Source of the DNA: an uncultured Spirochaetota bacterium
Lineage (GTDB): Bacteria > Spirochaetota > Spirochaetia > JAFGXN01
Assembly: GCA_944390005.1 (NCBI GenBank)
Contig: CALXOJ010000001.1
Coordinates: forward strand, 144,363 to 208,362
Direction of reading: 5' to 3'
DNA length: 64,000 bases
This document shows, one piece after another, positions 1-64,000 of this stretch; the first letter of the stretch is position 1, and the number at the start of each line of letters is the position of its first letter. The notes below the pieces were generated by a model. That model ran no database searches. It saw nothing but the letters and a program-made list of their open reading frames with translations, and was not told the DNA's origin. The position numbers and the translations under genes were made by a program.

Positions 1-486
1 AAAAAAAGAGAGTAATTGAAATTCTTTTTTTCTCAATTCAATCGGTTGGCCGTCGCGCATGACTGCATGGGTGCGTTTATTGATTTCAAGGTCGTCGTAA
101 CGCAGAATCTCGCCTTTTTCAATAAAGCTGTTGCGTAAATTGGCCCGAATGCGCGCCAGTAACTCCTCGATTTCAAACGGTTTTGTAACGTAATCGACGG
201 CTCCGGAGTCCAAGCCTTCGACTTTTTCGGAAGTCTGAGCTTTTGCGGTCAGAAAGATAATCGGAACCTGTGTAATGCTCAGAATTTTTTTGCAGACAGT
301 CATTCCGTCCGGCTCGGGAATCATGATGTCGAGTAAAATCAAATCAAAATTCTCTTCCAAAGCGTATGTCAGAGCTTCTTTTCCGGTAAACGCCGTTGTT
401 GTTCGGTATCCTTCGTGCTGGAGTTCAAGCTCGATAAAACGGGAGAGTTTTTTTTCATCTTCAACAATCAAAATTTTCTCGTGCAT
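1..486 (-). CDS. OmpR/PhoB-type two-component response regulator (receiver + winged-helix), truncated by window start
   Basis: Minus-strand translation from ATG at 484-486 reads MHEKILIVEDEKKLSRFIELELQHEGYRTTTAFTGKEALTYALEENFDLILLDIMIPEPDGMTV...VDYVTKPFEIEELLARIRANLR, a receiver-domain signature (DD...D...T...K) followed by the OmpR-type C-terminal region. The ORF runs off the window edge. It is shorter than the track threshold on this strand only because it is partial. Confidence 0.8.
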   Translation of the reverse strand, partial: MHEKILIVEDEKKLSRFIELELQHEGYRTTTAFTGKEALTYALEENFDLILLDIMIPEPDGMTVCKKILSITQVPIIFLTAKAQTSEKVEGLDSGAVDYVTKPFEIEELLARIRANLRNSFIEKGEILRYDDLEINKRTHAVMRDGQPIELRKKEFQLLSFF

Positions 487-507
487 AAACCAAGGAATCT
501 TTTGTTC

Positions 508-1578
508 TTATTTTATCGTTTTTTCTTCGGTTTGTAAAGCCGATTTTTCTGTTCGGGAGCATCGGTCGCGCAAGGCGAAGTCAGCCAAAACAATTGCCGT
601 CATCGCTTCGATGACAGGAACGATACGCGGGCACAGGCACGGATCGTGGCGGCCGCGGAGGACGGCTTCGGTTTCCGTTCCGTCTTCGGTGCGGAAGAGC
701 TGCGGTTTGAAAATTGACGGAGTCGGTTTGACGGCAACGCGAAAAAAGAGCGGTTCGCTGTCGGAGATGCCGCCGAGTACGCCGCCGCTGTGTCCCGGAC
801 GGTTGTTTTCTGAACCGCAAAGAAGGGCTGCGCCGAATCCGCTGCCGAATTCGATTCCTTTGACGCTGCCTACGGAAAGAACGGCGTGCGCCAGTACCGC
901 ATCAAGCTTGTCAAAAACCGGTTCTCCCCATCCGACAGGAAGACCATCGGCTCGGCACGCAACAACGCCGCCGACGCTCTCTTTTTCGGCGGTTTTTGCT
1001 TTGATGTAGGCTTCCATTTCAGCTGCCGCTTCGGGGTCGCGGCAGCGCACCGCGTTGGATTCTGCGTTTTCGGGTGCGCCGTTTTTCGCTTCAATCGGAC
1101 CGATGCTTTCTGTCCATGCACAGATGCGGATTCCGTAAAGCCCGAGCAGTTTTTTCGCAACGGCGCCGGCCGCTACCCTCGCGGCGGTCTCTCTTCCGCT
1201 TGAACGGCCGCCTCCTCGGTAATCCCGCAGCCCGTATTTTTCAAACCAGCTTCGGTCGGCGTGCCCCGGACGGAAAAGGCGGGCAATGTCGCTGTAATCG
1301 GAAGAGCGCTGATTTTCATTGACAATGCGTATGGCAATCGGGGCTCCCGTTGTCACGCCTTCAAAGACTCCGGATTCGATAACGGCGGTGTCCGACTCTT
1401 TTCGCGGTGTGGTCACGGATGACTGACCCGGTCTGCGGCGGTTCAGCTCCTTCTGAATGTCGGCAGCCGATAACGGCAGTCCCGACGGACACCCGTCGAT
1501 GACAACGCCGAGCGCCGGACCGTGGGATTCTCCGTAAGTTGTTATTCTGAAAACGGTTCCGAATGTGTTTCCGCTCAT
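508..1578 (-). CDS. aroC: chorismate synthase
   Basis: 356 aa; MSGNTFGTVFRITTYGESHGPALGVVIDGCPSGL... is the canonical AroC N-terminus. Confidence 0.95.
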   Translation of the reverse strand: MSGNTFGTVFRITTYGESHGPALGVVIDGCPSGLPLSAADIQKELNRRRPGQSSVTTPRKESDTAVIESGVFEGVTTGAPIAIRIVNENQRSSDYSDIARLFRPGHADRSWFEKYGLRDYRGGGRSSGRETAARVAAGAVAKKLLGLYGIRICAWTESIGPIEAKNGAPENAESNAVRCRDPEAAAEMEAYIKAKTAEKESVGGVVACRADGLPVGWGEPVFDKLDAVLAHAVLSVGSVKGIEFGSGFGAALLCGSENNRPGHSGGVLGGISDSEPLFFRVAVKPTPSIFKPQLFRTEDGTETEAVLRGRHDPCLCPRIVPVIEAMTAIVLADFALRDRCSRTEKSALQTEEKTIK

Positions 1579-2162
1579 AAAGTTCCTCCGTTTTGGAATT
1601 CTTTCAGCAGAGCTGCCAACCGCTGCGTCCGTCGATCGACCGGTTCGTCGTTTTCCGCAGCCGTAAGTGTCGCGTCGGCTGTCTCTCGGTAAAGCTGCCG
1701 CCGTCTTTCATAGAGGCGGCTGAAAGCCGCTTTCGGGTCGTCGGATTCCAGAAACGGCGGTATTCCGCTTTTGACGATGCGTTCATACAGCCGCATTTGC
1801 GGCTCGTCGAGAAAGACGAAAAACGCGCCTGCCGCCTTGTAGATCGAAACGGCCGGCGGATTATCGCAGAGCCCTCCGCCGGCGGCTGCGATAATCGGTT
1901 TTTGTTCTGCGATGAGGGCCGCCGCGCGGCATTCGAGGTCTTTGAAAAAAGTTTCGCCTTTTTCCCGGAAAATTTCGCGGCAGCTTTTCTCCGCGTGATA
2001 TTCGCGGCGGTAAAGCGTTTCGATCACTTCATCCGAATCGGCAAAAGCGATACCGAGCTTTGCCGCCAACGCTTTTCCGCATAAACTCTTCCCCGAATGT
2101 TTGATTCCGCAGAGAAGGATGAGATTTGACGGCATCGAGAAGACCATATCGGTGCTTGTCAT
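1575..2162 (-). CDS. aroK: shikimate kinase
   Basis: P-loop LLCGIKHSGKS. The chosen ATG (MTSTDMVF...) is preceded by AAGGAAA at 7 nt. There is a 4-nt ATGA overlap with aroC. Confidence 0.85.
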   Translation of the reverse strand: MTSTDMVFSMPSNLILLCGIKHSGKSLCGKALAAKLGIAFADSDEVIETLYRREYHAEKSCREIFREKGETFFKDLECRAAALIAEQKPIIAAAGGGLCDNPPAVSIYKAAGAFFVFLDEPQMRLYERIVKSGIPPFLESDDPKAAFSRLYERRRQLYRETADATLTAAENDEPVDRRTQRLAALLKEFQNGGTL

Positions 2163-2314
2163 TCTATTTCCTTTTAACTTTAAGATAAAATCTATCAATC
2201 AATATTTTCTTATTATTTGATTTGTGCTATTCTGTATTCACCGTAGATTGTTTATTTACTATAATACAATACATCAAACAGAGTTTAAAAAGCAACCCCT
2301 TTCGGAGGTTTCGG

Positions 2315-3505
2315 GTGTTTGACAAACAAAAGCTGTTTAAAATTGGTGTTGTTTTCTTCGTTTTTATCGCCATTGCGGCAGTCCTGCTTCGGCTTCTGTT
2401 TTCGAAGACGACGCAGGCTCCCGAAACGACGATTCCTGTCGTTGTGACAAAGGGAATTCTCAGCGATTTACAGAAAGATTACAAAATTAACGCTTACATT
2501 GAGCCGAAAAACATGGTTCAGGTTCATTCGAAGGTCAGCGGCAATATCACCACATTCCGTGTTGACATCGGCGACAAAGTGAAGGCCGGCGACGAACTTC
2601 TCTTGATCAATGATGCTCCGTATCGTCTGCAGTTTGAGCAGGCATCGGCTGCCTACGACGGAATCGGCAAAATTTACGAACGGGTACGGCGGTCGTACAA
2701 TCAAGGCGTTGCGACTCAGCAAGAGTACGATGAAGCGCGGACCCGTTACGAAGCGACAAAGTCACAGTATGAACTGGCCAAGCTTCAGATGGATTATGCC
2801 CGCGTCGATTCGCCGATTGACGGAACCGTTTTACAGAAGTACGTCAGTACGGGACAGTTGGTTTCGCCCGACGTCGGTCTGCTTGTTGTCGCCGATTTGT
2901 CAGAGCTGGTTGTCCGCGCCAAGCTGCCGGAAGATAACTTTTTTCGATTCAATAAAGACCGGGATAAAATCACCGTTAAAATTAAACATCCTGCCGAAGA
3001 CACGCTGTATGCGGCTCATATCGAAAGAATCGGGGAGATGGTAGAGCCTCAGTCAAAGAATTTCGAGGTGGTCTGCAATCTGGATGAAGGCTACGATTTC
3101 CTTCGTCCCGGTATGTTTGTCAATGTCATTTTCATTCTTGAACGGAAAGAAGACGTTTACAGTCTGCCGATCCGGACTTTGGTTGGAGATGATGTGCTTT
3201 GGTACGTAAATCCTGATACAATGAGAGCCGAACGGATGATTTTTCAGCCGGTTTTTTCTGATGACGATTCGTTTGAAATTCCGAACGGATACAAAGATTA
3301 TTATTTCATTGTTGAAGGACAGAATTTTATTTACGACGGACAGCCGGTCTCTGTGAAAAATACTGACGATTATCCCGAACTCTCCGGAGAACAGCAGCCT
3401 GTTTCCGAATCGGAAAAAGAAGCTGCGGCTGTGCAAGAAACTTCCGGCGGTCAAGATGCCGAAACGGAAGCGGAAAGCGCCGTTGCGGAGGAATCGGCCG
3501 CATGA
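2315..3505 (+). CDS. RND efflux periplasmic adaptor (HlyD/membrane fusion protein)
   Basis: N-terminal TM segment, biotinyl/lipoyl-like hairpin (VSGNITTFRVDIGDKVKAGDELLLI), coiled coil and beta-barrel regions. The GTG start at about 2315 sits 6 nt after GGAGG. The C-terminus is acidic and low-complexity. Confidence 0.85.
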   Translation: MFDKQKLFKIGVVFFVFIAIAAVLLRLLFSKTTQAPETTIPVVVTKGILSDLQKDYKINAYIEPKNMVQVHSKVSGNITTFRVDIGDKVKAGDELLLINDAPYRLQFEQASAAYDGIGKIYERVRRSYNQGVATQQEYDEARTRYEATKSQYELAKLQMDYARVDSPIDGTVLQKYVSTGQLVSPDVGLLVVADLSELVVRAKLPEDNFFRFNKDRDKITVKIKHPAEDTLYAAHIERIGEMVEPQSKNFEVVCNLDEGYDFLRPGMFVNVIFILERKEDVYSLPIRTLVGDDVLWYVNPDTMRAERMIFQPVFSDDDSFEIPNGYKDYYFIVEGQNFIYDGQPVSVKNTDDYPELSGEQQPVSESEKEAAAVQETSGGQDAETEAESAVAEESAA

Positions 3506-6500
3506 AACCGTGGAATTTCGCCATTAAACATCCCGTCATTATCGGGATCATGTTGTTGACGATAGTGATGTTCGGCGGAATTTCTCTGACAACACTCAAG
3601 CAGGATTTGATTACCAATATATCGCTGCCGCAGATTGCCGTCTTTACGATTTATCCCGGCGCCGGACCGGAAGACGTCGAACAGGGCGTTACCGATATTC
3701 TTGAAGAGCGTTTCGCCGGTATTCAAGGCGTTGACAGCATTGAATCGTTTTCTCAAAATTCACTCTCGATGATTATTTTGATTTTCAATTCGGAAGCGGA
3801 CTTGGAACAAAAAATCAACGAGGTGCGGGCGGAAATCAACGCGTCAATGGTTTCGCTTCCTGATAACATCAGCGGAATGCCGATGGCGCTGGTTATGAGC
3901 TCCAACTTGTATCCGATCTTTTCTGCTCAGGTTGAGAGCACAATGAATCGGACTGTATTGACCGATTATATTCAGACAAAGGTTGTGCCGCTGCTCAGCC
4001 GTATCGAGGGTATTGCAACGGTCGATTTAGTCGGTTTGGCGGAACGGCAATTAGATATCGTTATTGATTTGGAAAAACTCGAATCGAGAAACATTTCCAT
4101 TCTCGATATTTATCAACTTTTGATGTACAATAATCTGACCTTTCCTGCGGGAAGCGTCAGTTACCGAGATAAGAAACTCAATGTCCGAACGGTCGGCAAC
4201 TTCAAAACCGTCAGCGACATCGGCGAAATGGTTGTCGGATACAAAGAGGATGAACGCAGTTTCGTTCTGTTGAAGGATATTGCTGTTATTAAAATTGTTG
4301 AAAAGAAACCGGATCACTACGCCGAATTCGGCGGGCAGTCGATTCTCGTTCTTGACATCCGAAAGAAATCCGACGGCGATTCGCTGGCGATTATCGATCA
4401 GGCGAAGGAGGTCTTCCGCCAGGTTTCACTGGATACCAACGGCGCTGTTGCGTTTACGCCGGTTATCGACAGTTCGTTTGATGTCAAGTTGGCGGTCAAT
4501 TCGGTGCGCGATTCGGCCGTACAAGGCGCCATTTTGGCGATTTTGGTTATTTTTCTTTTTCTCCACAATGTTCGGACGACTTTCATCATCGGATCGGCCA
4601 TTCCGCTCTCTGTTGTTATTTCTTTCATTTTTATGCGTTTCGGAAATCTCGACATCAACATCATTACGTTGGGCGGATTGACCGTCGCTATCGGTATGAT
4701 GGTCGACTCTGCCATCGTTATTTTGGAGAATACATACAACCACTTTGAGAAGACCGGCGACCGGAAAACCGCTTCTTCTGTCGGAGCGGGGGAGGTCGGC
4801 GGTGCTATTTTGGCTTCGACAACGACAACGCTGGCGGTTTTTGTTCCGATTCTCTTTTTGACCGGATTGGTTGGAGCCATTTTGAAAGACATCAGTCTGA
4901 CAATTTGTTTCGCAATTACCGCATCCGCCTTTGTTGCCGTCATTATTGTCCCATGGATGTGCTCACTGATGCTGAAACAGCCGCAGCCCGAAAAAGCGGG
5001 ACGAATCGGCCGTATTTATCAGATTGCGTCGAATAAAATCGATTTTGTCATTGATAAAGTCAGAGACGGTTACATTGCGGCGCTGCGGTGGGTGATCGGC
5101 AATAAAAAGTTTTTTGCGCTGCTGATGGTTCTGATTTTGATTCTCAGCGTGCTGCTCTTTTTGCTGCTCGGATTTACTTTCATTCCGTCGACCGATATGA
5201 ATGAATTCCAGATTGAAGTGACCGCGCCTTCCGGTTTTTCTCTGGAGCAGACGCGTGAAAAAATGAGAGAAATCGAAGCGATTGTCAACGAATTGGTTCC
5301 CGAGTTGGATTCGGGGTATTACTATACCGGTTTGTCGGGAGCGTACGACGTCGTTTACGTACCGAAGAAAGGCTTTGCTAAATTGCGTCTGATCCGCAAA
5401 TCGGAGCGTCCCGAAGTCGACGGGCGTGTGCGCAACGTTCAGGATGTCATTTTGCTGCTGCAGGAGGAAATTCCGGCGCGGGTGACCGACGTCAACGTTG
5501 TTGTTTCCAACGGCGGTATCGATAAAATGCTTTCGTATGCGACCGGCGGCGCCGGATTGGTGATCGAAGTTTTCGGCGAGGATTTCGACGACGTTTTACA
5601 GTCGGCGACCACCGTTTCCGAAATACTCAGCAAGGATCCCGGAATTTATAAAACCGGTATGAACGTTGTCACCACCGAGTATGAAGTCATCAACGAACTG
5701 ACGCTGCGGTATTTGAATTACCTCGGCATCACTCCGTTTGAAGCCGGCGTAACCTCTCGTATCATTTTCAACGGAATGGAAGTCGGACAGTTCAATGAGG
5801 ATGGCAAAAATTACACCATCAATTTGGTTTCCAATGTTGCCGGAGAGAGAATTACCGACGACATTCTCAACAAAATCCGCATCAAGAACCGACAGAACGA
5901 CTTTATCAGCTTTGAAAATATTTCGCAGATGCAAATCGAAAAGACAGTCGATCAAATTCCTCACATTGACCGAATGAAATCGATTGTGGTGACCGGTTAT
6001 CAGCGGGATCCCGACATCAAAGCCATCGGAGACCGGTTTACGGCGAAAATGAATGAAATTGTCTTACCGGGTGATGTACAGTGGAAAATCGGCGGTTCGT
6101 CTGAGTTGCTGACTTCATCCCTCGACAGTCTGGTGAAGGTGCTGCTGATTGCAATTTACCTCGTTTATGTTGTCATGGTGGTTCAGTTTGAGCGTTTCAT
6201 TCAGCCGTTCATCATTTTGGGCTCGATTCCGTTTGTCGTCATCGGTGTGGCGCTGACGCTGTTTTTGACGAATACACAAATTTCCCTCGTTTCGATGCTG
6301 GGAATCATTGCGTTGGCGGGAACGGTCGTCAATAACGCTATCGTTTTAGTCGATTTTACCAATTTATTGAGACGCGATTATAATATGGAATTGATGGACG
6401 CCGTCTACAAAGGCGCCGCGTCCCGTTTTAAGCCCATTATGATGACCACACTGACAACTATTTTGGGCGTTATTCCGATGGCGTTTGGAGGCGGCGAGGG

Positions 6501-6666
6501 CGCTGAAATTTACGCTCCGCTGGGTCTGACTATCGGCAGCGGTTTGATTACTTCTACTGCGGTTACCTTGTTTATCATTCCGATGCTTTATGCGACAGTC
6601 GAAAAGCGCATGGAAAATCGGAAACAAAAGAAAAAAATTGCAATTTCAGGGGAGGCTTCGAAATGA
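3502..6666 (+). CDS. RND family efflux transporter permease (AcrB/HAE1-like), 12 TM
   Basis: 1054 aa with characteristic length and TM/porter-domain layout. ATGA overlap with the upstream adaptor. Confidence 0.95.
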   Translation: MKPWNFAIKHPVIIGIMLLTIVMFGGISLTTLKQDLITNISLPQIAVFTIYPGAGPEDVEQGVTDILEERFAGIQGVDSIESFSQNSLSMIILIFNSEADLEQKINEVRAEINASMVSLPDNISGMPMALVMSSNLYPIFSAQVESTMNRTVLTDYIQTKVVPLLSRIEGIATVDLVGLAERQLDIVIDLEKLESRNISILDIYQLLMYNNLTFPAGSVSYRDKKLNVRTVGNFKTVSDIGEMVVGYKEDERSFVLLKDIAVIKIVEKKPDHYAEFGGQSILVLDIRKKSDGDSLAIIDQAKEVFRQVSLDTNGAVAFTPVIDSSFDVKLAVNSVRDSAVQGAILAILVIFLFLHNVRTTFIIGSAIPLSVVISFIFMRFGNLDINIITLGGLTVAIGMMVDSAIVILENTYNHFEKTGDRKTASSVGAGEVGGAILASTTTTLAVFVPILFLTGLVGAILKDISLTICFAITASAFVAVIIVPWMCSLMLKQPQPEKAGRIGRIYQIASNKIDFVIDKVRDGYIAALRWVIGNKKFFALLMVLILILSVLLFLLLGFTFIPSTDMNEFQIEVTAPSGFSLEQTREKMREIEAIVNELVPELDSGYYYTGLSGAYDVVYVPKKGFAKLRLIRKSERPEVDGRVRNVQDVILLLQEEIPARVTDVNVVVSNGGIDKMLSYATGGAGLVIEVFGEDFDDVLQSATTVSEILSKDPGIYKTGMNVVTTEYEVINELTLRYLNYLGITPFEAGVTSRIIFNGMEVGQFNEDGKNYTINLVSNVAGERITDDILNKIRIKNRQNDFISFENISQMQIEKTVDQIPHIDRMKSIVVTGYQRDPDIKAIGDRFTAKMNEIVLPGDVQWKIGGSSELLTSSLDSLVKVLLIAIYLVYVVMVVQFERFIQPFIILGSIPFVVIGVALTLFLTNTQISLVSMLGIIALAGTVVNNAIVLVDFTNLLRRDYNMELMDAVYKGAASRFKPIMMTTLTTILGVIPMAFGGGEGAEIYAPLGLTIGSGLITSTAVTLFIIPMLYATVEKRMENRKQKKKIAISGEASK

Positions 6667-8078
6667 AAAGATCGGTTTTATTGCTGTTGTTGGCGGTTTT
6701 TTTGCTGCCGATCGGCTGTGACGGAGTTTATGATACGTCCGTACAGGGCGTTGTAGTGGATTGGGATGATTACAACAGCGCTGCCGTGGAGGATCCCGGA
6801 ATTAACGACGTCGATGTTTATCTCTACCTTGATGAAACACTTTTGGATGAAGATTTGACGGCGTGGGGCAACGATGGAACACTTCCCGACAATCGTCTTA
6901 ATAAGAAAGGCGTCAAAGAGCAGGCCTATTATCAGAAAACCACGACGGCTTCTTCCGGCGGAGAAAACGGCGTGTTCAACTTCAACGGCTTAATGTGGCG
7001 AAATTTCTTCCCCGAATTCGGTAACGACGGAGACCGTGCAACGCTCTATTTTCTCTTCTATCATAAAGATTACGGCATGGTGAAAGCTGATAACCCCGTG
7101 ATTGCCACTTCAGGCGTCACCAACAAGTTGCCGCAGTTTCGAATCAAAAAAGCGCTGTGTGAAGTTATCCTCAGCGGTTATGTCGTCGATATGAATAAAA
7201 AGAAGGAAGGTTCCGGAAGCAAACTGCCGCTGCAGGGGGTGACTGTCGGTATTTATATGCCGATAGAATTCAACAGTTCGACGGGAGCTGCCGAAGCGTG
7301 GGAAACGGAGCCGAAGTACACGGTTCTGACCGATGCTGACGGTCGGTTTGAGCAGAAAATCAATTTTACAAAGCGAAATGAACCTGTCAACCAGAAGTGT
7401 ACGGTCAAACTCACTTTTGATCTGACCGATTATGTCGGTTATACTCTGACATCGGAAGCTGCCAACCAATACAGCGGTCTGAACGGAGATGCCGTCCCCG
7501 AAGTCGAACGTGATTCAGCCAACTGGGTTCTGCTCAACGGATCGGAAAGCGTTTCCCTGTCGTACAAAGGCTTTGACGGAACGGCTACGACAGTCTCGGA
7601 TATTTCCGAGAGCGTCGGCGGCGGAGCCGGTCCCGATTTTACGGAAAAATATGACATCGACAACGACGGTGAAGACGAAGTATGTTTGCCGGTGACGTTG
7701 ACCTGCAATACCGACAACCCCAACGGCAGCAGTTACCGGCTGGGCGAGAGCGTTTATCTGAAGCAGTACCGTTTTTCGACAACCGTTGCGGGAAGCATTT
7801 TGGACAGTACCGGAACAACGCTGAACGGAAGTGTCACACTCTCTTCCGCAGCCGATTATTCGAATTCAGAAACGACCAAGACTCAGTTAATCAGTTCAGG
7901 AGATACGCCTGTCTACGGATATTCAATGAGCTATTCGTGGACGGTTTACAATTACAGTACCGAGTATGCGTATCAGTTGGTTTACATGAAAGCGTCTGCC
8001 GGTTCTTCAAATATTGATAAAGGGGCGACGCTGATTTCCGGCCGTTCGGAAAATGCAGTGGACTTTATAAAACCATAA
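6663..8078 (+). CDS. lipoprotein of unknown function embedded in the RND operon (beta-sandwich CarboxypepD_reg/transthyretin-like repeats suspected)
   Basis: Signal peptide plus lipobox (LLPIGC). Motifs such as GYVVD...LQGVTVGIY...TDADGRF resemble carboxypeptidase-regulatory-like domains. ATGA overlap with the RND pump and 10 nt to the TolC-like gene. GGGGAGG ribosome-binding site. Confidence 0.6.
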   Translation: MKRSVLLLLLAVFLLPIGCDGVYDTSVQGVVVDWDDYNSAAVEDPGINDVDVYLYLDETLLDEDLTAWGNDGTLPDNRLNKKGVKEQAYYQKTTTASSGGENGVFNFNGLMWRNFFPEFGNDGDRATLYFLFYHKDYGMVKADNPVIATSGVTNKLPQFRIKKALCEVILSGYVVDMNKKKEGSGSKLPLQGVTVGIYMPIEFNSSTGAAEAWETEPKYTVLTDADGRFEQKINFTKRNEPVNQKCTVKLTFDLTDYVGYTLTSEAANQYSGLNGDAVPEVERDSANWVLLNGSESVSLSYKGFDGTATTVSDISESVGGGAGPDFTEKYDIDNDGEDEVCLPVTLTCNTDNPNGSSYRLGESVYLKQYRFSTTVAGSILDSTGTTLNGSVTLSSAADYSNSETTKTQLISSGDTPVYGYSMSYSWTVYNYSTEYAYQLVYMKASAGSSNIDKGATLISGRSENAVDFIKP

Positions 8079-8088
8079 GGAGTCGGAC

Positions 8089-9774
8089 GTGGAAATAAAA
8101 ATGAAAGGGAGAACGCTGCCTTTCGCCGTTTTTTTCCTGTTTCTCTCCCTCTTTGCTTTCGGTGAAAAGAAAAGCTACACCGAGGTGATAACCACCGATC
8201 CCCTTGTCGAGAAAGGGCTTTCGGTCTCTGCTGGAAAGAAAATCGGCATTTGGCGTCCTCCGACAGAAAAAAAAGAGCTCCCGACTGACCGAAAAATTAC
8301 ATTGGAAGATTTGATTGAGCATGCGCTGACAAACAATGCTGAATTGGGGCAGATGCGCTCGGAGGTTAATCAGGCTAAAATCGGCGTTATGGGGGCGAAG
8401 GCCAACTATTTCCCCAAAGTCGATTTTCAGGCGTCGATGACATGGTTTTTGAATCCGCTGAAAGAGATCGGTTTGAAACAGGGTGAATTGGGGATCGTCG
8501 AAATTCCCAACGTCGGTTCTGTAATGCTTCCGATGGAGGATTACAGCCTCTATGATGCCCGCGACAATTCGTTTTATCGGTTTGTCTTTACATTGGAGCA
8601 ACCGATCTTCACATGGGGAAAAATTCCTGCCGCCGTCAAACTCTATCGGGAAGCCGCTCGGGCTGCTGAGCTGAAGTGCGCCCGCAAAGAGAGAGAATTG
8701 GAAGCATCCGTCAACGGCTATTACTTTTCGATTTATTATTTGAATCAAATTTCAGCCGCATTGGGCGAACAGATGCAGTATTCGGATCGGCTGCTGCTTT
8801 TAACCCGCTCCAGTTACGAAAACGGATTCATCACCTTGACCGACTTTCAGGACGTTCAAACGAAGGTCAAAGACGTTCAGATTGCCGATTCGCGCGTTAA
8901 AGACAGCTTTAACATGATCCGATACAAATTGATCGCGGCTCTCGGCGGAACGAATATCGATTTGGAAAATATCGATTTTACCGGAGCGGAAGAGCGGCTG
9001 GCGGAGTTTGAAACCGCCGACTGGATGAAAACTCTCGACGAATACGTTTCCCAGGCGAAGGCGGCGAGCGTTGAAATGGATTTATTGCGCGCTCAGGTTG
9101 AAGTTTATGAACAAAAGTATGATATCGCCAAGGCGGACAGCTACTTGAAACCGGCGGTCGGAATGCAGGTTCAGGCAGGATTTTCGGGAACGGCATTTCC
9201 GTTTTTGGAACGCGGCTGGTATACAAGCGGTTCGCCGATTTTAAGCGCTTCGATCGGAATTCAGTCGCGTATTTTGGACGGCGGAGACCGTCTTTCGACG
9301 ATTATGCTCGGCGAACAGGAGCTGCAAAACGCGAAGTATCAGCTTCAGTCCGGGGAATTTACCATCGAATCGACAGTTTCGACTTTGTACTCGAATATCG
9401 AATACAATTACACCAACATTGCGTATTTGAAAGATCAAGAGGCCAATTATCAGCGTTTGGCCGATCGGCAACGGATTCGCTATAACGCCGGGCAACTGCG
9501 GGAAATCGATTATTTGCGCAGTCTGATTGAGTATCAGACCAGTCTGATTTCGACGGCGAACGAACGAATCACATTGGTCGGAAATTATTTTCAGCTGATG
9601 TACTTAATCGATAATGTCGACGGAAAAGACGAGCCGGTTGTAACGGAAGAGGTGATAGCCGATTCGCCGGAGGCAGAGCCCGGAAACGGGACTGCTGCCG
9701 AAAACGCGGGCGAAGCGGCATCTGAAACCGCGCAGACCGCCGCAACCGAAACACCGGCCGCTCAGGCGGAGTAA
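8089..9774 (+). CDS. TolC-family outer membrane efflux channel
   Basis: Signal peptide, two outer-membrane-efflux-protein repeats with coiled-coil heptads, last gene of the operon. C-terminal acidic Ala/Glu/Thr tail. Confidence 0.85.
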   Translation: MEIKMKGRTLPFAVFFLFLSLFAFGEKKSYTEVITTDPLVEKGLSVSAGKKIGIWRPPTEKKELPTDRKITLEDLIEHALTNNAELGQMRSEVNQAKIGVMGAKANYFPKVDFQASMTWFLNPLKEIGLKQGELGIVEIPNVGSVMLPMEDYSLYDARDNSFYRFVFTLEQPIFTWGKIPAAVKLYREAARAAELKCARKERELEASVNGYYFSIYYLNQISAALGEQMQYSDRLLLLTRSSYENGFITLTDFQDVQTKVKDVQIADSRVKDSFNMIRYKLIAALGGTNIDLENIDFTGAEERLAEFETADWMKTLDEYVSQAKAASVEMDLLRAQVEVYEQKYDIAKADSYLKPAVGMQVQAGFSGTAFPFLERGWYTSGSPILSASIGIQSRILDGGDRLSTIMLGEQELQNAKYQLQSGEFTIESTVSTLYSNIEYNYTNIAYLKDQEANYQRLADRQRIRYNAGQLREIDYLRSLIEYQTSLISTANERITLVGNYFQLMYLIDNVDGKDEPVVTEEVIADSPEAEPGNGTAAENAGEAASETAQTAATETPAAQAE

Positions 9775-9783
9775 CGCTTTTTC

Positions 9784-9815
9784 AAACGGCTGTCTCCTGA
9801 CAGCCGTTTTTTTTC
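9784..9815 (+). terminator. rho-independent terminator between convergent genes
   Basis: AAACGGCTGTC-tcct-GACAGCCGTTT (11-bp stem) followed by T8, immediately after the TolC-like stop. Could also serve the convergent minus-strand gene (weaker U-tract). Confidence 0.8.
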
Positions 9816-9817
9816 TT

Positions 9818-12709
9818 TTACAGCCGGACGGCGCGCAGCGGCTTCCGGATTGCTTCGTTCCGCAGCAGAGACAGCGCCGAAGCGATGTCAAGCGAAAAGT
9901 ACGGTTTGAGATCTTCCCGAATATCGAAAACGACACCGGCTGAGGTCGGAATTCGGCAGGAAACGCCGACGGTCAACGGAAAAACTGCCTGAGCAAACCC
10001 GATTTGAATGTTTAATTCTCCGCCAAGATAGACGTAATTACCGAACGCCGCCGTTTGTTCGATCGTATTAAAATTCGCATAAATTTGCGTAAACAAAGCG
10101 CCCGAAAACGAGTGAAGGGCCAATGTTGCGAACAGCGGCGCGTCAACGATCGCAATCGGAAACTGGTACCCGAACGATGCGCTTAAAGCGGCGGTTGTGT
10201 TTCGATCTTCGTATTCAAAGCCTCGCAGCAGCAATTGATGAGTCTGATTGACTTCCGTTGATGCGGAAAAGCAGATCTCTGAAAAAAACGAGTGCGCGCC
10301 GACAATGGGAATCGTTCCCATTACAGCAAAGACGCCCAGAAAAACCGGCTCTTCGATTTCTCCGATCGGCAACAAAACCGAGGAGTTGAACCCCGCGTAG
10401 ACGTACTGCGCCAGCGACGGATAACCGCGGAATCCGCTGTGCCATGAATATTGAAAATCGATATTTTGATTGGAGTAGAGAAAGTGCTCCGATTCAATGC
10501 CTCCGGCAGCGGCATTTGCCATTCCGAATGCGTGAAACGGTTCAGCCGCCGTCATTGTCCAATAGTGAGTCAATCCGCCGCCGATCTCTGCATGCCACTG
10601 ACGGTTGGCGAGGGATCGGGTAAAAAGCGGAACCGAGACCGACAGCGTTTGTGAGAATTCCTGACGGTATTCGGATCCTGTTTCATCCTCGAACAAATTG
10701 CCGCCGTTGAGCAGCGAATAAGAAAATTTCAGTATCGAAGCCTCAAACGCGGCGTCAAGAAAAACAGAGGGCTGAAAAACCGAATTCCCTTCAGCCTCAA
10801 ACGGAAACGACGTCATAAAAAAAACGGAATCGTTTTTGACAACCGATTGGGCGTACATCAGAAATCCGAAACCGAGCGGATTGGCAAAGCCTCCGACCGG
10901 AGAATAATTGATCGGAAACGGTGTCCATCCGACAAATTGAGCCGAGTCGATGTATCTTTTGACAGTCAACGATACGCCTGGAAGGGAGGCCGGATCGGGA
11001 ACCGTCGGCTCAACCGCTGTCGGTTGGACGGTTACAGTGAGCGCCAGCGTTTCGGGCGCAGCGGCGGTCTCCTCGGCAATTTTTATGACATAGCCGTCAG
11101 ACGCGTAAGACTGGTAGTAAAATCGGCCGCCGTATCGGATACCTGCCAAAACACCGATGCGATCGGAGAGCCGTTTGACGGCTTCACCTCCGTTTTTGGG
11201 ATTCCGTTCGAACAGTTCGAGCGATCCGCTGCCGTCTCCGATAAAAAACAGCGACCCGTTTTGATCAAACTCCGGGTAATAAAGCATTCCGCCGTTTTCC
11301 GCCGTCAAGAATTCGACAGTTTGTGACTCCCGATCGAGCACGGCAACGGATTGGACTCCCGCACGGTTGTACGCAAACGCAATCAGGCGGCTGTCCGGCG
11401 AAACGGTCGGATGAAAGACGTTGACTTCACCGCCGTCGAAGAGCGTTTGAACGGCTCCCGTTTTGAGATCAACCGACACAAGACGCGAATACGGTCCGTC
11501 CGTTTGAACGGCGGCAGCTGTGTTTTCGTCGATGTACGCCGGTTGGAAAAGCCGAGCGTTTTTTGTAATCCGCCGCGTTTTTCCGCTTTCGGCACACCAT
11601 TCAAACAAGTCGGCGACCGAATGAGGATGACCTTCGACGGCGTAGTCAATTTCATAGCCCGAATAAAGAATACGGCTGCCGTCAAAAAGAGCGTCGTAAT
11701 CGTTTGCGTTGGTCAGGGAGGCAAACGCAATCGGCTGTTCGGCTCCCGTATCGGGATCCAAAAAAACGAAGCGGGACGGATTTTCGTTCGAAGCGTTCTG
11801 ATAGGAGAGAATGCCTTGGATAGTCGCTACGGGGCGGCCGTAATCGATGCGGACGCCTTTTGAGAACCGTTCGCCGAGAGGCAGATCATAGAGCGGTTCA
11901 AATCGCTCCGAGTAAAACCGAATCATGTCGCGGTAAAGCGTTTCTGTCGGTTTTCCCGTAACAATTTCAAAAGCCCGATACGGTGCCAGCGGATTCTTTT
12001 CCATTTGCCGGTAGAATCGCGCCATGACATCGTCGCCGTAAGTTTCAAAGAGATAATTGATCATCATATAACCGACGACGTAAATTCTTCCGTAAGGCTG
12101 AATGTACGGATTGTAAGCTGCCTGCTTGAGCGACGGCATGGCGTTTTCCGTTATTTGAGCGCGATAAATCATTTCAAAATAAGGATTTCGCCCCCTTCCG
12201 CCTTTTGAAAAACGGGTTTCGGTGTACGTTGTGATTCCTTCGATGACCCAACCGGGTTGAAAGACGGACGGAGCCGGACGCAAAATCGGACCGAAAAATT
12301 TTGACAGTTCATAAAGCCATCCGCTTTCCGGTGACATAGAGATATAGTGCGTCAGTTCATGGGTAAAAAGCGATCGCAGCCAATTTTCGGTCCGTGCGCC
12401 GAGAAAAAAATCCCGCGGCGATGTGACGTAGAGATTCAGATATTCGGGAACGGGGTAGTAGCTTCCGTTGGCTTGATTGACGTCGCTGTGGATAACGACT
12501 TTGATTTGCCGCGGTCGATTTTCCAGCAATCCGGCCAAATTTTCGTAAACCTCTTCAGAAAACGATGCAATTTCCCGCGCCCACCGTTCGTTGTCTTTCT
12601 CGAAAATAAAAACGAAGTGTTCCGTTTCAATTTGATAACGGGAAACGGACCATGCGGAAAGAGCGGAAGTCAGAAAAATTGCGATTAAAAAGAGACGGAA
12701 GAGCTTCAT
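9818..12709 (-). CDS. large exported protein: N-terminal HExxH (gluzincin-like) domain + TolB-like beta-propeller + C-terminal beta-rich (barrel-like) region
   Basis: 963 aa with a signal peptide. FTHELTHYIS...WVIEGITTY gives HExxH plus a downstream Glu. PDSRLIAFAYNRAGVQSVAVLD-type propeller blades follow. The Gly/aromatic-rich C-terminal 400 aa ends in an aromatic residue. Confidence 0.6.
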   Translation of the reverse strand: MKLFRLFLIAIFLTSALSAWSVSRYQIETEHFVFIFEKDNERWAREIASFSEEVYENLAGLLENRPRQIKVVIHSDVNQANGSYYPVPEYLNLYVTSPRDFFLGARTENWLRSLFTHELTHYISMSPESGWLYELSKFFGPILRPAPSVFQPGWVIEGITTYTETRFSKGGRGRNPYFEMIYRAQITENAMPSLKQAAYNPYIQPYGRIYVVGYMMINYLFETYGDDVMARFYRQMEKNPLAPYRAFEIVTGKPTETLYRDMIRFYSERFEPLYDLPLGERFSKGVRIDYGRPVATIQGILSYQNASNENPSRFVFLDPDTGAEQPIAFASLTNANDYDALFDGSRILYSGYEIDYAVEGHPHSVADLFEWCAESGKTRRITKNARLFQPAYIDENTAAAVQTDGPYSRLVSVDLKTGAVQTLFDGGEVNVFHPTVSPDSRLIAFAYNRAGVQSVAVLDRESQTVEFLTAENGGMLYYPEFDQNGSLFFIGDGSGSLELFERNPKNGGEAVKRLSDRIGVLAGIRYGGRFYYQSYASDGYVIKIAEETAAAPETLALTVTVQPTAVEPTVPDPASLPGVSLTVKRYIDSAQFVGWTPFPINYSPVGGFANPLGFGFLMYAQSVVKNDSVFFMTSFPFEAEGNSVFQPSVFLDAAFEASILKFSYSLLNGGNLFEDETGSEYRQEFSQTLSVSVPLFTRSLANRQWHAEIGGGLTHYWTMTAAEPFHAFGMANAAAGGIESEHFLYSNQNIDFQYSWHSGFRGYPSLAQYVYAGFNSSVLLPIGEIEEPVFLGVFAVMGTIPIVGAHSFFSEICFSASTEVNQTHQLLLRGFEYEDRNTTAALSASFGYQFPIAIVDAPLFATLALHSFSGALFTQIYANFNTIEQTAAFGNYVYLGGELNIQIGFAQAVFPLTVGVSCRIPTSAGVVFDIREDLKPYFSLDIASALSLLRNEAIRKPLRAVRL

Positions 12710-12859
12710 TTTTTCAGTTTACAGTCTTTTTTTAAAAAAATCCAGATGAAATTTTCGAAGAATGCCGATATTTAAAAAAGAAGATTATAATTATTAAAAT
12801 TTAAAAGATAATTGTACTTTTTTTCATTATTATGATAGAATAGCAGAGGGAAGGCAAAT

Positions 12860-13177
12860 ATGACAAGTTATTCAGAAAAAGGAAAAGAAGTTTTAAATAG
12901 ATCGGGATTGTTTCCCGATTATGATGCGGCTTTTTGGTATTTTCTGAAAGGCGCGCAATCCGGTGAAAAAGACGCATTTTTCATGTTGGCTGAATGTTAT
13001 TTTCACGGTCTGGGAACGGATAAGGACTTGGACAAAGCGGATGTCTTCTATCACCTTGCAGAAAAGGCAGGCTGTAAAGTCGATCACATTATTTATGAAA
13101 AGATCGAAAACGGCGGCCGCAATTTGACGCAGGAAGAAATCGATAAAATTGTTGCTGAATTTTATTGCGCCGGGTGA
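12860..13177 (+). CDS. Sel1-like (TPR-family) repeat protein, small
   Basis: AECYFHGLGTDKDLDKA and LKGAQSGEKDAFFMLA match the Sel1 repeat consensus. Own AT-rich promoter region with an extended -10 (tgaTAGAAT). Confidence 0.6.
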   Translation: MTSYSEKGKEVLNRSGLFPDYDAAFWYFLKGAQSGEKDAFFMLAECYFHGLGTDKDLDKADVFYHLAEKAGCKVDHIIYEKIENGGRNLTQEEIDKIVAEFYCAG

Positions 13178-14578
13178 TTACAAAAGATTTTTCCCCAACA
13201 GCCGTTTTAACCGCTCTCGATCTTCTTTAACAAAAATATTTTTTTCATGAAACGGAAGAACCGTTCCGATGGGACCGTTCTTCGCTCTCCGTAAATACTT
13301 CACCTGCGTGCAGTACAAATCGGCTGCCGCATGGTTTTTGGCTTTACTGAACCATTTTGCCAATTGCGCTGCGTCAAGAAGAACTTCTTGAGGAACGGTT
13401 TCTTTTTTCCCATTTTTGATGAAAACATAGCCGCCGGGAACGTCCCGTGTGTGAAGCCACCAATCATTTCCTTTTACATGGAAACGAAGCAGTTCGTCAT
13501 TTTCTTTGCCGCTGCGGCCGACTAAAATCTGCCGATCGCCTGAAATAAAAGTCGGAAAGCCTGCGGCGAGTTTCTTTTCGGTCGTGTTGAGATGTGTTTT
13601 TTTCAGTGGACCGTGTTGTAAAATTTCCTCGTCGGCGGCGGTTTCGAAAAAAGAGAGCTCTGTTTTGAGGGCGGCAGCTTCGGTTTGAATTTCGTTGAGG
13701 CGCAGAGCAGTCGCGGCCGCGGCGGCTTTTTTCTTTTTGTACCGTTTATAATATTCCCGACTGTTTTCAACCGATGTCAACCGCGGATCGAGAGTGATTT
13801 CCGTTTTATGTCCGTCGGGGGTTTCGACTGTAACGGAAGCGGCTCCGGCCGGCTGCGGCGGTAACGAAAGCAGCAGATCGGCTGCCTGTTTTTCCGAGCA
13901 GTGAAGGGCGTCGAATTGCGTTTCAGGCAACAGTTTTTCCGCCAGCCGCCGCAGCTGTTCGAGACGCGCTTCCACCGGGGTTTTCAGCTCCGAGCGCAGC
14001 CGTTCGACATCCGGCGTCGGCGTTGTCTTTCGACCGTAAAAGGCGGCGGCTTGTTCGCCAAAAGTGCCGTCACCGTCAAACGAACGCGGGACGAATTTCC
14101 CGGAATCGGTGCTTGCCGGCGGAAGAATCAGAGGCTCTCCGCCGATTTCTTTTTTGTTCGGACGACGGTAAAACGCATCGAGAATGGTTCCTTTTTCATC
14201 TACGGCGAGAATGTTGGCAGCCCCCGACCACAGACGGACGTATAAATTCGAGACGGTTCCGCCCCGAACGATTTTCAGCCATATAATTCGGTTAAAGTCG
14301 ATTTGGCGGGACTCTTCGATTCTTCCGCCGTCGATGCGGCTTTTGAGAAACTGAACAAAACGCTGCGGTTTGCCGTCAGCGGGCGGCTTCCCCATTATCG
14401 GAAGCACGGCGGTTTTCCCGTGTCCCAAATAAAAACCGACAGAGAATCGCTTATCCCCCGGTCGATACAGCTCAAAAATCAACGATTCGAAATCCGGCTG
14501 ACGGATTTTTTGGATAAAACATCCTTGAAGATTTAATTCCGAGAGGATAAGATCGATTTCAGCGCAGTTGAGAGACAT
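13178..14578 (-). CDS. NFACT-family protein (FbpA/RqcH-like, ribosome quality control) with C-terminal NFACT-R/DUF814
   Basis: GFPTFISGDRQILVGRSGKENDELL...WWLHTRDVPGGYVF is the DUF814 signature, and the N-terminal NFACT-N region is present. Start taken at MSLNCAEIDL; the track ORF begins 18 nt upstream. Confidence 0.75.
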   Translation of the reverse strand: MSLNCAEIDLILSELNLQGCFIQKIRQPDFESLIFELYRPGDKRFSVGFYLGHGKTAVLPIMGKPPADGKPQRFVQFLKSRIDGGRIEESRQIDFNRIIWLKIVRGGTVSNLYVRLWSGAANILAVDEKGTILDAFYRRPNKKEIGGEPLILPPASTDSGKFVPRSFDGDGTFGEQAAAFYGRKTTPTPDVERLRSELKTPVEARLEQLRRLAEKLLPETQFDALHCSEKQAADLLLSLPPQPAGAASVTVETPDGHKTEITLDPRLTSVENSREYYKRYKKKKAAAAATALRLNEIQTEAAALKTELSFFETAADEEILQHGPLKKTHLNTTEKKLAAGFPTFISGDRQILVGRSGKENDELLRFHVKGNDWWLHTRDVPGGYVFIKNGKKETVPQEVLLDAAQLAKWFSKAKNHAAADLYCTQVKYLRRAKNGPIGTVLPFHEKNIFVKEDRERLKRLLGKNLL

Positions 14579-15632
14579 CGTTGTTCCAGCCGTCAACGGT
14601 GCGGAGAAAGACTTTCATCTCTTCCGGCGTACCGACAGAAATGCGTACGCGATTGCGGGTTTTCGGGAGATCAAAGTATCGCACAAGAATGCCTTCATCT
14701 TTCAGCCGTCGGTAAACGGCTTCTCCCGGCAGCGTCGGATGGGCCGCAAAGAGAAAGTTGGCAAGCGACGGAAGAACATCCCAGCCCCGTTTGCGCAATT
14801 CATCGGCAATCCGTTCCCGTGTTCGGATGACTTCATCGCGGCGTTTTTCAAAATATCCGATGTCGCGAAGGGCATCGACGGCGCACTCCTGAGTAAAGCG
14901 ATTGACTGTATACGAATTGAAGCTGTTTTTTACTTTTTCCAAAGATTGGATGAGCTTGGGATTGCCGACGGCGTACCCGAGGCGCAATCCGGCCAGCGAA
15001 CGGCTTTTCGAAAAGGTTCCGGTAATCAGTAAATTCTCGAATTCTCCGGTTAATTCGACGGCACTCTCTCCGCCGAAATCGATGTATGCTTCGTCTATGA
15101 TGACAATGCGGTCTTTCGGCCGTGCAGTCAAAATACGGCGGATGGTTTTTCTGTCGACGGCAATTCCGGTCGGTGCGTTCGGATTAGGGAAAATAACGCC
15201 GGCGTCGGCTTTTGATTCCGTAAAAGATGAAAAGTCGATCGATAAATCGTTGTTGACGGCTGTTTCTCGGAACGGAAGACCGTAAAAGCGGCAGTAAACC
15301 GGGTAAAAGCTGTAGGTCACTTCGGGAAAGAGGACAGGACCGTTATCCGCGTCAAAAAAGGCAGCAAACGCAAACGAAAGCACTTCATCGCTGCCGTTGC
15401 CGGTAAAGATGTGAGACGGCGGTACCCGCAGCGTATCGGCGAGCGCTTCTTTCAAAACTCGGCAGTCCGGGTCCGGATAGAGGCGGAAGTCTTCGGCATT
15501 GATTTTCTTTTTCTGAATCTTCGGACACGGCGGATACGGATTTTCGTTCGTATTGAGCTTGATGTATTTTTTGTCCCGCGGCTGTTCCCCGGGCGTGTAG
15601 GCCGTCAGCCGGGCAAGGAGTCTTGATTCCAT
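14559..15632 (-). CDS. hisC: histidinol-phosphate aminotransferase (class II PLP aminotransferase)
   Basis: MESRLLARLTAYTPGEQP...IKLNTNENPYPP and the YAVGNPKLI...KNSFN lysine region. Confidence 0.9.
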   Translation of the reverse strand: MESRLLARLTAYTPGEQPRDKKYIKLNTNENPYPPCPKIQKKKINAEDFRLYPDPDCRVLKEALADTLRVPPSHIFTGNGSDEVLSFAFAAFFDADNGPVLFPEVTYSFYPVYCRFYGLPFRETAVNNDLSIDFSSFTESKADAGVIFPNPNAPTGIAVDRKTIRRILTARPKDRIVIIDEAYIDFGGESAVELTGEFENLLITGTFSKSRSLAGLRLGYAVGNPKLIQSLEKVKNSFNSYTVNRFTQECAVDALRDIGYFEKRRDEVIRTRERIADELRKRGWDVLPSLANFLFAAHPTLPGEAVYRRLKDEGILVRYFDLPKTRNRVRISVGTPEEMKVFLRTVDGWNNDVSQLR

Positions 15633-16984
15633 TCGGATGCCTCCTGTAAAAAGCGGGAAATCAGGTAAAACGATCCGGTAATTAAAATTCCTCCGTCTTC
15701 GAGATTTCTTTTCTTTTTTCCCAGAATTTCTTTTGCACTTTGCAGCGCTTTATCAGGATCCGGTTCGAAAACCGTTTTTTTGTTGACAGCGGAAAAAATC
15801 CGGTAATCGCGTTCTCCTCCGCCGGAACGGAATCCTTCGAATTTTGTGACGATGACGGAGGAAAAGAGCTTTCCGATAGCGTTTGCCATCTCTTCGACGT
15901 CTTTGTCGGGAGCGGCGGCAAAAATCAGAATTCGTTTGCCTTTTACGATTTTTTTAAAAGTTTCGGCGGTATATTTTGCGGAATTTTTGGTGTGCGCCGG
16001 GTCTGCGATCACGAGCGGTTTTTCGCCGATAATCTGAAAATGTCCGGGAACCTCCGTTTTTAAAAGAGCCGAGTGAATATGTTTCGGTAAAACGTTTTCG
16101 ATGAAATCGAGGTGAGAAAGCTGACGGACAGCGAGAGCGGCTGTAACGGCGTCTTTGGCAAACACATCGCCGATGTTTGCGAGCGTAAACGTCTCCGTCG
16201 GTCCGAAGTTCGGTTCAACGATGACCTTTGTTCCTGAGAGAGAAATTTCGGTTTCGATTTTTTTGATGGAATCGGAGAGATAGGAAATTTCGCTGTTTTT
16301 TTCAAATGCGATTTGATTGAGAACCGCTTTAACCTCTTCTTCCTGATCGACGGATTGAACCGGCACGTTGGCTTTGATGATTCCGCCTTTTTCGGCAGCA
16401 ATTTTTGCCAAAGAATTGCCGAGCACCGCGGTGTGTTCCTTTTCGATTAATGTGAGAATGGAAAGCCGCGGGACGATGACGTTAGTCGCATCAAGGCGGC
16501 CGCCCAAACCGGTCTCAATAACAGCGTAATCGCATTTTTCATCCCGAAAAACCAAAAACGCGCACAGTGTCAGCAATTCGAAAACAGTCGGCGGAAAAGC
16601 CGCGAACGCTTCTGTTTTCAAAATCGCCGCTTTCTTGGCTTTGATGCTCTTGACGGCTTTGATGTAAGCGCTGTCGGAAAAAAAGCAGCCGTTGAGTGTG
16701 ATGCGTTCGCGGTAATCTTTCAAGTGCGGAGAGGTGTAAAGTCCGGTTTTCACTCCGCATTCCGAAAGAATGGATGCTGCGTAACGTGCTGTTGTGCTTT
16801 TCCCTTTGGATCCGGCGATGTGAACCGATCGAAAGCTTTTCTGAGGATCTTTGAAGATGCGGCAAAGCGTCTCCATTCGTTCAAGGCGATAAGAACGGTC
16901 GTCGCAGACGCCGATTTTTTCATTGTTATAGAAAGATTCAATCCATTTAAACGCATCGTCTGCGGTGAGAAATTGAGCGGGCAT
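15605..16984 (-). CDS. folC: folylpolyglutamate synthase/dihydrofolate synthase (Mur ligase family)
   Basis: HIAGSKGKSTT P-loop and Mur-ligase middle and C-terminal domains. The ATG lies 1 nt after the hisD stop, with an AGGAAA ribosome-binding site inside the hisD 3' end. Confidence 0.85.
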   Translation of the reverse strand: MPAQFLTADDAFKWIESFYNNEKIGVCDDRSYRLERMETLCRIFKDPQKSFRSVHIAGSKGKSTTARYAASILSECGVKTGLYTSPHLKDYRERITLNGCFFSDSAYIKAVKSIKAKKAAILKTEAFAAFPPTVFELLTLCAFLVFRDEKCDYAVIETGLGGRLDATNVIVPRLSILTLIEKEHTAVLGNSLAKIAAEKGGIIKANVPVQSVDQEEEVKAVLNQIAFEKNSEISYLSDSIKKIETEISLSGTKVIVEPNFGPTETFTLANIGDVFAKDAVTAALAVRQLSHLDFIENVLPKHIHSALLKTEVPGHFQIIGEKPLVIADPAHTKNSAKYTAETFKKIVKGKRILIFAAAPDKDVEEMANAIGKLFSSVIVTKFEGFRSGGGERDYRIFSAVNKKTVFEPDPDKALQSAKEILGKKKRNLEDGGILITGSFYLISRFLQEASEWNQDSLPG

Positions 16985-16985
16985 A

Positions 16986-18302
16986 TTATTTCCTTCTAAG
17001 GTGAAATGCGTTTGCGTGAGCGGCGAATCCCTCATATTCGGCGATAACGGGAACGATGTTTTTTAACGCGGAAAATCCGGTTTCATTCGTATAAATGATG
17101 GAAGAGTATTTGACAAAATCGCGTACTGAAACGCCGGAAAAGGTTTTGGCGCTGCCTCCCGTCGGTAAAACGGCGTTTGGACCGATGGAGTAATTGGCTG
17201 CCGAAAACGGTGTCTGTTCGCCGATGATGATTTCTCCCGCATTGCGGATTTTTGCTTCGACGGCAAAGCTGTCGGCGGCAACGATTTTTAAGTGCTCGGT
17301 TGCCAAACGGTTGGCGATGGAGACAGCTTCGTCCATCGTTTCGGTTTGAATGATTCCGCCGTAGCCGGAAAGGACAGCCGACACAAATTCCCTTCTTTGC
17401 GGCGGCAGTTTTTCGATGAGAGGCGGCAGTTCGGCAGCAACAGCGGCGGCTAGTTCAGCGGACGGTGTAATCAGCAGTGCCGAAGAGTCGCTTCCGTGTT
17501 CGGCTTCCGTGAGCAGATCCAATGCAGCAGTGAACGGATCGGCGGTTCCATCTGCCAGTAAAATCGATTCGGAAGGACCGGCAGGCAAACCGACATCGAC
17601 AACGCCGTAAAGCAGCTGCTTGGCCGCGGTGACATAACGGCTTCCCGGTCCGGTCAATTTGACAACCGGTGCAATCGATTCGGTTCCGTATGCAAGGGCT
17701 GCGATAGCTTGTGCGCCGCCGACGCGGTAAACTTCACTGACGCCGCACTTTGCGGCAGCGTAAAGACACGCCGGATCGACAGATCCGTCGGCGGCTGGCG
17801 GCGTAACGACGCAGATGCGCTCCACTCCGGCGACAAGAGCCGGGACTGCCGTCATATAAAGCATCGACGGAAAACTGCCGCGCCCTCGAGGGACGTAAAT
17901 TCCGAGAGATTCAATCGGGGTAACCTTTTCACCCGCAAAAATTCCCGGTGAAATTTCAAACGGTTCGATTCCGTGCGGTTTTTGTCTTTCATGAAAACGG
18001 CGGACGTTTTCAATGGAAAAATCGAGTGCTTGTTTCAGCTCTTTCGACAGTAAAGAAGAAGCGTTCTCGAATTCCTCCGCCTGCACACGCAGCGGCTGCG
18101 ATCCCAAATCAACATGATCCCATTGCTGCGAAAAACGGAGCAATGCCGAGTCGCCGGAACAGCGTACTTCATCGATGATTTTCTGCACCGCCGGCAAAAC
18201 TTCGCGAATGTCAGTCTGCGATCGGCTGAAAATTTTTTCTTTTTCTGATTCGCTTAAAGAGTTCCATAAAAAACGATTAATGCGCATATTTGACTTTATC
18301 AT
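16986..18302 (-). CDS. hisD: histidinol dehydrogenase
   Basis: 438 aa with conserved HisD blocks (…GGAQAIAALAYGTESI…, HLKIV…). Confidence 0.95.
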   Translation of the reverse strand: MIKSNMRINRFLWNSLSESEKEKIFSRSQTDIREVLPAVQKIIDEVRCSGDSALLRFSQQWDHVDLGSQPLRVQAEEFENASSLLSKELKQALDFSIENVRRFHERQKPHGIEPFEISPGIFAGEKVTPIESLGIYVPRGRGSFPSMLYMTAVPALVAGVERICVVTPPAADGSVDPACLYAAAKCGVSEVYRVGGAQAIAALAYGTESIAPVVKLTGPGSRYVTAAKQLLYGVVDVGLPAGPSESILLADGTADPFTAALDLLTEAEHGSDSSALLITPSAELAAAVAAELPPLIEKLPPQRREFVSAVLSGYGGIIQTETMDEAVSIANRLATEHLKIVAADSFAVEAKIRNAGEIIIGEQTPFSAANYSIGPNAVLPTGGSAKTFSGVSVRDFVKYSSIIYTNETGFSALKNIVPVIAEYEGFAAHANAFHLRRK

Positions 18303-18353
18303 TTTAAACGAGTTGATTCAATGCAAAGCGGAACGTTTGTGACGATTTCATCT

Positions 18354-18968
18354 TTATTTAATCGTTTTCAAAAAATCGATCCACTCTTTTGTCGAAGCAG
18401 GACACATGGTCTGCCATCCCGCCTTTTCAGCCTGCCGGCAATTCTCTTCGGAGTCGTCGATAAACAGAATGTCATGCGGGTTGAGTTTCAGCTGCCGTTC
18501 AACCTCTTCGTAAATTTCCGGATCCGGTTTGCTTTTTTTCATTTCAAATGAGAGAAAACGTCCGTCAAAATAGCGGCGGAAAACTTCTTCCGTCGGAAAA
18601 TAACGACTGCAAACCCAATTCCAATGAATCGGATTGGAGTTGCTTAAAAGATAGGTTGGTTTTCTGCGGTGAATTTCTTCGACAGCCGCCAGACTCTCCG
18701 GTTTGATGCCGGTTAAAAAACGGCACCAAGTTTTGGCGATTTCTTTGTCGGAGTGCGGCTTCGGCAATCGAGCGCGGATTTGATCAAAAAATTCTTTTTC
18801 ATCAATCAAACCGGCTTCAATTTCAAAGAACGGCCCTTTTTGGCGGTAGCGGTCTGCCATTTGATCGATCTCTTTCAATCCGATTTCCCGAAAACTGTTC
18901 AGATAGATGTCGAAATCGAAGTTTAAAAGCACTCCGCCCATATCGAAAATAACGGTTCGGCACTCCAT
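18354..18968 (-). CDS. HAD-superfamily hydrolase (candidate histidinol-phosphatase)
   Basis: Motif I VIFDMGGVLL, then DxxxN and the C-terminal LFIDDSEEN motif. Co-directional and immediately upstream of hisD. Confidence 0.8.
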   Translation of the reverse strand: MECRTVIFDMGGVLLNFDFDIYLNSFREIGLKEIDQMADRYRQKGPFFEIEAGLIDEKEFFDQIRARLPKPHSDKEIAKTWCRFLTGIKPESLAAVEEIHRRKPTYLLSNSNPIHWNWVCSRYFPTEEVFRRYFDGRFLSFEMKKSKPDPEIYEEVERQLKLNPHDILFIDDSEENCRQAEKAGWQTMCPASTKEWIDFLKTIK

Positions 18969-19077
18969 TGACTCACCTCGAATCCCATTGTATTGAAAGC
19001 CGGAAAAATTTCAATCGCCCGACGAATGCAAAAAGTTTTCATTGCGGTTTTTTGGATTTTATAGTATACTAAATCGT

Positions 19078-19905
19078 ATGAATTTATATGAAAACCTGCG
19101 GATCGGATTGACGTGGGTGCGGCCGGCTTTGGATATTCTGCTGCTGGCGTTTATCGTCTACTCCGTTTTGCACATTCTCCGAAAAGTTCCCGGCATTCGG
19201 CGGCTGGTAACGGTGGTCGCTGTTTTTTTTGCGTTTTATGTCGTTGCGTACATTTTGGATTTGCGGACCAACTTGTGGGTTTTTAATAAATTGATGGTTC
19301 TGGCCGGAATTGCAGTTATCGTTGCTTATCAATCGGAATTTAAGCAAATTTTTACACGGTTGGGCAGCGGCGGATTTTTCGGAGAGCCTTCCTCGTTGGC
19401 GCAAGAGGATCAAATCAAGAAAATCATTGATGCGCTTTATTATCTCTCTTCTGTCGGGAGAGGCGCTTTGATTGTCTTAGAGCGCCGCATCCGTCTCGAT
19501 ACGGTTGTTTCCAGCGGAACGAGAATTGACGCTGAGATCTCCTTTAATCTCCTCTGTTCGATTTTTGAAAAAGATACCCATCTTCACGACGGAGCTGTTT
19601 TGATTCGACAGGGGCGGCTTGAGGCGGCCGGATGCTTTTTACCGATGTCCGAACAGCGGGATTTGCGTTCGAGTTTCGGGACCCGTCACCGTTCCGCATT
19701 GGGAATGGCGGAAAACAGCGATGCGGTTGTTTTGATTGTGTCGGAAGAGACGCAGGCCGTTTCACTGGCGTTTGAATCGGAGTTTTTTTACGATTTAAAA
19801 CGAGACGAGTTGAGCTCTTATCTGAGCGGAATTTTTGAATTTGAAAGCGCGATTCGAGAACTTCCCGAATCTGCGGAACCGTCCGGGGGTTCCGATGAAA
19901 AATAA
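19078..19905 (+). CDS. cdaA: diadenylate cyclase (c-di-AMP synthase, DAC domain, 3 TM)
   Basis: DGA and RHR motifs (HLHDGAVLI...GTRHRSALG) with an N-terminal TM triplet. Confidence 0.9.
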   Translation: MNLYENLRIGLTWVRPALDILLLAFIVYSVLHILRKVPGIRRLVTVVAVFFAFYVVAYILDLRTNLWVFNKLMVLAGIAVIVAYQSEFKQIFTRLGSGGFFGEPSSLAQEDQIKKIIDALYYLSSVGRGALIVLERRIRLDTVVSSGTRIDAEISFNLLCSIFEKDTHLHDGAVLIRQGRLEAAGCFLPMSEQRDLRSSFGTRHRSALGMAENSDAVVLIVSEETQAVSLAFESEFFYDLKRDELSSYLSGIFEFESAIRELPESAEPSGGSDEK

Positions 19906-20845
19906 GAACCGCTTTTTATCGCTTTTCACCGACGAGTGGCAGCTGAAAATTGCGGCGTTGGTCGGAGCGGTATTTACTTGGTTTTTTTATGATATGATTT
20001 CTCTTGAAGAGAGGTATTTAACGGTTCCGTTGGAAGTGTCGATAAACGAAACGGTGGCGCCGCTGCGTTCCTATCCGGAAGCTGTCAAGTTAACCGTCCG
20101 CGGAAGAGCGGAGGATATTTACCTTTTTTCCGATGAGGATTTTCGCGCTTTTGCCGATTTTTCCGCACATGACGTTCCCGGACGTTATGCTGTTCCCATT
20201 TCCGTCCAATCGCTTCGTTCAGCCGAACTTTTAAACGATATTCAAATTGATACTGATCCGAAGTTTCTCGATTTGGCTTTCGATTGGAAGGTTACGAAAC
20301 AGGTTGAAGTGACGGCTGATTTAAAAGGATTTCCTGCTTCCGGTTTTGAAGTGGCGGAGGTCAGAGTCGAGCCGGCGTTTGTGGAAATTTCGGCTCCCGA
20401 ATCCGTTGCTGCTCCCATTGAAACGGTTTCCACCATTCCCATTCCGATTGACGGCAGTCGGAATTCGTTTTCGGTTTTGGCGGAGGTTGCGATTGATGAT
20501 AAAACGGTGAGTTTCACCGGTGATCCGATCGTCCGTTTGTATGTAACCGTTTCGGAAGTTTATGTCGAAAAAAACTTTGAGCCGCTTCCGATTGAGCTGA
20601 ACCATTCGCTTTCCGGAGGGACATTGAGCATTACGCCGCAGACGGGGAGTCTCAGTCTCTCCGGCCGGCAGCTTTTAATGGACGGTTTGAACGCTGCGGA
20701 TGTGTCGCTGAAAGTCGATTTGCCGGAGTTGGTTCCGGGGGAATCTGTTGAATTGCCGGTTGTTCCGTCTGTGCCGGAAGGAACAACCGTTTTGAAGCAA
20801 ACGCCGCAAACGGTGACTGTTACATACAACGGAGAAGAAAATTAA
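19895..20845 (+). CDS. cdaR: CdaR/YbbR-like domain protein (c-di-AMP cyclase regulator)
   Basis: Overlaps the cdaA 3' end. Single N-terminal TM segment plus repeated YbbR-like beta domains. Confidence 0.75.
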   Translation: MKNKNRFLSLFTDEWQLKIAALVGAVFTWFFYDMISLEERYLTVPLEVSINETVAPLRSYPEAVKLTVRGRAEDIYLFSDEDFRAFADFSAHDVPGRYAVPISVQSLRSAELLNDIQIDTDPKFLDLAFDWKVTKQVEVTADLKGFPASGFEVAEVRVEPAFVEISAPESVAAPIETVSTIPIPIDGSRNSFSVLAEVAIDDKTVSFTGDPIVRLYVTVSEVYVEKNFEPLPIELNHSLSGGTLSITPQTGSLSLSGRQLLMDGLNAADVSLKVDLPELVPGESVELPVVPSVPEGTTVLKQTPQTVTVTYNGEEN

Positions 20846-21228
20846 TGATTTTGGGAATCGGATGTGATATTATAGAATCGGAACGGATTGAACGGCTGTT
20901 GACGGAAACGGAAAAAATCGATCGTATTTTCACTGAATCCGAACGGAAATACTGCGACGGTAAGGGAAAGGAACGATCGGCTTCGTATGCAGCGCGGTTT
21001 GCGGCAAAAGAGGCGGCGGCAAAGGCATTCGGCTGCGGTATCGGTCCTGTTGCTTGGACGGAAATCGAAACGGTAAAAGAAACCGACGGAGCGCCTTATT
21101 TTCGTTTTTACGGAAAAGCCGAAGACTTGATGAAGAAGCATTCCGATTCGAAAATGCATCTGTCCGTCAGCCACGAAAAAAATTATGCTGTCGCTTATGC
21201 GATTTGGGAAGGAGGGGAACATGCCTGA
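20845..21228 (+). CDS. acpS: holo-[acyl-carrier-protein] synthase
   Basis: MILGIGCDIIESERIE...FAAKEAAAKAFG is the AcpS signature. Confidence 0.9.
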   Translation: MILGIGCDIIESERIERLLTETEKIDRIFTESERKYCDGKGKERSASYAARFAAKEAAAKAFGCGIGPVAWTEIETVKETDGAPYFRFYGKAEDLMKKHSDSKMHLSVSHEKNYAVAYAIWEGGEHA

Positions 21229-22111
21229 AGCTGCCAAAAAAGAGGTGTCGATTACTTTTTTTGAAAAATCGGAGAGTAAATGTCCGATTTGCGGACGAAC
21301 ATTCCATCGGGAGACGTTAAGAACCGGCGGCGGCCGTTTGAATTCCGATCGGTTATCGGACGAGCTGCGTCGTTTTTATAAACCGACGGAGAAATTCGGT
21401 GAGATCTATCCGTTGATTTATTACGTTGTGGTTTGTCCGCACTGTTGGTTCGCCGCTTTTGAAAAGGATTTTTTTGAAATTAAAAATAAAGAACGCCCCG
21501 GATTAACGGAGAGCGAATCCGACAGAAAAGCGGCGCTGTCGCTGATTTTTCCGGAGGCAGATTTTTCGAAAGAACGCACGCTGAAGGAGGGGATTGCCAG
21601 TTATTATTTGGCGTGTTCGTGCTATAAATACCGCAACATCGATTTGGCGCCGACGATTAAGCAGGGAATTTCGTGTCTGCGCGCAGCGTGGCTTTTGCTC
21701 GATCTGAATAAAAAAGAACCGGGGAAAAATTACGATTTACTGGCGAAGTGTTTTTATCAAAACGCCGCCCGCTTGTATCGGTTCGCCGTAAAACAGGAAA
21801 GTACGGGAAAAGAGGCGTTTTCGACAGTTGCCGGATTGGGTCCCGATATCGACAAAAATTACGGTTTTGACGGTGTTCTTTATCTGGCAGGACTTTTGGA
21901 GTATCGTTACGGCAGCCGCGCCGATATGCGCAAACGAATTGCGATTTTGGAGGAGCAGCGCAGAAGCGTCTCCCGTGTTTTCGGAATGGGAAAGTCGGAT
22001 AAAAACAAACCGAAGGAGATTCTCGGAAAGGCGCGTGATTTGTATAACGAGTTAGGCGAGTACATTTCGGAACAGAGCGAGGAGCTGAACGAAGCCGAAG
22101 AGACGGTATGA
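21221..22111 (+). CDS. DUF2225-like zinc-ribbon protein
   Basis: CPICGRTF...CPHCWFA zinc-ribbon pair followed by a helical repeat region. GGAGG ribosome-binding site before the ATG at 21221. Confidence 0.6.
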   Translation: MPEAAKKEVSITFFEKSESKCPICGRTFHRETLRTGGGRLNSDRLSDELRRFYKPTEKFGEIYPLIYYVVVCPHCWFAAFEKDFFEIKNKERPGLTESESDRKAALSLIFPEADFSKERTLKEGIASYYLACSCYKYRNIDLAPTIKQGISCLRAAWLLLDLNKKEPGKNYDLLAKCFYQNAARLYRFAVKQESTGKEAFSTVAGLGPDIDKNYGFDGVLYLAGLLEYRYGSRADMRKRIAILEEQRRSVSRVFGMGKSDKNKPKEILGKARDLYNELGEYISEQSEELNEAEETV

Positions 22112-22857
22112 GACGTATTCGGTTGGATCTCTCCTACGACGGCAGCGGCTTTTGCGGCTGGCAGATTCAGGCGAAAGGAAGGACGGTTCAGGGCGTTGTC
22201 GAAGAGGCGCTGTCGCACTTTTTAAAGGAAACGGTGCGCGTTGTCGGCGCAGGACGGACGGATTCGGGCGTTCACGCCGAACGCCAAAGCTGTCACTTCG
22301 ATACGCAGAATAAATCGATTCCTGCCGATAAATTTGCCCCCGCCTTAAACCGCTTTCTGCCGCCCGATATCCGGATCCTGGAAAGCAGCGCCGCCGACAG
22401 CCGCTTTCATGCGCGGTTTTCGGCGGCAGAGAGGGTTTACCGTTATCGTTTTTATCCGGGATTTCCGGCGCCGCCGATGTGGAGCCGTTACGCTCTTGCG
22501 CTGAAGCATCCGCTTTCAACGGAACGGCTGAACCGTTTGGCGGCGGTTTTTGTCGGTACGCACGATTTTACTGCGTTTTGTTCGGTCTCGGATCGGAGCC
22601 GCTCAAAAATCAGAACCATCAACCGCGCTTTTTTCTTCGAACAGCCGCCGTTTCTCGTTTTCGAAATTGCCGGAAACGCGTTTTTGTGGAACATGGTTCG
22701 CTCCATCGTCGGAACCATTTTAAACGAATACGGTAGCGAAGACGCTGAAGAGAAAATCCGCCGATTATTGGAAAGCGGTAATCGCAGCGGCTGCGGGACA
22801 ACGGCACCGGCGCACGGATTGTCGCTGATAAGGGTCAAGTATGACGAAAAAGAGTGA
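22108..22857 (+). CDS. truA: tRNA pseudouridine(38-40) synthase
   Basis: LSYDGSGFCGWQIQ...GAGRTDSGVHA catalytic aspartate motif. Confidence 0.9.
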   Translation: MRRIRLDLSYDGSGFCGWQIQAKGRTVQGVVEEALSHFLKETVRVVGAGRTDSGVHAERQSCHFDTQNKSIPADKFAPALNRFLPPDIRILESSAADSRFHARFSAAERVYRYRFYPGFPAPPMWSRYALALKHPLSTERLNRLAAVFVGTHDFTAFCSVSDRSRSKIRTINRAFFFEQPPFLVFEIAGNAFLWNMVRSIVGTILNEYGSEDAEEKIRRLLESGNRSGCGTTAPAHGLSLIRVKYDEKE

Positions 22858-23599
22858 AATTGAATCGTTTTGGGATTTTGTCGGACGCTTTGAAGATTAC
22901 ATCGGTTCGGGAATCGCAAAAGAACACGAGCCGTTTGTTTTTGCAAAAGTCGATAACGATCAGCGACGAACACCCGTTTCAGGAGCGGCTTCTGACGACT
23001 TTCTTGAATACAAGGAACTCTCCGACCGGGAAAAAAATCTCGAATGGCAGCGCTGCTGTGAAAATATGAAGGGATGCTGTTTGTGCAGACTTTCATCAAT
23101 AAGACATTCCGTCGTTCCCGGAACAGCGGCGCAAAAATTTGATTTACTTGTTATCGGAGACTATCCCTCGACTCAAGAGGATTCATCCGGAAGAAACAGC
23201 GGAGCGGCTTTCGAATACCTCGGTAAGTGGCTGAATTCGATTGAGGCGGCTGTCGGAGAGAATGCCGCTTACGCATCCGTTTTAAAATGCTGTCCCGGCA
23301 GTTTGGCTGAAATTGATTCGTTCACGGTTGGGGCGTGCCGTCCGTATTTGGAACGGCAGATGGCGATAGCCTCTCCAAAGGTGATTTTGGCAACGGGATC
23401 GCTTTTTTTGCGCTGGTTTTTAAATTCGAAAGAACCGCTGCCGGCGGCGCGCGGACGGCTGTTCGAGTACCGCTCCATCCCTGTGATTGTGACTTATGAT
23501 CCGCAAACGGTTTTGAATGAATCCGGTTTGAGACGCCCCGTTTGGGAGGATTTGAAAACCGTTCGACGTCTTTTGAATAACCGGTTGATCAATGATTAA
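22841..23599 (+). CDS. uracil-DNA glycosylase, family 4-like
   Basis: CxxC...GDYPSTQED (GEAPG-like) and C-terminal HPS-like blocks typical of UDG family 4/5. Confidence 0.7.
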   Translation: MTKKSEIESFWDFVGRFEDYIGSGIAKEHEPFVFAKVDNDQRRTPVSGAASDDFLEYKELSDREKNLEWQRCCENMKGCCLCRLSSIRHSVVPGTAAQKFDLLVIGDYPSTQEDSSGRNSGAAFEYLGKWLNSIEAAVGENAAYASVLKCCPGSLAEIDSFTVGACRPYLERQMAIASPKVILATGSLFLRWFLNSKEPLPAARGRLFEYRSIPVIVTYDPQTVLNESGLRRPVWEDLKTVRRLLNNRLIND

Positions 23600-25559
23600 G
23601 CGGTTCGCCGATATTTGCTTCAATCGTCCTCTTCAGTCAGCGTATACTTATGCGGTTCCGGATGACTTCAAAGATCCCGTTGGGAAAAGAGTTATTGTCG
23701 ACTTCAACGGACGTCAGTTGACCGGTTATGCAATTCGAAGCTACGAGTCGCAGGAGGATTCGTTTAAATACACCGTCAAACCGATTTTGAAAATTCAGGA
23801 TGACGAACCGCTGTTCGGAGAATTTCAGATTCGGCTGGCGAGGTGGATTGCCGAACGGTATTTCTGTTCCGTCGGAGAGGCGCTTTCCTGCATGGTTCCC
23901 GGCGGAAAACGGGAAGTTGATTCTCTTTCGTTGTGGGATCATAGCGGATCGCCTGCAGCCGACGAAATTCCCTGTTTAACCGAAGAGCAGCAGCACGCGG
24001 TCGATACGATTCTTGATTCGGATAAGACCTTTTTTTATCTCTTCGGAATCACAGGTTCAGGAAAGACCGAAGTTTATCTGAATGTTGCCCGGCAGACGTT
24101 GGAGAAAGGACGCGGCGTCTTGTATCTTGTTCCGGAAATTGCGCTGACGCATCAGTTGACTGATTTGGTTGTCAGCCGATTCGGAAATCGAGTTTCCGTT
24201 ATTCACAGCGGATTGACGCCGGCGCAGAAATACACGCAGTGGCGGCGGATTTTGAGAGGAGAGGCCGATTTTGTCATCGGCGCCCGCAGCGCGGTTTTTG
24301 CGCCGCTTCCCGATCTCGGGTTGATTATATTGGATGAGGAGCACGAAGGCAGCTACAAGTCGCAATCTGTGCCGCGTTATCACGCTCGGCAGGCGGCAAT
24401 GTACATTGCGCAGCAAAACGGAGCCAAACTGGTAATGGGAAGCGCTACTCCGTCGGCTGAGGCGTATGAAGCAATGCGGATGCGGAAGGTTGAACCGTTG
24501 ATTCTGAAACAACGGCCGGCCGGAGGACGGCTGCCTCGATTTCATGTCATTGATATGCGCGGGCGCCGGGAGCTGCTCTCCGCCGAATTGATTCAAGCTG
24601 TCGCTCAAACACTCCGCGAAGGACGGCAGGTCATTCTGTTTTTAAACCGCCGCGGATTTTCTTATGCATTTCGCTGTCGGACTTGTGGTTTTACGTTTCG
24701 ATGTCCGTATTGTTCGCTGCCGCTGACATACCATAAACGAGAAAACCGCTTTATTTGTCACTGCTGCGGACGAATGCAGCCGCCGGTTCATTATTGTCCG
24801 CAATGCCGTTCGTTTGATGTCGGTTATGCCGGAATCGGAACCGAAAAAATCGAAGAGGAGACGACGGCGATTTTTCCCGACGTAAAAACGGAGCGAGTGG
24901 ATCGCGACACAGTCAAAAATGCCAAGGAATTGGGGGCCGTATTGGAACGGTTTCGGCAGGGCGAGACCCGGATTTTAATGGGAACGCAAATGATTGCCAA
25001 AGGACTGAATTTTCCCGGAGTGAAGACGGTCGGAATCGTGAGTGTTGATAACATTCTGCGGATTCCCGATTTTCGTTCGGCGGAGAGGGCGTTCTCTCTC
25101 ATTATGCAGGCAGCCGGCCGCGCAGGACGATATTCCGACGACGGCGAAGTGTACATTCAAACCGAAATGGGACATCATCCGGCATTGGTGCATGCAGTAA
25201 AGGGAGAAGCGGATGAATTTTATCGGGAGGAGTTAATGATGCGCCAAGCTGCCGGGTTTCCGCCGTTTTCGGGATTGGTTCACTTGGTTTGCAAATCGGT
25301 CGATCGGGACACAGCAGAAACGGCTATCACCCGACTGGCGGAAGTTTTACAGAACAATGGAATCGGGGCGGATGAGTTGTTGGGGCCGACAGAGGCGCCG
25401 GTTGCTAAATTGAATGGCAAATATCGTTTTCACTGCTTGATACGCACTTCGAGGCCGCAAAAATACGCAAAGATTGTCAAAGAAGCGGCTGCGGCGGTTG
25501 TCGGCGAATTCCGTCGGTGTCAAATTGATATCGATGCCGATCCGCTATCGGTTGAATAG
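23592..25559 (+). CDS. priA: primosomal protein N' (replication restart helicase)
   Basis: Walker A GITGSGKTEVYL, DEEH box, and Cys-rich zinc-binding insert CRTCGF...CPYCS...CHCCG...CPQC. Confidence 0.9.
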   Translation: MIKRFADICFNRPLQSAYTYAVPDDFKDPVGKRVIVDFNGRQLTGYAIRSYESQEDSFKYTVKPILKIQDDEPLFGEFQIRLARWIAERYFCSVGEALSCMVPGGKREVDSLSLWDHSGSPAADEIPCLTEEQQHAVDTILDSDKTFFYLFGITGSGKTEVYLNVARQTLEKGRGVLYLVPEIALTHQLTDLVVSRFGNRVSVIHSGLTPAQKYTQWRRILRGEADFVIGARSAVFAPLPDLGLIILDEEHEGSYKSQSVPRYHARQAAMYIAQQNGAKLVMGSATPSAEAYEAMRMRKVEPLILKQRPAGGRLPRFHVIDMRGRRELLSAELIQAVAQTLREGRQVILFLNRRGFSYAFRCRTCGFTFRCPYCSLPLTYHKRENRFICHCCGRMQPPVHYCPQCRSFDVGYAGIGTEKIEEETTAIFPDVKTERVDRDTVKNAKELGAVLERFRQGETRILMGTQMIAKGLNFPGVKTVGIVSVDNILRIPDFRSAERAFSLIMQAAGRAGRYSDDGEVYIQTEMGHHPALVHAVKGEADEFYREELMMRQAAGFPPFSGLVHLVCKSVDRDTAETAITRLAEVLQNNGIGADELLGPTEAPVAKLNGKYRFHCLIRTSRPQKYAKIVKEAAAAVVGEFRRCQIDIDADPLSVE

Positions 25560-25588
25560 ACTTGCCAAAGCGGCCGAATTTTAGTACA

Positions 25589-26089
25589 ATGAAAATAATG
25601 AAACTGACCTTAATCGGAGATCCGGTCCTTCGTGAAAAGGCCGGGCCGGTAGAACAATTTGACGACTCTTTGCGGCAAACGCTTGACGGAATGGTTAAGC
25701 TGATGCGGAAAAAATCGGGAGTCGGATTAGCGGCTCCGCAGATAGGCATTAAAAAACGATTTTTCGTCGTCCAGGTTCCGGGAGAAGAGCCGCTTTTCTT
25801 TGTCAATCCCGAAATCATCGGCACTTCGATGGAAATGAGTGACTTTGAAGAAGGCTGTCTGAGCGTTCCCGGCGTCTGGGGAGTGATTTCCCGTCCATCA
25901 TCGATTCAGATTCAAGCCCAAAACGGTGACGGTAAATTTTTTCGGCTTTCTGCCGATGGTTATCTGGCGCGCATCATTCAGCATGAATACGATCATCTCA
26001 ACGGCATTCTGTTTGTTGATCACTTTGATGAAAAACAGTCGGCAAAATATCAAAAAAAATTAAAAAAAGCGGAGCCGGCAAAAAAATGA
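25589..26089 (+). CDS. def: peptide deformylase
   Basis: GVGLAAPQIG, EGCLS and QHEYDHL motifs. Start uncertain (ATG 25589 or 25598; the track begins at TTG 25562). Confidence 0.85.
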   Translation: MKIMKLTLIGDPVLREKAGPVEQFDDSLRQTLDGMVKLMRKKSGVGLAAPQIGIKKRFFVVQVPGEEPLFFVNPEIIGTSMEMSDFEEGCLSVPGVWGVISRPSSIQIQAQNGDGKFFRLSADGYLARIIQHEYDHLNGILFVDHFDEKQSAKYQKKLKKAEPAKK

Positions 26090-27057
26090 AGATTTTTTTT
26101 GCGGGGACTCCCGCCATCGCCGTTCCGACGCTGGAAGCACTGAACGCTTCTCCTGATATCGAGATTGTGGGCGTATTGACCAATCCTGATCGGCCTGTTG
26201 GCCGGGGGCGTCATTACGAATCGACGCCGGTAAAAGCAAAAGCACTTGACTTGAAGCTGCGCGTTTATCAGCCTGAATCATTGGCTGAGGATTTTTTTGA
26301 CGTGATTCGTTTTTGCCGACCGCAGTTGTTGGTTGTATTCGCTTACGGAAAAATCTTTTCACAGGATTTCCTGTCGCTCTTTCCGAACGGCGGCATCAAT
26401 ATTCATCCGTCTCTGCTGCCGCGATGGCGCGGACCTTCCCCGATTACTGCCGCCTTGCTTGCCCGCGACACTCAGACGGGACTGTCGATTCAAACCGTTG
26501 ATAAGCGGATGGATTGCGGAGATATTCTGTACAGCGAAAAGGTCTTTCTCAGCGGCCGCGAAACTGCGGAATCGCTGAATACTCTTTTTGCCTCAATGGC
26601 AGCGGAGGCGGCGGTTTGCGTTGTTGAAAATTTTGAAGAATTTTATCGCAATCGGACGCCGCAGGACGAGTCGGCAGCGACTTATTGCCGCAAAATCAAA
26701 AAAGAAGACGGAATCATCGATTGGACGATGCCGGCGGTCGATATTGACGCTTGCGTCCGCGCCTATTATCCTCAGCCGAAAGCCCGTTCGTATTTTAACG
26801 GAATCGAGCTGTATTTTCTCCGTTGCGACGTATTCGATTCGGCGCGGCTGCCTCTTTCGCTTCTTGAAACTGCGGCGGCGGCTGTTCCCGGTGAAATTTT
26901 CGGTTATTTGAAACCGATCGGATTTTTAATCAAAACAGGAGACGGCATTCTGTCCGTTTCCGAATTGCAGTTGAAGTCAAGAAAGGCGTTGGATGCGGCG
27001 TCTTTCAAAAACGGTTCTCCCGAAATTGTCGGGACCCGTTTGGGGAGTGAGCCATGA
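26086..27057 (+). CDS. fmt: methionyl-tRNA formyltransferase
   Basis: N-terminal formyltransferase domain with HPSLLPRWRG. ATGA overlap with def. Confidence 0.9.
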   Translation: MKIFFAGTPAIAVPTLEALNASPDIEIVGVLTNPDRPVGRGRHYESTPVKAKALDLKLRVYQPESLAEDFFDVIRFCRPQLLVVFAYGKIFSQDFLSLFPNGGINIHPSLLPRWRGPSPITAALLARDTQTGLSIQTVDKRMDCGDILYSEKVFLSGRETAESLNTLFASMAAEAAVCVVENFEEFYRNRTPQDESAATYCRKIKKEDGIIDWTMPAVDIDACVRAYYPQPKARSYFNGIELYFLRCDVFDSARLPLSLLETAAAAVPGEIFGYLKPIGFLIKTGDGILSVSELQLKSRKALDAASFKNGSPEIVGTRLGSEP

Positions 27058-28094
27058 AAATCAAAACATCCGGATCCCTCGGAAAGAGGATTCTCGCCTT
27101 TCTCAGAAGTCTTTTCTATGAAGAAACGGATTCTCCGGAGGTGAAGACCGTCAAAGTCGTTTCTTATACGGTTTTGACCGTCATTGCCGTCTGTATTCTT
27201 TTGTCAAGCATTCTGTTTTCTGCTCTTTTTGAAGAGAGGGAAACCGTTTCCGTTCCGAACGTTGTCGGTATGACGTTGGATGAAGCGATGGAGACAATGC
27301 AAAATCATTTTCTCCGCGTTAAAATTAATCGAGTCAATACAGAAGATTTGACTGAGAAAGGGGTTGTGGTTTCACAAACCAAAACTCCCGGTTCAGTTGT
27401 CAAAGTCGATTATACGGTTGTTTTGAATGTTGGAAAGGGACCTGTTTCGGATAAAATCACTGATTTTTCGGGGTGGGACATTGACGACGTGGAACCTTTT
27501 TTAAAAGCGTATCAATCGCAGCTGACGTTGTTGTATCCGCTTTCATATGTAGTCAATAACCGTCCGCGGGGGACCGTTTTGGGACAGGATCCTCCTGCCG
27601 GGACGGAGATTTACGGCGATATTTCACTGCGCCTGTTTGTCTCCGGAGGTCCGGACTTGTACCGGACGTCGATTGAAAATTTTGTCGGAAAATCTTACCG
27701 CGAAACGATGCTGACGCTTGCAAACCGGAATATTGCGTTTCGTTTTACGGCAGAGGCTCCGCAAACGCGGCAGTCGCCGTTTACCATCTCTTCACAATCC
27801 GTCGAACCCGGTGAATTGATTTCCGTTTTCGAAGGCTGTGTGTTTAACGTCGTTCCGCCGACTTATGTCTCTGCTGATCGGGTTTTCGGTTTAGTTTCCG
27901 CAGCCGTTGAACGCCCGCGTGTTCCCGTTTTACTGAAGGTGACGCGAACCCCTGTCAATCAACGGGAAGAAGATTATTTTTCCATGCAGTTTATGAGCGA
28001 TGTTATTTCTTTTCCGTATTACGATGCGCCGGGAACCGTTTACACGATTTATATGGACGAAACTCCCGTTACAATTCATCAAGTTGCAAAATGA
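27054..28094 (+). CDS. membrane-anchored PASTA-domain protein (no kinase or transpeptidase domain)
   Basis: One N-terminal TM segment and repeated PASTA-like units (VPNVVGMTLDEA...VVSQTKTPGSVV). ATGA overlap with fmt. Confidence 0.6.
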   Translation: MKIKTSGSLGKRILAFLRSLFYEETDSPEVKTVKVVSYTVLTVIAVCILLSSILFSALFEERETVSVPNVVGMTLDEAMETMQNHFLRVKINRVNTEDLTEKGVVVSQTKTPGSVVKVDYTVVLNVGKGPVSDKITDFSGWDIDDVEPFLKAYQSQLTLLYPLSYVVNNRPRGTVLGQDPPAGTEIYGDISLRLFVSGGPDLYRTSIENFVGKSYRETMLTLANRNIAFRFTAEAPQTRQSPFTISSQSVEPGELISVFEGCVFNVVPPTYVSADRVFGLVSAAVERPRVPVLLKVTRTPVNQREEDYFSMQFMSDVISFPYYDAPGTVYTIYMDETPVTIHQVAK

Positions 28095-29014
28095 ACCGGG
28101 CAATTCAGGGATTTCTTCTTTTTATCGCAGTACTCGCTGTTTCGTGCGGAATCGCTCCGCCGAAAGAGATGAAGGCACAGCTGTTTTTGGATTTTCTTGA
28201 TACAACGTCCGATGAGATCGTGGATTCGTTCAACGATTTCTCCGCGCTGGATCTATTGAAGCCGTATTGGCTGCCGAATCCTCTGCTGTGGCATTTTCCG
28301 CCGTCTCAAGAAATTCTATTTGAGAAGAGCGCTTTTCCCTCCGAAGAGCTTGACGATTCCGTCATGTTCGCTTTAAATGGAAATGGTGAAATCGTTTTAA
28401 ATCGGAATTTTTATTTTACCGCATGGGGGAAAACACTTGTTTACTCGTTCGATAAAATCCGCTGGTTTGCGCTGGACGGCGATCCGCGGGAGTATGAGGC
28501 GTTTGTTCCCGACATTCGTTTCCGGTCGCAGCGCGACGGCGGGCGGCTGCACTTCCGTTTTACGTGGGCTGTACGCGAAGGAAATTCACCGAAACCGGTG
28601 CCGCTGAGGGATGCGGTTGTTTTTTCCGAACGGAAAGAAATTTCTCTCTTGCCGAATCAGGTCTGTTACTCCACCGACAAAAACGACCGCCCTGTTGATC
28701 TGCATTCTCATGTGTTTTTTGTTCCGAACGGAACGAAAGTCGCGTTTAAATGGGATTTTGACTGTAATTTTTTGCAGCTGCATCAGCTTGACGGCTGCCG
28801 CACGGTTTTGAAGCCTCTCAAAGATTTATGGTTTTATCGGAAAAATAGAATTATTTCTCTCGGTTTTGACGGGAAAAATTACGGAGATACCTTTTTTAGT
28901 TATCGGTTTGCAATGAAACAATCGGTAACAACGGATGATACAGGTTATCCGACCGTTTGTCAACGGATTCTTTTAGTGAATAAAAAATTTCCACATATTG
29001 ATGTTGCCGACTGA
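28091..29014 (+). CDS. lipoprotein, unknown function
   Basis: Signal peptide plus lipobox (LAVSCG). ATGA-coupled to the PASTA protein. Confidence 0.5.
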   Translation: MNRAIQGFLLFIAVLAVSCGIAPPKEMKAQLFLDFLDTTSDEIVDSFNDFSALDLLKPYWLPNPLLWHFPPSQEILFEKSAFPSEELDDSVMFALNGNGEIVLNRNFYFTAWGKTLVYSFDKIRWFALDGDPREYEAFVPDIRFRSQRDGGRLHFRFTWAVREGNSPKPVPLRDAVVFSERKEISLLPNQVCYSTDKNDRPVDLHSHVFFVPNGTKVAFKWDFDCNFLQLHQLDGCRTVLKPLKDLWFYRKNRIISLGFDGKNYGDTFFSYRFAMKQSVTTDDTGYPTVCQRILLVNKKFPHIDVAD

Positions 29015-29068
29015 CCGTCGCGATTCGCTCTAAAACGGTCATTTTCGGTTTTAATGAAAGGAGCGAAT

Positions 29069-30358
29069 ATGAGAGAAATTAAATGTCCTAAGTGCGGTGA
29101 GGTGTTTCAGGCTGATGAAGCCGGATATGCGGCTATTGTCAAACAGGTCAGAGACGAAGAGTTTTCGAGGGAACTCGCGGCAAAAGAGTCGCAGTTTCAA
29201 TCCGATAAAGAAAGTGCATTGCGTTTGACCCGCCTCGAAACCGAAAACCGTTTTAAGGATGATTTAAACAGAAAAGACGGTGAAATCGAGAAATTGAAAT
29301 CGGAAATTGAAGCCGCGCGATTGGCAGGAAAGGCGACCGTCAGCGAATTGACTGCTGAAAAAGATCGGCGGATCGCCGACTTGCAGGGCAAACTTGATGC
29401 CCTTTCTAAAGACAAAGAGATTGAAATTCACACTCTTCTCAAAGAAAAAGAACGGGAACTTGCAGAAAAAGAGAGTCGTATTCTTTTGCTCAGCGGTGAA
29501 CAAGAGCTTTTTAAAAAAGAGGTTTTACTGAAAGAACAGTCGTTGAAAGAGCAGTACGAAAATGAATTGAAAAACAAAGATGAAGAAATCGAACGGCTGA
29601 AAAACTATAAACTGAAGCAGTCGACAAAAATGGTCGGCGAAAGTTTGGAACACCACTGCGAAACGGAGTTCAATCGCCTCCGTGCAACCGGTTTTCAAAG
29701 CGCATACTTTGAAAAGGATAACGACGCCAAACTCGGCAGCAAAGGCGACTACATTTATCGAGATTACGATCAAAACGGAACAGAGTTTGTATCGATCATG
29801 TTTGAAATGAAAAATGAGGTCGAAACAACAGCGTCGAAAAAGAAAAATACGGACTTTTTAAAGGAATTGGATAAAGACCGCCGCCAAAAAAATTGCGAAT
29901 ACGCCGTTCTTGTTTCCATGCTGGAGCCGGAAAACGAGTTATACAATACGGGAATAGTCGATGTATCGCACTTATTTGAGAAGATGTATGTGATTCGGCC
30001 GCAGTTTTTTATTCCGATGATTACTTTATTGCGCAATGCAGCGCTTCATTCGCTCGAATATCGTAACGAATTGGCTCTTATCAAAGCTCAAAATATCGAT
30101 ATTTCGAATTTTGAAGCGGAAATGAACGACTTTAAGGATAAGTTTTCAAAAAATTTTCGTCTTGCAAGCGAAAAATTCAAAAAAGCCATTGAAGAAATCG
30201 ACAAAACAATCGAACATCTGCGGAAAACAAAAGAGGCGTTGCTGTCATCAGAAAATAATTTGCGGTTGGCAAACAGCAAAGCGGAGGGTTTAACGATTCA
30301 GCGGTTGACGCGAAACAATCCGACCATGCAGGCCAAATTCGATGAGTTAAAAAAGTAA
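29069..30358 (+). CDS. DUF2130-like protein: N-terminal zinc ribbon, long coiled coil, C-terminal globular domain
   Basis: [20 protein letters not shown] start, heptad-rich ~200 aa, conserved C-terminal block ([14 protein letters not shown]...). AAAGGAG ribosome-binding site before the ATG at 29069. Confidence 0.55.
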
Positions 30359-30362
30359 GCGC

Positions 30363-30383
30363 AGCGCATTTTCTTTTTGCGCT
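30363..30383. terminator. weak bidirectional hairpin between convergent genes
   Basis: AGCGCA-ttttctttt-TGCGCT; the U-tract lies mostly within the loop. Confidence 0.3.
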
Positions 30384-32507
30384 TTAATTCAAATCGATCC
30401 AACCTGATTGCTCTATCACTTTGTTAATAACGCCGTCGGCGGTTTCAAAAACGAAACGCATCGGTTCCAATGTGCGGATGTGTACCCTGCGGATGTCTTC
30501 ATCCGAAATAACGACATTGACCGTCCCGTTGGAGATTGAATCGATTCGGCAATGGTAACCGCGGACTTCTTTCGGTGATTCAGCATGAATGTAAGCTTTC
30601 CCAAAGAGGAATTCGTACAGCAGCAACGGCGCCTGAAAACGGCATGGTATTGATTTCTCGGAGTTTCCGTTAATAATTTCGCGGCTGCGGTTGATCAGCG
30701 AAGCTGTCGCATTTAGCGCCCGAATTAAATCGGTTTCGCGTCCGAGCGCCTCATATCGGAGCAGGGAAGCTTTTGCGTAAATTGCGGACGGATCAATTAA
30801 AGCTGCGGCATTTTCACCCGGAAGATTAAATGTTGATTGAAAGAAGGGGGAGGAATTTTCGTTTTGTATGTGGCATTCGATTGACCTGAGTAAGTTGCAG
30901 CCGGCTTGAAAAAAATCTCTTCGAACATCATCGTTGGCTGGTAACGTCGAATTTGAAAATTCAAGGAACTGCTCGGCTGTCGGCAATACTTTTTGAGCGG
31001 TCGTTTCGTCATAAATGAAATCTTTTTCTTTCAAATAAATCAAGGCTTTTGAGAGTACGGTTTCACACATTTCGGCTTCGGCGGTATTATTTTCGAGTCG
31101 GTTCTGTTGTGCGGCTGCCATAAAAGAAGAGAGCAGCATAGATGAAGAGGTGATATCTTCTTTGGTTTTCGCGTAGAAGATGTTTCCGCTTGGCAGCTGC
31201 ATTTTCGAAAAATATTCAACAATCAAATTGGCCGATTTTAAATCATCGTTCAATAACGCCAAATTAAGCAGAAAAATTCCCGCGTTCGGAGATGTCATCG
31301 AATCAGGATTAAACCGGTTATCCGATTTCCGAAGAAACAAATTTTTAATCGACTCGTAACGCCATTTTGAAAGCGGTTGATATTCGGTGAAAATTTTCCC
31401 GGCAAGGCAAATTAACAGATCCGCATAACAAATTTGGTCGGCGGATTCGGGAATGGGTGTAGTTGCCGCACGTTCGATTTCTTGTCTGAGAATTTCCCGC
31501 GGTTTTCGAAAGACTGTAAACCCGGCTGTCGTTTTTAACCCTTTTTCATTTTCGACAGTCATCAAATAAACTCCCGGATGATCAGTATCGGTTGATTCAA
31601 AGGAAATAAACGGCAGCGGTTTGGTTTCGTCCGAATTTACTTCGGCAATGTCAGAATTCCGGAAGGATTTCAAGACGGTTTCGTTGCCGTCCGGGTGCGT
31701 TAATGTCAATCGAACAGGCGTCTTTGTGTAAATTCGGCCGGAAATTGTTTCTCCGATAGAATAATAAGTTCGCTGCAAGTCGATAGTCGGAACATCAGAG
31801 ATATTTGAAATAACACTTTTTAAAGAATCGTTTGGCGGAACGGCGGCGATCGAAAATGCCCATTTTAATGTTTGATTGTAATCCGGCTGAATAAAATTTT
31901 CTTTTGAAAGCAAATCGATTTTGATTGTCTGATTCGTCTCGTCGAATTGAAGGTACGAAATGCGCTCAACGGTTTGCGGACAGGCGACGGCGACAGATTT
32001 TCCCTCCGGTGTCGTTAAACATCCCCATAATGTGTTGGACTCTTTTCGCAGAAACGTCGGATAATAAACCTCTTCAGCCGGAATTCCGCGAGAATTTCCT
32101 ATATCAATTCCGAATACAAGAGAAACGTCGTGCGGATCGGATTTTTTATGAGAAATTTTTTTCATCTCTATTTCAATAATAAATGAACGGGAGGCAATAT
32201 TGGGTCTGATAAACAGGGAGTATTTGATTCTGTCTCGGATACGGTAAAATTTATAAGGATTGATTTCTTCGGCCTTGAGATCCAATTTTTCCCCGTCAAT
32301 CCAGACGGAAGGTCCTGAAAGAGCGTCAGAGCGAAAAAAAAGCGGCGGTTGTTCTCTCGAAAGCCAAAGTTTATCGAATCTCGTAAAACGGCTGTCGGGA
32401 TAGTTGTCGCCGTCGGGATAAACGGCCCGGATATAAACCTGAGAATGGGCGGAAAATGTAAAAAGTACCGAAAGAACAAATAACAAAATTCCGTTCTTTT
32501 TTTTCAT
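30384..32507 (-). CDS. secreted 707-aa protein, unknown function (N-terminal beta-rich half, C-terminal helical repeat half)
   Basis: Signal peptide MKKKNGILLFVLSVLFTFSAHSQ. No catalytic motif recognised. Confidence 0.55.
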   Translation of the reverse strand: MKKKNGILLFVLSVLFTFSAHSQVYIRAVYPDGDNYPDSRFTRFDKLWLSREQPPLFFRSDALSGPSVWIDGEKLDLKAEEINPYKFYRIRDRIKYSLFIRPNIASRSFIIEIEMKKISHKKSDPHDVSLVFGIDIGNSRGIPAEEVYYPTFLRKESNTLWGCLTTPEGKSVAVACPQTVERISYLQFDETNQTIKIDLLSKENFIQPDYNQTLKWAFSIAAVPPNDSLKSVISNISDVPTIDLQRTYYSIGETISGRIYTKTPVRLTLTHPDGNETVLKSFRNSDIAEVNSDETKPLPFISFESTDTDHPGVYLMTVENEKGLKTTAGFTVFRKPREILRQEIERAATTPIPESADQICYADLLICLAGKIFTEYQPLSKWRYESIKNLFLRKSDNRFNPDSMTSPNAGIFLLNLALLNDDLKSANLIVEYFSKMQLPSGNIFYAKTKEDITSSSMLLSSFMAAAQQNRLENNTAEAEMCETVLSKALIYLKEKDFIYDETTAQKVLPTAEQFLEFSNSTLPANDDVRRDFFQAGCNLLRSIECHIQNENSSPFFQSTFNLPGENAAALIDPSAIYAKASLLRYEALGRETDLIRALNATASLINRSREIINGNSEKSIPCRFQAPLLLYEFLFGKAYIHAESPKEVRGYHCRIDSISNGTVNVVISDEDIRRVHIRTLEPMRFVFETADGVINKVIEQSGWIDLN

Positions 32508-32510
32508 AAT

Positions 32511-32542
32511 TTATTCTATTTGTTTTTTTTACTATTGTCAAT
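32511..32542 (-). promoter_or_regulatory. sigma70-like promoter abutting the start codon (possible leaderless transcript)
   Basis: Minus strand reads TTGACA-N17-TAGAAT-aaatt-ATG (coordinates approximate). Confidence 0.45.
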
Positions 32543-32547
32543 AAGAA

Positions 32548-33303
32548 TCAGAAATCGACAGAGAGTCCGTCATAGGCCAATTCTGTTCCGTGAGGCAGTT
32601 CGGCATTAACCGCTTCGTGCTCCATATTGTGACAGATGTGGGTGAAATAAATTTTCTCCGCGCCGATTTTTTCGGCAATACTCATTGCCTGCGGCAGTGA
32701 AAGATGGGTCGGGTGAGGGAACCAACGCAGGGCGTTCAGAATCAAAACGCGGCAACCGGCGGCGGCTTTTAAAGTTGCCTCGGGGATGCGGGATGCATCG
32801 GTGATGTAAGCCAAACTGCCGATTCGGTAGCCGAAAATCCGTATCTTTCCGTGATAAACCGGCAGCGGAATGATTTCCCGGCTGCCGACTGAAAAGGGTC
32901 CCCGAACGCGGTGCGGAGTCAGTGAAGGAAAGCCGCCGCCGGCCTGTTTTGGAGGTGAGAATGCATAAGGGAACATCCGCTGCAGCGTTTTTAGTGTTTG
33001 GCGGCTGCCGTAAATCGGAAGCGGTCGGTGTATGGTGAAAATCCGCAGATCGTCAAGACCGAGAATGTGGTCAGCGTGTGCATGGGTGTAAAAGACGGCG
33101 TCGACACGGTCGAGTTTTTCCCGCAAAGCCTGGAATCGAAACTCGGTCGGTGTGTCAATCAGCCACTTCTCTCCGTCGATTTCCAGCAGGGCGCCGCAGC
33201 GGGTACGTTTATTTTTAGGGTTTTCCGAGCGGCACACGGAGCACCGGCATCCAACAACGGGAATTCCATGAGAAGTCCCTGTGCCTAAAAAAGTCAGTCT
33301 CAT
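32548..33303 (-). CDS. MBL-fold metallo-hydrolase
   Basis: YTHAHADH zinc-binding motif, N-terminal CRCSVC cysteine cluster. Confidence 0.8.
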   Translation of the reverse strand: MRLTFLGTGTSHGIPVVGCRCSVCRSENPKNKRTRCGALLEIDGEKWLIDTPTEFRFQALREKLDRVDAVFYTHAHADHILGLDDLRIFTIHRPLPIYGSRQTLKTLQRMFPYAFSPPKQAGGGFPSLTPHRVRGPFSVGSREIIPLPVYHGKIRIFGYRIGSLAYITDASRIPEATLKAAAGCRVLILNALRWFPHPTHLSLPQAMSIAEKIGAEKIYFTHICHNMEHEAVNAELPHGTELAYDGLSVDF

Positions 33304-33995
33304 TTTGCTTGTTCCGCCTCCCTCTGTTTTAAAACCGCTTCGGCAATGAAAAGATCTTCTGGGCGGGTGATTTTAATATTTTGCGAATCACCTTCCGCGA
33401 CGGAGCAGGAGAATCCGGCGTCGAAAAAAAGGGAAGAGTCGTCGGTATACGTTTTTCCTGATTTCTCTGCCAATCGGTGCGCTTCCCTCAGTTTTTCCGT
33501 CGGAAACTTTTGCGGCAGCTGCACGTTGAAAAGCCGGTCGCGGCGCAGAATACGCCCAATTTCGTTTGATTCGTTTTTTTCCAAAACCGTAAACGGAATT
33601 TCGCAGCCGAGTGTCACCGCTTCGGCCGGATGACGGAGTACTGCCGCCACCGTTTCGCGGGTGACCAGCGGCCGAGCCGTTTCGTGGAGCAGCGTTACGG
33701 GGTAGGAACAGAGTGCCAGACCGGCAGCGACCGATTGCCGGCGAGTCTCTCCGCCGGACTGCCACAGAAGCGGCGGAAGTTCGATTTTCAGAGCGGCGAT
33801 GATGTTTTCAATCTCCTTTCGGGTGCCTTCTCTGTAAACAATGACGATCTCTCCGATTTCGGGAAATCCGGATAACGCTTCCAATGAGTATGCAAAAACC
33901 GGTTTTCCGTTTAACTCAAGGAACTGTTTCGGGCAGCTGCCTCCCATGCGGATGCCGCTGCCGCCGCTGAGTAAAACCGCACTGACGGATTTCAT
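33300..33995 (-). CDS. ispD: 2-C-methyl-D-erythritol 4-phosphate cytidylyltransferase
   Basis: AVLLSGGSGIRMG...PKQFLEL signature. Confidence 0.9.
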   Translation of the reverse strand: MKSVSAVLLSGGSGIRMGGSCPKQFLELNGKPVFAYSLEALSGFPEIGEIVIVYREGTRKEIENIIAALKIELPPLLWQSGGETRRQSVAAGLALCSYPVTLLHETARPLVTRETVAAVLRHPAEAVTLGCEIPFTVLEKNESNEIGRILRRDRLFNVQLPQKFPTEKLREAHRLAEKSGKTYTDDSSLFFDAGFSCSVAEGDSQNIKITRPEDLFIAEAVLKQREAEQAK

Positions 33996-36001
33996 GATTC
34001 AATGCTCCGAATTTGAAGGACGTTGGGAATTGCCGCCACTCCTTTTTTGACTTTATACAAATCTTTGGCGCGGTTAAGTTCGATCATAAATTCTCCTTCC
34101 AGAAGATTTTTTTCGTTTTCGTGAAGACTGCCGCGCAGTAAATGACCGGAAAACGGTTTCAGAATGTTTTCGATTTCTGAAAAGAGATTGCTGACCTCTT
34201 TGCTTAAAATCGAAAAGGTGTAAATTTTCCGGGGGGAGGAAATTTCCCATTCAACTTCAATCAGACGGTCTTTGATGTTTTCGATGTGCTGGAGATTTTT
34301 GCAGTCGGTACGGTGAACGATGATGCCGCGGCTGTGTGAAATGTAGCCGATAATCGAATCTCCGGGGGCAGGGCGGCAGCAGGTGGCGGTCTTGATTAAA
34401 AAGTTTTTCTCTTTATTGACCGAAAGCCCCAGCCGCGCTTTATCGAAAAATTCGCGGACAACAGCGCCCGGTTCGGCGGCGGCCGTCTTTTTTCCTTTTT
34501 TTGATTCGCCCGGCAACACAGCGGGCGCTTTTTTCTTCGCAATAATCGACGATTCGATGATGTAATTTTCATCGTTTTTATTGAGCCACTGTCGGATCTT
34601 TGAACGGGCGGTGGAAGTTTTAACGAATTTCAGCCAGTTGATATTCGGTCGGGCGTTCGGCGACGTTTGAATTTCCACCATTTGAGAGTTTTCCAGCGGC
34701 CGGTTAAGGGGCGAGATTTTTCCGTCGACTTTGGCTCCGATACAGTTGTTTCCCAGTTGAGTATGGACACGATAAGCAAAATCAATCGGTGTCGATCCTT
34801 TCGGCAGTTCGAGAATCTGTCCTGCCGGCGTAAAAACATAAATTGTGTCTTTCAGCAAATCCCTCTGAATTTCTTCCAAAAATTCGCGGGAGTTGTACAT
34901 GGAGTTTTGCCACTCTTTCATTTTATTGATGACAGAGAGATTAATGTCGTCTTCGTCATTGAGTTTGATATTCTTTTTGTACGCCCAGTGAGCGGCGATG
35001 CCGTGTTCGGCGCGGTTGTGCATCTCTTCGGTTCGAATCTGAATTTCCAAAATCAATCCGTTGGGCACCATGACCGTTGTATGCAGACTTTGATATTTAT
35101 TTGCTTTCGGCATGGCGATGTAATCTTTGAATTTCCCTTCAATCGGCGTGTAAAGGCTGTGAACGAGCCCCATTAAAATGTAACACTCCTGATTGGTGCG
35201 GCAAATGACGCGGATGCCGAGAATATCGGAAATTTCCTGCAAGCTGATGTGCCGCCGTTTCGTCTTTCGGTAAATCGAATAGATGTGTTTGGTTCGCGCC
35301 GAGGTCGTGACTTTGTAGCCGGCTTTGCGCGCTTCGGACTTGATCTCATCTTGTACGCGGTCGAGAGTTTCGCGGTATTTTTCAACGTCTTCGTGGACAG
35401 TTTGCCTGATGTGGTTGTACGCTTCCGGATTGAGCTCTTTAAACGCCAAATCTTCCAATTCACTCTTCATCCAGGAAATTCCCAGCCGTTCGGCAAGCGG
35501 TGCGTAAATATCCAGACACTCTCTTGCAAACCGTTTGGCTCGTTCCGGCGGTAGAAAATGAACCGTCGAGATGTTGTGGAGTTTATCTGCCAATTTGATG
35601 ATGATGACGCGGATATCCTGCGTCATTGCAATCAGCATTTTGCGGATTGATTCGGCTTCCTGCTCGTTTTTTTTCGATAATTTGACGCCGGAGATTTTTG
35701 TCACGCCGTTGACCAGCCGCGCGGTTTCTTCCCCGAAATCGTTTTGCAGCTCTTCGAGTGTGTAACCGGTATCTTCCACTGTGTCATGAAGCAGGGCTGC
35801 CATTACTGTCATCGCGTCCATCTTCATGTCGATGAGAATTGATGCGACGCTTACGGGGTGAATGATGTACGGTTCGCCGCTGAGCCGCTTCTGATTACCG
35901 TGAAGTTCAATCGCCTTGTTGAGCGCGGCTTGAATTTTTCGTCTGTCTTTTCCTGAGAAGAGGTCAAGTTTAGATTGAAAGGTGGTGATAATGGTTTCCA
36001 T
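33992..36001 (-). CDS. bifunctional (p)ppGpp synthetase/hydrolase (RelA/SpoT family)
   Basis: HD domain (HDTVEDT), synthetase domain, TGS and ACT regions. Start chosen at METIITTF; the track ORF extends 25 codons upstream. Confidence 0.9.
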   Translation of the reverse strand: METIITTFQSKLDLFSGKDRRKIQAALNKAIELHGNQKRLSGEPYIIHPVSVASILIDMKMDAMTVMAALLHDTVEDTGYTLEELQNDFGEETARLVNGVTKISGVKLSKKNEQEAESIRKMLIAMTQDIRVIIIKLADKLHNISTVHFLPPERAKRFARECLDIYAPLAERLGISWMKSELEDLAFKELNPEAYNHIRQTVHEDVEKYRETLDRVQDEIKSEARKAGYKVTTSARTKHIYSIYRKTKRRHISLQEISDILGIRVICRTNQECYILMGLVHSLYTPIEGKFKDYIAMPKANKYQSLHTTVMVPNGLILEIQIRTEEMHNRAEHGIAAHWAYKKNIKLNDEDDINLSVINKMKEWQNSMYNSREFLEEIQRDLLKDTIYVFTPAGQILELPKGSTPIDFAYRVHTQLGNNCIGAKVDGKISPLNRPLENSQMVEIQTSPNARPNINWLKFVKTSTARSKIRQWLNKNDENYIIESSIIAKKKAPAVLPGESKKGKKTAAAEPGAVVREFFDKARLGLSVNKEKNFLIKTATCCRPAPGDSIIGYISHSRGIIVHRTDCKNLQHIENIKDRLIEVEWEISSPRKIYTFSILSKEVSNLFSEIENILKPFSGHLLRGSLHENEKNLLEGEFMIELNRAKDLYKVKKGVAAIPNVLQIRSIES

Positions 36002-36836
36002 AGACGATTCGTTCCCGACCGGCGGCATCCCGTAAAACGCCCGTTTCAGTATAACACAATTCTTCCATTTTGGCACGAATAATTTTCGTTTGATGGGGAG
36101 CCGCTTCCAACAGCAGTCGCCCGCCCGGATTTAGTTTAGCGGGTGCGCTGCTCAGAATGCGGAAGATCAGAGAAAGACCGTCGCCGCCGTCGGTAAGAGC
36201 CGGTTCCGGTTCATATAAATCGGGTTTGAGGTTTTCCATTTCCGTCAAACTGATATACGGCGGATTGGCGGCGATGATGTCGTATTGTCCGGGCAGGTTT
36301 TTCATCAAATCTCGTTTGAAGACAGTGACCTCCAAGCCGAGACGACGGAAATTACGTCTTGCCACTTTTAACGCGGCTGCGCTGATATCCGATGCGCAGA
36401 CCGTCCAACGCGGACGGGCGTTTTTTACTGCGGCGGCGATACAACCGGAACCGGTACAGAGATCGAGCACCCGTAACGGCTTATTCTTGTCACCGCTTTC
36501 AATGACGGCTTCGGCAAGCGTTTCGGTTTCCGATCGCGGAACCAAAACAGCCGGCGTGACATCCAAATCCAAGCCGAAGAAACAACGGCTTTTGGTAATG
36601 TAAGCGACGGGAACGCCGGCAAGACGTCGTCTCAAAAAGCGGTTAAATCTCCGCTTTACGTTTTCCGGAACCTTCTCGTCGGCTGCCAGAAGCAGCTGTG
36701 TCTGATTCAATCCCGATGCATATTCCGTAAGCAGCCGCACGTCCCACTGCGGTGAATCGAAATTTTCAGGAGAACGCGGCGGCGGCGCCTCTTTCAGTCG
36801 GCGAATTGCCTGCGTCTGCAGCTCTTTAAAAGTCAT
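35970..36836 (-). CDS. prmC: release factor glutamine N5-methyltransferase
   Basis: NPPY motif (IIAANPPYI) and SAM-binding LDLCTGSG. Confidence 0.85.
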
Positions 36837-37905
36837 CGTTGTCTGTCAACGCATCCTGGTTGGCGTTGATTTTCAACGCTTCGATTAATTCTTCCAGTTT
36901 TCCTTCCATTATTTGGTCGAGTTTATAAAGCGTTAAATTGATTCTGTGATCGGTCAGACGGTTCTGCGGAAAGTTGTATGTGCGAATCCGTTCGGAACGG
37001 TCTCCGCTTCCGACTTGGTGTTTTCGATCGGCGGCGCGTTCGGCTGCTTTTCGGGCTTCTTCCATTTCGTAAAGACGAGAGCGCAGCACCTTTATGGCCT
37101 TTGCTCGGTTCTTAATTTGAGATTTTTCGTCCTGGCAGGTGACCACTAACCCTGTCGGCAAGTGGGTTACGCGAACAGCCGAATCGGTCGTGTTGACGCT
37201 CTGTCCGCCGGGACCGGAAGAGCGGTAAACGTCGATTTTTAAGTCGTTTTCGTTGATTTCAATGTCGGTTTCTTCCGCCTCCGGCAAAACGGCGACGGTA
37301 ACGGCTGAAGTGTGGATGCGTCCGCCCGATTCGGTTGCGGGAATTCGCTGAACACGGTGAACGCCGCTTTCATAACGCAAATCGCCGTAAACTTCCCGCC
37401 CGCTGATATTGAAAATGATTTCTTTAAAACCGCCCAGTTCATTTTCATTGGAGGAGAGCACTTCGATCTTCCATTTTCGGGCATCGGCGTAATACGAGTA
37501 CATTCGGAAGAGATCGGCGGCAAAAAGAGCCGATTCGTCGCCTCCCGTCCCCGCGCGGATTTCCATAATAATATTTTTCAAATCGAGAGGATCCTTAGGA
37601 ATTAGCAGTTTTTTTAACTCCGCTTCCAGAATTTCTCTCTTTTTTTCACATTCTTTTAAATCTTCTTTGGCCAGTTCCCGCATCTCTTCGTCGGAGTCGT
37701 CTGTCATCAGTTCACGGCAGTCGCTGATTTGACGTTCGGTTTCTCTGTATTCGTCAAATTTTTGTTTAATTTCAAACAACGCGGCGTGTTCCGTTGTCAG
37801 TTCGCGGTAACGGCTGCGGTCGGCAATGATCGCAGGATCGGCCAGCAGTGCCTCGATTTTTTCGAAATTTTCGGCAATTTTTTCCAGTTTATCAAACATT
37901 CCCAT
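36826..37905 (-). CDS. prfA: peptide chain release factor 1
   Basis: GGQ motif (SGPGGQSVN) and PxT-region homology. Confidence 0.95.
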
Positions 37906-37988
37906 GACATTTTATTATACATTTTTTTCAACAAAAAACAAATGTTTTGAACCGCTTTCTTCGTTAAAAACGTATCGAAAATAAAAGT

Positions 37989-38018
37989 TTGACAACGAGT
38001 TCGGCAATCGGTTATAAT
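37989..38018 (+). promoter_or_regulatory. near-consensus sigma70 promoter abutting the sialidase start codon
   Basis: TTGACA (about 37989-94), 18-nt spacer, TATAAT (about 38013-18), then 6 nt to the ATG at 38025. Confidence 0.55.
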
Positions 38019-38024
38019 ATTCGC

Positions 38025-39692
38025 ATGAGAAAGATCAGCCTTGTGAGAAAAGTCGTTCTTATGACGACCCTTTTACCATTATTAATGTGCTCTGCGTCGT
38101 TTATGACGGAATTTGACCTGGTCTATGCCGGTGATACTTCAGGATCGGGATATTTTAGGATCCCTTCATTACTGACGCTGCGCAATTCCGACGGCTCTTT
38201 GACCGATACCGTTATTGCCGTTCAAGATGTTCGTTTTTCCGGTTTTGGGGATTCTCCCGCCAATATTGATTCCGGAATCCGTATCTCACACGATGCCGGA
38301 AGAACCTTTGATGAGCACCGCCTGCTTTCTCCGTATGCTTTCCGTGATGTAGCGGACGGCGAACGGCATAAATCCGATTCGGCTTCTTTCATTGACTGCT
38401 CGCTGTTTCAGAATTACGAAACGGGCCGCCTTTTTGTCACTGTCAACATGTTCCCGTGGGGCGGCGGTATCATGGGAGGAAATGTTGAAGCGGGTACGCC
38501 GTTTGTCGAAAAAGACGGCGAAACAGTCATGCTGTTGACAGCGACTACAGCAGCGGTTGACTTAATTGAAAGCGGAAAAGTTCCGGATTCCGAAAAAATT
38601 TGGAATTCTGCGCCGTCTTTGTCCGACGTCAGACAACTCGGAACATATTACGCGAAAAAAATCTCCGAATACCCTGTTTATCAAACCGACGCTTCGGGAG
38701 CGATTCGGTTCGATGAAAACGGGTACGCTTTGCTGAAGGAACCGTTCAAACGGGAAATTTACGATGAAAACGGCCGTTATACTAAATTCTTTTTAAACGA
38801 ACGGTATGAAGTGTGTTACGACGACGGAACCGACCGAGGAATCATTTTGAAAGTGGAGCAAATCGGCGGTGATGAAACCGTTCCGATGAACGCCGCGTTT
38901 AAATATTCGATTTTTCAAATGTTCCGTACTTCGTACAACTTCTTGATTTACAGCGATGACAAAGGGCAAACGTGGTCGGACCCGATCAATTTGACCGGTA
39001 TGATTCAAAAACCGACGGAAAACGTCACATACCAAATCGCATCGCCGGGAACCGGTCTTTATGTTGACCGCGGTCCTTACAAAGGAAGGGTGATGTTTGC
39101 CTGTTACACGAACGCTTCTCCCGACGGAACGGTGAAGGCGGAAGTGCCGGTTGCGGTTTGGTCGGATGATAACGGAAAGACGTGGACGCGCGGCGAGACG
39201 CTGACTGATTTGGGCGATACCGTCAAGATGTCGGAATCGGTTCTGACGGTGATGCCGGACGGGAACATCCGCATTTTTTCACGAACGGGATCGAGCCGGG
39301 TCGGTACGGCGCTCTCCCTTGACGGCGGAAAGACGTGGCAGACAGCTCAAAAAATCACAAAAATTTACAACTCCGGATCTTCCGGCTGTCAGATCACGGT
39401 ATTCAATTATCCCGATAAAATCGACGGCTGTGATGCGCTGATTTTGGCTTCGCCTCAATCGCTCGTTGCGCGAAGAAATGGAACGGTGTGGGTTGGATTA
39501 ATTCGCGACGATTCAGGAAACGAAATTGACTGGACTCCGACAAAGGTTCACGACGGCGCTTATGCGTACTCTTGCGCAGCTCCCTTGGCCATTTATTCCG
39601 AAAGAGGATTCCCCGCGGTCGGTCTCTATGCTGAATTGGAAGGCAACAGAATGCATTATGGGATTTTATCGTTTGATGATTTGCACCATTAA
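38025..39692 (+). CDS. exo-alpha-sialidase (BNR/Asp-box, GH33-like)
   Basis: FRIP motif (YFRIPSLLTL) plus four Asp-boxes: SHDAGRTF, SDDKGQTW, SDDNGKTW and SLDGGKTW. Signal peptide present. Confidence 0.8.
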   Translation: MRKISLVRKVVLMTTLLPLLMCSASFMTEFDLVYAGDTSGSGYFRIPSLLTLRNSDGSLTDTVIAVQDVRFSGFGDSPANIDSGIRISHDAGRTFDEHRLLSPYAFRDVADGERHKSDSASFIDCSLFQNYETGRLFVTVNMFPWGGGIMGGNVEAGTPFVEKDGETVMLLTATTAAVDLIESGKVPDSEKIWNSAPSLSDVRQLGTYYAKKISEYPVYQTDASGAIRFDENGYALLKEPFKREIYDENGRYTKFFLNERYEVCYDDGTDRGIILKVEQIGGDETVPMNAAFKYSIFQMFRTSYNFLIYSDDKGQTWSDPINLTGMIQKPTENVTYQIASPGTGLYVDRGPYKGRVMFACYTNASPDGTVKAEVPVAVWSDDNGKTWTRGETLTDLGDTVKMSESVLTVMPDGNIRIFSRTGSSRVGTALSLDGGKTWQTAQKITKIYNSGSSGCQITVFNYPDKIDGCDALILASPQSLVARRNGTVWVGLIRDDSGNEIDWTPTKVHDGAYAYSCAAPLAIYSERGFPAVGLYAELEGNRMHYGILSFDDLHH

Positions 39693-39698
39693 TCGGAT

Positions 39699-39730
39699 CG
39701 AGCGCTCCTTTGGGAGCGCTTTTGTCTTTT
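39699..39730 (+). terminator. rho-independent terminator
   Basis: AGCGCTCC-tttg-GGAGCGCT followed by TTTGTCTTTT. Confidence 0.8.
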
Positions 39731-39779
39731 AACGCTTTTTCCGGTTGATTTCTTTCGCAATTCCGGATAAACTGAGCCC

Positions 39780-40649
39780 ATGAAAAATACACTGCTCGTT
39801 GTGCTTGTTTTCATTTTACTTTCCGGCTGTGTGGTTTGGAAAAGCGCCCGCTCTGTTGAATCACCGCAGACAGACGGTAAAATCACCGATACGGCTCAAA
39901 AAATCGTCTTTGATACAGAAAAAGCGCCGGAATCTTCCGGTGTCGAGAACATTTTCGGAGATGAGAATTACTTCATCACTCACGGCGACAGTTTTTGTCC
40001 ATCGGCCGTTTACGGAATGCAGGTTAAGAACGGAGAGGTTGTTCGGTATGACGAGTTCCGTTTGAAAGGCGGTTCTCAATTTGATTGGGAAGACACAGCC
40101 TCCTCAGTTGATGAAAACGGAAACCGAACGCTCTATTTGGCCGATATCGGCGATAATCTGCGTTTTCGGACGCGGAAAACAATCTATCTTATTACCCGAA
40201 TCGAAAACAACCGCGCTGTCGTTGATCGAAAAATCCGATTCCGTTGTGTCAAAGACGGAAAAACCGTGTATGCTGATACCGAATCGCTGTTTTTTTACGA
40301 CGGAGCGTTGTATGTTATGACTAAAAATTCCGGAAAGGCGCTGATGTTTCGAATTCCGCTTGATGAAGGAGATCGAGTCGATGCCGAATTTGTGCAATCG
40401 GTTTCCATTCCCTCTCTCATTACTTCTGCGGCCGCAACCGACGACGGCTCTGTTTTGGCGATTCTGTCGCTTGGGTACCTGTATTTTTACGATATTTCCG
40501 ACGGAATGGACGAACTTGACTCCAAAGTAATGAAGATTTACTCTTCATCCGGCTGCCGTCAATGCGAAGGCGTTTGTTTTACCCGCGACGGAAGAGTTGC
40601 CGTGACCAACGAACAAGGCGAATTATATCTTTTTTCGGTCGACTTTTAA
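39780..40649 (+). CDS. lipoprotein, unknown function (beta-propeller-like repeats suspected)
   Basis: Lipobox LLSGC. Repeated segments such as LYLADIGDN and GVCFTRDGRVAVTNEQGELYLF. Confidence 0.5.
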   Translation: MKNTLLVVLVFILLSGCVVWKSARSVESPQTDGKITDTAQKIVFDTEKAPESSGVENIFGDENYFITHGDSFCPSAVYGMQVKNGEVVRYDEFRLKGGSQFDWEDTASSVDENGNRTLYLADIGDNLRFRTRKTIYLITRIENNRAVVDRKIRFRCVKDGKTVYADTESLFFYDGALYVMTKNSGKALMFRIPLDEGDRVDAEFVQSVSIPSLITSAAATDDGSVLAILSLGYLYFYDISDGMDELDSKVMKIYSSSGCRQCEGVCFTRDGRVAVTNEQGELYLFSVDF

Positions 40650-40909
40650 GGATCGGTACTCTCTTCTGAGGTTGTTTGCAGTCGCTCCAGCTCTTGCGTT
40701 AAACGGAGATTTTCGGCTTTTAACTCTTCGTTTTCTTTCATGAGTGCCTGTGCGGAAGCGACAGCCTTTTTATCTTCGGTAAAGTTATCAATGATGCCGT
40801 AGCGTTCCAAGAAAAAGAACAGAAGAATATATGGAATAACAATCAGAAAAGAAACAATAATGCGTCTGACGGTGATTTTATAATCTTTATCGTTTGTCGG
40901 CTTTGTCAT
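40646..40909 (-). CDS. small membrane protein with TM segment + coiled coil (FtsB/DivIC-like?)
   Basis: 87 aa with a TM helix followed by a leucine heptad (ELKAENLRLTQELERL). Confidence 0.4.
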   Translation of the reverse strand: MTKPTNDKDYKITVRRIIVSFLIVIPYILLFFFLERYGIIDNFTEDKKAVASAQALMKENEELKAENLRLTQELERLQTTSEESTDP

Positions 40910-41397
40910 GAAACCTCCTTTTTTGATATTATCCTGTTTTCATGAAAAAGTCAAATCACTTCTTAATTCAAAACTTGAATTGATTTTGAATGAAAATTAA
41001 GTGAGAAATTCGATTCTTTATGCTCTTCCGTCAATGGCTCCCGGGTTTGAAAACGGCTTTTCGGAAGCGGTGACTGAAACCGCCTCGGTCGTTTTGCCTT
41101 CTTCTTGGCTGCCGTTTTGCTCTTCAACGACAGATCGAGAGAGAAGCGCTTATATGCTGAATAATATGATGTCATTTCGTAAATATGCCTCATCGCGCCG
41201 CTGTTCCGCAGAACGGTTAATGGACAATCGAAAGATTTTAGTTGGAACCCCGGCGGCCGGTCATAACAGCGCATTTTTTTTCAGTTAAATTTGGCGCTTT
41301 TCTGTTGTGTCGGAATTTCCGATTGCATGGGGATTGCAAAGAACAATGGAATATGGTAAAAAGAAATATTGAATTTTGTTCGATCACCGAGGTTTTT

Positions 41398-42396
41398 ATG
41401 AGTGAGAAACCTATTCGAATTGCAGTTACCGGTGCGGCAGGACAAATTGCCTATTCGTTGCTGTTTCGAATTGCAGCCGGCGATATTTTCGGAGAGAATC
41501 GACCGGTTATTCTAAATTTACTTGAAATTGAGCCGGCTTTGACAAGATGCAACGGTGTTGTGATGGAGCTTGAGGATTGCGCGTTTCCTTTGTTGAAAGA
41601 GGTTACGGCAACAACCGATCCTAAGGTTGCTTTTCAAGATGCCGATTGGTGTCTTTTGCTCGGTTCCGCTCCGAGAAAAGCGGGCATGGAACGCCGCGAT
41701 TTATTGGATATAAACGGGAAAATTTTTGTCGATCAAGGAAAAGCAATTGCTGCTCACGCTTCAAAAAATGTGAAAGTTCTTGTAGTGGGAAATCCCTGCA
41801 ATATAAACGCATTGATTGCTTTGCGGCATGCAGAGGGAGTTCCAGTCGGAAATTTTTTCGCAATGACGGGACTCGATGAGAGCCGCAGTAAGTATCAACT
41901 GGCTCAAAAAGCAGGAGTTCATGTTTCTGCTGTTAAAAACATGACTATTTGGGGGAACCACTCTTCAACCCAATTTCCCGATTTTACAAACGCGACTATT
42001 CGCGGAATTCCTGTTCCCGAAGTGATTCGAGATAAAACGTGGCTCGAGGAAACCTTTGTTCCCGCTATTCAAAAACGGGGCGCGGCGATTATAGAAACGC
42101 GCGGAGTTTCTTCAGCTGCTTCAGCCGCCAATGCGATTGTTGAAACTGTTCGAAAATTAATAAATCCTACTCCGACCGGAGATTGGTTCAGCGTCTCCGT
42201 TTTATCGAACGGAGAATACGGGACAGAACCGGGGTTGATAACGGGATTTCCGCTTAGAACCGATGCAAACGGCAATCATGAAATTGTTCCTAATTTGGAG
42301 ATCAACGATTATGCCCGCGCTCAAATCGATGCGTCGATTGAGGAATTGAAGGAAGAGCGGAAATTGGCGTCGGAAGTTCTCTCCTGTCGACTCTGA
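41398..42396 (+). CDS. mdh: malate dehydrogenase (NAD, MDH type 2)
   Basis: [23 protein letters not shown] Rossmann start and WGNHS substrate motif. Confidence 0.9.
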
Positions 42397-42524
42397 TCCG
42401 TCCGTTCATACCGATAAAGCGCTGTTTTACATTTCCGTTGTGAACAGGAGTCGGAGTGTCACCTTTGACGGGTTTGAGGAAAAGAATCCGTCGGATCTGC
42501 CGTAATAAAGTTTCGGACTCTCTG

Positions 42525-43598
42525 TTATTGCGAATCTCCGATCCGAACCGTCTGATCAAGAGGAAAATCGTTTTTCGCGGTTTCCGGGAAAACAGGGTAG
42601 CCGGTTTTCGAACCGTCGGGAAGCACTCCCTCTTCGTGAGTCGGAACCGAACTGTCGGCTTTGAGAAAATAGTCGTAGCGGCAGGTCGGGCTGTTCCACA
42701 CAAGGGAATCGTCATGGGTGGGATCGACCAGATACCAATCACCGTCGATACAGACCTTATTCCAGGCATGTGAGCCTTTCGTATCGGGATCGCCCGGAGT
42801 CGAGAGTGCGGTTCCGGGCACCGTGATGGCGGGAATGCCGCAGCGCATCAGCAGATATTGAAACGAAACGGCATAACCCTGACAAACCACATAACGGATT
42901 TCGGCTTCGGGGGCGGTCAGCGGGTTCAAAAAGGCTCCCCTCAGATTGCCGTCACCGCGGGAATTGGTGGTGCCGTATGTTACTGTCGCCAGAAAAGCAT
43001 CGTGGAGGGCTCTGACCTTCTGTGCCGTCGTCATATTCCCGTTGACGGTATTCAGAATCGGCAGAATGTGCGTTTCCATTTCGGCGGTTTGCGGTTTGTG
43101 GAACGTTTCCCAAAAAGTTCCGAGAGCCATTCCTTTGAAAGCATTGTCAAACCAAGCCTCGTCGGCAATAGCGGTTCCCGAAGGATCGTAAGTGTCGCCG
43201 ATATTGTCCGAACGGCGCGGCAGGACACTCGAGGTCAGCAGAGCCATGCGCGGGTCGTCTTTGGAGAGAAAATCGAAAATTTTAACGATCTGAGCCTCCG
43301 TCAGAGAGAAGCCGTTTTCTTTCAATCTGACTGTGATGTGTGTGGCTGATTTCTGTTCATCGGTGACCGGTTCGGTCAGAAATGCTTTGAGAATAAAATC
43401 GTAAGCCTGCTTTTCTTCTTGGTTCAAAAGCGAACGGCCGTAGTAGAGTTCGACGGGTAAGAATCCTGTCAGAGGATCGAATGGTTCCGAAGGTTTCGTC
43501 TGATTTTCTTCGGATGTACTGCCGTCGGCTACCGGCGGCGGGCAGGCCGTGAGACCCGAAAATAATACCATTAGAAAAATCAGAATTCTGTTTTTCAT
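42525..43598 (-). CDS. transglutaminase-like cysteine-protease-fold lipoprotein
   Basis: Lipobox LTAC. Cys...His...Asp triad candidates (VVCQGYAVSFQYL ... SHAWNKV ... DPTHDD). AGGAG ribosome-binding site 9 nt before the ATG at 43598. Confidence 0.65.
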   Translation of the reverse strand: MKNRILIFLMVLFSGLTACPPPVADGSTSEENQTKPSEPFDPLTGFLPVELYYGRSLLNQEEKQAYDFILKAFLTEPVTDEQKSATHITVRLKENGFSLTEAQIVKIFDFLSKDDPRMALLTSSVLPRRSDNIGDTYDPSGTAIADEAWFDNAFKGMALGTFWETFHKPQTAEMETHILPILNTVNGNMTTAQKVRALHDAFLATVTYGTTNSRGDGNLRGAFLNPLTAPEAEIRYVVCQGYAVSFQYLLMRCGIPAITVPGTALSTPGDPDTKGSHAWNKVCIDGDWYLVDPTHDDSLVWNSPTCRYDYFLKADSSVPTHEEGVLPDGSKTGYPVFPETAKNDFPLDQTVRIGDSQ

Positions 43599-43683
43599 AC
43601 GGATTCGCTCCTGACGGTTGTTATTTTTTTTCATTTTCTGTATACTGAAATTATTATATTACAAGTAAATAGGAAAAGTAAAG

Positions 43684-44037
43684 ATGTGTTTTTTAAGGAG
43701 AACGGTTTCTTTTTTGTGCGGGCGGCGGATTTCTGTCGATGATTTTTCCGAGATGATCCGAAAACAGTTTCGCCCGGTGATTCTGGATGTCCGCAGTGCG
43801 GATGAGTTTAACGAAGGACATGTCAGGGGAGCGCTTCATATTCCCGATTACAAAATTGCGGAAGAAATTGAATCGAAAGTTCCCGACAAAAAAACTCCGG
43901 TTTATATTTACTGCTACAGCGGAGCCCGTGCCGGATCGGCGGCCCGTCAAATGAGACATCTCGGATATGAGAAGGTTCACAATATGGGCGGTATTATGTA
44001 TGCCGGTTTTACCGAGGCTTTTCCGCTGGAGAAATAA
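43684..44037 (+). CDS. single-domain rhodanese (sulfurtransferase-like)
   Basis: VILDVRSADEFNEGHVRGALHIP and the CYSGARA active-site Cys loop. True start probably the in-frame TTG about 43714, 13 nt after AAGGAG. Confidence 0.75.
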   Translation: MCFLRRTVSFLCGRRISVDDFSEMIRKQFRPVILDVRSADEFNEGHVRGALHIPDYKIAEEIESKVPDKKTPVYIYCYSGARAGSAARQMRHLGYEKVHNMGGIMYAGFTEAFPLEK

Positions 44038-44061
44038 GCGGAATCGGGAGGTCGTTTTTCA

Positions 44062-44238
44062 ATGTCTTTTTTTAGAGAACCGCAGCCCGGGGAATCCCGG
44101 CTCTATCTTTGTACAAAATGCGGACGGTCTTTCGAAGCCGTCGTTCCCCGTTCGTTTCTGTCAGTGAGACCGGTTTCACCGGCCTGTCCGCAGTGCGGCA
44201 GCCGGAAAACCGTTCCTCATCCGGCTGTCCGGTACTGA
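44062..44238 (+). CDS. FmdB-family-like zinc-ribbon small protein (59 aa; below the ORF-track size cutoff)
   Basis: MSFFREPQPGESRLYLCTKCGRSFEAVVPRSFLSVRPVSPACPQCGSRKTVPHPAVRY, with a CxxC...CxxCG ribbon spaced like FmdB. GGGAGG ribosome-binding site 10 nt upstream. Confidence 0.45.
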   Translation: MSFFREPQPGESRLYLCTKCGRSFEAVVPRSFLSVRPVSPACPQCGSRKTVPHPAVRY

Positions 44239-44304
44239 TCTTTTCCGGCTTCTTTTTACCGAACCGTTACGACTCCGTTTCCCGCTCTTTCCTTGCGCAG
44301 GCGC

Positions 44305-44709
44305 TTACGTCTCGCTGTCAACCGGCGTGATTTCGATTTCAAACTCTTCCGCAGCCTTCAGCGGAATCTGCGGAATCGAATGCCCCGGGGAGACGGTCGA
44401 CCGGGGACAACGCCGTTCTTTGAGATAGCGGTAGAGAGCGCGGGTATCGGAGACCGTTTTCCCTTTCAGAATGAAACAGCCCGAAGCAAATCCCGGTTCG
44501 GAAAAATAGAAAACACGCCCGCCGCCGCTGCCGAAGCGGGTCATAACAATCGAATCGGCTTCGAAGTTGGCGGTATCGCAAAATCCGGTTTCTCCTTTGA
44601 GGCCGATATACGGGAAACGTCCCGTACTTCTTTTCCGTTTCGGACTCCACGGACAAACCGAGATGTCGGCCAAATCTTTCAGTTTTAACATTCCGTTTTT
44701 CTGTTTCAT
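44305..44709 (-). CDS. orphan type I restriction-modification specificity subunit (HsdS) target-recognition-domain fragment; likely a gene remnant
   Basis: 134 aa. LKDLADIS...GRFPYIG...ADSIVMTRFGSGGGRVFYFSEPGFASGCFILKGK resembles one HsdS target-recognition domain. No hsdM or hsdR nearby. Confidence 0.4.
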   Translation of the reverse strand: MKQKNGMLKLKDLADISVCPWSPKRKRSTGRFPYIGLKGETGFCDTANFEADSIVMTRFGSGGGRVFYFSEPGFASGCFILKGKTVSDTRALYRYLKERRCPRSTVSPGHSIPQIPLKAAEEFEIEITPVDSET

Positions 44710-44916
44710 CGCTTTTCCTCCTCTTTGATATTTTTCCGGAAAACAAAAAAGAGCGTATCATAACGATAACGCTCCGAAGGGTGTTTGTATCATCTTTTAT
44801 CGGAAAAGTCAACATTCTCCGGAAAAAATTTGCTTTCCGCTATTTCCGCTCCGAAAAAGAATTGCGTTCGAAACAAAAAACCGTTGACAATAAACAAATA
44901 ATTTGATAATTCTATC

Positions 44917-44938
44917 TTAATTAGTTTAATCTAATTAA
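44917..44938. promoter_or_regulatory. perfect 8-bp inverted repeat (TTAATTAG-N6-CTAATTAA) between a TTGACA box and the ribosome-binding site of the first BIG2-LRR gene; candidate operator
   Basis: Read directly from the sequence. TTGACA at about 44884-89; RBS GGAAGGAG; ATG at 44959. Confidence 0.5.
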
Positions 44939-44958
44939 AAACAACGGAAGGAGTTTTT

Positions 44959-46056
44959 ATGCAACTGTTTTTTAAAGGAATCGTTTTATTGGCGGCCATG
45001 ATCTTTGTCTCCTGTCCCGGGAAACCGGCGGCGGTATCGGGCTTGACAATCGACCGCACGGAACTGAATTTGAAGCTGGGGCAGGAACAGACGGTGAATG
45101 CGTCGGTTCTTCCGGGGGAGGCTGGCGAAAAGGGAATCCGCTGGTCGAGCGATGCCCCGCAAACCGTTTCCGTAGCGGGCGGCCGCATTCGCGGGGTTTT
45201 GCCGGGGACGGCGACTGTGACGGCCGAGACCGTTGACGGCGGTTTTCGGCAGCAGTGCCGGGTGACGGTGGCCGATGAGGTTTACATTCCCGATCCGCTT
45301 TTCCGCTCCTATCTGTTTTCGCTTTTCGGCGAAAATTCGGAAACGGGAGAGAAACAGATCGATCTCGATGCGGACGGCATTATCACATTAAAAGAGGCGG
45401 AAACGGTTACGGTGATTCACTGCTACAAACTGTCAAACACACCTTCGGAAGAAAAGATTGCCGATTTGACCGGTCTCGAATATTTTGTCAATCTGGAAGA
45501 ATTGGCGTGTCACTACAATAAAATCGAATCTCTCGATTTGCGGTCGCTTTCGAAACTGCGTCGTCTTTACTGCTTTGATAATCGTTTAAGAGAGCTCGAT
45601 CTTTCCGGAAATCCGCTGCTGACGGAGGTCTCCTGCGGAGGCAATACGCTGAAACAGTTGAGTCTCGAAGCAAACCCGTTTCTTGTTACGGTTGATGCCG
45701 GGGAATGCCGCCTCGAAGAGCTGGATCTGACCGGTTTGCCGGAATTGGAATATCTGGTCTGTTCGCAAAATCGTCTGCGCTCGCTCGATGTTTCCCGTAA
45801 TCCGAAGCTGATTCATTTAAGCTGCTACAATAATTACATGGATCGGCTCGATGCCCGAAATTGTCCGAATCTCGATTTTCTCTGGTGCGGACAGCAGATC
45901 AACGAAGCGGAAGGAATGTACAATTTGAAACTTTCTCTTTATCTGCCCCAATCGTTGTGGGACAGATGGGAGAGTGACGAAACGTGGGGAAAGCCGGGTT
46001 CGGACGGATATCCTGCCGAAACGGCCAACACCTGGGTGACCCTTATTAAAGAATGA
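44959..46056 (+). CDS. surface lipoprotein: Big_2 Ig-like domain + EF-hand-like loop + ~9 leucine-rich repeats + conserved W-rich C-terminus
   Basis: Lipobox FVSC. Big_2 unit (GLTIDRTELNL...CRVTV), DLDADGIITLKEAE loop, and 22-residue LRRs (LxxLxCxxNxLxxLDLSxNPxL). Confidence 0.75.
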   Translation: MQLFFKGIVLLAAMIFVSCPGKPAAVSGLTIDRTELNLKLGQEQTVNASVLPGEAGEKGIRWSSDAPQTVSVAGGRIRGVLPGTATVTAETVDGGFRQQCRVTVADEVYIPDPLFRSYLFSLFGENSETGEKQIDLDADGIITLKEAETVTVIHCYKLSNTPSEEKIADLTGLEYFVNLEELACHYNKIESLDLRSLSKLRRLYCFDNRLRELDLSGNPLLTEVSCGGNTLKQLSLEANPFLVTVDAGECRLEELDLTGLPELEYLVCSQNRLRSLDVSRNPKLIHLSCYNNYMDRLDARNCPNLDFLWCGQQINEAEGMYNLKLSLYLPQSLWDRWESDETWGKPGSDGYPAETANTWVTLIKE

Positions 46057-46087
46057 AAACCATCGAATCGTATTGAGGAGGAGTTTT

Positions 46088-48448
46088 ATGAAAATGTTTG
46101 TTCGCTGTTGGGGAATGGTTTTGCTGCTCGCTTTGGCAAGCTGTGAAAAGGATTCGGCAAAAGTGTCCGGAATAACGGTAACGCCTGCATCGGTGACACT
46201 GGAGGCGGGGAAGACGGTTTCGCTGAAAGCCGCTGTTGTGCCCGAAACGGCAGCCGATAAAACTGTCCGGTGGGAATCGGAAAATCCGGCTGTTGCCGAC
46301 GTCACCGCTTCCGGAGTCGTGACGGCCAAAGCCGCCGGCGAGACGTCCGTGACAGCTGTCACGACCGACGGAAATTACCGGGCTTCCTGTCTGATAACCG
46401 TTATCGGCAAAACGGACGTTACGGGAGTCCGAATCGACGAGACGTTTCCGGTTCCGGTGGGAAAAGAAGTCGGTTTAAATTATGCGGTTCTGCCGACCGA
46501 TGCCTCCGTGAAAACGGTTTTGTTTACGGTCGAAGAGGGGAAAGAAGATGTCCTGACGCTTGAAGATTCCAATCGCGGTATCGTGAAAGGGGTTGCTGTC
46601 GGTGCGGCACAGGTGACGGTGACCACCGCGGAAGGCGGGTACAGCGACAGTTGTGCCGTGACGGTTTACCGGGCAGCGGAAAAGGTGACGATAACGGCCG
46701 ACGGTTACGAGGCTGCCGCCGGGTTGGAGGCCGGGCTGACGCTTGCGCTGACGGCGACCGTTTCCGGAGAGCCGACTTACGGCACCGTTTTCTGGGCAAC
46801 GTCCGACCCGCAAACCGCCGCTGTCGCTGCGGACGGCACGGTCACGGCCAAAGCACCGGGCACCGTTACCGTGCGGGCTTCGCTGCACCCGTTCGACAAC
46901 CCCGATTACCCTGCCGATGTCACGGCGGAGATCAAAATCGACATTGTCGCGGGCAGTGCCGCTGTCGAATCGGTTGCAATTAACGAAGGCGAAACCGTTA
47001 CGATGTTCAAGGGAGAGACAAAGCAGCTGACCTGTACGGTCAATCCCCCGAATGCCTCAGAGAAAACAGTGGTTTGGAGTGTCACAGAGGGGGCCGATGT
47101 CGTTTCCGTCAATGCCGATACGGGAGAAGTGACGGCGCTCCGTCCGGGAAGTGCGACCGTAACGGTTACCTCGCGATCCGATGCTGCCAAATCGGACAGC
47201 TGTACCGTTACGGTTCGGGAGGCTGTCACCGCCGTCCGGTTGGACCGCGACAGTCTGCGGCTGACGCTGACCGAAGACGGCAAAACGGAAACCCTGACCG
47301 CTGCGGTCGAACCGGAAGAAGCGACTGACCGCAGCGTTCGGTGGACAGCCGATCCCGACGGGATTGTCTCTGTTGAGAATGGGACAGTGACCGCACTGAA
47401 CGCCGGAACGGCAACCGTTCGCGCCGAATCGGTTTCCAATCCGGGAGTTTACGATGAATGCGAAGTGACGGTGATTTCTCCCGTCACGCAGATTACGCTG
47501 AATCATTCAGTTTACCCCGCAGCTCCGGGAACATTCGAAGTCGGCCTCGATTTCGTTTTGAGTGCGGCGGTGACGCCCGGCGACGCGACAGACAAACGGC
47601 TGACTTGGAGTGTTTCACCCGAAAACATTGTTTCATTGGATGACGCAACCGGAACCGTAACCGCGTTAGAAGCCGGAACCGCTACCGTTACGGTGACCGC
47701 CGCCGACGGCTTCGGGGCATCGGCCTCGTGTGTTATCACCGTCTCTCCGGCAACGGCAGCCGTCACAAAAATTGTTTTGAATCGGGAGAGTGTGAACCTT
47801 TATAAAGGAAAAAGTTACCGTCTGACAGCATCCGTCGAACCGCCCAACGCCGCTGTTAAAACCGTCACATGGAGTCTCGAAGGAGGCGATGGGGCGGCAA
47901 CGATTTCGGACGACGGTCGTCTGAGTGTCAATTCAAATGCCGGCGCGGCCATGTTTACGGTGAAAGCGACCGCCGGAGACGCTTCCGGAGTGACAGCAAC
48001 CTGCGCGGTCACGGTTCGTACGGAACTGATTCCCGCAGGAGCGCTGTTCGATGCCGTTGCCGCCGCGACCGGCAAACAGAACTTCACGGAATCCGACCTG
48101 GAAAACGTCTCCGAACTGGAGGTTGTCGCGGCATCTGGAACAACAGCTCTGTACGGTCTGGAGCTGATGCCGAATCTGCTCTCGCTTGACTGCAGCGGCG
48201 GATTTTTGACCGATCTGGATACTTCGATGAATCTGGAACTCGAAACGCTGATTTGCAACGGCAATTATTTGGAAAAGCTCGATTTGCGTTCGAATTCGGC
48301 ATTGAAGAATCTGCTCTGCGGAAATCAGATTGGTCAGATTGGATTAAAAAAAGTCCCTCTTTATCTGCCTTCTTCTTTATGGGAGAGGTGGGATAATGAA
48401 TGGAGTCGGAACGGTTCCAATAACAACGTCACTCTTGTCAGAGAATAA
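46088..48448 (+). CDS. surface lipoprotein paralog: seven tandem Big_2 domains + LRRs + conserved C-terminus
   Basis: Lipobox LASC. Seven units of about 85 aa each ending ...C.VTV; C-terminal LYLPSSLWERW motif. GAGGAGG ribosome-binding site. Confidence 0.75.
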   Translation: MKMFVRCWGMVLLLALASCEKDSAKVSGITVTPASVTLEAGKTVSLKAAVVPETAADKTVRWESENPAVADVTASGVVTAKAAGETSVTAVTTDGNYRASCLITVIGKTDVTGVRIDETFPVPVGKEVGLNYAVLPTDASVKTVLFTVEEGKEDVLTLEDSNRGIVKGVAVGAAQVTVTTAEGGYSDSCAVTVYRAAEKVTITADGYEAAAGLEAGLTLALTATVSGEPTYGTVFWATSDPQTAAVAADGTVTAKAPGTVTVRASLHPFDNPDYPADVTAEIKIDIVAGSAAVESVAINEGETVTMFKGETKQLTCTVNPPNASEKTVVWSVTEGADVVSVNADTGEVTALRPGSATVTVTSRSDAAKSDSCTVTVREAVTAVRLDRDSLRLTLTEDGKTETLTAAVEPEEATDRSVRWTADPDGIVSVENGTVTALNAGTATVRAESVSNPGVYDECEVTVISPVTQITLNHSVYPAAPGTFEVGLDFVLSAAVTPGDATDKRLTWSVSPENIVSLDDATGTVTALEAGTATVTVTAADGFGASASCVITVSPATAAVTKIVLNRESVNLYKGKSYRLTASVEPPNAAVKTVTWSLEGGDGAATISDDGRLSVNSNAGAAMFTVKATAGDASGVTATCAVTVRTELIPAGALFDAVAAATGKQNFTESDLENVSELEVVAASGTTALYGLELMPNLLSLDCSGGFLTDLDTSMNLELETLICNGNYLEKLDLRSNSALKNLLCGNQIGQIGLKKVPLYLPSSLWERWDNEWSRNGSNNNVTLVRE

Positions 48449-48467
48449 TATAGGAAAGGAGCGAAAA

Positions 48468-49586
48468 ATGAAAAAGATCTTCAGTTGTATTGCTGCTGTA
48501 TGGATGTTGGCTTCCTGCGATCCGGTAACGGATCCGGTGAAGGCAACCGGTATCGAGATCCGACCTTCGTCGGTGACTTTGGAAATCGGAAAAACGGAAG
48601 AACTGACGTTTGCGGTTTTGCCGGAGCAGGCGGTTCAGAAAGTTCTTTGGGAAAGTTCGAATGAAAAAATCGTTACGGTGAAAGAAGGAAAAGTGACGGC
48701 AATAGCTGCCGGGAAAGCCGAAGTGAAAGCGGTCGTTGCCGAAAATAAAAGTCTGACGGCTGTCTGTACGGTGACCGTTACCGCGCCGGAACCGGAAGAA
48801 AAACCCGTAACGGGACTGACGCCGACTCCGGCAGTCGATCAGCCGGTTTCTCTTACCGTCGGCGGAACGCAGACATTTAGTGTCGCCGTCGTTCCGGAGG
48901 ATGCCTCAAACCCTGCCGTGAACTGGAGCGTCGATAACGAAGCCGTCATCACGCTGAGTGCCTCAACCGGAATGTCCGTAACGGTGACCGCCGCCTCTGC
49001 CGGTACCGCTGTCGTCACCGCCGTCTCGGCCGACAACGGTGAGGTTTCCGTTTCGTGGACGGTGACCGTCACCGAGCCGGTACCGGAGAGCCTGAATCTG
49101 GAGACAGATGTTCCCGATGTGGCATTCCGTGACGTGCTGAAAAAATTTGATACGGACAATGACGGAATCGTGTCCCGGGCGGAAGCGGATGCGGTTACGG
49201 AACTCATTTGTGAAGACTGGAATGATACTATAATCGATTTAACCGGCATTGCTTTCTTCACAAATCTTGAAACACTCTCCGTTCAGGGGGAACGTCTCGA
49301 ATCTGTCGATTTGAGCGGAAATCGGAAATTGAAACACATTGACCTTCGTTATAATGCAATCAGGAAACTTGATTTAACGGCTCTGGATCAGTTGCAGGAA
49401 TATAAAACCAATACCGCAGGGACGGTTGTTTACGGTTTACAGATCGGCCATCAGGGTGAGTCTGACGGAGATGAAATTTCCGTTATTCTTTCAGATGTGT
49501 ATAAGGATGTCTGGGATCGGACATGGAGTCAGCCGATCTCCGAATACAGTACACCGAATAAGGGCGTGATCGCTACCTTTCGTTAA
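48468..49586 (+). CDS. surface lipoprotein paralog: two Big_2 domains + EF-hand/dockerin-like loop + LRRs
   Basis: Lipobox LASC. DTDNDGIVSRAEAD loop. AAAGGAG ribosome-binding site. Confidence 0.75.
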   Translation: MKKIFSCIAAVWMLASCDPVTDPVKATGIEIRPSSVTLEIGKTEELTFAVLPEQAVQKVLWESSNEKIVTVKEGKVTAIAAGKAEVKAVVAENKSLTAVCTVTVTAPEPEEKPVTGLTPTPAVDQPVSLTVGGTQTFSVAVVPEDASNPAVNWSVDNEAVITLSASTGMSVTVTAASAGTAVVTAVSADNGEVSVSWTVTVTEPVPESLNLETDVPDVAFRDVLKKFDTDNDGIVSRAEADAVTELICEDWNDTIIDLTGIAFFTNLETLSVQGERLESVDLSGNRKLKHIDLRYNAIRKLDLTALDQLQEYKTNTAGTVVYGLQIGHQGESDGDEISVILSDVYKDVWDRTWSQPISEYSTPNKGVIATFR

Positions 49587-49596
49587 ATCTTATTGT

Positions 49597-49640
49597 GCGG
49601 GAGAGATGTCTTCTTTGGGAAGAAATCTCTCCGTTTAAAG
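49597..49640 (+). terminator. terminator-like hairpin after the BIG2-LRR array
   Basis: GGAGAGATgTCTTC-tttggg-aAGAAaATCTCTCC followed by a weak U-tract (GTTTAAA). Confidence 0.4.
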
Positions 49641-49662
49641 GCAAAACAATCGGGCGGAGGGG

Positions 49663-51129
49663 GTGATGAACATCCGGAAAACGATTTTTTTGGCGATTGC
49701 CGCGGTGATGCTGCAGGCGGCTGTCGGTTGCGAAGAAAAAAAGAGTGAAGCGGGACGGCTTTATACGCTGACGGCCGCCGTTCCGCAAGAAGAGGGGAAC
49801 TTTATCGACAGCGATCACCGTTTTACGCTGACGGCCGCCCTTGCTCCCGGCCGCGAGGCGGCGGCCGGCGCACAGCCGCGGCCGTCGACGGCGCTGCCGG
49901 TCCGGTCGGCGTCGGAAAATCGGGAAACCGCAGCGGTTCACTCGTTTTATTCCCGGATGAGGGAGACCGAAGAGCGGCTGGCGGCCGCATCGGCATCGGG
50001 CCGAGCGGCGGGCGCATCCCGGTTTCGGATTGCGGACGGCAGATCCGGAGTCCGTTCCGTTACGGAAGGCAGCAGCCGCTACGGGTTTCGGGTTCTCGAC
50101 GGCAACGGAGTGTCCCACTCGGTTGATGCCGTTTGCCGCCGGGTTTCCCGGTACGCTGCCGTTTATGTCGATACCGCGGTGACGGTCGACAGCGCCGCGC
50201 TGGAGGTCGTTACCGCGGAATTCGATCGGATGGTGCCGGAAATGCATCGGCTTTTTTCTCATGAAAGCGATATCGACGGGAACGGTACCGTTCTTTTTCT
50301 GCTGACCCCGCTGGAACCGGGACTCTACGGTTATTTTTACGCTCAGGATAAATATCCCGACGGAACCGGCGGCGAGTTTTCGAACGAAGCCGATCTTCTT
50401 TATGTGAATTCCGACTGTTTTGCCGATTTCGAAACACATCGGGACGATTTGATTGCCACGTTTATTCATGAATTTCAGCATATGATTTTGTTCGATCACC
50501 GAACCCGGCTCGGGAAACCGCAGCTGCCGGTCTGGCTGAACGAGGGACTCTCCATGCTCTCCGAATATTACGCCGGATATGCGCTGCCGCACGGTCGTTA
50601 TCTGGAAGCGTTATTTGAGAATCAGGGCATTTCTCTGATCGAGAATCACCCTTTCCCGTTGCCCAATTACGGTTATTCTCTTCTCTTTCTCCGGTATCTT
50701 CGGGAGCGGTGGGGAGACAATGTTGTCCGCCGCATTTATGATTCCTCATTTTCGGGAGTGGCGGTCGTTTCCGATGCAACCGGCGTCGAATTTAATACGC
50801 TTTTTTCCGATTTTACAACCATGATTGCCGTCACCGGACGGGGTATCGAACAGGATGAACGTTACGAGATAGCCGCTTTCGGTCATGAACCGGGCAGTGA
50901 GGCGTATCGGAAAAACGGATTCCACTTGGCGCGGCTGATTGATGATCTGTATCGCCGGAAACGGGGTTCCGGCTGGCCTTTATCGGTCGATTTGACGAAA
51001 AAATCCGGAATTCGGGAAGAAAATATGTTGTCTTACTCGTTTTATCTTCACGAGTGGCTTAACGGAACGGTTTCTTCGTTCGGATTCGAATCGGACGGAA
51101 CGGTGCTGTTTCGCGAAGTCCGCTATTAA
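49663..51129 (+). CDS. lipoprotein zinc metallopeptidase (HExxH + downstream Glu; gluzincin-like, possibly M30/hyicolysin-like)
   Basis: Lipobox AVGC. Disordered Ala/Arg/Ser-rich linker, then FIHEFQHMILFDH...WLNEGLS. Confidence 0.6.
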   Translation: MMNIRKTIFLAIAAVMLQAAVGCEEKKSEAGRLYTLTAAVPQEEGNFIDSDHRFTLTAALAPGREAAAGAQPRPSTALPVRSASENRETAAVHSFYSRMRETEERLAAASASGRAAGASRFRIADGRSGVRSVTEGSSRYGFRVLDGNGVSHSVDAVCRRVSRYAAVYVDTAVTVDSAALEVVTAEFDRMVPEMHRLFSHESDIDGNGTVLFLLTPLEPGLYGYFYAQDKYPDGTGGEFSNEADLLYVNSDCFADFETHRDDLIATFIHEFQHMILFDHRTRLGKPQLPVWLNEGLSMLSEYYAGYALPHGRYLEALFENQGISLIENHPFPLPNYGYSLLFLRYLRERWGDNVVRRIYDSSFSGVAVVSDATGVEFNTLFSDFTTMIAVTGRGIEQDERYEIAAFGHEPGSEAYRKNGFHLARLIDDLYRRKRGSGWPLSVDLTKKSGIREENMLSYSFYLHEWLNGTVSSFGFESDGTVLFREVRY

Positions 51130-51188
51130 CGGAAACCGGCCCGCCCCCTTTAAAGAGACCGACTCTTTTTCCGAAATCCGCTATTCCC

Positions 51189-51217
51189 TTGAAAAAAGCG
51201 TTCATTTCGGCTATAAT
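51189..51217 (+). promoter_or_regulatory. sigma70-like promoter for the ABC-F gene
   Basis: TTGAAA-N17-TATAAT, then AAGGAG 6 nt before the ATG at 51246. Confidence 0.55.
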
Positions 51218-51245
51218 CGTAAAAATTCCACGCAAGGAGTCTGCC

Positions 51246-52886
51246 ATGCTGACTGTCACCGATTTATCGCTTTCTTTCGGACAACGGGTTCTGTTTAAAG
51301 ATGTCAATCTGAAATTCACACCGGGCAACTGTTACGGCGTTATCGGTGCTAACGGCGCCGGGAAATCGACATTTTTGAAAATTCTTTCCGGAGAAATTGA
51401 GGCCGATAAAGGAGAGATTTTTATCACTCCCGGGGAGCGGATGGCGGTTTTAAAACAGGATCACTTTGCTTACGATAAAGAAACGGTTCTCGATACGGTG
51501 ATTATGGGCTACGAACGGTTGTTCTCCGTAATGAAGGAAAAAGACGCCATCTACATGAAGGAAGATTTTTCCGACGAAGACGGATTGCGCGCCGCCGATT
51601 TAGAAACAGAATTTGCTGAAATGGGCGGTTGGGAAGCGGAAAGCAACGCCGCGGTTCTTCTTTCAGGTTTGGGAATTCCTGAATCGCTCCATGACAAAAA
51701 AATGGCCGAATTGGAAGGCGGGCAGAAGGTGCGCGTTCTTTTAGCGCAGGCGCTCTTCGGAAATCCCGATATTCTGCTGCTGGACGAACCGACAAACCAC
51801 CTCGACCTCGAATCGATTGCGTGGTTGGAGGATTTTCTGCTTCATTTTGACAACACCGTTATTGTGGTCTCTCACGACCGGCACTTTCTCAATACGGTCT
51901 GTACCCATATCGTCGATATCGATTTCGGGAAAATGAAACTTTTTGTCGGTAATTACGATTTTTGGTACGAATGCAGCCGCATCATTCAAAAGCAAATGAA
52001 GGATTTAAAGCGCAAAAATGACGAAAAAATCGCGGAACTGAAGCAATTTATTCAACGATTTTCGTCAAACGCAGCTAAATCCAAACAGGCGACCAGCCGT
52101 AAAAAGCTGATCGAAAAGCTGACAGTCGAAGATTTGCAGGCTTCGTCGCGAAAGTTTCCATACGTTCACTTTAAAGCCGACCGCGAATGCGGAAAAGAAA
52201 TTTTGAAAGCCGAAAAACTCACGAAGATCGTCGACGGAGAAAAGCTGCTTGATAACTTTTCTTTGACAGTCAATAACGGCGACAAAATTGCTTTCATCGG
52301 AACCAATCACGCTGCTAAAACCGAATTTTTTAAAATTATCACCGGCGAGCAGAAGCCTGATTCCGGTTCTTACACTTGGGGCGTGACTATCAAAACGGCC
52401 TATTTCCCCAAAGACAACAGTGCTTATTTCGACAGCGATTTATCAATTACCGATTGGCTGCGGCAGTATTCTCCTGAAAATCAGGATGACGTTTATATCC
52501 GCAGCTTCCTCGGGCGAATGCTTTTTTCGGGAGAAGAGTCGTTGAAAAAAGTGCGTGTGCTCAGCGGAGGCGAGAAGGTGCGCTGTATGCTTGCCAAAAT
52601 GATGCTTTCGGGAGCCAACGCTCTGATCTTCGACGAACCGACCAACCACCTTGACTTAGAATCGATCACGGCTCTCAACAACGCCCTCAAAGATTTCTCC
52701 GGCGTCATTCTCTTCAACTCCCACGACCACCAGTTTGTCAATACCGTTGCCAACCGCATTATCGAGCTGACGCCGACCGGCGTCATCGACCGCATGACGA
52801 CGCTCGACGACTACCTTGCCGATGACGCTGTTCGTGAACTGCGTGATAAAATGTACCGAAACTGCCACAACGCTCTCTCAATTTAA
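51246..52886 (+). CDS. ABC-F family ATPase (two ABC domains, no TMD; translation factor-like)
   Basis: Two Walker A/signature/Walker B sets (GANGAGKST...LSGGQKVRV...LLLDEPTNHLD; second set LSGGEKVRC...IFDEPTNHLD) plus the inter-domain linker. Confidence 0.9.
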   Translation: MLTVTDLSLSFGQRVLFKDVNLKFTPGNCYGVIGANGAGKSTFLKILSGEIEADKGEIFITPGERMAVLKQDHFAYDKETVLDTVIMGYERLFSVMKEKDAIYMKEDFSDEDGLRAADLETEFAEMGGWEAESNAAVLLSGLGIPESLHDKKMAELEGGQKVRVLLAQALFGNPDILLLDEPTNHLDLESIAWLEDFLLHFDNTVIVVSHDRHFLNTVCTHIVDIDFGKMKLFVGNYDFWYECSRIIQKQMKDLKRKNDEKIAELKQFIQRFSSNAAKSKQATSRKKLIEKLTVEDLQASSRKFPYVHFKADRECGKEILKAEKLTKIVDGEKLLDNFSLTVNNGDKIAFIGTNHAAKTEFFKIITGEQKPDSGSYTWGVTIKTAYFPKDNSAYFDSDLSITDWLRQYSPENQDDVYIRSFLGRMLFSGEESLKKVRVLSGGEKVRCMLAKMMLSGANALIFDEPTNHLDLESITALNNALKDFSGVILFNSHDHQFVNTVANRIIELTPTGVIDRMTTLDDYLADDAVRELRDKMYRNCHNALSI

Positions 52887-53043
52887 AAGCTGTCGGCATT
52901 CTTCGAAATCGATTGGCTTTTCGACAGAGAGACGATCAGGGGTTTGGCGTTCTTTCGCTTGATAGGTTTATATTGGTCTGCAGAAGCACTTTGGAACGGA
53001 ATCGCTTGCGGATGTTTCAACGCGTCGGTTTTCCGGATTTTAT

Positions 53044-54264
53044 TTAGCCCTTCAGCCAATCGGCCGCCGACGACGATTCGAATGCGCCTGCGCCTTTTTC
53101 CAGCAGCGTTTCCGCAACGGCGGCAGAGAGCGGCTGCGGCGTTTCTCCGTACACAGAGCGGACAAACTCTTCCATGGAAATATCGTTGATCATGCGGGCC
53201 GGAATGTAGCCCCGATTCATGCTGTCGGCGCGAATTAAAAATCGGCGGTTTTCCAATAAGTCGGCTGCCTTTGAGACGTCCCGGTCAGGCACCTGCAAAC
53301 GCGCGCAAATTTCGTTAAACGTACAGATACCGTTTCCGGACTTGAATTTTTCGCAGACGGCTGCCAACACCGCAAAGGTCAGCGAAATGATATAAGCAGG
53401 AGAATCCTCTCTCCGTTTGCGCGTCAGGTAAACGCCGTACTGATGCACGTAAGCCGTTTCAGCGGAAATCAAAATCGCAACCCACAGACAGTAAATCCAC
53501 AGCAGAAAAAGAAAAAGAAACGCAAATGAGCCGTAAATCGTGGTATTTTGTGTAAAAAAAAGCGAAGTGTTGCGAAAAACAAGGCTGACAACTTGCCAGC
53601 AGACTGTTCCGACCACAGCGCCGAGTGCCGCCGAGCGGTAGCGCACCTTTGTTGCCGGCAGCGTTTTAATCAGCAGCAAAAGCGCTGAAAAAACAATCAG
53701 TACCGGAACCGTCAGAAAAAGAAATCCATTGATGTCGCCGATGTCAAGTATTCTCGGTAAAAATGTTTTGGCAACTGTTGAAATACTGATAGAGAGGCTG
53801 ATAAACAGCGTTCCGATGACAAGATTCGTCACATAACCGGCAAACTGACGGAACTGCGGACGTTGAGAGGTGCTGCGGAAAATCGAATTAAAAACGGCTG
53901 AGATTTTGTTCATCAGAAAGACCGATGTCACCAGAAATGAGATGACTCCAAAGACGCCGAGTGAGCGCGCGTTACTGACAAACTGTTCGATTAAACCGAT
54001 AATTTTCTCCTGCATCGGCGCTTCAAAGAGGCGAAGCTGTTCGGCAAAATCGGTTTTGAGAATGTCAACTCCGCCGAAAGCGGCAAATAAAGCGGTGACA
54101 ACCGCAAAAAAGGGCACAAGCGACATCAGGGTCGAGTAAACAAGACTCGAGGAGAGGATAAATCCGTTGTCTTTATAAAATTCGAGGGTGACGGATTTGA
54201 CGAATTCATACAAATCGGTCAGCTTTGAACGAAGTGAGGTGCGCAGCCGCGTACAGACATCCAT
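53044..54264 (-). CDS. YihY/BrkB-family membrane protein with C-terminal cytoplasmic extension
   Basis: LVYSTLMSLVPFFAVVTALFAAFGG signature and six TM segments, plus about 110 extra C-terminal residues. Confidence 0.8.
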   Translation of the reverse strand: MDVCTRLRTSLRSKLTDLYEFVKSVTLEFYKDNGFILSSSLVYSTLMSLVPFFAVVTALFAAFGGVDILKTDFAEQLRLFEAPMQEKIIGLIEQFVSNARSLGVFGVISFLVTSVFLMNKISAVFNSIFRSTSQRPQFRQFAGYVTNLVIGTLFISLSISISTVAKTFLPRILDIGDINGFLFLTVPVLIVFSALLLLIKTLPATKVRYRSAALGAVVGTVCWQVVSLVFRNTSLFFTQNTTIYGSFAFLFLFLLWIYCLWVAILISAETAYVHQYGVYLTRKRREDSPAYIISLTFAVLAAVCEKFKSGNGICTFNEICARLQVPDRDVSKAADLLENRRFLIRADSMNRGYIPARMINDISMEEFVRSVYGETPQPLSAAVAETLLEKGAGAFESSSAADWLKG

Positions 54265-54352
54265 TGCTCGATTTTAACACGTTTGCGGGTAAAAGAAAAC
54301 ACTTTTCTGTAAGGCGAGTTGAAAAAACCGACGCAAACCGCTAAAATAAAGT

Positions 54353-55792
54353 ATGAGCGGATTGTCTTTAAAAGGGAAACGATTTTTTTTCGTCGGAATC
54401 AAAGGAACCGGAATGTGTGCGCTGGCGGAGCTGTTCCAAAAAGCGGGCGCATTTGTCTGCGGTGCGGACGGATTTGAGCGGTTTTACACCGATGATATTT
54501 TGAAAGATTTGGGAATTCCGGTTTATGAGGGAATGGAGAGCCTCCATTTGGATTCGTCGTTTGATGAGGTCGTCTTTTCGGCCGCTTATACAGAAAAAAA
54601 TTCTGCCGATTTAGCGGAGGCGCGTCGGTTGAATCTTCCGATGTTGACATACCCGCAGGCACTCGGTCGGCTTTCCCGACTGCAGCCGTCAGCGGCAGTT
54701 TCCGGCGTGCACGGAAAAACAACAACGGCGGCTCTGTGTGCGTCTCTGGCTAAAGCCATGGATTTGGATGTTTCGGTTCTCATCGGTTCGGCAGCAGCCG
54801 ATTTAAACAATCGCTGCACCTTTACCGGAGGAGATCGTTTTTTCATTGCGGAAACGTGCGAATATCGCCGTCATTTTCTCTCATTTTCTCCGACCGTCAT
54901 GATTCTGACAAGCGTTGAAGAGGATCATCCCGATTATTTTAAAAATTTTGATGATATTCGCTCGGCTTTTATCGAATTGGCGGATCGATTGCCCGATGAC
55001 GGAACGCTGATTTATTGCGCTGACGATGCGGGAGCAGCCGAAACAGCCGCTCTTATCGCCGAGCGGCGGCCGTCTTTGGAACAAATTCCTTATGGACTGA
55101 AGGCCGACGGACGCTTTCGGATTTTTGACAACGAAGAACGGCTGGGCGTCAACCGCTTTCGGTTGTCGTTTGACCCGACCCGAGAGTGGCGTTTGCGTCT
55201 GCCGGGACATCACTTCATCCTTAACGCGGCGGCGGCTTTGGCAGCGGTATCGGTCATTTTGCGGCGGCTCGAATTGCCGTTCGATGAACCGATGCGGGAA
55301 AAAGCGGCTGCCGGGTTGTCGGCGTTTGCCGGCTGCAAACGCCGCACTGAACGGATCGGTGAAGCTGGCGGCGTTCTGTTTATGGATGATTACGCTCACC
55401 ATCCGACTGCCATTCAAACCACTTTGCTCGGATACAAAACGTTTTTTCGTCCGAAACGGCTGATTGTTGATTTTATGTCGCACACCTATTCGCGGACGGA
55501 ACGGCTTCTGGACGAATTTGCGTCGGCTTTTTCTGCGGCCGATATCGTGGTTCTGAATAAAATTTATGCCTCCGCTCGGGAAACCGTCGGTTCCGTCACC
55601 GGCGAAACGCTGTACGAAGAGACAAAAAAACGCCATCCGTGCGTTTACTATTGTCCCGAGTTCGAAGATGCCGAAAACTTTTTGAAGACGGTTTTGCAGC
55701 CGGGGGATTTGTTTGTCACAATGGGAGCCGGAAATAACAACATTATCGGAAACAATTTGTATGAGTTTTTGAAGCGTAATGAAAATTCGTAA
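54353..55792 (+). CDS. murC: UDP-N-acetylmuramate--L-alanine ligase (Mur ligase family)
   Basis: Mur-ligase N-terminal domain (FFVGIKGTGMCALAE), P-loop GVHGKTTT, C-terminal domain. Confidence 0.75.
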   Translation: MSGLSLKGKRFFFVGIKGTGMCALAELFQKAGAFVCGADGFERFYTDDILKDLGIPVYEGMESLHLDSSFDEVVFSAAYTEKNSADLAEARRLNLPMLTYPQALGRLSRLQPSAAVSGVHGKTTTAALCASLAKAMDLDVSVLIGSAAADLNNRCTFTGGDRFFIAETCEYRRHFLSFSPTVMILTSVEEDHPDYFKNFDDIRSAFIELADRLPDDGTLIYCADDAGAAETAALIAERRPSLEQIPYGLKADGRFRIFDNEERLGVNRFRLSFDPTREWRLRLPGHHFILNAAAALAAVSVILRRLELPFDEPMREKAAAGLSAFAGCKRRTERIGEAGGVLFMDDYAHHPTAIQTTLLGYKTFFRPKRLIVDFMSHTYSRTERLLDEFASAFSAADIVVLNKIYASARETVGSVTGETLYEETKKRHPCVYYCPEFEDAENFLKTVLQPGDLFVTMGAGNNNIIGNNLYEFLKRNENS

Positions 55793-55810
55793 AAATAAAT
55801 TTTGAAACGC

Positions 55811-55839
55811 TTGACAATCTATAATTTTATTAGTATAAA
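55811..55839 (+). promoter_or_regulatory. sigma70-like promoter
   Basis: TTGACA-N17-TATAAA, then TAGGAGG ribosome-binding site and the ATG at 55866. Confidence 0.5.
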
Positions 55840-55865
55840 CTAAATAAATTATAGGAGGCTACTAT

Positions 55866-56522
55866 ATGAAGCGTTTTTATTTATTTTTACAAGCAGTTCT
55901 TTTGATTGCTCTTATCTCATGTGAACCGATTGAACCGGGAGGGGAGACGGACAAGGACTATTGGCTTCAAACCTTTACCGTGACGGCAGCTGAGAGCGGA
56001 GATTTATTATTTTCGACAGTTACGGACGAGACCCTGTTTGTCGATTATAAGACCGAAATTTCTGACTCGGATTTTGTCAAACCGTTGGCAAATGCTTCCG
56101 AGGCAAAAGATCTTGCTTGCGTTCAATTTCAAGACGGATCATCGAAATTCTTTGTTCCGTTTTCGACAGAGGATTTAAAGTCAGGCAACGGAAATTCAAC
56201 CGTCTCCGGCATTTCTTTGACGGCGGAAGGAAGCTTTAATGCGGGTGATAATTTTACATACAAATTAAAGGCTGCATCCGAAAGTAACGCAGATATTTAT
56301 AAATCTATCGAAGTGAGGCGCAAACCGACTTCGTTTCTCATCGGTTACGTTATGCGGGATACGGGGAAAGAAGCCGTCCACTGGTATTTTGCGACTGAGA
56401 CGACATCTATACCGCCTTCGTTTGTCACCGGAGTGGAGCCCCGGGCGGCCGTTCTTGATTACCGAGGAACGAAAATCGAAGGATTTTTTGTCAACTGGGA
56501 TCAAAACCAAAGCTCCCGGTAA
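55866..56522 (+). CDS. lipoprotein, unknown function
   Basis: Lipobox LISC; 218 aa. Confidence 0.5.
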   Translation: MKRFYLFLQAVLLIALISCEPIEPGGETDKDYWLQTFTVTAAESGDLLFSTVTDETLFVDYKTEISDSDFVKPLANASEAKDLACVQFQDGSSKFFVPFSTEDLKSGNGNSTVSGISLTAEGSFNAGDNFTYKLKAASESNADIYKSIEVRRKPTSFLIGYVMRDTGKEAVHWYFATETTSIPPSFVTGVEPRAAVLDYRGTKIEGFFVNWDQNQSSR

Positions 56523-56539
56523 GCGGATTTTTTAAAAAT

Positions 56540-56585
56540 AAGCGTCGTCTTTTCTTTACAGAAAGGATTGACGCTTTTTTTTTTC
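56540..56585 (+). terminator. rho-independent terminator (compound hairpin + T10)
   Basis: AAGCGTC...CTTTC-tttaca-GAAAG...GACGCT followed by TTTTTTTTTT. Overlaps a possible TTGACG/TATGAT promoter for yicC. Confidence 0.6.
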
Positions 56586-56623
56586 TCCGCTATGATGAGT
56601 CATCAGAATTTCAGGGGAAACGC

Positions 56624-57493
56624 ATGATTGGTATGACCGGTTTTGCGTCGGTTCGGGAGAGCGAAGGTCCGCTGACGGTCGATGTCAAAATCAAATCGTA
56701 CAATAACCGCTATTTTGATTTAAAACTGATGCTGCCTTCCGAACTCGAAGAGAAAGAATGGGAAATTCGCCGGCTGTTGTCGCAAAAGATCAGCCGTGGG
56801 CGGGTGGAAGCGGCATTTTTGTTGACAAAAGAAGGCGAAGTATTGCCGCCGGTGCTGAACGAAGAGCGGCTGTCGGCGTATGCCGAAATGATCTCCGGTC
56901 TTCGCAACCGCTTCCCAAATCTTGCCGATTCCCGTCCTGAGTCGCTTCTGCGTCTCCCCGGAGTGTTGGAAGAGAGGAGTGACTCTTTTGACGTTGAAGA
57001 AGCGGGGCGGTTGGCGATACGTGCGGCGGAGAGTGCGGTCGAAAAATTAAATACGGAGCGGCGCCGAGAAGGCGCTGCGGCAGCGGTATCGTTGGCAGCC
57101 CGGTTGGATGAAATTGAATCCGGATTGAATGTTTTCCGCCGTTTTCAATCTCAAAACGAAGAGAAGGTCAAAGAGAGCATTGGCAGCCGTTTTCGTGAAG
57201 TCTTAGGAAATGAAGCTGACTGCGACCGTTTTTATCAGGAGACAGCAGCGGCTTTGGTTCGTTTTTCTGTAAATGAAGAGATTGAACGGCTGACCGTTCA
57301 TCTGAGCGAGTGCCGCCGTCTTTTAACACTCGACGAACCGGTCGGAAAACGGCTTGATTTTCTTGCACAAGAGATCAACCGCGAAGCCAATACCGCCGCC
57401 TCAAAAGCGCTCTTTGTCGAAATGACTCAAGCGGCCGTTCTCATTAAAGATGCGCTGGAAAATTTCCGCGAACAGGCAAGAAACATAGAGTAG
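56624..57493 (+). CDS. yicC: YicC-family protein (DUF1732; stress-induced endoribonuclease family)
   Basis: MIGMTGFASV...YNNRYFDL start and the C-terminal DUF1732 region. Confidence 0.85.
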   Translation: MIGMTGFASVRESEGPLTVDVKIKSYNNRYFDLKLMLPSELEEKEWEIRRLLSQKISRGRVEAAFLLTKEGEVLPPVLNEERLSAYAEMISGLRNRFPNLADSRPESLLRLPGVLEERSDSFDVEEAGRLAIRAAESAVEKLNTERRREGAAAAVSLAARLDEIESGLNVFRRFQSQNEEKVKESIGSRFREVLGNEADCDRFYQETAAALVRFSVNEEIERLTVHLSECRRLLTLDEPVGKRLDFLAQEINREANTAASKALFVEMTQAAVLIKDALENFREQARNIE

Positions 57494-57500
57494 AAGAGCA

Positions 57501-58067
57501 ATGAAAAATTTATCCGAAATTAAAATCGCCGTTTCCGGTAAAAGCGGATGCGGCAATTCGACGGTCAGCCGTCTGTTAGCCGAAAAACTCGGTCTGAAAC
57601 TGATCAACTATACATTTCACAACATGGCGGAAGAAGCCGGTATTCCGTTCGAAGAATTTTGCCGCCGTGCGGAAAACGATCCGTCGTTTGATTACGCTCT
57701 CGACGATAAACAGCTCCGGCTGGCGCAAAACGGAGGCGTGGTTCTCGGTTCGCGGTTGGCGGTTTGGCTGTTGAAAGACGCCGATTTAAAAGTCTATCTG
57801 TATGCGCCGGCGGAAATCCGCTCCGGTCGGATTCACAGCCGAGAAGGCGGTTGTCCCCGTGAAAAAGCCGCAGAAACCGAAGCGCGCGATGCACGCGACA
57901 GCAACCGTTACCGCCGCCTGTACAATATCGACAATAACGATTACGGTTTCTGCGATCTTATCATCGATACTTCGGAAAAAAATCCCGACCAAATCGTTTC
58001 GGAAATCGTCGCGGCCGTTTACAAAATGCTTGAAATCGGTTATAATGATAAAAGGAGCGATAAATGA
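57501..58067 (+). CDS. cytidylate-kinase-like family P-loop protein
   Basis: IAVSGKSGCGNSTVSRLLAEKLG P-loop; short 188-aa single-domain NMP-kinase-like fold. Confidence 0.6.
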   Translation: MKNLSEIKIAVSGKSGCGNSTVSRLLAEKLGLKLINYTFHNMAEEAGIPFEEFCRRAENDPSFDYALDDKQLRLAQNGGVVLGSRLAVWLLKDADLKVYLYAPAEIRSGRIHSREGGCPREKAAETEARDARDSNRYRRLYNIDNNDYGFCDLIIDTSEKNPDQIVSEIVAAVYKMLEIGYNDKRSDK

Positions 58068-58261
58068 CCGGATCTGTAATTCCTTTGGACAAAATGGTAA
58101 ATTATAACGGAAATTTCTATGAAATGACCAATGCGATGATTAAGCGTGCCGATGCGCTGACGAAACATCCCGAAAAAGTGAAAGAGGGCGTTAAAATTTG
58201 CTCCGAAGCGATTCGCGAGATTCTTGACGGCGAAGTCAAATTTTCCATTGGTGACGAATAA
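58064..58261 (+). CDS. rpoZ: probable DNA-directed RNA polymerase subunit omega
   Basis: 65 aa. NFYEMTNAMIKRADAL resembles the omega NRYELVxxAAKRARQL core. Located after a yicC-kinase pair, as in many genomes. AAAGGAG ribosome-binding site. Confidence 0.45.
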   Translation: MTGSVIPLDKMVNYNGNFYEMTNAMIKRADALTKHPEKVKEGVKICSEAIREILDGEVKFSIGDE

Positions 58262-59144
58262 GCCGGCTGTCGTCCTTCTTTTCGGCCCGACGGCTGTCGG
58301 TAAAACCGATTGTCTGACGGAACTTTTCTGCGATAAGGCGGAAATTATTAATGCCGATTCGATGCAGGTTTATCGCGGAATGGATATCGGAACGGCAAAG
58401 CCGGACAGCCGCTTTCTTTCTCGAATCCCCCATCATTTAATTGACATCCGAAGTCCTAACGAGCCGTTTAATGCCGGTGATTTTGTTAAAGAGGCGGAAC
58501 GGTTGCTGCCGGAAATTCTTTCTCGCGGTCGTCTGCCTGTCATTTGCGGCGGAACAGCGTTTTACTTCATTAATTTCCTGTTCGGATTGCCTCAAGCGCC
58601 TCCGACCGATCGGAAAACGGCGGCGGAAATCGAATCAGAGGTGTTAAACGGCGGACGGGAGCGGCTTTTTGAAGAGCTTCGCCTCAAAGATCCGGTAAGC
58701 GCGGCTCGGATTCCTATCGGCGACACTTATCGGCTGGTGCGGGCGTTGGAGGTTTTTCGCACAAGCGGTCGTCCTCTTTCGTCTTACCAAACGGGACAAA
58801 TTCCCCGCTCTGATTATCGTTTTAAAATTATCGAACTGATACGCCCGCGCGCAGAGTTGTACGAACGCATCAACCGCCGTGTCGAACAAATGTTTAACGA
58901 CGGTCTTCCCGAGGAGTGGAAACGGCTGTGCGCGAACGGCTGTACGGCGGATTCACCCGGAATGAGGGCTATCGGCTATGCGGAGTTTTTTCGTTCGGAT
59001 AATCCTAATGAAGTCAAAGAACTGATTCAAAAAAATTCGCGCCGTTACGCCAAACGGCAAATCACGTTTTTTCAAAAAATTCCCGAACGCCGCCGCTTCT
59101 CTCCGTCGGAAATCGAAGAAATGCGCGATTTTATTTTTTTGTGA
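58224..59144 (+). CDS. miaA: tRNA dimethylallyltransferase
   Basis: P-loop GPTAVGKT and DSMQVYRGMDIGTAKP. True start probably GTG about 58251, just before the rpoZ stop. Confidence 0.9.
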   Translation: MTAKSNFPLVTNKPAVVLLFGPTAVGKTDCLTELFCDKAEIINADSMQVYRGMDIGTAKPDSRFLSRIPHHLIDIRSPNEPFNAGDFVKEAERLLPEILSRGRLPVICGGTAFYFINFLFGLPQAPPTDRKTAAEIESEVLNGGRERLFEELRLKDPVSAARIPIGDTYRLVRALEVFRTSGRPLSSYQTGQIPRSDYRFKIIELIRPRAELYERINRRVEQMFNDGLPEEWKRLCANGCTADSPGMRAIGYAEFFRSDNPNEVKELIQKNSRRYAKRQITFFQKIPERRRFSPSEIEEMRDFIFL

Positions 59145-59152
59145 AATCGTGT

Positions 59153-59180
59153 TTACAAATTCCGCAGGAATCGGTATATT
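59153..59180 (+). promoter_or_regulatory. sigma70-like promoter
   Basis: TTTACA-N16-TATATT. The spacer contains the small palindrome ATTCCgcagGAAT. Confidence 0.45.
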
Positions 59181-59210
59181 AATGAAAACGGAAATCAACG
59201 GAGGTTTTCT

Positions 59211-59801
59211 ATGAACGATGATATCATTCCTGAAATCGAGATTCGGGAAGTCAGCATAGTGGATCAATTTTCGCGGCGAGGTTATATCGCGGCAGGAGTT
59301 CTTTTTTTAATTGCCGGTATTTTGACAGCTGTTTTTGCATCGGAGCTGCCGCAAATTGTCATTACATTTTTCGGCGTGCTGTCGATTTTATTGGGAGCGT
59401 TTACGGCTGTCTATGGAATTCTGAAAAGAAACATTTACGGTTTGTTTTTCCCCATTGGAGCGGGAGCACTTTTTTTGATTTTGGGAATTGCGTGCACTTT
59501 TTTTTCTTCTGATATTTTGAAACTGATTACGTGGATCATTTCGTTCTGTATTTTCGGGGCTTCGATTTTTGCTCTTTATTTCTGGTATTTGACTAAAGCG
59601 TACCGCGGTTCTGTCGGATTTTTGATTGACGGACTGATTATGCTGGCGATTGCCGTTACTATGTGGGTGATCGGCGGTGTCAATCCGGTGTTGTTTCGGA
59701 ACCTGATCGGCTACTTTTTTGCTTTTGTCTGGTTTGCCTGTGCGGCGTTTATTTTTACCGGATTGATTGTTAATCGGTTTAAAATCAAATCGTTCCGTTG
59801 A
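59211..59801 (+). CDS. polytopic membrane protein, unknown function
   Basis: Five or six hydrophobic helices; 196 aa. Confidence 0.5.
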   Translation: MNDDIIPEIEIREVSIVDQFSRRGYIAAGVLFLIAGILTAVFASELPQIVITFFGVLSILLGAFTAVYGILKRNIYGLFFPIGAGALFLILGIACTFFSSDILKLITWIISFCIFGASIFALYFWYLTKAYRGSVGFLIDGLIMLAIAVTMWVIGGVNPVLFRNLIGYFFAFVWFACAAFIFTGLIVNRFKIKSFR

Positions 59802-59804
59802 AGT

Positions 59805-60671
59805 TTACGTTGCTGTAATCGAATAGGCGCACCGGAACGTTTTCCCTGATTTCAGACAGTGGATTTTCCATTTTGATTCGAAGGGACGCGGACCGTCGGC
59901 TTTATCATCAATTCCGCACCACGGTTCAAAGCAGATAAAGTCGGCTCCGTCCGTCGGTTTTGACCAGAATGCCATAAAATCGAAATTTTTGATTTTCATC
60001 TCAATCTGCCGTCCGTCTTTTGAGGTGCGCAGCCGGAATTTCTTTGAATTTGGACGCTCGACAATCAGTGCGTCTTGAGTGAAAAGTGAGTTGAGAAGAG
60101 AAATTCGGCGGTTCTGAATCGGCAGGATGCGGTACCCGTCGACTAAGTCGTTTTGAATCAGCGGCTGTTTTGGATTTTCTTCTTTTTCAAATTCGATAAA
60201 ATAATCGGAATATTTCAGCGTCGGGTTGATCGGACAGGCAAACGCGGGATGCCCTCCGACGGAGAAGTAGAGCTTTCTTTTTCCCTTATTTTTAACCGTG
60301 TATGTGATTTTCAGGCGATTGCGTTTCAGTGTGTAGGTGATGCGAAGCAGGTAATCGAATGGATAGTTTTCTTTCCGTTCGCAGAGAGTGAAAACGGCTT
60401 TTGTCTCTGAAAGAGACTCGACGGTAAACTCACTGTCACGGGCGAAGCCGTGGTTGCCCATTTCGTATGGCTGAGAATCGTAAACAAATCGACCGTCTTT
60501 CAATCCTCCGATAATCGGAAAAAGGTGAGGCGCTCTTCTGCCCCAGAATTTCGGATTGCCTTGCCACAGGTATTCGGTCGCGTCGGCTTTCCCGAAAAGC
60601 GACTGCATTTCGGCTCCGAATGATGAAATCGTTACTTTCAGTTTATCGTTTTCCAGCGTGATGTATGGCAT
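59805..60671 (-). CDS. aldose 1-epimerase family protein (LacX-like)
   Basis: MPYITLENDKLKVTISSFGAEM... start and the GGHPAF motif. Confidence 0.75.
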   Translation of the reverse strand: MPYITLENDKLKVTISSFGAEMQSLFGKADATEYLWQGNPKFWGRRAPHLFPIIGGLKDGRFVYDSQPYEMGNHGFARDSEFTVESLSETKAVFTLCERKENYPFDYLLRITYTLKRNRLKITYTVKNKGKRKLYFSVGGHPAFACPINPTLKYSDYFIEFEKEENPKQPLIQNDLVDGYRILPIQNRRISLLNSLFTQDALIVERPNSKKFRLRTSKDGRQIEMKIKNFDFMAFWSKPTDGADFICFEPWCGIDDKADGPRPFESKWKIHCLKSGKTFRCAYSITAT

Positions 60672-61452
60672 GACTGTTAACCTCCCACTCTTTTCTGATG
60701 TTGTGCAGATAATCTTTGACGGCTCCGGCATCGTGCTTTTTAACCAAGGTGCAAAGTTCCTCCAGCGCGGTTTTAACGGCTTCGATGCGGGCGGCTCCGC
60801 GGCGGTTTAACAGAATTTCCGTTAAAAGTTCATCGTCTTCGGAGAGCAGTCCATCAGCAATTTCCATGTGTTTTTTGAATGTTGTTCCCGGCGCCTGAAT
60901 CGGTTTCAGACAGGAAACAAATGCCAGCGTTGCGGCGAACGGTGTTGTCAGCGAGTACGCCGTCAGTTCGTCGTGTTCCTCAAAACCGGTTTCGAAGACT
61001 TTAACACCGAGGTTTTCGTAAAAACGACGGAAGAAGTTTTTGCCCTCGGTGCATGATTCGGAAATGATGATTGCCGACTGCGTTTTGAGGTTGCCGATGT
61101 CGGCAAAAGTAGGACCGAACATCGGATGGGTAGAGACAAATCGAAATCCGCTGTTGATATAAAATTGCTTTAAATCATTTTTGACAGAGGCAATATCGGA
61201 AATGATACAATTTTTTGAGAGGAACGGAATGACTGCCCGGAAGGCGTTTTCCGTTTGCGCCAATCCGGCGGCATTGATAAGCAGCTCGGGCGCAAAATCC
61301 CGAATTTCCTCACCGTCAATCAAGCGGCGGACATTGAAAAGATACTTCAGTTTGGTTTTATCGGTATCAAAGACAGCAGTCTCTTCGTCAAGGCAAAACG
61401 AATCGGATAGCCATCTTCCCATGCGGCCGGCTCCGAGTATTAAAATTCGCAT
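60643..61452 (-). CDS. tyrA: prephenate dehydrogenase
   Basis: ILILGAGRMG Rossmann start and the STHPMFGP motif. Confidence 0.8.
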   Translation of the reverse strand: MRILILGAGRMGRWLSDSFCLDEETAVFDTDKTKLKYLFNVRRLIDGEEIRDFAPELLINAAGLAQTENAFRAVIPFLSKNCIISDIASVKNDLKQFYINSGFRFVSTHPMFGPTFADIGNLKTQSAIIISESCTEGKNFFRRFYENLGVKVFETGFEEHDELTAYSLTTPFAATLAFVSCLKPIQAPGTTFKKHMEIADGLLSEDDELLTEILLNRRGAARIEAVKTALEELCTLVKKHDAGAVKDYLHNIRKEWEVNSHAIHHAGKR

Positions 61453-61514
61453 AAAATACCCCTTATTTTAAACCAAACACTTGATTTTAATCCGAAAAAT
61501 GGTTAGAGTCAATT

Positions 61515-61543
61515 ATCGAATAAAAAGTTAATTTTTATTCGAT
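61515..61543. promoter_or_regulatory. perfect 12-bp inverted repeat ATCGAATAAAAA-gttaa-TTTTTATTCGAT in the dCMP deaminase/tyrA intergenic region
   Basis: Read directly from the sequence. Lies 60-90 bp upstream of the tyrA start and directly downstream of the dCMP deaminase stop. Confidence 0.5.
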
Positions 61544-61557
61544 AAAAATTATCGCTC

Positions 61558-62046
61558 TTAAACGATTCCGTAATCAACGGTGATTGTTTTCCTTCGGGTT
61601 GACAGCGGTCGGAACGAAACGCCGGCTTCGGTCAGCATCCGCTTCGAAGCTTTGACTCCGTCCGTGTCCGCATACTTATCCGAAATAAAGATGATCTCCG
61701 TAATGCCCGCCTGAATGATGGCTTTGGCGCATTCGTTGCAAGGAAAAAGTCCGACGTAGATGCGGCATCCTTTCAAAGTCCGCGAGGCCGAGTTCAGAAT
61801 GGCGTTTAATTCGGCGTGGCAGACGTACGGATATTTGGTTTCGAGAAAGTTGCCGCTGCGTTCCCATGGGAAAGTTTCATCGCTGCAGCCTTTCGGGAAG
61901 CCGTTGTAGCCGGTGCCGACGATGACATTATCGATATTAACAATGCAGGCGCCGACTTGTGTGGATGGATCTTTACTGCGTTTTGCCGACAGCAGAGCGA
62001 CGCCCATAAAGTATTCGTCCCAGTCGATATAATCGGTGCGTTTCAT
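61558..62046 (-). CDS. deoxycytidylate (dCMP) deaminase
   Basis: HAE...PCNECA zinc-binding motifs ([20 protein letters not shown]). Confidence 0.85.
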
Positions 62047-62105
62047 CCCGTTCCTCCGGTTTTTTATCGGGAAAAGAGAGGATAAAGTTGAGAAAGGAGT
62101 TTTTT

Positions 62106-63131
62106 GTGAATGTAAGAGGTTTAATCCTTACTGCGGTTGCGGTCGTTTTTGCGCTGACAGGCTGTTTGACCCGCCCCGAAACCGATAAAACGGCTTTGGG
62201 AGAGAGGCGCATTGTCGGTTATTTTCCGGCAGCGGCAATTGCTTTGGAGCAATACAATCCCGGATTGGAGTATTTAACGCACATCAATCTGTGGTTTTTT
62301 AATTACGATCGAAAGGGAGAAATTTCATCGCCGCGAGTGTCGACGTTGATGCTGAAGCGTTTTATCGCGGAAGCTCACGGCGAACAAACCAAGGTTTTTG
62401 TTTCGATCGGAGGCGGACATGTGACGGCTCGAACGGAAGCGGGGCGCCGTTATTTGGCGCTTTTTCGCGAAAAGAATTTTGAACCGATAATTGAAGCGTT
62501 GATTCGTTTTGCCGATTTGACCGGGATTGACGGAATCGATCTCGATTTTGAAGGCGATATGATGGTTCCCGAGTACAGTGATTTTATCATCGAGTTAGCC
62601 GATGCTATTGCCGATAAGCCGTATCAGCTCTCGGGAGCGTTCGGTTATTGGGGGGCGCGGAAAATGCGCGATGCGGCTGTCACTTCGTTTGATTTTTTAA
62701 ATTTGATGATTTACAACGAATCGGGATTGTTCGACAAAGAGTTGAAAGACCATTCTTCATTTGCTCATGTTGAAAAAACAGTCGCTTATTGGCAGAATCA
62801 ACGCGGTATTGACCGTTCAAAGCTGGTTATCGGTGTTCCGTTCTACGGCTGGCAGAGAACTGTTGACGCAGACGGACGTATTCTCAATGAAGGTTCCATT
62901 ACTTACCGCGAAATCAGTGAAAATTATCCGGAACAGTCGCTGAATTCGGATTTTTTGACGCTGCCGACCGAAGAGGGCGGCAGAACCGTTATCACCTTCA
63001 ATAGTCTTGATTTGATTCGCAAGAAGAGCCACTATGCGCGCTCATTCGGCGGAATTATGGCGTGGCACATTGCACAGGACACTCCCGATTTAAGTTTGCT
63101 GCAGGCGGTCTACCTCGGTTTAATCGATTGA
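62106..63131 (+). CDS. glycoside hydrolase family 18 lipoprotein (chitinase/endo-beta-N-acetylglucosaminidase-like)
   Basis: DGIDLDFE catalytic DxxDxDxE motif and lipobox LTGC. GTG start 6 nt after AAAGGAG. Confidence 0.75.
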
Positions 63132-63135
63132 GCGT

Positions 63136-63984
63136 TTAGCTGCGCGGTCGGTTTGGTTTCGCTGCCGGTAGTTTTTCTGATTTGATTTTGCGAAACGGTG
63201 CGGTTGCTTTTACCAGTATCCACTCTAAACTGAAGCGGTAGCCGATTTTCTCCCAGAATTTCAAAATTACAGCCCATAGCAGAATCATAAAAACGGCGTA
63301 ACTCAGCCAAACGGCGGGGTGAGTCATAAAAAAGTCGGGCTGAATGTTTTTCATATCGGGAACGGGTGCGCCCGACAGCGTATGAAGGATTTTTGCGAAG
63401 AGGGTGTGAACGGTGGTTTCGTAAACGAAAATAGTCAGAGAAAGCGTTCCGAAGCGGATGACAGGGTGAACGCGTTCGGCAATTTTCGTTTTGTCCTGCG
63501 GCTGTCGAAAATCAAAAATTTTCAGCAGAAGCGGGAAGCCCCAAAAGATGAGCACGGCGCCAAAAAACTGAAACTCCGTCGGCAGCGTTTTGTAGTCAAG
63601 GAAGGCGTTGCCGATCTTTCCGGTTAAAACGTCGGGAGAGTTTTCGGCAACGGCTGTGATCAATCCGGCTTTTTCAAAAAAGGCGCCGACTGCCGTTTCT
63701 CGTCCCAGCGTAAAGAGTAATTTGACGCCGACAAAAACAATCAGGAGGATGAGGGAGGCGAGCGCAAGCGGACGGGTTTTTTGTCGAACTTCGGCATAAG
63801 TCGGTTTGTAATGAAGCAGAACCCCGAACCACAATCCGAAAATAATAAAAGGAAAAATTCCCGGCAGGCAGTGCATTCGAGCGGCAAAAAACGAGAGCGG
63901 AATGGACAAAAGTCTCAGCACGCCTTCCGCGTGATAAAAATATTCAAACGGTATCCAAAATAGGTACCAGATGTACGGCGACAA
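63136..63984 (-). CDS. polytopic membrane protein (acyltransferase-3/DUF1624-like?), possibly N-terminally truncated by window end
   Basis: Multiple TM helices. The ORF's first start is a TTG at 63984, and the frame stays open to the window edge. Confidence 0.45.
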   Translation of the reverse strand: MSPYIWYLFWIPFEYFYHAEGVLRLLSIPLSFFAARMHCLPGIFPFIIFGLWFGVLLHYKPTYAEVRQKTRPLALASLILLIVFVGVKLLFTLGRETAVGAFFEKAGLITAVAENSPDVLTGKIGNAFLDYKTLPTEFQFFGAVLIFWGFPLLLKIFDFRQPQDKTKIAERVHPVIRFGTLSLTIFVYETTVHTLFAKILHTLSGAPVPDMKNIQPDFFMTHPAVWLSYAVFMILLWAVILKFWEKIGYRFSLEWILVKATAPFRKIKSEKLPAAKPNRPRS

Positions 63985-64000
63985 AACAGCGGAAGTAAAC

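What the first reader, a model, noticed from the sequence alone, without database searches (positions are those of the whole stretch)
2315..9774. RND efflux operon carries a fourth, translationally coupled lipoprotein between the pump and the TolC-like channel
The canonical adaptor-pump-channel order is interrupted by a 471-aa lipoprotein. Its repeats look like carboxypeptidase-regulatory/transthyretin beta-sandwich domains. The gene is stitched in by an ATGA overlap at its 5' end and a 10-nt gap at its 3' end, so it is almost certainly co-translated with the pump. It may be a periplasmic or outer-membrane accessory subunit, or a substrate or peptidoglycan tether, of a type not described for AcrAB-TolC-like systems. 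No TetR/MarR regulator is adjacent.
Basis: partly seen in the sequence, partly recalled or inferred. Interest (0 to 1): 0.55.

Follow-up and report, generated by a model that had tools for sequence, protein, structure and literature searches.

The report
Fourth lipoprotein subunit in spirochaete efflux pumps
A spirochaete drug-efflux operon carries, between the pump gene and the outer-membrane channel gene, a conserved lipoprotein of unknown function; its relatives always occupy this same position, so it is probably an undescribed fourth part of these pumps.

Summary
Window 2315-9774 (+) is one tightly packed operon: adaptor (MFP), RND pump, a 471-aa lipoprotein, then a TolC-like channel (OMF). 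ATGA overlaps join MFP to RND and RND to the lipoprotein. A 10-nt gap precedes the OMF. There is one promoter-like site and one strong terminator.

The lipoprotein has no Pfam, NCBIfam or PDB sequence match. AlphaFold gives four beta domains. Three are mutually related transthyretin/carboxypeptidase-regulatory-like sandwiches; the third domain carries a DxDxDG loop.

It is a real gene under purifying selection (dN/dS 0.11 overall, 0.017 in the N-terminal domain). It founds a family of about 200 clusters, and every named member is from Spirochaetota. The family signature is an invariant lipobox Cys followed at once by C-S-x-V-F...G and a conserved N-terminal domain. The C-terminal domains vary in number.

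In every informative locus (12 non-redundant look-ups and 21 metagenome loci) the next gene is an OMF. In all but one the preceding gene is the RND pump. In the exception the lipoprotein stays with the OMF. These OMFs lack a lipidation Cys.

Best reading: a dedicated accessory lipoprotein, most likely anchored in the outer membrane and bound to the non-lipidated OMF. That would make it a non-homologous, operon-encoded analogue of E. coli YbjP-TolC. The partner and location are inferred, not shown.

The parts
2237..2265 (+). Promoter-like site TTCACC-17-TATAAT upstream of the operon
   Evidence: Consensus scan. It lies in the 116-nt AT-rich gap between divergent aroK and the MFP gene. This is a pattern match only.
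2315..3505 (+). Periplasmic adaptor (MFP), start GTG 2315, with an N-terminal membrane helix rather than a lipobox and an acidic low-complexity C-terminal tail
   Evidence: TIGR01730 RND_mfp 1e-47 and HlyD_D23 3e-17. GGAGG lies 6 nt before GTG 2315. Translation.
3502..6666 (+). RND permease (1054 aa), overlapping the MFP stop by ATGA
   Evidence: PF00873 ACR_tran 2e-211 over 5-1033. Best NCBIfam match is the multidrug RND_permease_2 model. Junction read.
6663..8078 (+). The 471-aa lipoprotein, overlapping the RND stop by ATGA
   Evidence: ORF and translation. No Pfam, NCBIfam or PDB sequence hit. 15 close homologues and 197 cluster representatives. dN/dS 0.11.
6663..6719 (+). Lipoprotein signal peptide (residues 1-18) and lipidation Cys19 (codon 6717-6719)
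   Evidence: Cys is invariant in alignment A2. Family lipobox is [LFAI][TSA][SGA]C in 126 of 130 representatives.
6726..7151 (+). Domain D1 (residues 22-163): the conserved family-defining transthyretin-like beta-sandwich, with an inserted helix at residues 58-71
7152..7451 (+). Domain D2 (residues 164-263): second sandwich of the same type
   Evidence: hhalign D1-D2 probability 92%, E 6e-7. Pfam CarboxypepD_reg hits weakly in 5 of 14 homologues. Model.
7518..7769 (+). Domain D3 (residues 286-369): an unrelated small beta domain with the conserved DxDxDG loop DIDNDG (residues 331-336, 7653-7670)
   Evidence: hhalign finds no relation to D1, D2 or D4. D331 and G336 are nearly invariant. Position confirmed. 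Calcium binding is inferred from the motif only.
7770..8075 (+). Domain D4 (residues 370-471): third sandwich of the same type and the fastest-evolving domain
   Evidence: hhalign D1-D4 probability 96.6%, E 5e-10. dN/dS 0.245.
8089..9774 (+). TolC-like outer-membrane factor (561 aa) with a signal-peptidase-I type leader (no lipobox Cys) and an acidic low-complexity C-terminal tail
   Evidence: PF02321 OEP 7.8e-41 in two stretches; TIGR01844 1.6e-25. N-terminus ...LFLSLFAFG|EKK contains no Cys. AAGGAG lies 6 nt before GTG 8089.
9784..9819 (+). Intrinsic terminator (11-bp stem, 6 GC pairs, T-run) closing the operon, shared with the convergent gene ending at 9818
   Evidence: Terminator scan; sequence.

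Best explanation
The 471-aa protein is a dedicated fourth component of a spirochaete RND efflux system. It is made from the same transcript as the adaptor, the pump and the TolC-like channel.

After export it is cleaved and lipidated at Cys19. The structured part begins about five residues after that Cys, so the conserved first domain (D1) sits directly on a membrane surface.

[quoted passage not shown] There, D1 would bind the periplasmic flank of the non-lipidated channel trimer. It would supply in trans the lipid anchor that many channel homologues carry themselves, and so help position or stabilise the channel for docking with the adaptor. A variable string of further beta-sandwich domains (one with a DxDxDG loop) would extend along or away from the channel.

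Shown: the operon structure, the lipoprotein features, the fold, the size of the family, and its strict gene-order conservation next to non-lipidated channel genes.

Inferred: which membrane it is anchored in, that the channel is the binding partner, and the effect on pump assembly.

The confidence of 0.5 is for the whole statement. That the protein is a dedicated accessory of the RND system I put at about 0.85-0.9.
For: (a) Operon unity. ATGA overlaps join MFP to RND and RND to the lipoprotein, a 10-nt gap precedes the OMF, and there is a single promoter-like site and a single terminator.

(b) Gene order. In 12 non-redundant look-ups spanning profile E-values from 1e-215 to 2e-14, the gene directly downstream is always a PF02321 OMF. 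The same holds in 21 of 21 metagenome loci that extend past the gene. The surrounding neighbourhoods differ, so the linkage is not just local synteny.

(c) The L006 rearrangement. This is the one locus where the order is broken. MFP and RND are transcribed divergently, and the lipoprotein stays with the OMF as a TetR-lipoprotein-OMF unit.

(d) OMF leaders. The linked OMFs have signal-peptidase-I type leaders (AFA|Q, LFA|x) with no lipobox Cys in 26 of 27 cases.

(e) Constraint on D1. D1 is about as constrained as the core pump parts. Mean p-distance is 0.64, against MFP 0.62, RND 0.57 and OMF 0.70; the rest of the lipoprotein is 0.79. dN/dS is 0.017 for D1.

(f) Lipoprotein signature. The Cys is invariant, and the conserved C-S-x-V-F-x-x-x-x-x-G follows it directly.

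(g) Precedent. E. coli YbjP is an outer-membrane lipoprotein that binds TolC 3:3 at the equatorial domain. It was proposed to compensate for TolC's lack of lipidation (PMC13095208, PMC13082787).
Against: There is no direct evidence of an interface.

Pairwise-distance correlations do not single out the OMF. r(D1,OMF) is 0.89, r(D1,RND) 0.93 and r(D1,MFP) 0.91. The partial correlations, if anything, favour RND (0.62 against 0.07), although the distances are saturated and all four genes are co-inherited.

No natural lipoprotein-OMF fusion was found among the long family members.

The window protein has Asp at +2 (C-D-G). In E. coli this would mean inner-membrane retention, but most family members have Ser there, and spirochaete sorting rules differ (my own knowledge).

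The number of C-terminal domains varies widely, with mature lengths of 237-761 aa. That argues against a fixed-geometry collar.

YbjP itself is dispensable for efflux under laboratory conditions (PMC13082787), so a YbjP-like role could have little phenotype.
Confidence: 0.5

Rival explanations
1. Inner-membrane-anchored or periplasmic accessory of the RND pump or adaptor. D1 would sit on the outer face of the cytoplasmic membrane beside the pump's entry sites or the adaptor's membrane-proximal domain. It would act as an extra adaptor, or as a substrate-capture or substrate-delivery module.
For: The gene directly follows the RND gene, with an overlap, in 11 of 12 look-ups and 23 of 23 informative metagenome loci. 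The partial distance correlation favours RND and MFP over OMF. The window protein has Asp at +2. The adaptor here is helix-anchored, not lipidated. CusF in CusCFBA is a precedent for a periplasmic fourth component (PMC3017539).
Against: In the one rearranged locus the gene separates from RND and MFP and stays with the OMF. Most family members have Ser, not Asp, at +2. No ligand-binding or adaptor-like domain was detected, only generic sandwich modules. The correlation analysis is confounded by co-inheritance and saturation.
Confidence: 0.2
2. Transient biogenesis factor rather than a stable subunit. The lipoprotein would escort or insert the non-lipidated channel into the spirochaete outer membrane through the lipoprotein-sorting route, and then dissociate.
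For: The adjacency and non-lipidated-OMF evidence is the same as for the best explanation. A chaperone role of this kind was proposed for YbjP (PMC13082787, Discussion).
Against: Nothing distinguishes transient from stable binding here. An escort function does not obviously need multiple rigid sandwich domains with strong constraint on D1.
Confidence: 0.15
3. Surface-exposed lipoprotein. The sandwich domains would project outward from the outer membrane near the channel exit, for example as a shield, an adhesin or a receptor decoy, and would merely be co-expressed with the pump.
Against: The strict position between RND and OMF in more than 30 loci and the very strong constraint on the membrane-proximal D1 point to a conserved protein partner rather than a host- or environment-facing role. 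The family is common in anaerobic digester, sludge and sediment metagenomes, where there is no host.
Confidence: 0.1
4. Functionally unrelated passenger gene that happens to lie inside the operon.
For: No known functional domain.
Against: The gene order is conserved across relatives with only about 20-30% identity and in unrelated neighbourhoods. The junctions are tight or overlapping throughout. Purifying selection is strong.
Confidence: 0.03

Closest known systems
YbjP-TolC of E. coli (DUF3828 lipoprotein bound 3:3 to the equatorial domain of TolC; PMC13082787, PMC13095208)
   Same: Both are lipoproteins with an N-terminal lipidated Cys. Both are associated with a TolC-type channel that lacks its own lipid anchor. 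The proposed role is the same: an outer-membrane anchoring or positioning partner of the channel in tripartite pumps.
   Different: There is no sequence relation; hhalign aligns only the signal peptides, with probability 9.5%. The fold class differs: all-beta transthyretin-like sandwiches here, against the Tai3-like DUF3828 fold of YbjP as described in PMC13082787. The size differs: 452 mature residues in four domains, against about 150. ybjP lies next to the art genes, away from acrAB and tolC, whereas this gene always lies between the RND and OMF genes. The distribution differs: Spirochaetota against some Enterobacterales. Binding to the channel is shown for YbjP and only inferred here.
Four-gene RND systems with an extra periplasmic component, e.g. 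CusCFBA with the metallochaperone CusF (PMC3017539)
   Same: A fourth, non-membrane-spanning protein is encoded inside an RND efflux operon.
   Different: CusF is a small soluble metal-binding protein and is not lipidated. The pump here best matches multidrug-type RND models, not CusA/CzcA. The relatives are flanked by TetR regulators. No metal-site motif or CusF-family hit was found.
Intrinsically lipidated outer-membrane factors (OprM, CusC, NodT-type)
   Same: [quoted passage not shown]
   Different: In this system the Cys-bearing polypeptide is a separate gene product. The OMF itself has a signal-peptidase-I type leader in 26 of 27 operons.
Carboxypeptidase-regulatory-like / transthyretin-like beta-sandwich modules (Pfam PF13620; the N-terminal extension of SusC; CnaB pilin domains)
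   Different: These are generic structural modules with no defined function. The window protein does not reach the Pfam threshold. D1 carries a family-specific insertion of about 60 residues and a conserved post-Cys motif.

Membership tests
Tripartite RND efflux system (adaptor + RND permease + outer-membrane factor) | RND permease of the AcrB/AcrD/AcrF family | tested here: met
   PF00873 2e-211, full length.
Tripartite RND efflux system (adaptor + RND permease + outer-membrane factor) | Periplasmic adaptor (membrane fusion protein) | tested here: met
   TIGR01730 162.7 bits, above the cutoff of 94.9.
Tripartite RND efflux system (adaptor + RND permease + outer-membrane factor) | TolC-like outer-membrane factor with two OEP repeats | tested here: met
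   PF02321 140 bits in 2 stretches.
Tripartite RND efflux system (adaptor + RND permease + outer-membrane factor) | Efflux activity and substrate range | not testable with these tools
   The only hints are that the best match is to multidrug-type RND models and that relatives have TetR neighbours.
Bacterial lipoprotein | Signal peptide ending in a lipobox with an invariant Cys | tested here: met
   Cys19 is invariant in 80 sequences. [LFAI][TSA][SGA]C occurs in 126 of 130 representatives. The window's own lipobox (L-P-I-G-C) is non-canonical at -3.
Bacterial lipoprotein | Acylation and localisation | not testable with these tools
   Needs palmitate labelling or globomycin treatment, and fractionation.
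YbjP / DUF3828 TolC partner | Homology to the DUF3828 domain | tested here: not met
   No Pfam hit. hhalign against E. coli YbjP aligns the signal peptide only, probability 9.5%.
YbjP / DUF3828 TolC partner | Partner channel lacks its own lipid anchor | tested here: met
   No lipobox Cys in 26 of 27 linked OMFs.
YbjP / DUF3828 TolC partner | Physical 3:3 binding at the channel's equatorial domain | not testable with these tools
CarboxypepD_reg / transthyretin-like fold | Seven-stranded beta-sandwich superposable on the carboxypeptidase D regulatory domain | tested here: met
CarboxypepD_reg / transthyretin-like fold | Pfam PF13620 at gathering score | tested here: not met
   No hit for the window protein. 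There are sub-threshold hits in 5 of 14 homologues, and one distant member, P0160, scores 34.9 bits against a cutoff of 32.3.
CusF-type periplasmic metallochaperone as fourth component | Small soluble CusF-family domain in a heavy-metal RND operon | tested here: not met
   No CusF-family hit. The RND protein scores higher on the multidrug models than on CusA/CzcA.
Small inner-membrane pump accessories (AcrZ, YajC, MexG type) | Transmembrane helices in the mature protein | tested here: not met
   The model is almost all beta after the signal peptide.

The most novel reading that the evidence does not exclude
Many spirochaete RND pumps are obligatorily four-part machines. An operon-encoded outer-membrane lipoprotein, built from transthyretin-like sandwiches, would clamp the non-lipidated channel trimer through its conserved first domain and be required for pump assembly. 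If so, lipoprotein partners of TolC-type channels would have arisen independently at least twice (YbjP in enterobacteria and this family in spirochaetes), and would be a general solution rather than an E. coli peculiarity.
Probability: 0.35. Interest if true: 0.7.

Novelty: new variant of a known kind. Interest (0 to 1): 0.55.

Why it matters
Tripartite efflux pumps are a main route of intrinsic drug and toxin resistance in bacteria with two membranes, and they have long been treated as three-part machines. The 2026 discovery of YbjP on E. coli TolC raised the question of whether channel-bound lipoproteins are a general feature.

This family offers a second, independent case. Here the genetics already point to a dedicated role, through strict operon membership in about 200 sequence clusters. 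It gives a clear target for structural and genetic tests of what a channel-associated lipoprotein does.

It also assigns a context and a testable function to a sizeable set of spirochaete 'hypothetical proteins', and it gives annotators a simple signature for them: a lipobox followed by C-S-x-V-F...G, in a gene lying between the RND and OMF genes.

Tried and rejected
No interface test was possible.
- **The search for related loci on metagenomes with the broad alignments A2 and A3:** failed, because no stretch was conserved enough. It worked with the sub-family alignment A4.
- **Foldseek against AFDB:** library not available.
- **Mirror-tree and partial-correlation analysis of D1 against OMF, RND and MFP over 16 operons:** all r values were about 0.9. 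The result is dominated by co-inheritance and saturation and is not used as evidence for any partner.
- **Search for natural lipoprotein-OMF fusions among the longest family members:** none found. The extra length is more sandwich repeats.
- **Homology to YbjP:** rejected.
- **PDB sequence search with the family profile:** no hit at E up to 1.
- **Rfam scan of the whole window:** nothing.
- **Second efflux locus or a TetR in the window:** none.
- **Word-indexed protein search with the 80-sequence profile:** added only four distant members.
- **Literature searches for a spirochaete or sandwich-type efflux lipoprotein:** nothing beyond YbjP.
- **Peptidoglycan-tether idea:** rejected as a leading explanation, because no LysM, OmpA-like, SPOR or other wall-binding domain was detected.
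Full report
**Observation**

The region 2315-9774 holds four co-directional ORFs. Pfam and NCBIfam identify three of them:
- a periplasmic adaptor (TIGR01730, 1e-47);
- an AcrB-family RND permease (PF00873, 2e-211);
- a TolC-like outer-membrane factor, or OMF (PF02321, 7.8e-41, two repeats).

The 471-aa ORF between pump and channel (6663-8078) matches nothing in either library. A profile of it and its homologues also matches no PDB chain.

ATG 6663 overlaps the RND stop (ATGA), with GGGGAGG 7 nt upstream. The lipoprotein stop is at 8076-8078, followed by AAGGAG and the OMF start GTG 8089. The adaptor and pump also overlap by ATGA.

One promoter-like site (2237-2265) precedes the adaptor's GTG 2315. 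One strong terminator (9784-9809 plus a T-run) follows the OMF. No TetR or MarR gene, and no second efflux gene, occurs in the window. However, 1-486 (-) is the start of an OmpR-type response regulator two genes away.

**Is it a real lipoprotein gene?**

The N-terminus (MKR, a hydrophobic core, then ...L-P-I-G-C19) is lipoprotein-like. The Cys is invariant in an 80-sequence alignment. Of 130 full-length cluster representatives, 126 have a hydrophobic leader ending in [LFAI][TSA][SGA]C. The conserved mature start C-S-[SVA]-V-F-x-[ASG]-[SG]-[ILV]-x-G follows immediately.

Against the 88%-identical copy in L007, dN/dS is 0.11 overall. It is 0.017 in the first domain and 0.245 in the last. The gene is therefore real and under purifying selection.

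**Structure**

Profile-profile comparison shows that D1 (residues 22-163), D2 (164-263) and D4 (370-471) are repeats of one type: D1-D4 96.6%, D1-D2 92%, D2-D4 88%. D3 (286-369) is unrelated. D3 carries a nearly invariant DIDNDG loop at 331-336.

**Family**

The word-indexed search found only 15 relatives. A full HMMER scan of 1.84 billion cluster representatives found 197 at E up to 1e-3 and 123 at E up to 1e-10. Most align only to query positions about 1-155, which is the leader plus D1. Mature lengths range from 237 to 761 aa, and longer members have extra copies of the sandwich unit.

Every member that carries a source name is a 'hypothetical protein' from Spirochaetia, Spirochaetales, Sphaerochaetaceae or Candidatus Ornithospirochaeta. 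The closest genome hit to the window is an uncultured Spirochaetes MAG.

**Gene order**

Twelve non-redundant look-ups were examined:

| Loci | Arrangement |
|---|---|
| L001 | MFP-RND-lipoprotein-OMF |
| L005 | RND-lipoprotein-OMF-TetR |
| L006 | (RND<-MFP<-) TetR->lipoprotein->OMF |
| L008 | RND-lipoprotein-OMF |
| L009-L011 | MFP-RND-lipoprotein-OMF |
| L012 | TetR / MFP-RND-lipoprotein-OMF |
| L014-L017 | the same four-gene order |

These loci sit in unrelated neighbourhoods: aroC/aroK, citrate synthase, ABC transporter, hydrogenase and others. All of them have a PF02321 OMF gene directly downstream. All but L006 have the RND gene directly upstream.

A metagenome scan with a sub-family alignment added 25 loci. 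I labelled their ORFs by BLASTP against the components already identified. RND-lipoprotein-OMF order was found in every locus that extends far enough: OMF in 21 of 21 and RND in 23 of 23. TetR was usually at one end.

Junctions are tight throughout. RND to lipoprotein ranges from -26 to +42 nt, and lipoprotein to OMF from -17 to +15 nt.

**Which partner?**

Three observations point to the channel.
1. In the only rearranged locus (L006), the lipoprotein leaves the pump and adaptor and stays with the OMF.
2. The linked OMFs have signal-peptidase-I type leaders (AFA|Q, LFA|x) with no lipobox Cys in 26 of 27 operons. L012 (FLFC|DE) is ambiguous.
3. E. coli YbjP is an outer-membrane lipoprotein that binds TolC 3:3 at the equatorial domain. 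It was proposed to replace the lipid anchor that OprM and CusC carry themselves. [quoted passage not shown]

In addition, the structured part of D1 begins about five residues after Cys19. D1 must therefore lie on a membrane surface.

I could not test an interface. A distance-correlation analysis over 16 operons did not discriminate: all r values were about 0.9, and the partials, if anything, favour RND. No natural fusion to an OMF exists among the long members.

The statement 'dedicated accessory of the RND system' is therefore well supported. The statement 'outer-membrane-anchored partner of the OMF' is the best inference, not a demonstration.

**Comparison with known systems**

The protein is not a YbjP homologue. 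hhalign aligns only the leaders, and there is no DUF3828 hit. ybjP is also not linked to pump genes.

It is not a CusF-type chaperone, and it is not a small inner-membrane accessory of the AcrZ, YajC or MexG type, since it has no helices after the leader.

It shares a fold with CarboxypepD_reg modules but does not reach the Pfam threshold.

Full-text searches for a spirochaete or sandwich-type efflux lipoprotein returned nothing beyond the YbjP papers and general reviews.

**Verdict**

A functional precedent now exists, and the lack of a TetR neighbour is lineage-specific.

This is a new variant of a known kind: a four-gene RND efflux operon whose fourth gene defines an uncharacterised, spirochaete-restricted lipoprotein family. 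Interest is moderate to good. It is not categorically new, but it is a clean, testable second example of a channel-associated lipoprotein, and the genetic linkage is far stronger than for YbjP.

Noticed in passing
window 1-486 (-): The N-terminal 162 residues of an OmpR-type response regulator, 84.6% identical to the regulator of L001, which is followed there by a HAMP/HisKA kinase. It runs off the start of the window. aroC and aroK lie between it and the efflux operon. It might be the regulator that replaces the TetR gene seen in other lineages.
   Followed up: partly
window 3370-3505 and 9620-9774 (+): Both the adaptor and the OMF end in acidic Ala/Glu/Thr/Ser-rich low-complexity tails of about 45-50 residues. 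The tails are not present in most distant operons. Their function is unknown.
   Followed up: no
window 7653-7670 (+): A nearly invariant DxDxDG loop (DIDNDG, residues 331-336) in domain D3 of the lipoprotein. It resembles calcium-binding loops. This rests on the motif only.
   Followed up: partly
window 9818-12709 (-): A 963-aa protein with weak TolB/PD40/Tricorn-type propeller matches. It is convergent with the operon and shares its terminator. It is conserved next to the operon only in the close lineage (L001), so it is probably not part of the system.
   Followed up: partly
window 13178-14596 (-): An NFACT-family protein (NFACT_N plus the NFACT-R_1 RNA-binding domain), similar to RqcH ribosome-quality-control factors. 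It is conserved at the same place in L001.
   Followed up: no
P0013 (ENA contig, 3.2 kb): A 299-aa product that joins the first 122 residues of this lipoprotein to a LacI-type periplasmic-binding-like domain. It is most likely a chimeric assembly or a frameshifted call rather than a real fusion.
   Followed up: partly
L013 1-300: The short contig carrying the distant member P0131 has a low-complexity Gly/Ser/Ala-rich ORF end upstream instead of a recognisable RND C-terminus. The contig is too short to tell whether this is an exception to the gene order.
   Followed up: no

Follow-up and report, generated by a model that had tools for sequence, protein, structure and literature searches.

We analysed a window of 64,000 nucleotides of genomic DNA from an uncultured Spirochaetota bacterium and focused on a minus-strand gene whose 963-aa product is predicted to combine a zinc peptidase, a beta-propeller and an outer-membrane beta-barrel. 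The features of the locus are:

9818..12709, minus strand: complete CDS, from the ORF list and translation; 963 aa plus stop codon
12653..12709, minus strand: putative signal peptide, residues 1-19 (MKLFRLFLIAIFLTSALSA), a hydrophobic N-terminal segment
11840..12643, minus strand: predicted gluzincin (clan MA(E)) metallopeptidase domain, residues 23-290
12347..12361, minus strand: HELTH zinc-binding/catalytic motif, residues 117-121 (coordinates verified)
12239..12241, minus strand: invariant E157, presumed third zinc ligand (in WVIEG)
12182..12202, minus strand: GGRGRNP, family-specific invariant motif, residues 170-176
11021..11839, minus strand: predicted six-bladed TolB/PD40-type beta-propeller, residues 291-563
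10940..11020, minus strand: Pro/Thr/Val/Ala-rich linker from propeller to barrel, residues 564-590, assigned from the model and composition
9890..10939, minus strand: predicted 16-stranded Omp85-type outer-membrane beta-barrel, residues 591-940, assigned from the model, Foldseek and hhalign
10193..10258, minus strand: loop L6, residues 818-839, between strands 11 and 12; contains LRGF, with RGF at 10217-10225
9821..9889, minus strand: C-terminal tail after the last strand, residues 941-963, mostly (943-963) predicted to be disordered
9784..9809, unstranded: GC-rich hairpin in the 43-nt gap between the stop of the TolC-like gene (9774) and the stop of this gene (9818)

The reading frame opens with ATG and its stop codon occupies 9818-9820. 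The original prediction, made from the sequence alone, described a 963-aa exported protein and quoted four peptides from it; the ORF is real, and all four occur in its translation (FTHELTHYIS at residue 115, WVIEGITTY at 154, PDSRLIAFAYNRAGVQSVAVLD at 438 and GSLFFIGDGSGSLELFERNP at 485). A homolog search returned a protein 99% identical to this one (P0001), and contig CALXKN010000003.1 of the uncultured Spirochaetes MAG BRZ_BB__bin28 also carries the gene. Judged by eye, the N-terminus, MKLFRLFLIAIFLTSALSA followed by W, looks like a type-I (Sec) signal peptide, and the cleavage site was placed in the same way. Reading the N-terminal sequence revealed no lipobox Cys, and the alignments of homologs to the protein begin at residues 1-5.

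As had been proposed, the gene is convergent with an RND efflux operon, but the further claim that the two share a terminator does not hold up well. The gap contains one strong hairpin. In a scan for terminator-like structures, the 11 base pairs of this hairpin are followed on the plus strand by TTTTTTCTTTT, while its minus-strand side continues into GAAAAAG, a T-poor tail. The T-run thus serves the plus strand, and any sharing is structural at best. Gene neighbourhoods were compared across 80 loci without finding a functional partner, and none of the conserved neighbours hints at a substrate of the peptidase. Among the genes that recur there are aroK, aroC and hisG and those for GGDEF/EAL proteins and histidine kinases, no tol/pal genes were found near the locus, and the synteny conserved with two other loci (L002 and L003) reflects close kinship.

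Zinc peptidase and propeller domains

Structure prediction assigns the HExxH domain to a gluzincin/zincin fold, with HExxH on one helix and a Glu on the helix that follows. In the AlphaFold2 (AF2) model, HELTH lies within helix 110-125 and E157, which is 35 residues past H121, within helix 153-166; the ligand role of E157 is presumed by analogy with gluzincin architecture. The motif and its downstream Glu had been called gluzincin-like in the original prediction, and the zincin fold of the model, as opposed to a non-zincin one, bears this out. H117, E118, H121 and E157 are the same in every one of the aligned homologs (61/61), and HExxH is kept in every sampled full-length member of four clades (79/79, 116/116, 98/98 and 26/26; 319/319 together). 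With the zinc ligands and the catalytic Glu intact in the sequence, the protein is likely to be an active zinc peptidase.

The closest folds to this domain are the protein and peptide hydrolases of families M30, M1 and M9. The catalytic fold is shared with MEROPS M30 (lugdulysin/hyicolysin), M1 (ERAP1, APN, tricorn factor F3) and M9 and with Pfam Peptidase_MA_2, and the M30, M1 and M9 gluzincins, like the protein, pair HExxH with a later Glu that sits in an 'xEG' context. In contrast to these families, the domain is minimal (~270 aa), lacks the N-terminal and C-terminal domains of M1, and has its own invariant GGRGRNP motif. In the homolog alignment G170, G171, R172, G173 and R174 do not vary, and the motif is also present in a distant homolog (P0333) that matches the Omp85 barrel profile PF01103 and in most members of the other clades. 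None of the curated peptidase families in Pfam and NCBIfam reached its gathering score against the protein; for instance, M9 collagenase (PF01752) scored 14.2 bits, below the gathering score of 26. A family member, P0069, passes the same profile with 32.1 bits, so the relationship to M9 collagenases is real but distant. We considered and rejected an assignment to the M1 aminopeptidases. The hallmarks of M1 are the exopeptidase motif GxMEN and HExxH-x18-E, and the spacing in M9 is about 28; reading the sequence, we find no GxMEN in the N-domain and an HExxH-to-Glu spacing of 35.

The propeller that follows has bona fide TolB proteins as its nearest relatives in both sequence and fold, as the original prediction of a TolB-like propeller implied, and tricorn and S9 enzymes are also among the profile and Foldseek matches. 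Most PD40 repeats of the Spirochaetia clade to which the protein belongs score under the Pfam gathering threshold. The protein is not TolB proper: the NCBIfam equivalog TIGR02800 has a cut-off of 343.15 bits and scores 25.7 here, with a match confined to the propeller part (profile positions 184-319 of 418). Although TolB has the same six-bladed PD40 propeller, its N-terminal alpha/beta (TolA-binding) domain is absent here, and TolB is soluble whereas this protein would be anchored in the membrane by its own barrel. The linker beyond the propeller has the lowest pLDDT of the model, falling below 50 at residues 569-575.

The C-terminal barrel and its Omp85 identity

The full-length AF2 model (pLDDT 88, pTM 0.88) contains 16 long DSSP strands over residues 591-940, consistent with the C-terminal barrel that had been proposed. 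The alternation of hydrophobicity along these predicted strands, measured as a beta-moment, is strong (z = 5.5; the observed value was reached by 0/2000 shuffles), and the propeller strands give no such signal in the same test. With Foldseek, the barrel matches BamA (9a2o, 6v05_A, 9hg7_A, 8qp5_A) and a chain of the Sam50 complex (7vku_A) at E about 1e-6 and probability 1.0, in a list where these matches rank below TolB and other propellers. One detail of the original prediction was wrong: the C-terminal residue is not aromatic, the sequence ending in ...RAVRL, and a conserved aromatic last strand, LKPYFSL at 934-940, lies ~23 residues before the C-terminus. The tail after this strand is 0-45 aa long across the family and variable in length and sequence, and in the model residues 943-963 have pLDDT below 50. 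The Omp85 identity of the barrel, its most informative feature, had gone unnoticed in the original prediction.

That identity is suggested by fold and motif together. BamA, TamA and Sam50 share a 16-stranded barrel whose strands 11 and 12 are joined by a loop, L6, with the motif (V/I)RG(F/Y), for example VRGF at 660-663 in E. coli BamA and IRGY at 476-479 in TamA. Here LRGF (residues 828-831) lies in a loop of 22 residues that connects strand 11 (807-817) to strand 12 (840-858), R829 and G830 are conserved in at least 90% of homologs, and strand 12 keeps a D856-x-P motif. The RGF of L6 also aligns with RGY...EYRFPL in a group of homologs that match PF01103.

Sequence similarity of the barrel to BamA, TamA and Sam50 can be detected solely through intermediates. 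PF01103 does not match the protein even at E<=1, nor does it match any of 93 first-round homologs or of 10 divergent clade members, and direct searches of Pfam, NCBIfam and PDB sequences gave sub-threshold matches only, which we used as leads. When the barrel profile was aligned by hhalign to the single E. coli sequences of BamA and TamA, the E-values (0.068 and 0.56) were not significant; such templates being too weak, we replaced them with profile-profile tests through PF01103-positive homologs. The top 150 matches of an exhaustive search apparently form one clade, so the bridge to PF01103 was taken from P0080, which itself scores 19.7 bits (below the gathering score of 24), and a second homolog search. 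This led to four proteins, P0333, P0335, P0336 and P0338, whose barrels exceed that gathering score with 26.1, 24.9, 31.2 and 37.1 bits. In barrel-only hhalign comparisons, our family profile aligns with these four (94.5%, E 7.9e-8, 311 columns), and their barrels align in turn with the E. coli TamA barrel (85.6%, E 5.6e-6). At full length, the family profile matches P0333 with a probability of 100% (E 4.1e-52) over 689 colinear columns that span the signal peptide, zincin (HEYTH, GGRGR), propeller, linker and first barrel strands; the rest of the barrel is linked to the PF01103-positive group through the barrel-only comparison.

Given that PF01103 misses the barrel, its assignment rests on the fold, the motif and these transitive profile links, by which the predicted barrel is of the Omp85/BamA type and not a generic one. 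A classical autotransporter was rejected as an alternative, with 16 strands instead of 12, the passenger logic N-terminal and not C-terminal, and no beta-helix. Also in contrast to BamA, TamA and Sam50, we find no Pfam match to a POTRA domain in the protein, and a mere 27 residues separate propeller and barrel. A POTRA domain belongs to the classical definition of Omp85; the WD40-like, Metallo and noNterm subfamilies likewise do without one.

A known subfamily and its Spirochaetia clade

The original prediction held that such a protein is not a described family, which is contradicted by the literature. In a computational catalogue, Heinz and Lithgow (2014, Front Microbiol 5:370; PMC4104836) defined a 'WD40-like' Omp85/TpsB subfamily, and ~95 proteins are tabulated (their Table S3) with hits to a BamA/TamA barrel and to TolB and a 'best aminopeptidase hit' among M1 or M9 zincins; their Table S2 lists PF01103 plus repeated PF07676 profiles. 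A 2024 paper (PMC11358297) restates the group as Omp85 proteins having 'divergent WD40 and peptidase domains'. The three-part layout of this subfamily, also without POTRA, is that of our protein, in which a TolB-like PD40 propeller is N-terminal to the barrel and an M1/M9-like zincin lies at the N-terminus. In addition, the family aligns end to end with P0333, P0335, P0336 and P0338, which carry both PF01103 and PF07676. Based on this matching domain profile, we propose that the protein is a divergent Spirochaetia member of the 'WD40-like/peptidase' Omp85 subfamily. The Spirochaetia clade differs from the rest of the subfamily in that its barrel is under PF01103 detection, and it would therefore have been missed by the barrel-HMM-based search of Heinz and Lithgow.

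The family is large, with 3359 cluster representatives at E<=1e-30 in our profile search, and two paralogs are present in some genomes. Spirochaetota, Latescibacterota and Desulfobacterota are among its phyla here, and further phyla with the WD40/peptidase subfamily are given by Heinz and Lithgow (PMC4104836). In databases, members are labelled 'hypothetical', 'TolB family' or 'collagenase'. Our literature searches found no experimental work on the zincin-propeller-Omp85 architecture and nothing on PF26549.

Cellular location and possible function

With a probability of roughly 0.6, we propose that the protein is an outer-membrane-anchored, periplasm-facing zinc peptidase, a divergent member of the WD40-like/peptidase Omp85 group whose likeliest job is envelope proteostasis. 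Following Sec export, the barrel would be inserted by BAM into the outer membrane. Since the first strand of Omp85 barrels begins on the periplasmic side, the peptidase and propeller would be suspended in the periplasm, directly beneath that membrane. There the zinc peptidase would be active, and possibly the adjoining propeller restricts access to the active site, by analogy with tricorn, prolyl oligopeptidase and DPP-IV, in which PD40-type propellers adjoin the active site. Gating of this kind would limit substrates to unfolded chains or peptides. The task would then be to trim or degrade polypeptides that are periplasmic or associated with the outer membrane, on the inner side of that membrane. 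BepA (M48), a periplasmic zinc peptidase at an Omp85 machine (BAM), offers a functional analogy.

This orientation draws on what is known of Omp85 proteins. Their N-terminal domains are periplasmic (PMC11358297), and in PlpD, the sole enzyme-Omp85 fusion to have been localised by detailed tests, the enzyme domain was placed in the periplasm by experiment (PMC11116518). PlpD and FplA, patatin-like Omp85 proteins formerly assigned to 'type Vd secretion', resemble our protein in having a hydrolase N-terminal to a 16-stranded Omp85 barrel, and PlpD is the best functional precedent for a periplasmic enzyme anchored in the outer membrane. PlpD differs in being a patatin lipase with one POTRA that forms homodimers, whereas here a zinc peptidase is followed by a propeller without POTRA. 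In our model, the connections between barrel strands add up to 33 residues on the side of the N-terminus and to 88 on the opposite side. Outer-membrane proteins usually have short turns in the periplasm and long loops outside, and the asymmetry agrees with a periplasmic N-terminus. Given this topology of Omp85 proteins, the protease probably does not lie on the cell surface, and the 'surface-anchored protease' of the original prediction is unlikely.

A wider form of that idea is that the barrel exports the zincin and propeller as a passenger, giving a surface-displayed or secreted protease that digests external proteins for nutrition or host interaction. The linker ahead of the barrel is flexible and Pro/Thr-rich, and the M9-like and M30-like zincins, the closest folds to the peptidase domain, are typically extracellular enzymes. 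Heinz and Lithgow (PMC4104836) did raise translocation for enzyme-Omp85 fusions, after the original PlpD model; however, the PlpD analogy was overturned once its enzyme domain proved periplasmic, and Hanson et al. (PMC11116518) regard post-folding passage through an Omp85 barrel as energetically and sterically unfavourable. The passengers known for this route are beta-helical or coiled-coil, are secreted unfolded and take up their fold outside (PMC11116518), which by our own application speaks against a passenger of ~540 residues that includes a six-bladed propeller. Together with the asymmetry of loops and turns, and with neither POTRA, beta-helical passenger nor partner gene found, this makes export to the surface unlikely. 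At the other extreme, the zincin could be a pseudo-enzyme that only binds ligands, leaving the protein a catalytically dead scaffold. The four catalytic or ligand residues are retained in all 61 aligned homologs and HExxH in all 319 sampled members, a signature of selection on catalysis, and we consider this reading extremely improbable.

Two further readings were weighed. In one, the protein would be a machine for handling outer-membrane proteins (OMPs), a BamA/BamB/BepA-type quality-control unit in one polypeptide. Its working part would be the barrel, which like BamA would bind the beta-signals of OMPs that are nascent or stalled, with the propeller serving as a scaffold in the manner of BamB and the zincin degrading clients that do not fold. 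Heinz and Lithgow (PMC4104836) liken the subfamily to a BamA-BamB fusion, and BepA acts on stalled LptD at BAM (PMC8423444). Consistent with this are the retention of the L6 RGF loop and the D856-x-P motif, and the abundance of the family and its paralog pairs would fit a housekeeping role in the envelope. On the other hand, there is no POTRA domain for substrate reception, the propeller is a six-bladed TolB type while that of BamB is eight-bladed (PMC11358297), and the barrel is divergent enough to escape PF01103; on balance we find this reading unlikely. The specific mechanism of self-contained quality control, in which the strand-1 seam would capture the beta-signal of a stalled or misfolded OMP and the chain would be threaded past the propeller into the zincin for destruction, is likewise unlikely. 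In the other, the protein tethers or remodels the envelope: the propeller would bind a Pal-like lipoprotein or a peptidoglycan-associated ligand, and cleavage of peptide stems or lipoprotein tethers by the zincin would link the outer membrane to remodelling of the cell wall. The kinship of the propeller with bona fide TolB proteins is in its favour, as is the predicted position of the module just inside the outer membrane, which is where we would expect Pal and peptidoglycan tethers. The missing TolB N-terminal domain, the low equivalog score and the lack of tol/pal genes nearby nevertheless count against it, as does a zincin fold nearest to M30, M1 and M9, which is unlike the known peptidoglycan metallopeptidase families. 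We judge tethering quite improbable, and a periplasm-facing peptidase serving envelope proteostasis is the reading that we retain.

The three-part layout is known from the 2014 catalogue, and the protein described here is a new, sequence-divergent Spirochaetia member. We suggest that it be annotated as an Omp85-family outer-membrane protein with periplasmic gluzincin and TolB-like propeller domains. What the locus adds is modest: a Spirochaetia clade whose barrel has drifted under Pfam detection, and which current domain-based censuses of Omp85 would therefore miss. If the reading as OMP quality control were true, it would give the large WD40/peptidase Omp85 subfamily a first function, one that combines BamA-like recognition with BepA-like degradation. 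PlpD has shown that a periplasmic enzyme can be anchored by an Omp85 barrel, which makes this subfamily an obvious next case for testing whether evolution has also put the Omp85 scaffold to use in maintaining the envelope, and not just in inserting proteins.

Gene and domain architecture

The gene at 9818-12709 on the minus strand is a single long ORF of 963 aa with an ATG start and a stop at 9818-9820, and its translation contains every peptide quoted in the original prediction (FTHELTHYIS at residue 115, WVIEGITTY at 154, PDSRLIAFAYNRAGVQSVAVLD at 438, and GSLFFIGDGSGSLELFERNP at 485). Judged by eye, the protein begins with a typical type-I signal peptide (MKLFRLFLIAIFLTSALSA followed by W) that has no lipobox cysteine, and from its sequence the 963-aa protein is strongly predicted to be exported. 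We aligned 61 full-length homologs (alignment A1) and used them to build an AlphaFold2 model of the protein, which is confident (pLDDT 88, pTM 0.88).

Domains of the 963-aa protein in the AlphaFold2 model
Residues 23-290: alpha/beta domain
Residues 291-563: 24 beta-strands (propeller)
Between propeller and barrel: Pro/Thr-rich linker, low confidence
Residues 591-940: 16 long strands (barrel)
Residues 943-963: disordered tail
Window 9821-9889, minus strand: C-terminal tail

The zinc-motif residues H117, E118, H121, and E157 are invariant across A1, as is GGRGR at 170-174. The His-to-Glu spacing is 35 residues, and the peptidase domain lacks a GxMEN motif. Searched directly against the libraries, the query produced matches that all fell below threshold yet were mutually consistent, to Peptidase_MA_2 and Peptidase_M9 at about residues 148-237 and to PD40/TolB at about residues 379-515. 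For Peptidase_M9 (cut-off 26 bits), the query reaches 14.2 bits, and the homolog P0069 passes at 32.1 bits; the peptidase domain of the query itself fits no curated family. An intact gluzincin and a TolB-type propeller are both strongly predicted. The proposed parse into zincin, TolB-like propeller, and C-terminal barrel was correct, and neither of the outcomes named in advance as overturning it, a non-zincin fold around the HExxH or a missing barrel, was found.

The GGRGR motif extends to a clade-invariant GGRGRNP (window 12182-12202, minus strand) that begins 13 residues past the zinc-ligand Glu. GGRGR is retained in P0333, a distant homolog that matches the Pfam Omp85 family PF01103. To our knowledge, GGRGRNP has no counterpart in M1, M9, or M30 peptidases.

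The C-terminal barrel and its relatives

The alternating hydrophobicity noted in the C-terminal domain is real. The two-residue-period hydrophobic moment averages 1.20 over the 16 barrel strands; shuffled sequences average 0.59 +/- 0.11 (z 5.5), with none of 2000 as high, and the propeller strands carry no such signal. An aromatic last residue had been claimed for the protein mistakenly, as the terminus is ...RAVRL. The conserved final barrel strand is LKPYFSL (family consensus D-x-x-P-Y-x-F-x-G-x-D-S-F), beyond which the A1 C-termini carry a variable tail of 0-45 residues. Because outer-membrane proteins mostly terminate in their beta-signal (cf. PMC11116518), this appended tail is unusual. 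A few A1 members terminate exactly at the ...DSF/...SIY strand.

In a Foldseek search with the full model, the matches below those to propellers were BamA (9a2o, 6v05_A, 9hg7_A, 8qp5_A) and a Sam50 complex chain (7vku_A), all at E ~1e-6 and probability 1.0 with modest TM-scores. An LRGF motif sits in the 22-residue loop (L6) joining strand 11 (807-817) to strand 12 (840-858), with R829 and G830 at least 90% conserved in the family. This matches the Omp85 L6 hallmark in both position and sequence (VRGF in E. coli BamA, IRGY in TamA).

PF01103 itself was never matched by the query or the clade members scanned. P0080, a distant homolog that matches the query at E 2.6e-51, shows PF01103 below threshold in the L6 region, and its relatives share the same layout at ~950 aa; those that are labelled come from Latescibacterota and Desulfobacterota. 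One step further out, four proteins of equal length (P0333, P0335, P0336, and P0338) combine PD40 repeats with PF01103 at 26.1, 24.9, 31.2, and 37.1 bits, respectively (gathering score 24). The A1 profile aligns to P0333 with 100% probability (E 4e-52) over 689 colinear columns that span the signal peptide, HExxH, GGRGR, propeller, linker, and first seven barrel strands. Profiles of the barrels were also compared.

Barrel profile comparisons (probability, E, columns)
Query clade vs PF01103-positive barrels: 94.5%, 7.9e-8, 311
Query clade vs Latescibacterota-type barrels: 97.1%, 7e-11, 291
Latescibacterota-type vs PF01103-positive barrels: 99.7%, 5e-27, 369
PF01103-positive barrels vs E. coli TamA barrel: 85.6%, 5.6e-6, 134

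In the first of these alignments, LRGF...YQFPIAIVD of the query lies over RGY...EYRFPL. The barrel profile gave no significant match to single BamA and TamA sequences, and the protein has no POTRA domain. The C-terminal barrel is strongly predicted to be of the Omp85 type.

Topology and proposed role

The N-terminal domains of Omp85 proteins lie in the periplasm (PMC11358297). In our model, the connections between barrel strands add up to 33 residues on the N-terminal side and to 88, L6 included, on the far side, in keeping with the common arrangement in which periplasmic turns are short and external loops long. PlpD, the best-studied enzyme-Omp85 fusion, was long believed to secrete its lipase; the lipase has been shown to be periplasmic, and the authors of that work argue that an Omp85 barrel is implausible as a route for translocating a folded domain (Hanson et al. 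2024, PMC11116518). Therefore, we infer the topology of an outer-membrane-anchored, periplasm-facing zinc peptidase, a reading to which we give a probability of about 0.6. Tricorn and S9 peptidases, which both occur among the propeller matches, suggest by analogy that the TolB-type propeller may gate access to the active site.

These same observations leave the originally proposed surface anchoring unsupported, and surface display or secretion of the N-terminal module is unlikely. A machine for handling or quality control of OMPs, with clients recognised by the barrel itself, comes near the “BamA-BamB fusion” remark of Heinz and Lithgow (PMC4104836) and strikes us as rather unlikely; that the protein is a self-contained OMP quality-control machine is likewise unlikely. 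We regard a Tol-Pal-like role in envelope remodelling as quite improbable, and a pseudo-enzyme as highly improbable given the invariant catalytic residues. For the favored periplasm-facing peptidase, gene neighbourhoods are uninformative on the substrate, since what recurs beside the homologs is aroK, aroC, hisG, and signalling proteins.

Gene neighbourhood and family

The gene is solitary and flanked by two gene groups.

Features near the gene
508-1578, minus strand: aroC
1575-2198, minus strand: aroK
2222-9774, plus strand: RND efflux operon (HlyD-type adaptor, AcrB, 471-aa ORF, TolC-like OEP)
6663-8078, plus strand: 471-aa ORF between AcrB and the TolC-like gene, start overlapping the AcrB stop
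9784-9809: strong hairpin in the 43-nt convergent gap, T-tract serving the plus strand
12860-13177, plus strand: 105-aa Sel1-repeat ORF, 150 bp upstream of the gene

As predicted, the gene is convergent with the efflux operon. On its other side, the divergent Sel1-repeat ORF (~70% identical in the two closest relatives) is followed by housekeeping genes (NFACT, aminotransferase, Mur ligase, hisD). The 471-aa ORF has no match in Pfam, NCBIfam, or PDB and is kept in the related loci L002 and L003 at 54-63% identity; it may be an unrecognised component of the efflux system. Among 80 related Spirochaetota loci, 16-18 (including L004 and L007) have shikimate kinase and chorismate synthase directly after the homolog on the same strand. 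Here aroK and aroC are ~7.6 kb from the gene, and similarly distant in L002 and L003, separated from it by the oppositely oriented four-gene RND operon, which seems to have been inserted into an ancestral gene-aroK-aroC order. The 64-kb window holds no tRNA genes or Rfam families at gathering score, and its other sampled ORFs are ordinary (cdaA-ybbR at 19042-20845, DUF2225, priA, DUF2130).

A homolog search returned 93 proteins, labelled “hypothetical”, “TolB family”, or “collagenase”, and all those with a named source are from Spirochaetota. The wider family is large, with 3359 cluster representatives at E<=1e-30 in an exhaustive profile search, and a homolog is also present in the cultivable Desulfatiferula olefinivorans. 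Four Spirochaetota MAGs carry two paralogs on separate contigs (L015/L025, L046/L047, L029/L032, L009/L045), which suggests functional diversification inside single genomes. Precomputed annotation places PF26549 and PF26550 in most homologs (P0003-P0092, P0229-P0343); our local Pfam scan of annotated homologs, including P0003, P0010, P0054, P0069, and P0086, reported neither, and a literature search for PF26549 gave nothing.

The architecture had been thought to be undescribed, which is not the case. Among the ten subfamilies of the Omp85/TpsB superfamily, the “WD40-like” one has an N-terminal TolB-like propeller (Heinz and Lithgow 2014, PMC4104836), with Pfam profiles of PF01103 plus one to five PF07676 and sometimes PF10647 or PF00930 (Table S2 of the same study). 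Two proteins in its Table S3, H2CJ45 and I4B1S0, are probably spirochaetal. A 2024 paper (PMC11358297) sums up the subfamily by its “divergent WD40 and peptidase domains” on Omp85 proteins. Our literature search for this architecture found no experimental work. The protein is thus a new Spirochaetia member, divergent in sequence, of an Omp85 subfamily that is known and defined by bioinformatics but experimentally uncharacterised. Annotation gains from this finding, which also shows that the Spirochaetia clade escapes censuses based on Pfam; the biological interest would hinge on finding the function of the subfamily, for example self-contained OMP quality control.

Follow-up and report, generated by a model that had tools for sequence, protein, structure and literature searches.

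What would an uncultured spirochete do with a sialidase gene whose promoter ends six nucleotides before a start codon, and where would translation of that gene begin? The gene lies in the 64-kb stretch of DNA that we analyzed (the window), which comes from an uncultured Spirochaetia lineage, and only about nine close homologs were found, all of them metagenomic. With moderate confidence, we read it as encoding an envelope-anchored GH33 exo-alpha-sialidase, likely hydrolytic, that has its own conserved promoter and is translated leaderless from the ATG at 38025; the transcription start site (TSS), start codon, product, localization, and role are what we infer. The features on which this reading draws are collected in Table 1.

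Table 1. Predicted features of the sialidase gene and its downstream neighbor, in window coordinates.
Feature	Coordinates	Strand	Basis or remark
-35 hexamer TTGACA	37989..37994	+	sequence read and promoter scan
-10 hexamer TATAAT	38013..38018	+	18-nt spacer from the -35 hexamer
ATG, candidate leaderless start	38025..38027	+	7th base after the -10 hexamer is the predicted (inferred) TSS
Signal peptide with possible lipobox LLMC (Cys22)	38025..38090	+	sequence; AF2
GH33 exo-alpha-sialidase CDS (predicted)	38025..39692	+	555 aa from ATG, 549 aa from GTG
GTG, in frame, rival start with 18-nt SD-less leader	38043..38045	+	homologous start in all orthologs
FRIP motif, aa 44-47 (Arg45 of arginine triad)	38154..38165	+	motif and alignment
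Asp-box 1, SHDAGRTF, aa 88-95	38286..38309	+	
Asp-box 2, SDDKGQTW, aa 310-317	38952..38975	+	
Asp-box 3, SDDNGKTW, aa 380-387	39162..39185	+	
Met402-Ser403-Glu404 (Glu404, catalytic Glu; Met402, at the Thr position that defines intramolecular trans-sialidases)	39228..39236	+	alignments to RgNanH and NanI
Asp-box 4, SLDGGKTW, aa 431-438	39315..39338	+	
Tyr515, nucleophile, AYSC motif	39567..39569	+	aligned with NanI YAYSC and leech NanL SYSC
Intrinsic terminator (9-bp stem, 4-nt loop, T-run)	39700..39731	+	hairpin scan and folding
Downstream-gene promoter TTGATT-N17-TAAACT	39745..39773	+	ends 6 nt before its ATG, also leaderless geometry
Partner gene, 289-aa lipoprotein (LSGC lipobox), five-bladed beta-propeller	39780..40649	+	YjiK / plant-type glutaminyl-cyclase fold

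The encoded sialidase and its predicted reaction

By sequence and by fold model, the product is a GH33 exo-alpha-sialidase with all catalytic residues, and its activity is predicted from these. The initial annotation had called it an exo-sialidase from a FRIP motif and four Asp-boxes (S-x-D-x-G-x-T-W), all of which we recover, and the complete catalytic set, Pfam, PDB matches, and the fold model uphold it. The open reading frame has BNR_2 and BNR matches in Pfam, and its PDB sequence matches are RgNanH of Ruminococcus gnavus (2e-50), leech sialidase L, NanI, NanJ, NanB, NanA, and NanC. Residues R45/R420/R483, D76, and Y515/E404 align with R257/R575/R637, D282, and Y677/E559 of RgNanH; across an 18-sequence alignment that reaches down to 30% identity, there is no variation at R45, R70, D76, E404, R420, or Y515, and almost none at R483. 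The AF2 model (pLDDT 90.6, pTM 0.89) is a six-bladed beta-propeller with an inserted domain, an architecture of the NanI/RgNanH type, and its best Foldseek matches are RgNanH, NanI, NanL, and NanA (target TM 0.78-0.84; E = 1e-40 for RgNanH/NanI). The protein lacks the CBM40 lectin module. Its predicted mechanism would use Tyr515/Glu404 as the nucleophile pair, Asp76 as acid/base, and Arg45/Arg420/Arg483 as the arginine triad.

The enzyme is probably hydrolytic, given the residues at the positions that define intramolecular trans-sialidases (IT-sialidases), and would most likely release free Neu5Ac from terminal positions of host glycans. In IT-sialidases, a Thr at position -2 from the catalytic Glu pushes the glycerol group into an axial orientation, and a Trp-Tyr hydrophobic stack lines the active-site rim; their product is 2,7-anhydro-Neu5Ac, and they are strictly specific for alpha2-3 linkages. 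The top PDB match prompted us to consider that the window protein is such an enzyme, like RgNanH, NanB, and NanL, and releases a product usable by specialized organisms only. RgNanH is its best full-length match in the PDB by both sequence and fold, the inserted-domain architecture is shared, and no nan cluster lies nearby. However, the signature residues led us to reject this identity, which we consider improbable. Met402 (K-M-S-E) stands at this -2 position, where RgNanH has T-A-E and the hydrolytic NanI has L-T-E; the Tyr of the stack (RgNanH Tyr607) aligns with Ser453/Gly454; and no Trp follows W503 in the C-terminal 52 residues, where the alignment itself is weak, which excludes a Trp at Tyr+21. 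The C-terminal half also scores slightly closer to NanI. Finally, the GFO/IDH/MocA-family neighbor found in relatives, a candidate for a NanOx/YjhC-type 2,7-anhydro-Neu5Ac oxidoreductase, is instead a GH109 enzyme (E = 2e-101 to 6t2b, but only about 1e-4 to YjhC/NanOx).

The initial annotation called the enzyme secreted, but its signal peptide ends in LLMC22, four residues before the first propeller strand, which points to membrane anchoring. AF2 predicts a helix over residues 6-19, with low confidence over 16-24. The possible lipobox reads MLMC in relatives at 86% identity, while some of the 86% variants have Ser at this position and relatives at 54-66% have Gly/Ser; Met at -1 is atypical of a canonical lipobox. 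We consider the sialidase probably membrane-anchored rather than secreted.

Promoter, start codon, and leader

The promoter that the initial annotation described as near-perfect matches the sigma-70 consensus at 12 of 12 positions. By concordant sequence read and promoter scan, the six bases attcgc (38019-38024) separate TATAAT from the ATG at 38025-38027. The exact pattern TTGACA-N16-18-TATAAT occurs nowhere else on either strand of the 64-kb window, where base composition predicts 0.028 instances. The promoter is more than a chance match because it is kept at the same place in all orthologs examined, with -35 variants TTGACA, TTGCAA, TTGCCA, and TTGACT and -10 variants TATAAT, TATGAT, TATTAT, TATAGT, and TAAACT. 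Its spacer is 17 nt in every ortholog, one base shorter than the 18 nt of the window gene, and the 119-bp region between prfA and the sialidase is otherwise poorly conserved among orthologs. An Rfam scan of the whole window returned no RNA families, and the 5' end of the sialidase mRNA has no unusual predicted structure (z = -0.8).

The geometry of a -10 hexamer directly before a start codon is not unusual for this organism. We counted, as a signature, -10 hexamers with at least five of six consensus bases that end 5-8 nt before an ATG. The signature is present at 6 of 56 window genes, all with a weak or no Shine-Dalgarno (SD) sequence, that is, at 6 of 29 weak-SD genes vs none of 27 SD-bearing genes (Fisher p = 0.015). 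Across nine loci, 175 gene starts carry 20 such hexamers (in 19 genes; 11.4%), compared with 5 among 927 internal ATGs (0.5%), and the distances peak sharply at 5-6 nt; some 11% of the clade's gene starts thus share this geometry. At two genes the arrangement is conserved across species while the intervening bases diverge: prfA (TATAAT, 5-8 nt, ATG) and a gene for a 708-aa protein (TTGACA-N17-TAnAAT, 5 nt, ATG). Published work describes leaderless mRNAs as frequent in Leptospira and also documents them in Borrelia.

Against this background, the leaderless or near-leaderless mRNA proposed in the initial annotation is plausible on the basis of a predicted TSS, though the proposal stands only in part: the geometry fits exactly and an SD is missing, but the orthologous start is the GTG at 38043, 18 nt downstream. 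Duplex energies with the anti-SD sequence are -2.9 kcal/mol before ATG 38025 and -2.7 before GTG 38043, both equal to background (-3.06), so neither codon is preceded by an SD. In all orthologs, the same promoter is followed by a leader of some 20-30 nt that carries an SD (-4.9 to -8.6 kcal/mol). A shortened leader that lacks an SD and has an ATG at the predicted +1 occurs only in the window species, all examined strains of which keep ATG 38025. According to the leaderless reading, transcription would start at ATG 38025 or at most 2 nt away, and the leaderless mRNA would be translated without an SD. The leaderless state would be derived: in sister species, translation would begin at the counterpart of GTG 38043, whereas in the window species the leader is 6 nt shorter, its SD has decayed, and the in-frame ATG at +1 would add MRKISL to the signal peptide.

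A serious competitor, to which we give a sizable though minority chance, is that translation proceeds from the ancestral GTG 38043 behind an SD-less leader of about 18 nt, with the ATG at +1 incidental or a minor start. In the N-terminal alignment (VRKVVLMTTLLPLLMCS vs V/MKKLIFCLVIAPMLMCS), GTG 38043 coincides exactly with the annotated start of each ortholog, the resulting 549 aa equal the ortholog length, and an 18-nt leader is near the length seen in relatives (roughly 20-24 nt). In addition, both differences among strains fall within these 18 nt (T/C at 38021 and A/G at 38028, the latter making codon 2 after ATG 38025 AGA [Arg] here and GGA [Gly] in every other strain), and the six extra codons occur in the window species only; this combination of polymorphism and species restriction is the pattern expected of an untranslated leader. 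The protein sequence does not discriminate between ATG and GTG, because both starts yield an acceptable signal peptide. What weighs against the GTG is the lack of an SD that every ortholog leader carries; in bacteria, a GTG start that has no SD generally initiates poorly. Moreover, an in-frame ATG, with no stop before the GTG, sits exactly at the canonical +1, and the GUG falls within a weak stem of the predicted 5' fold.

It is very improbable that the perfect promoter is non-functional and that upstream transcription yields a long leader with a start at TTG 37989 or another upstream codon: many automated calls do give 567 aa beginning at TTG 37989, and a weak promoter-like site (9 of 12) lies at 37889-37918 on the + strand, but this TTG belongs to the -35 hexamer itself and lacks an SD, the 12 added residues (MTTSSAIGYNIR) are translated promoter with no ortholog counterpart, and the promoter keeps its position in all orthologs within a prfA spacer that is otherwise poorly conserved. 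Public gene calls place the sialidase start at six different positions, one of them inside the -35 box, and we attribute the conflict to gene callers that take no account of leaderless genes in this clade. Database variants of 524-543 aa were considered as disrupted N-termini; the DNA there is intact and identical, so these are gene-caller choices.

Terminator, partner gene, and neighborhood

The clean intrinsic terminator noted in the initial annotation is borne out by a G+C-rich hairpin (stem 39700-39721) of -19 kcal/mol followed by a T-run (z = -3.5; none of 200 shuffles folds as well), and sialidase transcription would end there. A comparable 3' hairpin is present in the relative at 86% identity and in none of the relatives at 54-66%. 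Whether the gene is monocistronic, as had been proposed, depends on the species: the window gene ends at a terminator of its own and a separate promoter precedes its downstream neighbor, but more distant relatives have an operon in which the sialidase gene is joined with, or overlaps with, the propeller lipoprotein gene that follows it.

This partner gene directly follows the sialidase gene at all orthologous loci. The protein has no Pfam, NCBIfam-level, or PDB sequence match and was placed by fold comparison only. Its homologs at 44-46% identity are paralogs in housekeeping contexts with no adjoining sialidase, so the pairing is specific to the adjacent copy. A more speculative scenario, which we regard as rather unlikely, is that a pair of sister species with 86% identical sialidases would record how one gene recently changed from SD-led to leaderless translation, by a leader shorter by 6 nt, SD decay, and a new in-frame +1 ATG that lengthens the signal peptide; a new terminator and a new leaderless promoter would at the same time have divided an ancestral sialidase-lipoprotein operon; and the propeller partner, which has a YjiK / glutaminyl-cyclase fold, would help in sialoglycan processing as an accessory factor not described before.

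As the initial annotation stated, nan catabolic genes are not adjacent to the sialidase, and Pfam detects none in the 64-kb window; DHDPS/NanE/ROK and sugar-transporter families are likewise absent among window genes and from ortholog flanks. The initial annotation had suggested that the enzyme may serve glycan unmasking or adhesion instead of catabolism. In most relatives, a homolog of GH109 alpha-N-acetylgalactosaminidase adjoins the sialidase module, which favors a role in trimming host O-glycans. A tblastn search of the window found no GH109 remnant.

Implications and comparison with known systems

If active, the enzyme would allow an uncultured and probably host-associated spirochete lineage to remove sialic acid from host glycans, and in most relatives it would act alongside the GH109 alpha-N-acetylgalactosaminidase; this would bear on mucin foraging or immune evasion (cf. 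Treponema denticola). The enzyme is an ordinary one, and the current understanding of sialidases and of leaderless translation is unchanged. The general value is methodological, as public start calls were misled in a clade with leaderless genes; the pair of leadered and leaderless orthologs also offers a compact natural test case of leader loss.

In the leaderless mRNAs of Leptospira interrogans, Borrelia burgdorferi, Mycobacterium, and Deinococcus, the -10 element is followed after about 6-7 nt by an ATG that serves as TSS and start codon at once, and the sialidase is arranged likewise with respect to its predicted TSS. Those systems lack an SD and have many such genes per genome, a signature that we also see in the present clade. 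The sialidase differs from them in that its TSS is a predicted one and in that the leaderless state is found in one species, whereas its orthologs are leadered.

Among characterized enzymes, the hydrolytic GH33 sialidase NanI of Clostridium perfringens (PDB 2bf6/5tsp) has in common with the window protein the fold with an inserted domain, the Arg triad, the Asp, and the Tyr/Glu pair, as well as the YAYSC nucleophile motif. It is the best PDB match of the C-terminal half, the fold comparison gives a target TM of 0.83-0.84, and at -2 from the catalytic Glu both proteins have a large hydrophobic residue (Leu in NanI, Met here). The two are, however, only 26-27% identical; the window protein lacks a CBM40, has Gly in place of the Tyr before the CQ motif, has an inserted region that seems larger by alignment bookkeeping (query TM 0.68), and is probably membrane-anchored, unlike NanI. 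The IT-sialidases RgNanH, NanB, and NanL share the catalytic and inserted-domain architecture, but the window protein has no equivalent of Thr557 (Met402), Tyr607 (Ser/Gly), or Trp698 and, unlike these enzymes, is found without a CBM40 and with no NanOx-type oxidoreductase or dedicated transporter nearby.

The characterized spirochete sialidase is Td-NanH (TDE0471) of Treponema denticola, a GH33 exo-sialidase from a host-associated species. No Treponema sequences occur among the 58 homologs of the window protein, and Td-NanH, unlike it, has a separate N-terminal domain (PMC12889680). Td-NanH removes sialic acid from serum proteins and has a part in serum resistance (PMC12889680), which is the type of non-catabolic function that the initial annotation had proposed for the window gene.

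Promoter and start codon of the sialidase gene

The sequence was read over 37700-39900. The sialidase ORF (555 aa, spanning ATG 38025 to stop 39692) lies behind a promoter scoring 12/12 in a consensus scan. The initial annotation called this promoter unusually strong; its hexamers are perfect consensus matches, but its spacer is 18 instead of 17 nt. An exact TTGACA-N16-18-TATAAT occurs once in the 64-kb window on both strands, compared with 0.028 expected from base composition. The initial annotation had described this promoter, the ATG, the FRIP motif, the four Asp-boxes, and the terminator, and its sequence observation is borne out in every detail.

Features of the sialidase, its surroundings, and its relatives (window coordinates unless a locus is named; relatives labeled by sialidase protein identity)
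Feature	Position	Strand	Description
-35 hexamer	37989-37994	+	TTGACA; sequence reading, consensus scan
-10 hexamer	38013-38018	+	TATAAT; 18-nt spacer after -35
Bases between -10 and ATG	before ATG at 38025	+	attcgc, six bases; sequence reading
Automated start calls	37989-38103		six starts, protein cluster P0001
FRIP motif	residues 44-47
Good Asp-boxes	residues 88-95, 310-317, 380-387, 431-438
Terminator	39700-39721		9-bp G+C-rich hairpin, then T-run; fold -19 kcal/mol, z = -3.5
Partner gene	39780-40649	+	289-aa product, canonical lipobox LSGC17
Leaderless-type geometry, SD-less genes	30384-32507(-), 36826-37905(-), 19078-19905(+), 53044-54264(-), 54353-55792(+), 9818-12709(-), 39780-40649(+)
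708-aa unknown			TTGACA-N17-TAGAAT-5-ATG
prfA			TATAAT-8-ATG
Mur ligase gene			TTGAAA-N17-TAAAAT-5-ATG
Promoter, 86% species			TTGACA...TATAAT
Promoters, 64-66% species			TTGCAA...TATGAT or TATTAT
Promoter, 61% species	L007		TTGCCA...TATAGT
Promoter, 54% species	L008		TTGACT...TAAACT
87-aa protein gene	40646-40909	-
103-aa ORF	40963-41274	-
Big_2 repeat protein genes	44959-49586	+
Aldose 1-epimerase	59805-60731	-
GH18 domain protein	62349-63131	+
GH109 homologue	L002 13027-14433; L004 12979-14385; L007 13045-14451; L008 8083-9483; L013 about 12997-14400
Sialidase paralogue	L014 10001-11584		contig CASEOG010000004.1
Arginine triad	R45 / R420 / R483		RgNanH Arg257 / Arg575 / Arg637
Acid/base	D76		RgNanH Asp282
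O4-binding	R70		RgNanH Arg276
Nucleophile pair	Y515 / E404		RgNanH Tyr677 / Glu559

All orthologous loci have a sigma-70-type promoter at the matching position, with a 17-nt spacer. After the -10 box, every orthologue has 18-36 nt with a Shine-Dalgarno (SD) sequence (AGGAG, AAGGA, GAGGAG, or AGAGGAG), and these leaders give anti-SD duplex energies of -4.9 to -8.6 kcal/mol. In the alignment, the orthologue start codons, GTG or ATG, fall precisely on the window's GTG 38043 (VRKVVLMTTLLPLLMCS vs V/MKKLIFCLVIAPMLMCS), from which the product is 549 aa, the orthologue length. Compared with the 86% sister, the distance from -10 to this GTG is 24 nt rather than 30 nt, and the SD position reads AAAGAT rather than CAGGAG; the duplex energy before GTG 38043 (-2.7 kcal/mol) equals the genomic background (-3.06). 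ATG 38025 begins at the seventh base past -10, in frame with the GTG and with no stop between. Every strain of the species, at 96.6-98% DNA identity, keeps the promoter and the ATG; these strains differ from the window at two bases in the -10-to-GTG stretch (ATTCGC ATG AGA in the window vs ATCCGC ATG GGA elsewhere). A signal peptide is workable from either start.

On balance, we favor transcription in this species from A38025 or 1-2 nt upstream, giving a leaderless mRNA translated from ATG 38025, an arrangement that would have arisen from an ancestor with a leader and SD-dependent initiation. The main alternative, less likely but quite possible, is that translation continues to begin at the ancestral GTG 38043, behind a leader of 18 nt that lacks an SD; this would fit both the polymorphism in codon 2 and the six extra residues that have no orthologous counterpart. 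What fits leaderless initiation is that the SD is completely lost and that the ATG is placed exactly and in frame.

The same geometry recurs elsewhere. In six of the 56 window genes (sialidase, prfA, cdaA, a BrkB-family gene, a Mur ligase gene, and a 708-aa unknown), a match of at least 5/6 to TATAAT ends 5-8 nt before the first ATG. None of the six has an SD (6/29 weak-SD genes vs 0/27 SD genes; Fisher p = 0.015), and two further genes, one of them directly 3' of the sialidase, share this spacing but have -10 boxes that match less well. Across nine clade loci, the signature is found at 11.4% of 175 gene starts vs 0.5% of 927 internal in-frame ATGs, a count that takes in orthologues and hence events that are not fully independent; its distance peaks sharply at 5-6 nt. 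The geometry is kept for prfA in five species (TATAAT, 5-8 nt, ATG) and for the 708-aa gene in six loci (TTGACA-N17-TA(G/A/C)AAT, 5 nt, ATG), with changing bases between. By transcription start site mapping, leaderless mRNAs are common in Leptospira interrogans and present in Borrelia burgdorferi. Leaderless expression is credible in the window organism and not peculiar to the sialidase gene, whose translation-initiation architecture is probably leaderless, normal for the genome and known for the phylum. The leadered-to-leaderless difference between close species is of modest interest.

So is the systematic mis-annotation of start codons in public data. The public cluster is dominated by a 567-aa form that starts, as does the cluster representative, at the TTG of the -35 hexamer, an annotation artefact. 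Automated calls for this protein place six starts (567, 555, 549, 543, 529, and 524 aa) on DNA that is intact and nearly identical.

Operon structure, localization, and genomic context

The gene had been described as monocistronic. This holds for the window species and for its 86% sister, both with a terminator and an independent promoter (TTGATT-N17-TAAACT/TAATCT) ahead of the next gene, but not for more distant relatives. In those, the sialidase and partner genes either lie 43-61 nt apart with no terminator between them or overlap at stop and start; thus, the ancestral unit was a two-gene operon. The partner, a propeller lipoprotein with no Pfam or PDB sequence match, is encoded next after the sialidase in every orthologous locus, and its conservation is also of modest interest. 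Convergent to the partner gene and kept in all relatives is a gene with a strong SD for an 87-aa protein (one transmembrane helix plus coiled coil; weak FtsL/DivIC/ZapB-like matches).

The enzyme was initially annotated as secreted. Its N-terminus is instead a hydrophobic helix ending LLMC22, with the first propeller strand directly after (four residues past Cys22), which suggests that the enzyme stays at a membrane, either as a lipoprotein or through a signal anchor. Because the 54-66% relatives lack Cys22, lipidation cannot count as a conserved trait.

A search of 5.8 billion proteins yielded just nine close homologues (54-97% identity), every one from a Logan/ENA metagenome assembly; the next is 34% identical. 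In a scan of species-representative genomes, orthologues were confined to MAGs labeled uncultured Spirochaetes, Spirochaetales, or Spirochaetia. The genome of orthologue locus L012, alone among these, also has a second sialidase, a paralogue (L014; 57% identical) whose frame runs on upstream into an extra N-terminal region and which is not followed by a propeller partner gene.

The genes around the sialidase have housekeeping roles (among them prfA, prmC, relA/spoT, ispD, and ldh). Neither nanA/nanE/nanK nor a sialic-acid transporter turned up when essentially all genes of the window were scanned with Pfam, in agreement with the initial annotation that no nan genes are adjacent. Most relatives have a GH109 alpha-N-acetylgalactosaminidase homologue (468 aa; 2e-101 to PDB 6t2b) two genes 3' of the sialidase, and this association favors a putative role in host O-glycan trimming. 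The homologue has no trace in the window and is also missing from strain-level relatives and from orthologue loci L009/L010. Within the stretch that replaces the relatives' GH109 gene cluster, the window has a 103-aa ORF, low-complexity and basic with no family match, that is probably not a real gene. Elsewhere, three consecutive Big_2 (bacterial Ig-like) repeat protein genes with strong SDs, one with LRRs, probably encode surface proteins. The GH18 domain protein and aldose 1-epimerase near the window end are carbohydrate-active with no sialic acid link.

Enzyme identity and reaction class

With this sialidase, an uncultured spirochaete adds a further member to a well-known enzyme family. It matches Pfam BNR_2 and BNR, and its best full-length PDB sequence match is the R. 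gnavus intramolecular trans-sialidase (IT-sialidase) RgNanH (2e-50); other top matches are leech sialidase L, C. perfringens NanI and NanJ, and pneumococcal NanB, NanA, and NanC. When the C-terminal half is searched alone, hydrolytic NanI is marginally on top. The RgNanH equivalents in the table were assigned with the RgNanH paper numbering and HMMER alignments. In an 18-sequence alignment reaching down to 30% identity, R45, R70, D76, E404, R420, and Y515 are invariant, and R483 nearly so. The AlphaFold2 model from this alignment is confident (pLDDT 90.6, pTM 0.89), and its best Foldseek PDB matches are RgNanH, NanI, NanL, NanA, NanJ, NanB, and NanC (target-normalized TM 0.78-0.84). Lower query-normalized TM (0.67-0.71), along with alignment bookkeeping, suggests that the domain inserted between propeller blades may be larger than that of NanI. 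A CBM40 lectin module is absent.

Two features define IT-sialidases: a Thr at -2 from the catalytic Glu, by which the glycerol side chain is positioned for attack on C2, and a Trp-Tyr stack responsible for desolvating the active site. In the window sialidase, the Thr position is occupied by Met402, and RgNanH Tyr607 aligns with Ser453/Gly454. RgNanH Trp698 lies 21 residues past the nucleophile and has no equivalent here: the sequence has no Trp beyond residue 503 and therefore no candidate for that role. With these signature residues absent, membership in the IT-sialidase class fails, and we consider an intramolecular trans-sialidase very unlikely. At the catalytic Glu, the window enzyme reads K-M-S-E, whereas RgNanH reads T-A-E and hydrolytic NanI reads L-T-E, and NanC has Ser-582 where the window enzyme has Met402. 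Judged from its residues, the window sialidase very likely catalyzes a conventional hydrolytic reaction, the better inference, rather than the intramolecular reaction of RgNanH.
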